A stretch of DNA of 32,000 bases from NCBI GenBank assembly GCA_028713575.1, contig JAQTOB010000005.1:26978-58977 (forward strand), given 5' to 3'. The notes beneath the pieces were generated by a model. That model was not told the DNA's origin, searched no databases, and saw nothing but the letters and a program-made list of their open reading frames with translations. The DNA is from Patescibacteria group bacterium. GTDB taxonomy: Bacteria; Patescibacteriota; Patescibacteriia; UBA2591; UBA6264. Every line of letters begins with the position of its first letter. Position 1 is the first letter of the stretch. Positions 1 through 32,000 of the stretch are shown one piece after another. The translations under genes were made by a program, and so were the position numbers.

Positions 1-1174
1 TATTTAAAAATTCGGAAAAATCTTCCGGTGTAATTTGAAATTCCTTTTCCGGTGAATTCTTCTGTAAAACCAATAATTGATTTATTAACCATTTATTTAT
101 CAATTTTTTTGTTTTGGCTGATATTTCTTTTTTTGAACATCCAATTTCTTTTAAAAACTCATTAAGTTTAAAAATAACACGCTTGCTATAAACGCCCGTC
201 GGTTCAGTCTGGGCTAAAATTTTCGCCTGACCAGCGTCAAATCCGCATTCTTCCATAAAATATTTTCTTTTTTGAAAAGGCAATTCCGGCAAATTATTTT
301 TTAAAAAATCAATGTCAATTCCCTGCTCTTTAAAAAAATTTACATCAATCAAGGGCAAATCTGGCTCAGGAAAATAACGATAATCATTTTCTTCTTCCTT
401 GCTCCTCTGTTTAAAAGTTAGTTCCCTGTTTTCATCCCAGCCTTTAGTTATCTGATGCTTTGGCGGATTGTTCTTATTCCAAGATTCTTTTTGTTGCTTA
501 ATTTCATAATTCAAAGCATTTTCCACCGCCCTAAAAGAATTAAGATTCTTGATTTCAATTTTAGGATAAAAATTTTTATCGCCCTTTGGTCTTAAAGAAA
601 TATTGCTATCACAGCGCAATTGCCCCTTTTCCATGTCAGCGTCGGAAATGCCCAAACATCTGACAATTCTTTGCAATTCTTCAAGAAAAACTTTTGCTTG
701 ATTTGGGCTTTTGATTTCCGGCCGGGTAACGATTTCCACTAAAGGCACGCCCGCCCGGTTGAAATCAAGCAAACTTAAATCATTAAAATGAAAAATTTTA
801 GCCGTGTCTTCTTCCAGATGAATTCTTTCTAAATTAATAATTCCCTCTTCTGTTTGTACTCTTCCTCCACTAACCAAAGGTAATTGATATTGGCTAATCT
901 GATAACCTTTGGGTAAATCCGGATAAAAATAGTTTTTGCGTTCAAAAAAAGAATTTTCATTAATTTTGCCATTCAGAGCCAATCCTAACTTAAGGGCTTT
1001 AATAACCGCTTCTTTATTGAGGGTCGGTAAAACGCCGGGATGACCTAAGCAAACCGGACAAACATTAACATTCGGTTCATCGGCTTCCTTGTTTGAACAA
1101 GCGCAAAAAAACTTTGATTTAGTGTTAAGTTCAAGATGAACCTCAAGTCCAATTATTGATTCTAAATTTAACAT
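1..1174 (-). CDS. gatB: Asp/Glu-tRNA(Asn/Gln) amidotransferase subunit B, partial (C-terminus cut by the window edge)
   Basis: Not in the ORF track because it runs off the window edge. My reverse-strand translation from the ATG at 1174 reads MLNLESIIGLEVHLELNTKSKFFCACS...VCPVCLGHPGVLP...NYFYPDLPKGYQISQ...ERIHLEEDTAK...NRAGVPLVEIVT...RCDSNISLR...EIKNLNSFRAVENAL..YRYFPEPDLP. These are hallmark GatB motifs, and the frame stays open to position 1. Confidence 0.9.
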   Translation of the reverse strand, partial: MLNLESIIGLEVHLELNTKSKFFCACSNKEADEPNVNVCPVCLGHPGVLPTLNKEAVIKALKLGLALNGKINENSFFERKNYFYPDLPKGYQISQYQLPLVSGGRVQTEEGIINLERIHLEEDTAKIFHFNDLSLLDFNRAGVPLVEIVTRPEIKSPNQAKVFLEELQRIVRCLGISDADMEKGQLRCDSNISLRPKGDKNFYPKIEIKNLNSFRAVENALNYEIKQQKESWNKNNPPKHQITKGWDENRELTFKQRSKEEENDYRYFPEPDLPLIDVNFFKEQGIDIDFLKNNLPELPFQKRKYFMEECGFDAGQAKILAQTEPTGVYSKRVIFKLNEFLKEIGCSKKEISAKTKKLINKWLINQLLVLQKNSPEKEFQITPEDFSEFLN

Positions 1175-1264
1175 AAATGAAAACAATGCTAATCTATGAA
1201 TACGTCCGAATACTACGAATTCGTTGTATTCATCTGGTTAATTCGCATTAATTCGTATCGCTAT

Positions 1265-2644
1265 TTAAAAAACATTTTTTCTTGATAAAACGACCGGTAT
1301 TGTTTTTATAATAATTTGAAAATCAAACATTAATGACCAATTTTCAATGTAATAAATATCCAATTTTGACTCTTCTTCAAACGAGAGTTTTGAACGACCG
1401 GAAATTTGGGCCAAACCGGTTATTCCCGGTTTAATGGTCAATAATTGTTTATGATTTCGTTGATATTGAGCCACCTCCTGCGGTTCATGAGGACGAGGAC
1501 CGACCAAACTCATTTCTCCTTTTAAAACATTAAATAACTGGGGCAATTCGTCAAGACTAATTCGGCGTAAAATTCTGCCAAATTTAGTAATCCGCGGATC
1601 ATTTTTCATTTTAAAAAGCGGACCGTCTTTTCTTTCGTTATACTTTAATAAATCTTTTTTCATTTGATGGGCATTATGAATCATGGAACGAAATTTATAA
1701 AGATTAAAAACTTTTCCCCTTTCTCCAATTCTATTTAACTTAACCAAAACAGTTCCCTGAGAATCAAATTTAATAATTACGGAAATAATCATAAAAAGCG
1801 GAAAAAGAATAATTAACAAAATTGAGGAAAAAAATAAGTCAAATGAACGTTTAATGATTTTCCCCCAGCCATCAAGGGCGGTTTTTTGAATAACCACGAC
1901 AGGAATACCGGCTAAAGTTTCCGTTTTTACATTACCGGAAAAAGAATTAAATATATCCGCCGTATATTTAAAAATAATTTGATGTTCATTGCAAAACTCT
2001 ATCAATTTTAAAACTTCTTCCCGCCCAATATTCGGATCAGCCTGAATTATTTGACTAACCGTTCTGGCTCTATCTGACCAGTTTTCAACTAAATCTTCAA
2101 TTGTTTTTACCCATTCTAAAACGCAATATCCTAAACCCGGATTGGACTTAAAATGATGATTTATTTCTTCCGCTGTTTGACCGGCCCCGAAAACCAAAAT
2201 CGGTTCTAATCCTTTACCGCGACGATAATATCTTAATTGTAAATAATGGATAAAAAACCGTCCCAAGGCCACAAAAATAAAAGTGATTAACCAACCGGCC
2301 AAAATAATAAAACGGGAAGAAAAATATTCCCGCTTAAAAAAAATAAAAAGAACGATTATCATTGTACCAACCGTACAGGCTAAAAAAATTTTGGATATTT
2401 CTTTGGAAAAATGTCTTTTCTCATTAAGACCGTAAAGACCAATTAAAGAAAAAATAATCAACCAAATCAAAAAAATGATTAGCAAAGAAATCAAATAATG
2501 GCTAAAATTGATTTCATAAATAGCCGGCCTTAATTCCACTAAGGCGCTAAAACGGAGATAATAAACAAAAATTCCCGCTAAAATAAGCATTAAATAATCT
2601 AAGGGAACCAATATGGCGGAAAAGATAAGGTCAAATTTTTTCAT
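1265..2644 (-). CDS. Polyprenyl-phosphate glycosylphosphotransferase (bacterial sugar transferase, WbaP/EPS-priming type)
   Basis: The N-terminal half has several hydrophobic helices. The C-terminal half carries the bacterial sugar transferase signature (FRSM...GPLFKMKNDPRITKFGRILRRISLDELPQLFNVLKGEMSLVGPRPHEP...KPGITGLAQISGRS). The track ORF extends to 2704, but the ATG at 2644 (MKKFDLIFS) is the more plausible start. Stop is TAA. Confidence 0.85.
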   Translation of the reverse strand: MKKFDLIFSAILVPLDYLMLILAGIFVYYLRFSALVELRPAIYEINFSHYLISLLIIFLIWLIIFSLIGLYGLNEKRHFSKEISKIFLACTVGTMIIVLFIFFKREYFSSRFIILAGWLITFIFVALGRFFIHYLQLRYYRRGKGLEPILVFGAGQTAEEINHHFKSNPGLGYCVLEWVKTIEDLVENWSDRARTVSQIIQADPNIGREEVLKLIEFCNEHQIIFKYTADIFNSFSGNVKTETLAGIPVVVIQKTALDGWGKIIKRSFDLFFSSILLIILFPLFMIISVIIKFDSQGTVLVKLNRIGERGKVFNLYKFRSMIHNAHQMKKDLLKYNERKDGPLFKMKNDPRITKFGRILRRISLDELPQLFNVLKGEMSLVGPRPHEPQEVAQYQRNHKQLLTIKPGITGLAQISGRSKLSFEEESKLDIYYIENWSLMFDFQIIIKTIPVVLSRKNVF

Positions 2645-2693
2645 CCCGTTAGAAATTAGATAAATTAACTCTTTTATTTTAACAAAAAAAACA

Positions 2694-2721
2694 TTGACAA
2701 TCAAGTAAAATTTGATATACT
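2694..2721 (+). promoter_or_regulatory. Sigma70-like promoter for RNase P RNA
   Basis: TTGACA (2694-2699), a 16-nt spacer, then TATACT (2716-2721). This places a transcription start about 7-11 nt downstream, at the predicted 5' end of the RNase P RNA P1 stem. Confidence 0.6.
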
Positions 2722-2731
2722 AAAATAAACT

Positions 2732-3203
2732 TGAGCAGATGTAGCGATCGCCCTAAACAAAGTTTAGGGAGGAAAGTCCGAACACTCCCTTGTTTTACAA
2801 GGAGATAAGTAGCAGGTAACGCCTGTCGCCATTTTGTCTGCGAGCGAATGCGAGTGGCTATAAAATTGAGCGTCCGCCAAAGCTTTGGCAAAGGCGGGCC
2901 CGCTTTGGTCCTTTCGGACTTCGGCGGGTACTCAATTTTGCAACTTCACTTCGCTTAGACGAAATCGGTAGAGGTGCGAACAGAGACGCATTCGGCCGAA
3001 AGGCTAAATGACCCATTGAAAAATGGGAGAGTCCTATAGTAATATAGGGGTGAAACGGCTAAACCCTTACTTGAGTGAAAGGCCAAAAAATCCTTGAATT
3101 TTAATTCAAGGAAGGTGGGCCGCTTGAGGCCAATTGCGAAATTGGTCCTAGATAAATGATCGCGCCCTTTAGGGCAACAGAATTCGGCTTACTTATCTGC
3201 TTA
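2732..3203 (+). ncRNA. rnpB: RNase P RNA, bacterial type A, enlarged (about 470 nt)
   Basis: Universally conserved P4 strands are present: GGGAGGAAAGTCCG (2767-2780) and ACAGAATTCGGCTTA (3177-3191). Further blocks are colinear with E. coli M1 RNA: GCAGGTAACGCCTG (P8), GTGCGAACAGAGACGC, GGGGTGAAACGG, and CGCTTGAGGCCAATTGCGAAATTGGTCCTAGATAAATGATCGCG. The P1 stem pairs GAGCAGAT (2733-2740) with the complementary run atctgct inside cttatctgctt (3192-3202). Confidence 0.92.
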
Positions 3204-3606
3204 AGTTAATATTTTTATTAATTACTTCATTAACAAGCTTGTCGGCTCTTTTATTTTTTTCCCGGGGAATATGGTAAAAATTAACTTTTTTAAAAGATTG
3301 AGAAAGATTCCAAATCTTTATAAACAAAACTCCTAAATTAGGATTCTTTATTTTATATCTTTGATTAAGTTGTTCAACAATCAATTGGCTGTCTGAATAA
3401 AAATCTATTTCCGTGGCTTTTAATTCTTTAGCTTTTCCCAGCCCTAAAATTAAAGCTTCATACTCGGCTTGATTATTGGTCGCCTTTTCAAAAAATTTAG
3501 AACATTCTTTAATCACATTCATTTGAGAATCATAAATAACCGCGCCACTGCCGGCTGGCCCAGGATTGCCTCTTGCTCCTCCGTCAGTGTAAATAATTAA
3601 TTTCAT
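3193..3606 (-). CDS. rnhA: Ribonuclease HI
   Basis: 137 aa. RNase H type 1 motifs are present: IYTDGGARGNPGPAG, NNQAEYEALILGL, DSQLIVEQL and EKNKRADKLVN. The last ~11 nt, including the TAA stop, overlap the 3' P1 strand of the convergent RNase P RNA. Confidence 0.9.
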   Translation of the reverse strand: MKLIIYTDGGARGNPGPAGSGAVIYDSQMNVIKECSKFFEKATNNQAEYEALILGLGKAKELKATEIDFYSDSQLIVEQLNQRYKIKNPNLGVLFIKIWNLSQSFKKVNFYHIPREKNKRADKLVNEVINKNINLSR

Positions 3607-3618
3607 ATTTATAAAAAT

Positions 3619-5331
3619 TTATTTTAAATTTCGCGCTTCAGATTTCTTAAGGTCCATAACCTTAAGTTGTAATTCTTGCTGTCCATTCCATTGATTAATT
3701 CCTAATTGAAATACAATATCAAGGTAATCGCCGGTTTTAAGTTTTTCAATTCCATCGTCAGCGTCAAAATAAATCATTTTTCGACCATTGCCTACAATAA
3801 TTCGGCAATGTCGGCCGTTTTGACCAACCATTTGCCAATTATCCAAATAAACATTCTTAACTAAAAAATTAGGCTGGTCATTGCCTTTGCCAAAAGGTTC
3901 AAATTTTTTTAATTCTTCATACAAACGCCAATTTACTTCTTTTAAATCAACCTGAGCGTCAATTTTTATTCTCGGTTTCAAGTCTTCTTCATTTAATTGT
4001 TCCTGTCCTATCTTTTCAACTTCTCTTTTAAAATTTTCAAAACTCGTTGCCTCTTTTAAAGCCAAACCAAAAGCCACGGCATGGCCGCCAAAACGAGAAA
4101 AATATTTTTTTAACGGCATCAAGGCCTGATAAATATTAAAATTGGGGATAGACCGACCTGAACCGGCTATTTCTGTTTCTTTTTGCGCTAAAATAATGGC
4201 TGGCCGAGAATATTGTTCCAAAGTTTTATTGGCGCTTAAGCCCAAGACACCCTTGGGCCAATTTTGCCCTAAAACTACTAAAATTTTTTCTTTCGGACTT
4301 GGTCCAATTTGATTTTTAATTTCTTCAAAAGTTTTTTCCACTAATTGCTGTCTTTTTTTATTAAATTCGTTTAAAGTTAGGGCCATTTTCCCCGCTTCAT
4401 CTTCATCCTGGGTTAAAATGAGATTAAAGGCCTCATCCGCATGTTTTATTCTTGAAGCCGCGTTTAAACGCGGACTAATCTGATAAGTAATGCTTGTTGT
4501 ATCTAAGTCGCCGAAACTAAGATTACTTTTTTCAATTAATGCTCTTAATCCTTTATTGCTACTTTTATTTAAAACAACTAATCCGTATTTAACTAAAGTT
4601 CTGTTTTCTCCCAATAAAGGCATGCAATCAGCAACCGTCCCAACTGCCACTAAGTCAAGAAGCCATTTTTCCGCTCCTTCGCAATTTTCTATCTGGCACC
4701 TGGAATCATGTAACAGGGCCTGAATTAATTTAAAGGCCACGCCAACGCCAGCCAAAGATTTAAAAGGATATTTTTCTCTGTCCAATTGAGGATTGATAAT
4801 GGCAAAAGCGTCGGGAATTTTTTCTGGCTGGCAATGATGGTCGGTAATAATCACATCTAAACCCGCCTGTTTAGCTAAATCAATTTCTTTGACATTGGTA
4901 ATTCCGCAATCGCAAGTAATAATTAATTTTATTTTTTTGGTTAATAATTTTTTAATTAATTTTTCGTTTAACCCATAACCTTCTGTTTCTCTGTCGGGGA
5001 TATAAGTAACTAAATTTTTTGCTCCTAATTTTTTAAAAATAAAATACAAAACAGCCGTACCCGTAATACCGTCGGCGTCGTAATCTCCGCAAATGGCTAT
5101 TTTTTCATCATTTTCAATGGCCTGATAAATTCGTTCAACTGATTTTTCCATATCCTGTAACAAAAACGGGTTATGAATATCCTGAGAATAATCAGGCATC
5201 AAAAATTCATCTATTTTTTCCTGCGTATCCAAACCGCGATTATATAACAACTGCAAAATTATCGGATTGATTTCCGGAAATTTATCTTCTAGTTTTCTTT
5301 CGTATTCAGGAGCAATGTCCCAGTTTTTCAT
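3619..5331 (-). CDS. recJ: Single-stranded-DNA-specific exonuclease RecJ
   Basis: DHH family motifs are present (GDYDADGITG, ITCDCG, IITDHH) along with the DHHA1 motif GGHAVAFG. The track ORF begins at a TTG (5349); the ATG at 5331 (MKNWDIAPEY) is preferred. Confidence 0.9.
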   Translation of the reverse strand: MKNWDIAPEYERKLEDKFPEINPIILQLLYNRGLDTQEKIDEFLMPDYSQDIHNPFLLQDMEKSVERIYQAIENDEKIAICGDYDADGITGTAVLYFIFKKLGAKNLVTYIPDRETEGYGLNEKLIKKLLTKKIKLIITCDCGITNVKEIDLAKQAGLDVIITDHHCQPEKIPDAFAIINPQLDREKYPFKSLAGVGVAFKLIQALLHDSRCQIENCEGAEKWLLDLVAVGTVADCMPLLGENRTLVKYGLVVLNKSSNKGLRALIEKSNLSFGDLDTTSITYQISPRLNAASRIKHADEAFNLILTQDEDEAGKMALTLNEFNKKRQQLVEKTFEEIKNQIGPSPKEKILVVLGQNWPKGVLGLSANKTLEQYSRPAIILAQKETEIAGSGRSIPNFNIYQALMPLKKYFSRFGGHAVAFGLALKEATSFENFKREVEKIGQEQLNEEDLKPRIKIDAQVDLKEVNWRLYEELKKFEPFGKGNDQPNFLVKNVYLDNWQMVGQNGRHCRIIVGNGRKMIYFDADDGIEKLKTGDYLDIVFQLGINQWNGQQELQLKVMDLKKSEARNLK

Positions 5332-5397
5332 AACATTAAATCCTAACAAAAAAAATTTTAGTCAAAAATCTTTCAAGTAAAAAAAATCAAAATGTGA

Positions 5398-6663
5398 TTA
5401 TTTTTTCCTGTAAATTTTCTTAAAATCAAGATATTGACGCAAAACTTTGGGAACCTTTATTGAACCGTCCTTTTGTTGATAATTTTCCAAAATCGCAATC
5501 AAAATTCGGCCAACAGCAAAGGCGGTGCCGTTTAAAGTATAAACAAATTCCAAATTTCCATCTTTATTGCGATATTTAACATTCAATCGCCGAGCTTGAA
5601 AATCAGTGCAATTGGAAGTGGAATGGGTTTCCCGATATCTATTTTGTCCCGGCATCCAGCATTCAATATCATATTTGGCAGCAGCCGGACCTCCTAAGTC
5701 GCCAGTACACATTTTAATCACCTGATAAGGAATCTTTAAAGCCTGAACCAATTCTTCTTCTCTTTGTAATAAAAATTTATGTTCTTCTTCTGATTTCTCC
5801 GGCAAACAAAAACTAAACATTTCAATTTTATCAAATTGATGGACTCTTAAAATTCCCTTAACGTCTTGTCCATAAGAACCTGCTTCGCGTCGAAAGCAGG
5901 TAGAAAAAGAAACATAGCGCTTAGGCAATTCCCCTTTTTCCAAAATCTCATTCATATGCATTGGCCCGATTGATTGTTCAGAAGTTCCAACTAAATAAAG
6001 ATTATCCTGCGTGGTTTGATAAATTTCTTCTTTTCCTCTTTCTAAATAACCCATAGATTCCATGGCTTTTGGTTTAATCATAACCGGCGGAACCATGGGC
6101 GTAAAACCATGTTTAACTAATGTTTTAAAAGTAAACTGAACCAGGGCGTATTCTAAAAACGCTAATTCATTTTTTAAATAACTGAACCGGCTTCCCGAAA
6201 CCTTGCCCGCGCGATCAATATCAAGTAAATCAAGGTCTTCTCCAATGGCTATGTGGTCTTTAATTTTAAATTTAAACTCAGAAATTTTGCCCCATTTTTT
6301 AATCACTTCATTTTCTTTATCGTTTTCCCCCACTTTAACATAAGGCAAGGCCGGATTGGGGATTTGGAGAAATAATATTTTGAACTTCTTTTCTACTTCT
6401 TCTAATAATTCATCGCTCTTTTTTATTTTTTCAATCAAATCCTTAGCCTGCTTGATTAATTCTTGTTTCCCTTCTCCTTCTAAGGGAGATATTTTTTTTG
6501 AAAATTGATTATGTTGGGATTTTAATTCTTCGTTTTCTTTAATTATCCCTCTTCTTTTTTTATCCAATCTTATAATTTCATCAATATTAATTTTAACTTG
6601 CTTATCCTCGCAGGCTTTTTTTATTTTTTCCGGATTTTGACGAAAAATTTTTATGTCAATCAT
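5398..6663 (-). CDS. serS: Serine--tRNA ligase
   Basis: 421 aa. It has an N-terminal coiled-coil arm followed by a class II core (GSRFSYL, TCFRREAGSYGQDVKGILRVHQFDKIEMF, TLNGTAFAVGR). Confidence 0.95.
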   Translation of the reverse strand: MIDIKIFRQNPEKIKKACEDKQVKINIDEIIRLDKKRRGIIKENEELKSQHNQFSKKISPLEGEGKQELIKQAKDLIEKIKKSDELLEEVEKKFKILFLQIPNPALPYVKVGENDKENEVIKKWGKISEFKFKIKDHIAIGEDLDLLDIDRAGKVSGSRFSYLKNELAFLEYALVQFTFKTLVKHGFTPMVPPVMIKPKAMESMGYLERGKEEIYQTTQDNLYLVGTSEQSIGPMHMNEILEKGELPKRYVSFSTCFRREAGSYGQDVKGILRVHQFDKIEMFSFCLPEKSEEEHKFLLQREEELVQALKIPYQVIKMCTGDLGGPAAAKYDIECWMPGQNRYRETHSTSNCTDFQARRLNVKYRNKDGNLEFVYTLNGTAFAVGRILIAILENYQQKDGSIKVPKVLRQYLDFKKIYRKK

Positions 6664-6678
6664 ATTATTTTATTGTTA

Positions 6679-8121
6679 TTATTCTTTCTTCGGCTTTAAA
6701 GTCGGGAAAAGAATAACTTCTTTAATGTTATGCGTATTGGTTAAAATGGTAACTAAGCGGTCAATTCCAATGCCTTCACCCGCGGTCGGCGGCAAACCGT
6801 ATTTAAGGGCAGTAACAAAATCCTGATCAAAGGGCTGAGCTTCTTCGTCTCCTCGTTCTAAAAGTGTCTGTTGTTCTTTAAATCTTTTTTCTTGTTCCTG
6901 CGGGTCGTTTAATTCACTGAAACCGTTACAAATTTCAAAACCAGAAATTAAAAGCTGAAATCTCTCCACGTAATTGGGTCTTTCTGGTATTTGTTTAGCT
7001 AAAGGTGAAATTTCAATTGGATGATTGATTAAAAACGTCGGATTAATAATTTTCGGTCTAACCGTTTCTTTATAAATTTCATCTATTATCTTCCCTCTAC
7101 CCCATGATTTGTCCACGGAAATTTTTAATCCTTTTGCTTTTTTAATCAAACCGCCTGTTTCTTCTTTATTAAGGTCAATGCCTGTTTGGTCCAATAAGGC
7201 CTGACGATAATCCAAAAAAGGATAGGGTGGCTTAAAATTTATTTTTTGGTCTTGATATTCAAAAATAAATTTATGAGAAATATTTTTTATTAAATAAACA
7301 AACAATTTTTCTGTTAATTTCATTAAATCGCGATAATCGGCATAAGCTTGATAAAATTCTATTTGAGTAAATTCCGGATTATGAGCCCAATCAATGCCTT
7401 CGTTACGAAAACAGCGGGCAATTTCATAAACTTTTTCCAATCCACCCACTACTAATCTTTTTAAATAAAGCTCTGGGGCAATTCTCAAATATAAATCAAT
7501 ATCCAGGGCATGATGATGAGTAATAAAAGGTCTGGCCGCGGCTCCGCCGGCTAAAGATTGTAAAATTGGAGTCTCCACTTCCAAATATCCGCGCTCATTA
7601 AAAAAGTCCCTAATTAATTTCACAATTTTGCTTCTTTTAATAAAAATTCCTTTAACTTCTTTATTAGAAAGAATATCTAAATAACGCTGGCGTAATTTTG
7701 TTTCTACGTCAACTAAACCGTGCCATTTTTCCGGCAAAGGCAAAAGAGATTTAGTTAAAAGCTTCCAATCTGAAACCTGAAGAGTTTTTTCCCCTCGCTT
7801 TGTTTTAAAAAGATTGCCTTTTACCTGCAAAAAATCACCCACATCAATGTTCTTGACAAAAAAGTCATAATTATCCTTTAAATCGTTTTTATTTAAAAAA
7901 ATCTGAAAACGACCGGTTTCATCTTCTAAATCGGCAAAACAAGCTTTGCCGTGCAACCTAATTAAAACTAGCCTCCCAGCCAAAGTGATTGTTTCATCAT
8001 TTTTAAAACTTTCTTCCGCTTGCTGACAAGTAAACGAACGTTGGGAAGAAGAGGGATAAGGATTAATTCCTTTATTTTTTATCTGTTCTAATTTTTTTAT
8101 TCTTTGAATTTCTTCATTCAT
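6679..8121 (-). CDS. lysS: Lysine--tRNA ligase, class II
   Basis: 480 aa. It has an OB-fold N-terminal region and class II motifs ([45 protein letters not shown]). It lies 15 nt upstream of serS on the same strand. Confidence 0.95.
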
Positions 8122-8140
8122 ATTAACATTTTAACAATTT

Positions 8141-8173
8141 AAAAATAAAAAACAAGGTTCCAAAACCCTGTTT
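8141..8173 (-). terminator. Rho-independent terminator downstream of greA
   Basis: On the minus strand, AACAGGGTT-TTGG-AACCTTGTT forms a hairpin (8151-8172) followed by TTTTTTATTTTT. The plus strand also shows a hairpin followed by TTTT, so the element may work in both directions. Confidence 0.6.
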
Positions 8174-8191
8174 TAAGAGACTTTTACTAAT

Positions 8192-8644
8192 TTACTCAAT
8201 AGCAATAATCAAAGCGTCAATTGAACCTTTAGGGGTCATAATCTTCACTTTTTCATTAATTTTTTTGTTTATTAAAGCTTGTCCTAAGGGGGATTGATAA
8301 GAAATCAAACCCTGAAAAGGGTCAGATTCTTCACTGCCCACTAAAGTATAAATTTTTATTTCTTGTTCTGTTTTAATCTTAACCTTTGAACCAATAACAA
8401 CTTGGTCCTTATTCAAAGGGGTTTTTACTGTTTCTGCCGTTCTTAATAAAGTTTCCAATCTGTTAATTTCGCTTTCTGTCCATGCCAATTCTTCTTTGGC
8501 CGTGGTATATTCCGCATTTTCACTCAAATCTCCCAATTCTTTAGCAAATTTAATCCTTTCCGCAATTTGCGGTCTTTTTTCTTTAAGTTCTTGTAATTGT
8601 TTTTCTATTTTTTTTTGTCCATCAAAAGTTATAAATTCCGTCAT
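8192..8644 (-). CDS. greA: Transcription elongation factor GreA
   Basis: It has an N-terminal coiled-coil with GDLSENAEY and a C-terminal FKBP-like domain (SPLGQALI). The ATG at 8644 (MTEFITFDG) is preferred over the track's TTG start at 8653. Confidence 0.9.
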   Translation of the reverse strand: MTEFITFDGQKKIEKQLQELKEKRPQIAERIKFAKELGDLSENAEYTTAKEELAWTESEINRLETLLRTAETVKTPLNKDQVVIGSKVKIKTEQEIKIYTLVGSEESDPFQGLISYQSPLGQALINKKINEKVKIMTPKGSIDALIIAIE

Positions 8645-8712
8645 ATAAATCAATAAACAAACAGAGCCAATGTATTAAAATTTGCTCTTTAAAATTAATA
8701 AATTATATTTTA

Positions 8713-8740
8713 AGTATACGAAATTATAAAAACCTGTCAA
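8713..8740 (-). promoter_or_regulatory. Sigma70-like promoter for greA
   Basis: On the minus strand: TTGACA (reverse complement of 8735-8740), a 16-nt spacer, then TATACT (reverse complement of 8713-8718). The architecture matches the rnpB promoter. Confidence 0.55.
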
Positions 8741-8759
8741 GAAAAATCTGTGGATAAAT

Positions 8760-10667
8760 TTAAAGAGAGAAATATTCTTTAAATATTTCTTGAGCCGCAG
8801 GAACGGCTATCTCCGACCCCTCGCCGCCGTTTTCAATTAAAACCGTCACCACTATTTCCGGATTATTATAAGGAGCAAATCCTGAAAACCAAGCATGGGA
8901 ATTTTTATTTCCTCCAACTTGAGCCGTTCCAGTTTTCCCCGCTATCTCCACGGATAAAGTTGAAAGTCTTCTAGCGCTTCCTTGCGTAACCGTAGCGCGC
9001 AATCCTTTTTTTATTAAATCCAAATGTTTTGTGTCAATAAAATTTTTTCTAATGATTTCCGAAGAAATCAACGTTCTTTTTTTTGTTTCCGAATCGTTTA
9101 TCTCTTTAACCAAACGAGGCTTAAACAGAACTCCACCATTAGCAATTACTGCCATATAATTTGCAACTTGGAGGGGAGTAACAAGAAGGTCGCCCTGACC
9201 AATAGACAAATGATAAGTATCGCCAATGTACCAAATTTCTCCCTTCACTTTTTGTTTCCAAGCGGGCGTAGCCACGAGTCCTTGATTTTCGTTTGGCAAA
9301 TCAATTCCTGTTTTTTGATTCAAGCCAAATAATTTGGCATAATAATTGATTTTTTCTTCTCCCAGGCCCTGAAAATCTCCGTATCCGCCGCCAAGATAAT
9401 AAAAAAAAGTATTTACTGATTCAGCCAAAGCTTTTATTAAGTCTGTCGGTCCATGACCGCCTTGTTTCCAATCAGCAAAAAACCATTTTCCTACCCAGAA
9501 TCCGCCTTGGGAAAAAATAGAAGTCTTTTCGTTAATAATGCCCTCTGCTAAAGCGCCAGCCGCAATAATGGGCTTAATAACCGAGCCTGAAGGATATTCT
9601 CCGGAAATGGCGCGAAAAACCAAGGGGTCATTAATATCATTTAAATAATCTTCTATTTCTCCTTGGATAAAAGAATTATTATCGTATGAAGGATAAGAAT
9701 AAAGAGCCAAAACTTCTCCGTTTTGAGGATTAAGAACAACGACTGTTCCGGCCATGCTGTTGCTTAATTTTAAATATTTTTTTAAAATATTCGCGACTTT
9801 GCTTTGTAAATTGGCGTCAATAGATAAAATTAAATCTTTTCCTGTCTGAGCGGAAACTTGAGAAATAATTTTTTTCTCCTTGCCTAAAGAATTAACTTCT
9901 ATTTTCTTTTGTCCGTCCTTTCCTTTTAACAAATCTTCGTAATAAAATTCCAAACCCGTTTTCCCAATAACATCTGTCATTAAATAATTTGATTTTTGAA
10001 TTAAATCCTCCTGACTTAATTTGCCGGTATAACCCAAAATATGAGATACATCAACATTTAAATATTGTCTTTCTGCTTTAATTTGCAAATTGAAGCCAGG
10101 CAATTCATTTGTCTTCAAAACTAAATCAAAGGCGGTTTGATAATCTATATTTCTTAATAATTCTGTTTCCTGATATGAGCTTGGGGAAAATCTGGACACT
10201 TTCTCTTTTAATTCTAATAAAGATTTTTTTTCCGGTTCTAAAAAAGAAATTAATTTCTCTAAAACTTCTTTTTTCTCTTGTTCGCCTTTCGGCAAATCTC
10301 CGGGAATAACGGTTAAGGAAAAATTGGCCTTATTTTTGACCAACGGCCGATTAAAACGATCATAAATCAGTCCGCGATCAGCCTTTAGGGGCAAAATTCT
10401 TATCCTGTTCCCTTCTGCTATGTTGCGATATTCTTCTCCTTTGGTGATTTGTAGCCAAAAAAGGCGGAAAAATAAAATCAACATTAAAACAAAAACAAAA
10501 ATAAAGAAAAAATAAATCCTTCCTTTTTTCACCGGTGGCGCTAAGGCCGCCTTTTCCGGCACTTCACTGGGTAAATAGCCGCCCTCTTCCAAACGATTTG
10601 AAAAATTCGGAATTTTTCTGTCTTTAATTTTCTGATCTGATGTTTGAATAAGAAAAGGGTCTTTCAT
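8760..10667 (-). CDS. mrdA: Penicillin-binding protein 2 / peptidoglycan D,D-transpeptidase
   Basis: 635 aa. It has an N-terminal TM anchor, a PBP dimerisation region and the transpeptidase motifs S-V-I-K (SGSVIKP), S-V-N (AESVNTFF) and KTGTA. It lies directly downstream of mreC-mreD. Confidence 0.85.
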   Translation of the reverse strand: MKDPFLIQTSDQKIKDRKIPNFSNRLEEGGYLPSEVPEKAALAPPVKKGRIYFFFIFVFVLMLILFFRLFWLQITKGEEYRNIAEGNRIRILPLKADRGLIYDRFNRPLVKNKANFSLTVIPGDLPKGEQEKKEVLEKLISFLEPEKKSLLELKEKVSRFSPSSYQETELLRNIDYQTAFDLVLKTNELPGFNLQIKAERQYLNVDVSHILGYTGKLSQEDLIQKSNYLMTDVIGKTGLEFYYEDLLKGKDGQKKIEVNSLGKEKKIISQVSAQTGKDLILSIDANLQSKVANILKKYLKLSNSMAGTVVVLNPQNGEVLALYSYPSYDNNSFIQGEIEDYLNDINDPLVFRAISGEYPSGSVIKPIIAAGALAEGIINEKTSIFSQGGFWVGKWFFADWKQGGHGPTDLIKALAESVNTFFYYLGGGYGDFQGLGEEKINYYAKLFGLNQKTGIDLPNENQGLVATPAWKQKVKGEIWYIGDTYHLSIGQGDLLVTPLQVANYMAVIANGGVLFKPRLVKEINDSETKKRTLISSEIIRKNFIDTKHLDLIKKGLRATVTQGSARRLSTLSVEIAGKTGTAQVGGNKNSHAWFSGFAPYNNPEIVVTVLIENGGEGSEIAVPAAQEIFKEYFSL

Positions 10668-10687
10668 TACATTTTATATTAATTATT

Positions 10688-11218
10688 TTAAATTCTAATT
10701 TTAGAAAATTTAATCAAATTCAATGCCCAAAAAAGAAAAACAATCAACAAACCATTTAAAACAATTGCTTGGAAAACATTTAGCCAATAAAATCCGTTAA
10801 AATAAATTTGGGGAATCGTTGACTGGAAAAAAGAAGAAATAAAAATAAAAAAAGAAATTAAAAATTGATAAATAAAACCCGCGACAAGGCCAAAAATTAA
10901 GACGCTTAAAATTTTATTGGTGTTAAATTTCAATAAAAAAAATCTTTTTGAAAGATAAGTGACCGTTAATAGGCTTAAAAAAAACGTTCCGGGAAAAAAA
11001 ATAGAATAACAATCCAATAAAAATCCGCCAATAATGGCGGTAAAAAAAACATATCTTATTTTTTGTGAAAAAAAATCTTTATCTTTGCTGGCTTTAAGTA
11101 AAAAAACCATTATAAAAATAAAAATAAAAGAAACTCCTAAAGGAATAATAGGCAAGGAAATTTCCAGAAGAAAAATAATAAAAATAAGAATAATTAAAAA
11201 AACAAAATTGAAAAACAT
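10688..11218 (-). CDS. mreD: Rod shape-determining protein MreD (putative)
   Basis: 176-aa polytopic membrane protein. It starts 5 nt after mreC and ends 20 nt before pbp2. The call rests mainly on position and size. Confidence 0.6.
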   Translation of the reverse strand: MFFNFVFLIILIFIIFLLEISLPIIPLGVSFIFIFIMVFLLKASKDKDFFSQKIRYVFFTAIIGGFLLDCYSIFFPGTFFLSLLTVTYLSKRFFLLKFNTNKILSVLIFGLVAGFIYQFLISFFIFISSFFQSTIPQIYFNGFYWLNVFQAIVLNGLLIVFLFWALNLIKFSKIRI

Positions 11219-11223
11219 GTTAT

Positions 11224-11976
11224 TTAAAAAGGTAAAATTACGGAAACTATCTTGAAATCTGTTTGGAAAAGCGGTCTAATAAGGATTTCTTGAAAAATAG
11301 CATTGGGCTTTTTGTCAATTTCCGCCACTTGACCAATAATTATCCCCCAACGAATATTGTCCTGTCCGGAGGTAATCACTCCGTCGCCTATTTTAATTTC
11401 TTTATCTAAAGGAACGTATTTCATTTTTAAATTTAGGCCATATTCGCCTTGAATAATCCCGGAAATGGTCTCTGATTTTTCATTTTTTTTTGAAGAACCA
11501 ATATCTGTTAAAAATTCCTGAGAAATAATATCGGCGGCGATTGACAAATGTTGATCAAAAATCGGATGAAAATATGAGACCTCTTTTTCCACTTTATTAA
11601 TTATCCCTATTAAAACTCCATTTTCGTCCAAAACCGCTAATCCTGACCTTAATCCTTGTTTTTCTCCCCGGTCTAACAAAAACCAAGTAATCCCGGATTC
11701 CGTTCGCCGGCCAATAACATTGGCCATAATAAATTTATCTTTTGATTTAGTTAAAAAATCAAGGTATTCTCTTAAAATTTCATTTTCTAATTGTGTATTT
11801 TTTAATTGAACGTTCTCTATTTTAATCTGCCGGCAAAAATCATCTTCAATTTCTCCTCTATTGGATTGATAAAGCAATTTCTGCTCTGGTTTTAAAATTA
11901 TATAAAAAAGATTCTCTCCTTTTAGAAGAAAAATAATAAAAAATAAAAAAATAACAAAAATAAAATATTTTCTCAT
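11224..11976 (-). CDS. mreC: Rod shape-determining protein MreC
   Basis: 250 aa. It has an N-terminal TM, a coiled-coil segment, and MreC beta-barrel motifs (IGDGVITSGQD..., GIIIGQVAEI). Confidence 0.8.
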   Translation of the reverse strand: MRKYFIFVIFLFFIIFLLKGENLFYIILKPEQKLLYQSNRGEIEDDFCRQIKIENVQLKNTQLENEILREYLDFLTKSKDKFIMANVIGRRTESGITWFLLDRGEKQGLRSGLAVLDENGVLIGIINKVEKEVSYFHPIFDQHLSIAADIISQEFLTDIGSSKKNEKSETISGIIQGEYGLNLKMKYVPLDKEIKIGDGVITSGQDNIRWGIIIGQVAEIDKKPNAIFQEILIRPLFQTDFKIVSVILPF

Positions 11977-12155
11977 AAAAATAAATCTCTTTGTTGTATT
12001 AAGTACTTTTTTGGCAATCCAAATTAGTCAATATTCAACTATTTTTTAAAAATTGTCCTAAAGCCCTGTGCTGATGCGGGTTATAGAAAGGCAAATTCCG
12101 GAAACAGTCCCCTTTTAACAGGCCCCCTTTTAATGGTTCTCTTTTGACAAATCAC

Positions 12156-14279
12156 CTATTGAATCTGTGAAGTAGTGACGTTGCTGTTAATTATCGGTCC
12201 GTCTGGATAAACTTCATCAACGGAAATTTCAATCACCTCCTCCCACTTAAATCCCAAGTTTTCAAATATTTCACCTGAAGCAAAAACTCTTTTTTGTCCT
12301 TCTTGTATTAAATAAACGCCAGGCTGGTCAGGATACTTGATTAAAGTTCCGTTTAAACGACCAATAATTAATTCTCCGTCAATATAAGTTTCAGTATCAG
12401 GGATTTCAATTATATCTTCCCACTTAAATCCAAGCTTTTCAAATATTTCACCCGAAGCAAAAGCTCTTTTTTTATTGCTTTCAAGAAAATAAACGCCAGG
12501 TTGGTCAGAATACTTAATTAAAGTCCCGTCTGGCCGACCTTGGGGCTGAACAACAAACTGAAAACTATTAATCAACATTTCAAATGTCGTTTTAAAATTG
12601 GCTTCTTCCTCGGTTCCAACATTATAAGAAATGATGTATATTTTATTGTCCTTGTTAATATAAATTGTTGAATGTTCCGGATTCCAAACCGCTTCTTGAG
12701 TATTAACTAAGGTTGGATACAATGATGATTCGTCAACATGCGGCGATTGTCTTAAATACCAGTCCCGAGGAGATAAATTTTCCGGATTATTTTCCACAGT
12801 CACAGAAAAAAATTCTCCGGTATTGGTAATAACTAAAATTTCCTGATTATCAGTTTCAGGAATAGCTCGAGCCAGCCAAGAAGCGGGATAAAAGAAACTA
12901 TATGAATAGGTCGGATTAGTATAAACATTAATCAGACCCGAAGCCGCTAATGTAATTTCATTTATCTGTGTGGGGTCATTTAAATTGATTATTTCCTGGC
13001 CATCGGGATTACCGTCAATATCTGAATCGGGATTATTGATTTCTGTTTTAAAAACTCCTTCTTCCACATCTGTTAATCCGTCTTTGTCTGTATCAAGACT
13101 GGCCGGAATGTTAGGGGCAATTTGAAAAGTTTCCGCTTTGGGCAAGGTTTTTTCTTTTTCAATAATAATCGCCCAGATATCAGCCGGTAAATGTTCCAAA
13201 TCATTAATAATCAATGTTGTTTTATCTTCGCTAAAAAACGAAGGAACAGTTGTCCAAATATCATCTTTAAAATATCCAATTGCCAGGTCTGATTGCCATT
13301 CTTCTTCTATTAAATCTTGGGTGTAAAAAATCTTTAAATTACAGGGTTTTTTAAAAACCAAATCTACAACTTCTTGTGTTTCTTCTTCCTCTAATTTTTG
13401 CGCAAAAAATCTATAAAGACCGCCAATTATCTTATAATCTTTTTCATATTCTTCGGTTAATGGTTCTGTCTCCATACTTAATCCCACGTCCGAATCCATG
13501 GCGTCTTCTGGTAAATAAAATTCGGCAAAAGAAACAACTTCTTCTGTTTCATTTTTAAATTCTTTAATTAATGTTTTTTCTAAAAAAATGGGTTCTTCTT
13601 CTATTTCTTCTTCTATTTCTTCTTCTAATAATTCTTCTTTGGGTTTTTCTGTTTCTTCTCCAGATTCTTCTGTTTCTTCCTCTGGTAAAACCGTTTCTCC
13701 GCTTATTTCTTCTGTTTCCGCGACTGGTTTGACTTCTGTTTTAGGAGAGAAGAATCCCCTGGTCCATAAATAAAAACCAGCGACGCCGATAATAATTAAA
13801 AATAAAACTAAAATAATAATCAAAAAATTCAATTTTCCCCCTTTTTTACCCGGCATTTTTGATTTTGTTTTTTTAAATTTATCAGACATGACATATAATT
13901 CTTCCTCTGTGGAGCCGCCTGTTTTTGTTGCCGTTTCAATAATCTCCCTTTTTGCCGCTTCTGGCGTATCAAACTGGGATGTTGGCATGGATTCCATTGG
14001 TTTAGGGCTTTGAGATGCGGGAGCTGAAGATGATATCTCGGCCAAACTCATATCTTCTTGAATAGAAGATGTCTGATTTGAAAAACTTTGTTCAGCCGGC
14101 AATTCCGGAGATGCTTGTTCCGGTATCATCTGTTCTGTTAAAGGCGAAGATTCTTTTGAAACAGAAGCATTGTCCTGGATTGTTGGATTTGATTCCTGAG
14201 ACGGCGGAGTTATTTGAGCATTGGCCGGACCAGGTTGATTAGATGTTAATGGATTTGTTTGTTGGTCTTCTTCAAACAT
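12156..14279 (-). CDS. Single-pass membrane protein with a low-complexity N-terminus, an acidic linker, TSP3-type Ca-binding motifs and a duplicated C-terminal domain
   Basis: 707 aa. About 158 aa at the N-terminus are P/S/Q/E-rich. A TM follows (LNFLIIILVLFLIIIGVAGFYLW), then an E-rich linker (EETEESGEETEKPKEELLEEEIEEEIEEE). The motifs DTDKDGLTDVEE and DSDIDGNPDG are present, and two ~58-aa repeats sit at the C-terminus. Confidence 0.85.
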   Translation of the reverse strand: MFEEDQQTNPLTSNQPGPANAQITPPSQESNPTIQDNASVSKESSPLTEQMIPEQASPELPAEQSFSNQTSSIQEDMSLAEISSSAPASQSPKPMESMPTSQFDTPEAAKREIIETATKTGGSTEEELYVMSDKFKKTKSKMPGKKGGKLNFLIIILVLFLIIIGVAGFYLWTRGFFSPKTEVKPVAETEEISGETVLPEEETEESGEETEKPKEELLEEEIEEEIEEEPIFLEKTLIKEFKNETEEVVSFAEFYLPEDAMDSDVGLSMETEPLTEEYEKDYKIIGGLYRFFAQKLEEEETQEVVDLVFKKPCNLKIFYTQDLIEEEWQSDLAIGYFKDDIWTTVPSFFSEDKTTLIINDLEHLPADIWAIIIEKEKTLPKAETFQIAPNIPASLDTDKDGLTDVEEGVFKTEINNPDSDIDGNPDGQEIINLNDPTQINEITLAASGLINVYTNPTYSYSFFYPASWLARAIPETDNQEILVITNTGEFFSVTVENNPENLSPRDWYLRQSPHVDESSLYPTLVNTQEAVWNPEHSTIYINKDNKIYIISYNVGTEEEANFKTTFEMLINSFQFVVQPQGRPDGTLIKYSDQPGVYFLESNKKRAFASGEIFEKLGFKWEDIIEIPDTETYIDGELIIGRLNGTLIKYPDQPGVYLIQEGQKRVFASGEIFENLGFKWEEVIEISVDEVYPDGPIINSNVTTSQIQ
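12189..12539 (-). repeat. Tandem in-frame duplication (two ~58-aa units) at the C-terminus of the 707-aa protein
   Basis: The units are GRPDGTLIKYSDQPGVYFLESNKKRAFASGEIFEKLGFKWEDIIEIPDTETYIDGELII (12363-12539) and GRLNGTLIKYPDQPGVYLIQEGQKRVFASGEIFENLGFKWEEVIEISVDEVYPDGPII (12189-12362). DNA similarity is clearly visible, for example ttttcaaatatttcacc(t/c)gaagcaaaa. Confidence 0.85.
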
Positions 14280-14365
14280 AAGCGCTTTATTAAATTAAAT
14301 TAAAAATGTAAATATTAAAGATTAAAATGACAGTGTTAAAATTTAAAAATCAAAAATTTAAATAG

Positions 14366-14468
14366 AATTAACCTAATTAACCTAATTTCTAATTGACCTA
14401 ATAAAATCTCAATTATTAGAATAATTAGGTTAATTAAAATAATTAGAATAATTTAGGTGAGGTTAATT
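14366..14468. repeat. Array of direct and inverted copies of a 13-bp AATTAACCTAATT motif in the spacer between the 191-aa and 707-aa genes
   Basis: AATTAACCTAATT occurs at 14366-14378 and 14375-14387 (overlapping). A degenerate AATTGACCTAAT lies at 14391-14402. The inverted copy AATTAGGTTAATT lies at 14423-14435. A degenerate inverted copy, AGGTTAATT, lies at 14460-14468. Confidence 0.6.
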
Positions 14469-14518
14469 TTAATCTTGCTTTCTTTTTTCCTTCCCTTGCT
14501 GTTTTTAGTTTTTACTCT

Positions 14519-15094
14519 TTATTCTAATTTTTCAATTTCTTTTTGCAAATCAAATAATTTTGCTTCCGGGTCGGAATTATTCGGATTTTTATTCTGTCTC
14601 ACCTCTTCTCCGTCTTTGATCCCGTCCCCGTCGCTATCTTGATCCCAAGGATCGGTCAGATAAATCCTGACTTCTTCCTTGTCCGAAAGCCCATCATCGT
14701 CCGTATCAAAATCTTCTTGGTCGGTTCCCAGTTCTTGTTCTTCTGAATCAGTTAAGCCGTCGTTATCGGTATCAATATCTTCTTTTGAAATTTCCGTAAC
14801 AGCCGGGGTAGTGGTAACGAAAGCCCCTTGTTCTTCAATTAATGTTTCTATTTCTGTTTCTCTTGTCATTCCCGATTTCTTGAAGAAGAAAAACCAAGTC
14901 CCTAAAACCAGTAAAACCAAGACAATAAAAATAACTAAAATTTTTATAATGACCCTGAAATCAAATCTTTTTTTAAACTTTGGTTCTTGCTTCCGCGTTT
15001 GAATTGATTGTCCTTCAATCTGGGTAACAGAAGTTTTGGCTTCTACTTCCACTTCACTGAAAATATCCTCGGTTTTATTTTGTTGATTAAGCAT
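14519..15094 (-). CDS. Single-pass membrane protein with three TSP3-type Ca-binding repeats
   Basis: 191 aa. A TM (IIKILVIFIVLVLLVLGTWFFFF) is followed by DIDTDNDGLTDSEE, DFDTDDDGLSDKEE and DQDSDGDGIKDGEE. The gene starts only 23 nt after the stop of the giant gene. Confidence 0.8.
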   Translation of the reverse strand: MLNQQNKTEDIFSEVEVEAKTSVTQIEGQSIQTRKQEPKFKKRFDFRVIIKILVIFIVLVLLVLGTWFFFFKKSGMTRETEIETLIEEQGAFVTTTPAVTEISKEDIDTDNDGLTDSEEQELGTDQEDFDTDDDGLSDKEEVRIYLTDPWDQDSDGDGIKDGEEVRQNKNPNNSDPEAKLFDLQKEIEKLE

Positions 15095-15117
15095 ATATTT
15101 TATATTTTATTTGTTCT

Positions 15118-24100: not shown

Positions 24101-24894
24101 TATTTAGATTGAAAATCAAGAATCGCTTTGGGAAAATAAGCGCGATAAGTTTTGTTAATATCAAAAATTTCCGGATGTTTAAAAATAAGAACATTATTTC
24201 TAATTTGCCAGTTTCCGTTAACATTTTCCACTTTAAGTTCTCCTGTTTCGGCTAATTCTTGAACAGAGCTTGTTTTAACCGCTCGATTAAAAATCGGCTG
24301 CACCGCGGAACAAAGATAAACATCCTGATTATAATTCTGTTCCAGCCCACCATGCGTGGTTTCTATTTTCTTAATTTTAAAAGCATTGGGCGATGGAGAA
24401 CAACTTGAATCGGGAATATTGCAAGATTTATTAACAGAACAGCGATACCCAAACCCGCAACATTCGCCGGGAATACAGTCGCTTATTGGTATTGGTTCTG
24501 GGTCCAAAATAAAGCCAAGCTTTTCCATAACAAAACTGGTTAGGGCATAGGCGAAAACAATAATTAACAAACCGATTAGTCCATTAACAATGATTTTCTT
24601 CGCTTTTTCCACTTTTTCCGAAGAACCGCCAGAGGTTATCCAAATAAAACCGCCAATAATCATGATGATTACGGCGGCGATGCCCAAAAGACTAAGAATA
24701 ATTCTGACAATTCGGCCGATTATTTGCGGCAAAGAAGCTTGGCCATAACCAACGGTTTGCCCAAAATTTGACAATTCATCATTTCCCAGGTCCAATTGCT
24801 GGGCTTTGGCCGGAATAGAAATAAAAAATAAGCAACAAATTGTAAAAGTCAGAAAAATAATTTTAAAAATATTCCTTGCTCTATGAGAAGTCAT
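15118..24894 (-). CDS. Giant (3258 aa) surface protein built from a signal peptide, a VirB2/TrbC-like pilin hairpin, Ig-like, IPT/TIG, propeller-like and pilin-like modules, and a Cys-rich tip
   Basis: A single uninterrupted ORF runs from ATG (24894) to TAA (15118). The N-terminus has a signal peptide ending in AKA-QQ. Two TM helices follow, flanking SGGSSEKVEKAKK; this is the pattern of small T4SS pilins of the TrbC/VirB2 type. At least five SbsA/Big_5-like starts are visible (for example PPEIVSAYP...NVSRSPLIEVKFSEPID and PRVSGYQPLGDNVCRNTLVSATFDQ). Six IPT/TIG-like units are visible (for example ISPAQGPRGTWITIKGNNF and LQPNYGKTGTKITIKGVNFG). Three Big_2-like units are present. The last 514 aa contain 82 Cys by hand count. 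Confidence 0.9.
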   Translation of the reverse strand: MTSHRARNIFKIIFLTFTICCLFFISIPAKAQQLDLGNDELSNFGQTVGYGQASLPQIIGRIVRIILSLLGIAAVIIMIIGGFIWITSGGSSEKVEKAKKIIVNGLIGLLIIVFAYALTSFVMEKLGFILDPEPIPISDCIPGECCGFGYRCSVNKSCNIPDSSCSPSPNAFKIKKIETTHGGLEQNYNQDVYLCSAVQPIFNRAVKTSSVQELAETGELKVENVNGNWQIRNNVLIFKHPEIFDINKTYRAYFPKAILDFQSKYLQQCLAAGGCSETASHFIWDFTTGEQNDEIPPEIVSAYPIFNSEDPSYPDQNVSRSPLIEVKFSEPIDITTVSDENDYPLEENIWLAALDGQNGNVVQILSKENFQINGDSNGFKLKLRDGNLLESFIWYRVHIEGIEDLCLNSMTEAAEWEFQTNDRVPGIKSYYPNNKTVCPDTDISVVFETQMYNSLVTMEITDGRDNFSISLNPSELEPPYEKRISNGVFKVSDFGAPVNNHFRIFTFNPDNNLKDNTEYKVKVFTDLIINQQGNFLSGEWSFKTADLENCLCSPWISHITPSQGLRGECLTIYGQCFKGTNWQTAEPIRIEFILNDITTLSIIGGFDNNYLTTVVPEIYVKGDRPNIQAVIQYQSGEQMNSNQVDFYVNSDNQADGPCLLSINPSIGYPEETKVNLNGLRFNSPANSSKVIFYNNQEAVYSNWADQNINGAIVPLNAQNGPVTVVNEKGKSNGLPFDILSHLNKPGGVCYQSYYCSENPMYECESPVYSCLHEPEDTCRCCCNVSPNSCPAPLECTAGQGSCTGADRGLCCGCRNDDQCGSLLGCALNDPNRCCYPRPNVVNHNPVGNNVCLNTAVEIDFDSRLNPNSLNNNISFKKLASLTTAKNGKDYEAVEKTKCIYETDIYTGSCENNYWDYEFTISQKGEHNLYVETSNYFGEIKDLGEDNKCSEPGIQHHIRVFVDNEEKESFCADASLVSQFSYISLGEMTEGPHLIRLLWDNDWTQPGAGDSNLRIHQVGIMQTNEEKTGFNLVVNNDNNKIILYPDNCQLEPTSIYEIKLIGGQDGRGIKSDLGVSMNDYTWQFSTGAEDRFCLVSQVRVNPEKAEVTSFKENVVYVGQAYDFNNNQVCVAGFDWQSSDITIASLSRQTGLATTASPVSGSIEGETANIFADASNIVGSGEFISILNPPIIKSINPISGSNNPKVPTYVTIFGSNFGFTQGENTVKFGNIVAEIGCNNWSDKEIVAIVPQGLIIDKDYPLTVVNAEQGTSNEIDFTVNNEFHPAICELQPNYGKTGTKITIKGVNFGDRQENSYVVFGKGNNDQQIITNSGKWSNEKIEIIAPAISEGQAGIEVWVPSPLETDHPLKPSNTVTFYQEPLITGISPAQGPRGTWITIKGNNFTSEQGVVYFRYDGQDYPSDPLPDYCPNKWTDKEIIVAVPQELPTVAVNQDFYNLQIYLKPKESVNSNLFDWRLNKNPLPPALCQLIPDNGYEGFYPLTIKGLGFDLKPGEQERKLIFNPGKETSSLTWLSDMEINNITVPQGAQSGSIKVNKKAKINCRLECSNLSFAGQCFGDWIEVCDDIFLESNPLSFDLVDLGGCGFFGTLGTRDGLPIKIGEKINDYPPTEPFDSQSVGVLATDGKYLYGKSWTNYDRWSPGTYDCASEQGCPDNVITKIGTGYQGTIAGQVYGDLANVHSSLTMTYYPDGYLYNGYTTDGYHIERVNAQTGSVDTIVNIPAGLIVRDTGQTATGPYGGHLITSDGEYIYNLAYSLSSGYNGFRVRVFDPNDNWKLIREWDSRGSDYGYDEDSFYTDGIIADGDYVYAIEWTGKIRKMNAQTGQVVSEWTTDQKLKTNPDGNNADFISGQYDWINNKIWLGDLVPQERCDQCPIGSAYYCHCTPAYVYHYACRKNLPWVIEESGCEQEPQSPSPYPLSSEICRNALVSARFNKKVNGLNNSNIIVKKCNAGKDLDKNSCLIDVSGIISLASLNNKGFIFTPTSSWEQNYWYQVILKSGPTGIKDINGSQLDGNKNSIEEGSPFDDYIWYFKTNDQATNSPSTAVKVREEIPDGQRPGIITLPGTRNYLALALGPDCQILNHNSFAWGWESSKTGVVTVSGLVNAATATAIGLGETEIKATATSSIEGESSSGNINLIVAKAPRVSGYQPLGDNVCRNTLVSATFDQLMDEKTISSETIKLFGEYKAAQSGLICEKRPLGESNDIYKFFAHLWENVKKIFIWEAVAAKVGEGDDLWRCELPISIEIQKINNETVIKIKTQELFDQGRKYVVVLSGLLKNQYGLDLGQKQSWEFIPDELCLLSKVSIAPDNIFFEKKDQTEDLIARTYDDKGNEIYGISNVYDWTWSWESSNPATVSVSGSVLEKETITAENKNGQSQITATAKIIGSNPIVSVSGQSQVDVFLCENPWGPYEDEETNFRIKYCRDTKEKNNLLPQLQPPAISIGKEENLLKEFIFPIEYSGDIIGLKIIKNNRRLSPAKWYQENVLNLGSPQNIVIDGYYGLQEGRTTYVGAVNVDFGDFGRLAYINNYIYLISYNDKASDEVKDIFKQLLNNWKFNINLSNSSEKEEIQRDLLRIYDLEEIKEKVEAYKQNYGFYPALGQGTYVLGKTNSLWPSWQNTLGKILGASLPLDPVNKFNGSCANCSDKPDYQCKNTCYNSLTKVFEHPVGSHVYQYYAPEDPACLGFYYTLGANMEYSDRQVVWQGEDKIYINESDQVGITNYYYSSEEAPVCNDGILQCGEFCDTEEVALPPHASCTCNSTYTGWVCHSDWENCNSNWADGCEKKINGSSCGSDSDCCSGNCLDSVCRPANWQCSNIDDLCCDVNHRFKASTVVCGPKKGDCDFEEKCTGESAKCPPDLIAQIYQRVICRPVDGPCDVEEICEGSVNCSSINVKKPDGAKCGVCQICQSGKCKPTTAYAAKATALGCTSGDEGCRYCDKNDSYGNYCKTYDDNEHHACGPCQICQSGKCKPTTAYAADATALGCTSGGDQRCRYCDNGTCKVYTNNEHGACGVCQACNPSGSCSGQTVYAADATALGCTSGDQGCRYCDNGTCKTYILGQHSCSICHTCNADGICKAVTGQGARPYLKCGSGNCVDGVCCSLNYCSYNNQCYAPGNCHPVTPQQKCSNGKWVSSCGDGAVNCGEICDGQTNVPCGNCNLGLRDCFSCSWGLCQGGGACVPGETEAEAKTCRCKICNSNCEWNSESMCQSGDSCTGCSSCGGCTGEECCCYDRKKHTYYKGVCSRL
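15670..16155 (-). repeat. Three tandem Cys-rich repeat units (57, 53 and 52 aa) inside the giant gene
   Basis: The units begin CGVCQICQSGKCKPTTAYAAKATALGCTSGDEGCRYCD..., CGPCQICQSGKCKPTTAYAADATALGCTSGGDQRCRYCDNGTCK... and CGVCQACNPSGSCSGQTVYAADATALGCTSGDQGCRYCDNGTCK.... At the DNA level, near-identical ~50-bp blocks (ggcggcataagcggtYgttggtttgcatttaccgctttgacaaatttggcaa) occur at about 15925-15975 and 16097-16147. Confidence 0.85.
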
Positions 24895-24977
24895 ATATTT
24901 ATTTTTAGAATTAATAACTAATGGAAAAATTATTTTTAATAAATTTTCCGAAAATTAATAATATAATTAAAATATAA

Positions 24978-25430
24978 TTAAAAAAGTTCTTTTTCCACCA
25001 ATTCTTTAACTTTATCTCCTTCTACTCTCCCCTTTAGACGAGACATCGCCAGTCCCATCACTTTGCCAAAATCTTGACGCTCGCCAGCTCCGATTTCTTT
25101 AATAACCTCAAGAATCACTGTTTTTATCTCTTCCTCAGAAATTTCCGTTGGCAAATATCTTTTCAGAATGTCAATCTCTTTTTTTTCTTTAACCACCAAA
25201 TCTTCTCTATTGCCTTGTTTATATAGTTCTATGGCTTCATTTCTTTTTTTAGCTTCTCTTCTAATCAATTCCAAAACATTTTCTTCTTTAAGCTCTTTTT
25301 TTTGGGCATTCAATTCTATTTCCTTGTTATGAATAACCGTTTTTAAGCCCCGCAAAACAATTAAATCTTCGGCCCTTTTTTGTTTCAAGGCCTCTTTAAA
25401 ATTTTTCTCTATTATTTCCAAAAGAGTCAT
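24978..25430 (-). CDS. yqeY: GatB/YqeY domain-containing protein
   Basis: 150-aa helical protein with the typical YqeY N-terminus (LKQKRAEDLIVLRGLKTVIHNKEIE...) and ...YLP...SEEEI....VI.E.GA...DFGKVMG..M. It lies downstream of rpsU, as in Firmicutes. Confidence 0.85.
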   Translation of the reverse strand: MTLLEIIEKNFKEALKQKRAEDLIVLRGLKTVIHNKEIELNAQKKELKEENVLELIRREAKKRNEAIELYKQGNREDLVVKEKKEIDILKRYLPTEISEEEIKTVILEVIKEIGAGERQDFGKVMGLAMSRLKGRVEGDKVKELVEKELF

Positions 25431-25491
25431 ATGCCAAATTTATTAAAATTTTAAGTTATTTATAACGCAAAAATTTTACTATAAATTTGAG

Positions 25492-25638
25492 CACCCAGCA
25501 CATAATCTGTGCTATGGGTGATTAAAATTATTTTTAAGATAAATTAAATTTATTTATCATAGATTATGTGCTGGGTAAAGGTTTCCCCGCAAAATTTTCT
25601 ACTCCCTCGACAAGCTCAGGATTGAAAATTTTGGGGAA
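25492..25638. other. Two long imperfect inverted repeats (structured element) in the rpsU-yqeY spacer
   Basis: IR-1 pairs 25493-25511 with 25558-25576: a perfect 16-bp core extending to 19 bp with one G-T pair, and a ~46-nt AT-rich loop. IR-1's left arm can instead form a local hairpin (25492-25520). IR-2 pairs TTCCCC(GC)AAAATTTT (25583-25598) with AAAATTTTGGGGAA (25625-25638). Confidence 0.6.
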
Positions 25639-25643
25639 GCCCT

Positions 25644-25862
25644 TTATTTAATTTTGCCAATTTTTTTAAAAAAATTCATTTTTTCCGTGCGTTCTTTTTT
25701 CATTAAAGCGCTGGATTTCTGGGCCTTTTTGCTTTTCGGCTTGGAAAAAAATTTTTTCTCCTTGGAATTATTAATTACGCCACTGCGTTTTATTTGTTCG
25801 CTGAATCTCCTTAAAAAAACGTTTAAAGGTTCATTTTGTTTTCTTTTAATTTCTATTGCCAT
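25644..25862 (-). CDS. rpsU: 30S ribosomal protein S21
   Basis: 72-aa basic protein. MAIEIKRKQNEPLNVFLRRFSEQIKRSGV...FFSKPKSKK matches the bS21 pattern (..v.v..nE.le.aLrRFkr...k.G...e.rkr.fyekPs.kr). Confidence 0.85.
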   Translation of the reverse strand: MAIEIKRKQNEPLNVFLRRFSEQIKRSGVINNSKEKKFFSKPKSKKAQKSSALMKKERTEKMNFFKKIGKIK

Positions 25863-25985
25863 AAAAAGTTCATTTTAACATTTTAACAAAATAACATAAG
25901 GGACTGTCACGCAGTATTCGGACAAAAGTGATGTAAAATTTAGATGATGACGGCAAAAACGAATGCCAAGTGGTGAAAGTCCAAG

Positions 25986-26834
25986 TTATTCATTTTTTAT
26001 TATCTTTTTAATTAACCCGTCCAATTCTTTATCTTGATATAACTCTATGACGACCTTGATTTTTTTATTTCTTTTTATAATCTTAACTTTTGTTCCTAAA
26101 AGTTTGCTTAAAATATTTTCTTTGTCTAAAATATTAGTATCTAATTCAATTCTTTTTCTGATTTTTTTCCCTTCTATAATTCTTTCTGTTTCTCTGACCG
26201 TTAAACCAAGTCCTAAAATTCTCTTTAATAATGATTTTTGTTTTTCTTCGCCATCCGCCGACAATAAGGCTTTAGCGTGACTTTCAGTTATTTTTTCTTC
26301 ATTAATGGCGGCCTGAATTTCTTCTGGCAGTGTTAAAATCCTTAAGGTATTGGCAATACTGGCTCGCGACTTTCCTATTTTCCGACTAATTTCTTCCTGA
26401 TTCAAATTAAATTCATCCATTAAACGTTGGTAACCTCTGGCCTTTTCCATGGGATTGAGGTCTTTTCTTTGGATGTTTTCCAAAAGAGAAATCGCCAGCT
26501 TATCATTGTCCTTAATAGAACGAACAATTGCCGGAACGGTTATAAAATCTAAAATCTTAGCGGCTCGCCAACGCCTTTCGCCAGCAATAATCTGATAACG
26601 ACTATTGTTTTTTATTAGAATCAAGGGCTGAATAATTCCGTATTCTTTAATGGAATTCATCAATTCCTCCATTTCCAAGCGGGAGAAATTTTTCCTCGGC
26701 TGTTCCGGATTGGGGTCAATTTGATTAACGGGAATTTGTAAAACCTGTTCTCCTGTTTCCACCAAAATTTCTTCATTTGCTCTTTTTATTGTCATGGCCG
26801 GGATTAAAGAACCCAAGCCGCGTCCTAAAGCCAT
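25986..26834 (-). CDS. parB: Chromosome partitioning protein ParB/Spo0J
   Basis: It has the N-terminal ALGRGLGSLIP, the ParB box IIAGERRWRAAK, and the HTH region EEISRKIGKSRASIANTLRIL. Confidence 0.9.
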   Translation of the reverse strand: MALGRGLGSLIPAMTIKRANEEILVETGEQVLQIPVNQIDPNPEQPRKNFSRLEMEELMNSIKEYGIIQPLILIKNNSRYQIIAGERRWRAAKILDFITVPAIVRSIKDNDKLAISLLENIQRKDLNPMEKARGYQRLMDEFNLNQEEISRKIGKSRASIANTLRILTLPEEIQAAINEEKITESHAKALLSADGEEKQKSLLKRILGLGLTVRETERIIEGKKIRKRIELDTNILDKENILSKLLGTKVKIIKRNKKIKVVIELYQDKELDGLIKKIIKNE

Positions 26835-26878
26835 AAATGCTAAAACTAAATTTAAAAATCAAAATTAAAAATTATAAA

Positions 26879-27655
26879 TTAAAAAACACCATTGATTAGA
26901 AACTCTTTGGCCAATCTTTCGTAGGCCTTGGCTCCTTTTGATTGCGGCGCATATTCCAAAATAGTTTTGCCGTAACTAGGCGCTTCAGCTAAACGGATAT
27001 TTCTGGGAATAATACTGCGAAAAATATAATAAGGAAAATGTCGGTATAATTCTTCCCAAACTTCTTCGGAAAGGCGGCCACGATTGTCATACATGGTGAT
27101 AACTGCGCCTAAAACATCTAAATTTGATTTCAAATTCTCTTTCACTAATTTTACTGTTTCCAAAAGTTGTCCCAATCCTTCTAAAGCATAATATTCCGCT
27201 TGAACGGGAATTAAAATTTGGTCCGCCGCCACCAAACTGTTGATGGTCAATAAACTAAGGGACGGAGGCGTGTCAATAAAAACATAATTAAAATTTTCTT
27301 CTGCTTTTTTTATTAAAAGATTGTTAATCGTTTTTTTTAAAATAAACTCTCTTTCTGGCAAATCAACCATTTCAATGTCCGCGCCGGCCAAATTTTCATT
27401 AGCCGGAATTAACCAAAAATTCTTTCTAACTAAAATCAAGCCGTCATTTAAGGAAATTTGTTGGCTCATCATTTCATAAATCCCTTGAAGACGATTTTCC
27501 ACGCCTAAACCGGAAGTCGCATTGGCCTGGGGGTCAAGATCAATTAAAAGCACTTTTTTGCCCAAAGAGGAAAGGTAAGCGCTCAAATTAATGGCAACGT
27601 TTGTTTTGCCTGTTCCTCCCTTACGATTGCAAATAACAATAACTTTAGGGGGCAT
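26879..27655 (-). CDS. parA: Chromosome partitioning ATPase ParA/Soj
   Basis: It has the deviant Walker A NRKGGTGKTN, plus DLDPQANATSGLG and IDTPPSLSLLTINSL. It lies immediately upstream of parB. Confidence 0.9.
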   Translation of the reverse strand: MPPKVIVICNRKGGTGKTNVAINLSAYLSSLGKKVLLIDLDPQANATSGLGVENRLQGIYEMMSQQISLNDGLILVRKNFWLIPANENLAGADIEMVDLPEREFILKKTINNLLIKKAEENFNYVFIDTPPSLSLLTINSLVAADQILIPVQAEYYALEGLGQLLETVKLVKENLKSNLDVLGAVITMYDNRGRLSEEVWEELYRHFPYYIFRSIIPRNIRLAEAPSYGKTILEYAPQSKGAKAYERLAKEFLINGVF

Positions 27656-27740
27656 ATTTTAAATAAAATTAAATTTTGTTTATAAACAATAAAGATGTTC
27701 AGCCGCAATATTATAGCATAAATGCATATTTCAAACAACC

Positions 27741-28148
27741 CTATTTATCTTGTTTTTGTCCTTTAAAAAAAGTAAAAAATAAAACCATAAAACCGCCGAT
27801 AAAATCAGCCAAAAAATCGCCTATTGTATCCAAATAAGTTGGTTGCATCGGCTGTAAAATTCCTATTAATGGGCGACTAAAAACATGGTCAGTCAAGTAT
27901 TCAAAAATTTCCCAAATAATACTGACCAAAAATAAAAAAATTAAAGAAACTAATTTTTTATTTACTCCTTTAATTTCTTTTATTCCCAAAAACCATAAAA
28001 CCGCCGAAACTACACTGGCGCCGGCAAAAAAATGGACCGCTTTATCATAATGTTCTAAATTATAATAATATTTATACCAACCGAGAAAATGCAAAATCAA
28101 GAAAACTAAAACAACAATGATTAAAAAAATTCTTATTTTCTTTTGCAT
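27741..28148 (-). CDS. Hypothetical small integral membrane protein
   Basis: 135 aa with about four hydrophobic helices. I do not recognise a family with confidence. Confidence 0.55.
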   Translation of the reverse strand: MQKKIRIFLIIVVLVFLILHFLGWYKYYYNLEHYDKAVHFFAGASVVSAVLWFLGIKEIKGVNKKLVSLIFLFLVSIIWEIFEYLTDHVFSRPLIGILQPMQPTYLDTIGDFLADFIGGFMVLFFTFFKGQKQDK

Positions 28149-28185
28149 AATTATATTCTAAAGAAAAAAACAAAATAAGTCAATT

Positions 28186-28208
28186 AAAACCGCTAATTAG
28201 GCGGTTTT
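28186..28208 (-). terminator. Hairpin/terminator overlapping the end of the MFS ORF
   Basis: On the minus strand, AAAACCGC-CTAATTA-GCGGTTTT is followed by AATTGACTTATTTTGTTTTTTT. The TAA stop of the MFS ORF (28197-28199) sits in the loop. Confidence 0.45.
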
Positions 28209-29132
28209 AATCAATGGTTGCGGAAAAACGGACACAAAGCCGGCTAAACAAAAGTCTGTGTTCAAAAATAAATATGTTAATCTTATGTTCTTGGTGAAAA
28301 CGGATAACGATTTAATTAATTTATTGCTCAACATAGCGAAAATAATTATTATAATCCAAATAAAATTAAAATACTGATTACCCAATAAAAATGATTTAAA
28401 TTGCGGTTGCCAATATATGTTTAATAATTGAAAACTTAAAGAGAAAATAGCGACTACGGCGATAATCAAGAAAATAATGTCGTTCTGAAAACCGTAAATC
28501 ATCCCCGATTTAATAACCTCTTTAAATCCGCATAGCGGCTTAATTTTATTATTCTTTCTTTGAAAATATTCTTCTTTTGTCGCCACATAAGACAAAAATG
28601 CAGAAAACCAATAACCGATGCCGATGACGGCAAAAGGAACCGATAAGTCTTTTACCCCTAAAAAGGCTCCGACTAATCCGCCAAGCATCCGGGCCATATT
28701 AATCATCCGGCCTTCCAGGCAAAAAACTTTCCTTAATCCGCCGTTCCGATTGTAAAAATTTAGAGAATCAACCAACCAGGATTTTAGAACGCCGGAAATT
28801 AAAGTAGTTCCCAGGGCAATAATGACTTCAGCGGAAACAAATCCAAAAAATCCATTCGCCAAATTATAAATCAAAAAACCAATGCTATTAAGAATAACTG
28901 AAAGAATAAAAGAAAATTTTCTTCCCCAGATGTCCGCAATGGCGCCAGTCGGCACTTCCATAATAAAAACCGCCACCATATAAAAAAGATTAATCATGCT
29001 GACCTGAAACGAGTCTAATCCTTTTTCTAAAAGAAAAGTGACATAAATCGCGGAATGTAGGACTATTAACAAAGCGATGAACAGGCTGACCAACAAATAA
29101 ATTGTAATGGTTTTTTTATTGGTCATAATCAT
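28197..29132 (-). CDS. MFS-type transporter, short form (possibly C-terminally truncated)
   Basis: The MFS loop 2-3 motif GAIADIWGRKFS is present. I see about 8-9 hydrophobic segments in 311 aa, against the usual 12 in roughly 400 aa. Confidence 0.7.
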   Translation of the reverse strand: MIMTNKKTITIYLLVSLFIALLIVLHSAIYVTFLLEKGLDSFQVSMINLFYMVAVFIMEVPTGAIADIWGRKFSFILSVILNSIGFLIYNLANGFFGFVSAEVIIALGTTLISGVLKSWLVDSLNFYNRNGGLRKVFCLEGRMINMARMLGGLVGAFLGVKDLSVPFAVIGIGYWFSAFLSYVATKEEYFQRKNNKIKPLCGFKEVIKSGMIYGFQNDIIFLIIAVVAIFSLSFQLLNIYWQPQFKSFLLGNQYFNFIWIIIIIFAMLSNKLIKSLSVFTKNIRLTYLFLNTDFCLAGFVSVFPQPLIKTA

Positions 29133-29171
29133 CTCATCTTTAATTAATTATTTTACTTTTAATGATTAAAT

Positions 29172-29204
29172 GTAAAACTCCTGAGGACCGGGGTCGCCCA
29201 GGAG
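29172..29204 (-). terminator. Rho-independent terminator downstream of the 55-aa ORF
   Basis: On the minus strand, a GC-rich hairpin CTCCTGGGCGACCCCGGTCCTCAGGAG (reverse complement of 29178-29204) is followed by TTTTAC. Confidence 0.5.
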
Positions 29205-29234
29205 TGTAGATATAAAATATCTAATCAATAATCA

Positions 29235-29402
29235 TTAATTGCTTTCTAAGGATTCATAATATTCGCCTTCAACAACTACCACTGCCTGGGCTAAATCTTG
29301 GGTGATGGATAAACAAACATCATCCCAATCGCCTTTTGGTTTAATGTTTTGGTCGCGTCTGACCATTAGACAGTCATTGTATTGTTGATTAGCTTTTTTC
29401 AT
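29235..29402 (-). CDS. Hypothetical small protein (55 aa), below the ORF-track size cutoff
   Basis: My translation is MKKANQQYNDCLMVRRDQNIKPKGDWDDVCLSITQDLAQAVVVVEGEYYESLESN*. The ORF runs ATG to TAA. Its composition is less AT-rich than the flanking spacers, it sits between two terminators and is followed by its own hairpin. Confidence 0.4.
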   Translation of the reverse strand: MKKANQQYNDCLMVRRDQNIKPKGDWDDVCLSITQDLAQAVVVVEGEYYESLESN

Positions 29403-29473
29403 TTTAATTTATTAATTGTCCTTTGTCCCTACATATAATTAGACGATTAAAAACATTCTTTGTTACTTTAATT

Positions 29474-29503
29474 TAAAAAACAAAAAACGGATATTTCCGT
29501 TCT
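29474..29503 (-). terminator. Rho-independent terminator downstream of uppP
   Basis: On the minus strand, AACGGA-AATA-TCCGTT (reverse complement of 29486-29501) is followed by TTTTTGTTTTTT. It lies about 24 nt after the uppP stop. Confidence 0.65.
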
Positions 29504-29526
29504 CAAATAAAAAATGAATTTTAAAA

Positions 29527-32000: not shown

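Follow-up and report, generated by a model that had tools for sequence, protein, structure and literature searches.

A gene trio conserved across Patescibacteria is predicted to encode a giant surface protein and two membrane-anchored TSP3 partners

Introduction

Patescibacteria (CPR) account for a large share of bacterial diversity, and a life attached to other cells is assumed for most of them. To our knowledge, almost nothing has been learned about attachment molecules outside Saccharibacteria. The DNA considered here, a stretch of 32,000 nt from a Patescibacteria group bacterium (hereafter, the window), carries one giant gene followed by two small ones, and this locus raises two questions: do the three products belong to one cell-surface apparatus, and does such an apparatus serve attachment? 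A preliminary description of the window had proposed that the small proteins act as membrane-anchored, Ca-dependent partners or scaffolds of a giant adhesin, naming synteny in related genomes as a check and the wide occurrence of the small proteins without any giant partner as a point that would speak against it.

Results

Organization of the locus

According to the ORF list, the giant gene (3258 aa), the 191-aa gene and the 707-aa gene all lie on the minus strand and are read in the same direction (Table 1). Between neighbouring genes lie 23 nt (15095-15117) and 239 nt, and the trio spans 12739 nt, or 39.8% of the window. The layout in the preliminary description was exact to the base, and its estimate of about 40% and its placement of the cluster between mreCD-pbp2 and yqeY-rpsU were likewise borne out, though the gene called mreD has no Pfam match and is assigned by its four membrane segments and its position, which is as expected for mreD. 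The preliminary description spoke of related CPR genomes, and the DNA does come from a CPR bacterium. The presence of parAB nearby and a switch of gene orientation at ~30.7 kb had suggested that the trio might lie near the replication origin; this idea was dropped since DnaA boxes are not enriched (8 against 9.1 expected), and the ATP synthase subunits encoded at the right end of the window were also counted against it.

Table 1 Coordinates of the trio, its predicted parts and its flanking genes in the window
Feature	Residues	Position (nt)	Strand	Remarks
pbp2		8760-10667	-	Downstream flank
mreD-like membrane protein gene		10688-11218	-	Four membrane segments
mreC		11224-11976	-	Downstream flank
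707-aa bitopic protein (anchor)	1-707	12156-14279	-	Predicted cytoplasmic disordered N-terminus, TM, ectodomain; about 50 full-length orthologs
Two ~60-aa repeats of the 707-aa protein	585-700	12180-12527	-	
PsbP-like domain of the 707-aa protein	447-575	12555-12941	-	PsbP_2, Foldseek
Two TSP3 motifs of the 707-aa protein	396-429	12993-13094	-	Strict D.D.D[GN]..D..E
Beta-sandwich of the 707-aa protein	235-380	13140-13577	-	
TM of the 707-aa protein	151-173	13761-13829	-	Sole strong hydrophobic segment, KD >3.1
Juxtamembrane cytoplasmic motif LYVMSDKF	128-135	13875-13898	-	
AT-rich spacer, 239 nt		14280-14518		9-nt direct repeats AATTAACCT and inverted copies
191-aa bitopic protein	1-191	14519-15094	-	Predicted ~46-aa cytoplasmic head, TM, three TSP3 repeats
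Three TSP3 repeats of the 191-aa protein	108-164	14603-14773	-	Strict D.D.D[GN]..D..E
TM of the 191-aa protein	47-70	14885-14956	-	Sole strong hydrophobic segment, KD >3.1
Giant gene	1-3258	15118-24894	-	ORF; T4SS_pilin 35.3 bits, Big_5 1e-32, TIG 4e-28
Cys-rich C-terminal region of the giant	2760-3258	15121-16617	-	79 Cys in 499 residues
Conserved module of the giant	2395-2740	16675-17712	-	Best-conserved part, matched in 53/56 loci
PsbP-like domain in the module	2473-2568	17191-17478	-	Homology to the domain of the 707-aa protein
T4SS_pilin (VirB2/TrbC-like) domain	52-122	24529-24741	-	Pfam PF18895, 35.3 bits, cut-off 26.6
Signal-peptide-like N-terminus of the giant	1-31	24802-24894	-	Ends in IPAKA, followed by QQ
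yqeY		24978-25430	-	Upstream flank of the giant
rpsU		25644-25862	-	Ribosomal_S21 at 30.9 bits

The spacer between the two small genes does carry the repeats noted earlier, namely the 9-nt units and their inverted copies, the latter with 21-nt arms that are 90% complementary. At 239 nt it is unusually long, the median for the corresponding junction among relatives being 13.5 nt, and a promoter-like site is predicted inside it on the minus strand (14339-14312), so that co-transcription of the 707-aa gene is not assured in this window. The spacer was also considered as a structured RNA or riboswitch, and this was rejected, given a fold z of -0.47 against shuffled sequences and no Rfam match.

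Conservation of the trio in related species

The comparison included 76 related loci from different Patescibacteria species, which were retrieved by means of a 707-aa family alignment and confirmed by tblastn, TSP3 motifs and the PsbP-like domain. They came from Uhr-, Kerfeld-, Komeili-, Falkow-, Magasanik-, Buchanan- and Jacksonbacteria as well as from other Patescibacteria. A small TSP3 gene was located directly upstream of the 707-aa homolog in 62 of the 63 testable loci, and a homologous giant gene was found further upstream in 53 of the 54 loci with enough upstream DNA, whereas in the 54th a 1742-aa ORF matches the module weakly; the gaps in these trios were mostly <50 nt. The synteny check thus gave a strongly positive result, and among these loci no member of the 707-aa family lacked a giant partner where the upstream DNA sufficed.

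The usual array is rpsU/yqeY-trio-ybeY-dgkA-ftsA-ftsZ, with ybeY/dgkA downstream in 63/67 of the other loci, while the mreC-mreD-pbp2 flank of the window was also found in loci L001-L003, L081 and L082. The yqeY gene directly precedes the giant gene in L002, L014, L016, L017, L025 and L081, the last of which, a close relative, has the order yqeY-giant-195 aa-693 aa-mreC-mreD-pbp2.

Conversely, when module-bearing ORFs were taken as the starting point, the six complete ones of at least 2300 aa all preceded TSP3 genes and a PsbP anchor. Shorter module-bearing proteins (no longer than 1291 aa) occur without the PsbP-type partner, and 11 of 27 loci had neither partner, so the module is not strictly dependent on the PsbP anchor. 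In the case of the short paralogs of locus L119, the neighbours are unrelated housekeeping enzymes. The partner hypothesis of the preliminary description therefore stands as far as a functional unit with co-conserved order and orientation is concerned, but the link of the giant to its partners is not universal, in view of these short module proteins.

In dozens of species-level Patescibacteria genomes the three genes have kept their order and orientation and, because of this, their products almost certainly act jointly as a cell-surface apparatus, the surface location being predicted from sequence. That the genes could be mere neighbours with no functional link was suggested by the long spacer with its own promoter-like site and by the frequency of TSP3 repeats in unrelated surface proteins (L078-L080). 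This reading is already contradicted by the synteny, since order, orientation and tight spacing are kept between divergent species even where the flank differs (mreC or ybeY), and it is further opposed by the homologous domain common to the giant and the anchor (see below); we give it hardly any credence.

The two small proteins

Both small proteins are predicted to be bitopic, with the N-terminus inside and the C-terminus outside the cell, because Lys/Arg residues are commoner on the N-terminal flank of the TM segment (positive-inside rule): 7 against 3 in the 191-aa protein and 5 against 3 in the 707-aa protein. The single TM and the N-in/C-out orientation proposed earlier are in agreement with this prediction. 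Among relatives, exactly one TM-like segment was detected in 69/75 anchors and in 95/109 small neighbours; N-in orientation was predicted for 66/74 anchors, and the positive-inside signal of the 191-aa type was only moderate (40/62).

The DxDxDGxxDxxE motifs, three in the 191-aa protein and two in the 707-aa protein, were recovered in the numbers originally reported. The family TSP3_bac (PF18884) matches the 191-aa protein at 59.6 bits (cut-off 25). It is below threshold in the 707-aa protein of the window and on record for its orthologs P0039 and P0042-P0045; both DxDxDG motifs of this protein are invariant across 25 orthologs. The TSP3 regions are of low confidence in the AF2 model of the 707-aa protein. 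Binding of Ca2+ by such motifs is presumed from solved TSP3 repeats (Kvansakul 2004; Dai 2017).

The ectodomain of the 707-aa protein begins with a Glu-rich linker between the TM and the beta-sandwich, and its most informative part is the predicted PsbP-like domain. PsbP_2 (PF18933) reaches 27.3 bits with the whole protein and 38 bits with the domain alone, the cut-off being 27. The best Foldseek matches of the model were CyanoP (2lnj, E=3e-6, TM(target) 0.56) and PsbP (1v2b); matches to the PsbP fold ranged from E 3e-6 to 8e-4, followed at lower rank by M. tuberculosis Apa, Tsi3 and the Eag chaperone SciW. The C-terminal repeats resemble EccB1 according to a weak Foldseek match (E about 6e-3), and a PDB sequence search with these repeats returned nothing meaningful. 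The repeats of EccB1 have been proposed to bind peptidoglycan.

On the cytoplasmic side, the anchor family has the juxtamembrane motif I-[YH]-[VT]-M-P-x-K-F, for which 29 matches were found among 2089 ORFs, all of them anchors. The 707-aa protein is 55% identical to its counterpart in L081, MreC being 56% identical, and the conservation of the anchor is similar to that of MreC and GreA. Memberships in the NCBIfam families CglD, MtsD, SAG1386/EF1546, IcmG/DotF and FliL were considered and rejected, all scores being far below the cut-offs and explained by repeats or TM segments.

The giant protein

The predicted order of parts in the giant is a signal peptide, a VirB2-like hairpin, Big_5/TIG Ig-like repeats, a beta-propeller-like stretch, the conserved module and the Cys-rich tail. 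Hydropathy peaks at aa 7-31, 57-91 and 98-124, with a Lys-rich loop between the two hairpin helices, so that the N-terminus is predicted to have the T4SS_pilin layout: a signal peptide with a cleavage-like site (AKA/QQ) and then two hydrophobic helices. This pilin-like match is kept in relatives for which the 5' end of the giant gene was captured; PF18895 is above the cut-off in L058 (32.1 bits) and L017 (42.5 bits) and just below it in L081 (25.6 bits). The NCBIfam model of the Mbov_0395 pilin-like conjugal transfer protein gave 30.1 bits with the giant, below its cut-off of 40.

Besides its PsbP-like domain, the module contains a 31-residue helix (aa 2577-2607) and a beta-sheet domain, and its AF2 model has a pLDDT of 79 and a pTM of 0.74. 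For this region of roughly 300 aa, there was no Pfam family, no PDB counterpart by sequence or profile search and nothing significant in Foldseek against PDB. A pseudopilin domain in the module was also considered: a single weak match to T2SSG (PF08334), a type II secretion/type IV pilin-like family, occurred in 1 of 22 homologs, and there was no structural match. The number of homologs rose from 2 in a single-sequence search to 40, mostly fragments, in a profile search, and metagenomes contained 1332 cluster representatives at E≤1e-30.

The Cys-rich region gave a disintegrin-like match of 31.9 bits, under the cut-off of 35.1. It is nearly without homology among relatives and is lineage-specific, the position after the module being occupied there by DUF4215 Cys repeats, VWA, Ig domains, CarboxypepD_reg or PT-HINT. 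As a whole, the giant shares 47% identity with that of L081 over 73% of its length. The strict D.D.D[GN]..D..E pattern is absent from the giant, and searches of Pfam and NCBIfam for RTX, T1SS signal and LapG/LapD-type families found none in the giant or its neighbours.

A domain common to the giant and the 707-aa protein

The PsbP-like domain of the giant was recognized through that of the anchor, as the giant itself has no Pfam PsbP match. Alignment of the two by hhalign gave a probability of 96.7% (E=3.5e-10), and BLASTP between them gave E=3e-6. The giant-module profile matches anchors at E 6e-11 to 2e-6, and a profile built from anchors only matches 12 giants. Judged by these sequence and profile comparisons, the two domains are homologous, and they offer a concrete candidate for the contact between the giant and the 707-aa protein.

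Discussion

The data are best accommodated by one conserved surface apparatus of the Patescibacteria envelope, in which a membrane-held giant is docked to TSP3 partners and has a role in attachment or recognition; the probability of this model as a whole is, in our estimate, about 0.5. The signal peptide would direct export of the giant, the VirB2-like two-helix hairpin would keep it in the cytoplasmic membrane, and the remaining ~3100 residues of the protein would be outside the cell as a stalk of Ig-like (Big_5, TIG) and propeller-like parts, the module and a lineage-variable tip, which in the window would be a disulfide-rich, disintegrin-like region. The ectodomains of the small proteins would start with acidic linkers and TSP3 repeats that, by analogy, may form stiff rods around Ca2+. 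The PsbP-like head of the 707-aa protein may dock on the module of the giant, tying its distal part to the membrane or wall, and the conserved cytoplasmic motif of the anchor may link the complex to a cytoplasmic partner, with the variable tip setting the specificity of attachment or recognition. We infer this topology, as well as Ca2+ binding, docking and adhesion, from the features described above. Probably, the apparatus lets the cell attach to other cells or surfaces or recognize them; that the giant is an adhesin we infer from its domain content (Ig/TIG repeats, Cys-rich or VWA tips) and from analogy.

The closest analogue, in function only, appears to be the TraA/TraB pair of Myxococcus, where TraA, a receptor with a rigid Cys-rich stalk, forms a 1:1 complex with TraB, a TSP3-containing protein from the same operon (PMC12045341). 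In Myxococcus, as would be the case here, the surface receptor has a variable recognition part and its gene adjoins that of a TSP3 partner, which anchors the complex to the envelope (PMC12045341). The differences are considerable. TraB belongs to a diderm and combines an outer-membrane beta-barrel with an OmpA domain, whereas the partners described here are predicted bitopic proteins of the cytoplasmic membrane; TraA has ~700 aa and a MYXO-CTERM anchor, whereas the giant has 3258 aa and a predicted N-terminal VirB2-like hairpin. OmpA, barrel, PA14 and MYXO-CTERM families were found in none of the trio proteins by Pfam/NCBIfam searches, and sequence homology between the two systems is limited to repeats. 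DUF4215 Cys-rich repeats, the repeat type of the TraA stalk, are present in relatives of the giant. The Myxococcus lipoproteins CglD and MtsD (NF033765, NF047639), annotated for adhesion-dependent gliding or cell-cell cohesion, matched at the repeat level (E 3e-6 to 2e-3), with scores of 16-26 bits against cut-offs of 400-800, so that only the repeats are in common.

Giant adhesins of diderm bacteria, such as LapA, SiiE and MpIBP, are long surface proteins of Ig-like repeats with N-terminal retention and C-terminal-side ligand modules, including VWA, and are Ca2+-dependent. The giant resembles them as a very long Ig-like-repeat protein, presumably at the surface, with a putative N-terminal retention element, but the Ca2+-binding-type motifs are on separate small proteins instead of the giant, and the envelope is of the monoderm-type of CPR. 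Similarly, aa 447-575 of the 707-aa protein appear in the model to adopt the PsbP/CyanoP/Mog1/DUF1795 fold, but there is no photosystem context: the domain would be an extracellular head on a TSP3 stalk, with a homologous copy inside the giant.

Several other readings of the same trio have to be weighed. The most serious of them, though in our judgement unlikely, makes the trio a housekeeping envelope scaffold (a wall-spanning fibre, an S-layer-like coat or an envelope spacer) that is coordinated with division/elongation and is not a host adhesin, the cytoplasmic tails of the TSP3 proteins linking the wall-associated giant to the divisome/elongasome. Because the trio is located beside cell-division or cell-shape genes and the anchor evolves about as slowly as MreC, such an envelope-structural role fits too; it is further favoured by the presence of the trio in nearly every testable locus among those fetched, by a cytoplasmic motif exclusive to the anchor family and by the weak resemblance of the C-terminal repeats to EccB1. 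However, the ftsAZ/mreCD neighbourhood, with the fixed position between rpsU/yqeY and ybeY-dgkA-ftsA-ftsZ or mreC-mreD-pbp2, could merely be a stable, well-expressed chromosomal site. VWA, disintegrin-like and DUF4215 parts are adhesion or recognition modules, and the domains of the giant turn over fast, with tips varying by lineage, a pattern typical of proteins that face other organisms rather than of structural housekeeping ones.

The N-terminal 125 residues of the giant, which match the VirB2/TrbC-like CPR pilins (PF18895) above the cut-off, could instead mean that the Patescibacteria T4SS assembles the giant into a pilus or pilus tip displaying the 3100-residue passenger, the TSP3 proteins being assembly/anchoring factors. 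The sub-threshold match to a pilin-like conjugal transfer protein, the tandem T4SS_pilin-bearing ORFs upstream of the giant in L006, L014, L015 and L062 and the wide distribution of VirB2-like pilins, often arrayed, in CPR genomes with chromosomal T4SS (bioRxiv 10.1101/2025.01.22.634366) point in this direction. Yet the described CPR pilins are small, with genes near virB4 in many assemblies (10.1101/2025.01.22.634366), whereas here the hairpin is fused to a ~3100-residue passenger and no T4SS gene (VirB4, VirB6 or others) was found among the ORFs of at least 80 aa in the window or labelled in the flanks of the related loci. A two-helix hairpin may also serve as a plain membrane anchor. We regard assembly by a T4SS as improbable. 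Contact-dependent effector delivery of the polymorphic-toxin type, with the variable C-terminus of the giant as payload and not as adhesive tip, seems very improbable: the highly variable region after the module ends in L081 with a pretoxin Hint domain (PT-HINT, aa 2895-3017, E=5e-13), but only ~25 residues follow it, which leaves no toxin domain; toxin/immunity families were found neither in the giant of the window nor in its neighbours, and the tips of other lineages are Ig, VWA or Cys-rich modules.

The attachment/recognition apparatus could be extended to a more specific and rather doubtful proposal, according to which the trio would be a recognition organelle passed on vertically within a large Patescibacteria branch. 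A co-opted conjugative-pilin hairpin would anchor the giant fibre, a fast-evolving tip would set host/partner specificity, pairing of the homologous PsbP-like domains would dock the fibre to Ca2+-stiffened bitopic stalks, and the conserved cytoplasmic I-H-T-M-P-x-K-F motif of these stalks would couple the complex to the division/elongation machinery encoded next to it.

As far as the literature was searched, three elements of the locus are apparently undescribed: a conjugative-pilin-like hairpin that would anchor a 3000-residue protein, a module of roughly 300 residues found in >1300 sequence clusters with no Pfam or PDB counterpart, and a PsbP-like domain that a giant protein has in common with its small partner. 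The size of the trio, its gene order kept in many candidate phyla-level groups and its fixed place in a core-gene array make it a concrete candidate, and a tractable one, for a main surface apparatus of Patescibacteria, and its variable tip could mark host range in metagenomes.

Results

One genome of each GTDB species was scanned with a query built by aligning 25 orthologs of the 707-aa protein; in the 80 loci returned, ORFs were called and then labelled by comparison with the proteins of the window (BLASTP and HMM searches). An anchor, i.e., a member of the 707-aa family with thrombospondin type 3 (TSP3) repeats and a PsbP-like domain, was carried by 76 of these loci, and the other four were unspecific TSP3 matches. 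Among the 63 loci testable for the small TSP3 gene (1.5 kb or more of DNA upstream), this gene was located directly upstream of the anchor on the same strand in 62, with a median gap of 13.5 nt, and many lineages had two or three such genes. A giant homolog was found upstream in 53 of the 54 loci testable for it (at least 6 kb); the remaining locus contained a 1742-aa ORF with a weak match to the module, the best-conserved region of the giant (aa 2395-2740). These loci came from Uhr-, Kerfeld-, Komeili-, Falkow-, Magasanik-, Buchanan- and Jacksonbacteria and other Patescibacteria. Synteny of the trio in related genomes, which the preliminary description had named as a check on its proposal, is thus borne out.

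The trio was followed by ybeY/dgkA in 63 of 67 loci, ftsA lay no more than 3 kb downstream in 62 of the 67 (identities by Pfam), and mreC-mreD-pbp2-greA occurred downstream only in the window's own lineage (L001-L003, L081, L082); yqeY preceded the giant in all loci with the 5′ end captured. The three genes have therefore stayed together through a change of flank, and this favours a functional unit over hitch-hiking. Identity to the close relative L081 was 55% for the anchor, 56% for MreC, 65% for PBP2 and 47% for the giant, the latter over only 73% of its length. L001 was the sole testable locus with no separate small TSP3 gene, and its 804-aa anchor ORF begins 65 nt after the giant, which suggests gene loss or fusion. 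Two anchor genes stand in tandem in L138 and L007 (332 and 333 aa in the latter).

When metagenome contigs were scanned with the module, 27 loci had a complete 3′ end and no less than 3 kb of sequence beyond it. In nine of these, the trio was complete and ybeY, dgkA or ftsA came next; seven had the small TSP3 gene alone, and 11 had neither this gene nor the PsbP anchor. All six complete module ORFs of at least 2300 aa were accompanied by the trio. The module ORFs of all 18 loci lacking the PsbP anchor were no longer than 1291 aa, and they belong to a shorter paralog class. Because trio presence splits by protein size, the partner link holds strictly in the giant subfamily but not for the module as such. 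The shorter proteins (260-1291 aa, no PsbP anchor nearby) are often encoded beside bacA or PAP2-family genes, and their genomic neighbours offer no hint as to their role; in L119, ORFs of 1217 and 777 aa stand in tandem, neither with a Pfam match.

In the window, the ORF list reproduced exactly the coordinates and gaps (23 nt, then 239 nt) of the three co-directional genes reported in the preliminary description, and the cluster, put there at about 40% of the window, computes to 39.8%. The housekeeping flanks were as described, namely MreC, an MreD-like protein (four TM segments, no match in a Pfam search) and PBP2 downstream, and YqeY and ribosomal protein S21 upstream. The spacer claimed to be repeat-bearing does contain 9-nt direct repeats (AATTAACCT) and inverted copies (a 21-nt inverted repeat), and it also bears a site resembling a promoter for the 707-aa gene. 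At 239 nt, it is an outlier relative to the median of 13.5 nt at the same junction in relatives, and it may be a lineage-specific regulatory insertion. As a structured RNA, it was rejected (fold z = -0.47, not significant; no family match in an Rfam search). Elsewhere in the window, a full-model RNase P RNA (Bacterial class A, 125.5 bits) lies on the plus strand among neighbouring genes that are all on the minus strand, its 3′ end overlapping the stop-proximal end of an RNase H-like gene by ~15 nt.

Coordinates of the features in the window and in related loci (L numbers)
Feature	Position (nt)	Strand	Remarks
Giant gene	15118-24894	-	3258 aa
191-aa gene	14519-15094	-	
TSP3 motifs, 191-aa protein	14603-14773		3 copies
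Spacer	14280-14518		
Inverted repeat in spacer	14366-14386 / 14415-14435		21 nt
Promoter-like site	14339-14312		
707-aa gene	12156-14279	-	
Juxtamembrane motif	13875-13898		aa 128-135
TSP3 motifs, 707-aa protein	12993-13094		2 copies
~60-aa repeats	12180-12527		aa 585-700
RNase P RNA	2732-3207	+	
RNase H-like gene	3193-3606	-	
L001 anchor ORF	5708-8122		
L007 tandem anchors	9590-11616		
L081 giant ORF	231-9362		JGI 3300009374
Upstream pilin-like ORF, L006	4-1833		
Upstream pilin-like ORF, L014	804-2738		
Upstream pilin-like ORF, L015	1195-3432		
Upstream pilin-like ORF, L062	3-1580		
Shorter module class			L103, L104, L108, L115, L119, L120, L136, L145, L150, L156, L157

The N-terminus of the giant resembles a signal peptide and precedes a two-helix hairpin (aa 52-122) that matches T4SS_pilin (VirB2/TrbC-like, PF18895) at 35.3 bits against a cut-off of 26.6. 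In support of this assignment, NCBIfam gave a match, itself below threshold, to a mycoplasma pilin-like conjugal transfer protein. The hairpin is followed by Big_5 and TIG Ig-like domains and further weak Ig matches; a propeller-like stretch gave no family in the Pfam search, and the strict TSP3 motif D.D.D[GN]..D..E is absent from the protein. Comparison with 56 homologous giants revealed patchy conservation: the TIG block (aa ~1150-1550), aa 1900-2150 and, above all, aa ~2400-2710 are conserved, and the C-terminus (aa 2760-3258, 79 Cys) is lineage-specific. This post-module region, disintegrin-like and Cys-rich in the window, differs between lineages: DUF4215 Cys repeats and VWA in L058, L073 and L077; Big_7/He_PIG/Big_13, CarboxypepD_reg, a sortilin-like propeller or nothing recognisable in others; and, in L081, a PT-HINT/intein-splicing-like domain (aa 2895-3017) at the extreme C-terminus, with only ~25 residues beyond it, a hint that the C-terminus may be processed autoproteolytically there. 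In several lineages, the giant is immediately preceded by a second ORF (525-745 aa) that matches its pilin-like N-terminus, and the two are tandem T4SS_pilin-anchored proteins in the four loci tabulated.

The module has no Pfam family and no relative in the PDB by sequence; its AlphaFold model is confident (pLDDT 79, pTM 0.74) and gave nothing significant in Foldseek against the PDB. Since its profile retrieved 1569 cluster representatives at E ≤ 1e-3 (1332 at E ≤ 1e-30) among 1.84 billion, it constitutes a large, unannotated family. The same profile also matches the anchors' PsbP-like domain (E 6e-11 to 2e-6), an anchors-only profile matches 12 giants, the giant and 707-aa sequences of the window align by BLASTP (E = 3e-6), profile-profile comparison of the two families gave 96.7% probability (E = 3.5e-10), and the order of secondary structure agrees between the AlphaFold models; thus, the giant and its 707-aa partner carry homologous PsbP-like domains.

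In the 191-aa protein, a head predicted to be cytoplasmic leads into a TM helix, which a linker connects to three TSP3 repeats (TSP3_bac at 59.6 against a cut-off of 25 bits, Pfam). Both small proteins have one strong hydrophobic segment with Lys/Arg commoner on its N-terminal side, which predicts the N-in, single-TM, C-out layout already claimed for them; 69 of the 75 anchors and 95 of the 109 small neighbours have exactly one TM-like segment. The three and two TSP3-type motifs previously noted were likewise recovered with the strict pattern. In the window's 707-aa protein, the TSP3_bac model remained below threshold; both motifs are invariant in the 25 orthologs, and TSP3_bac is on record for several members of the family. 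The AlphaFold model of this protein is confident in a beta-sandwich (aa 235-380), the PsbP-fold (aa 447-575) and two ~60-aa repeats, and of low confidence in the first 150 residues and in the TSP3 stretch. Foldseek matched the PsbP-fold best to CyanoP 2lnj (E = 3e-6) and PsbP 1v2b, with Mtb Apa, Tsi3 and SciW lower in the list. The repeats (beta-beta-beta-alpha-beta in the model) have no sequence-level match and weakly matched the repeat region of EccB1 in Foldseek (E ~6e-3); they occur in the window's sub-family and are lacking in most of the distant anchors. The cytoplasmic juxtamembrane motif [IVL]-[YHF]-[VT]-M-P-x-[KR]-[FY], seen in anchors of L002-L072, matched 29 of the 2089 ORFs of the loci, all 29 being anchors; the window's variant is LYVMSDKF.

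Discussion

The best-supported reading of the trio is a surface apparatus. VirB2/TraA pilins have a hairpin topology with both termini outside. The giant would be exported and then held in the membrane by its VirB2-like hairpin, projecting a long stalk of Ig type together with the conserved module and a variable tip. The small proteins, predicted to be bitopic, bear TSP3 stretches that would become rigid once Ca2+ is bound, by analogy with what has been described for solved TSP3 repeats (Kvansakul 2004; Dai 2017). The homologous PsbP-like domains are a natural candidate for a docking contact, in which the anchor's head would bind the module of the giant, and the cytoplasmic motif may bind an intracellular partner. 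The domain repertoire and the variable tip suggest a role in adhesion or recognition. The earlier proposal that the small proteins are functional partners of the giant is thus supported in part: the functional linkage of the three genes is strongly supported by synteny, and the specific roles given here are putative.

That the genes are merely adjacent is contradicted by this synteny. A scaffold with an envelope-structural or division-associated function would agree with the core-genome position of the trio and with the slow evolution of the anchor. The pilin domain could also mean that the giant is displayed on a T4SS pilus, but T4SS genes are absent nearby, and delivery in the manner of a polymorphic toxin, suggested by the Hint domain of one relative as its sole support, is opposed by the absence of a toxin after that domain.

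Among known systems, Myxococcus TraA/TraB is the closest functional analogue of the trio: TraA is a receptor with a Cys-rich stalk and a variable head, acting 1:1 with a TSP3-containing wall-anchoring partner encoded together with it (PMC12045341). The trio falls outside this system, as OmpA, beta-barrel, PA14 and MYXO-CTERM were searched for in its proteins and none was found. The overall logic is common to giant RTX/Lap-type adhesins, but the trio has none of their defining features, and the dockerin/TSP3 giant proteins of the Omnitrophota giant-gene study are a different system. In the published account of the PF18895 pilins of CPR, these are small proteins, frequently encoded in arrays close to virB4, and the passages searched make no mention of a fusion to a giant passenger (10.1101/2025.01.22.634366). 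No description of the cluster was found in searches of open-access texts linking Patescibacteria/CPR to thrombospondin, PsbP, giant proteins or Ig-like adhesins.

We rate the trio as a putative surface receptor with TSP3 anchoring partners, set apart by a membrane anchor without precedent in the texts searched, a new conserved module and a PsbP-like domain shared by the giant and the 707-aa protein. As judged from sequence, the trio is conserved and open to experiment, and it is a candidate for the principal surface apparatus in a large clade without cultured members.
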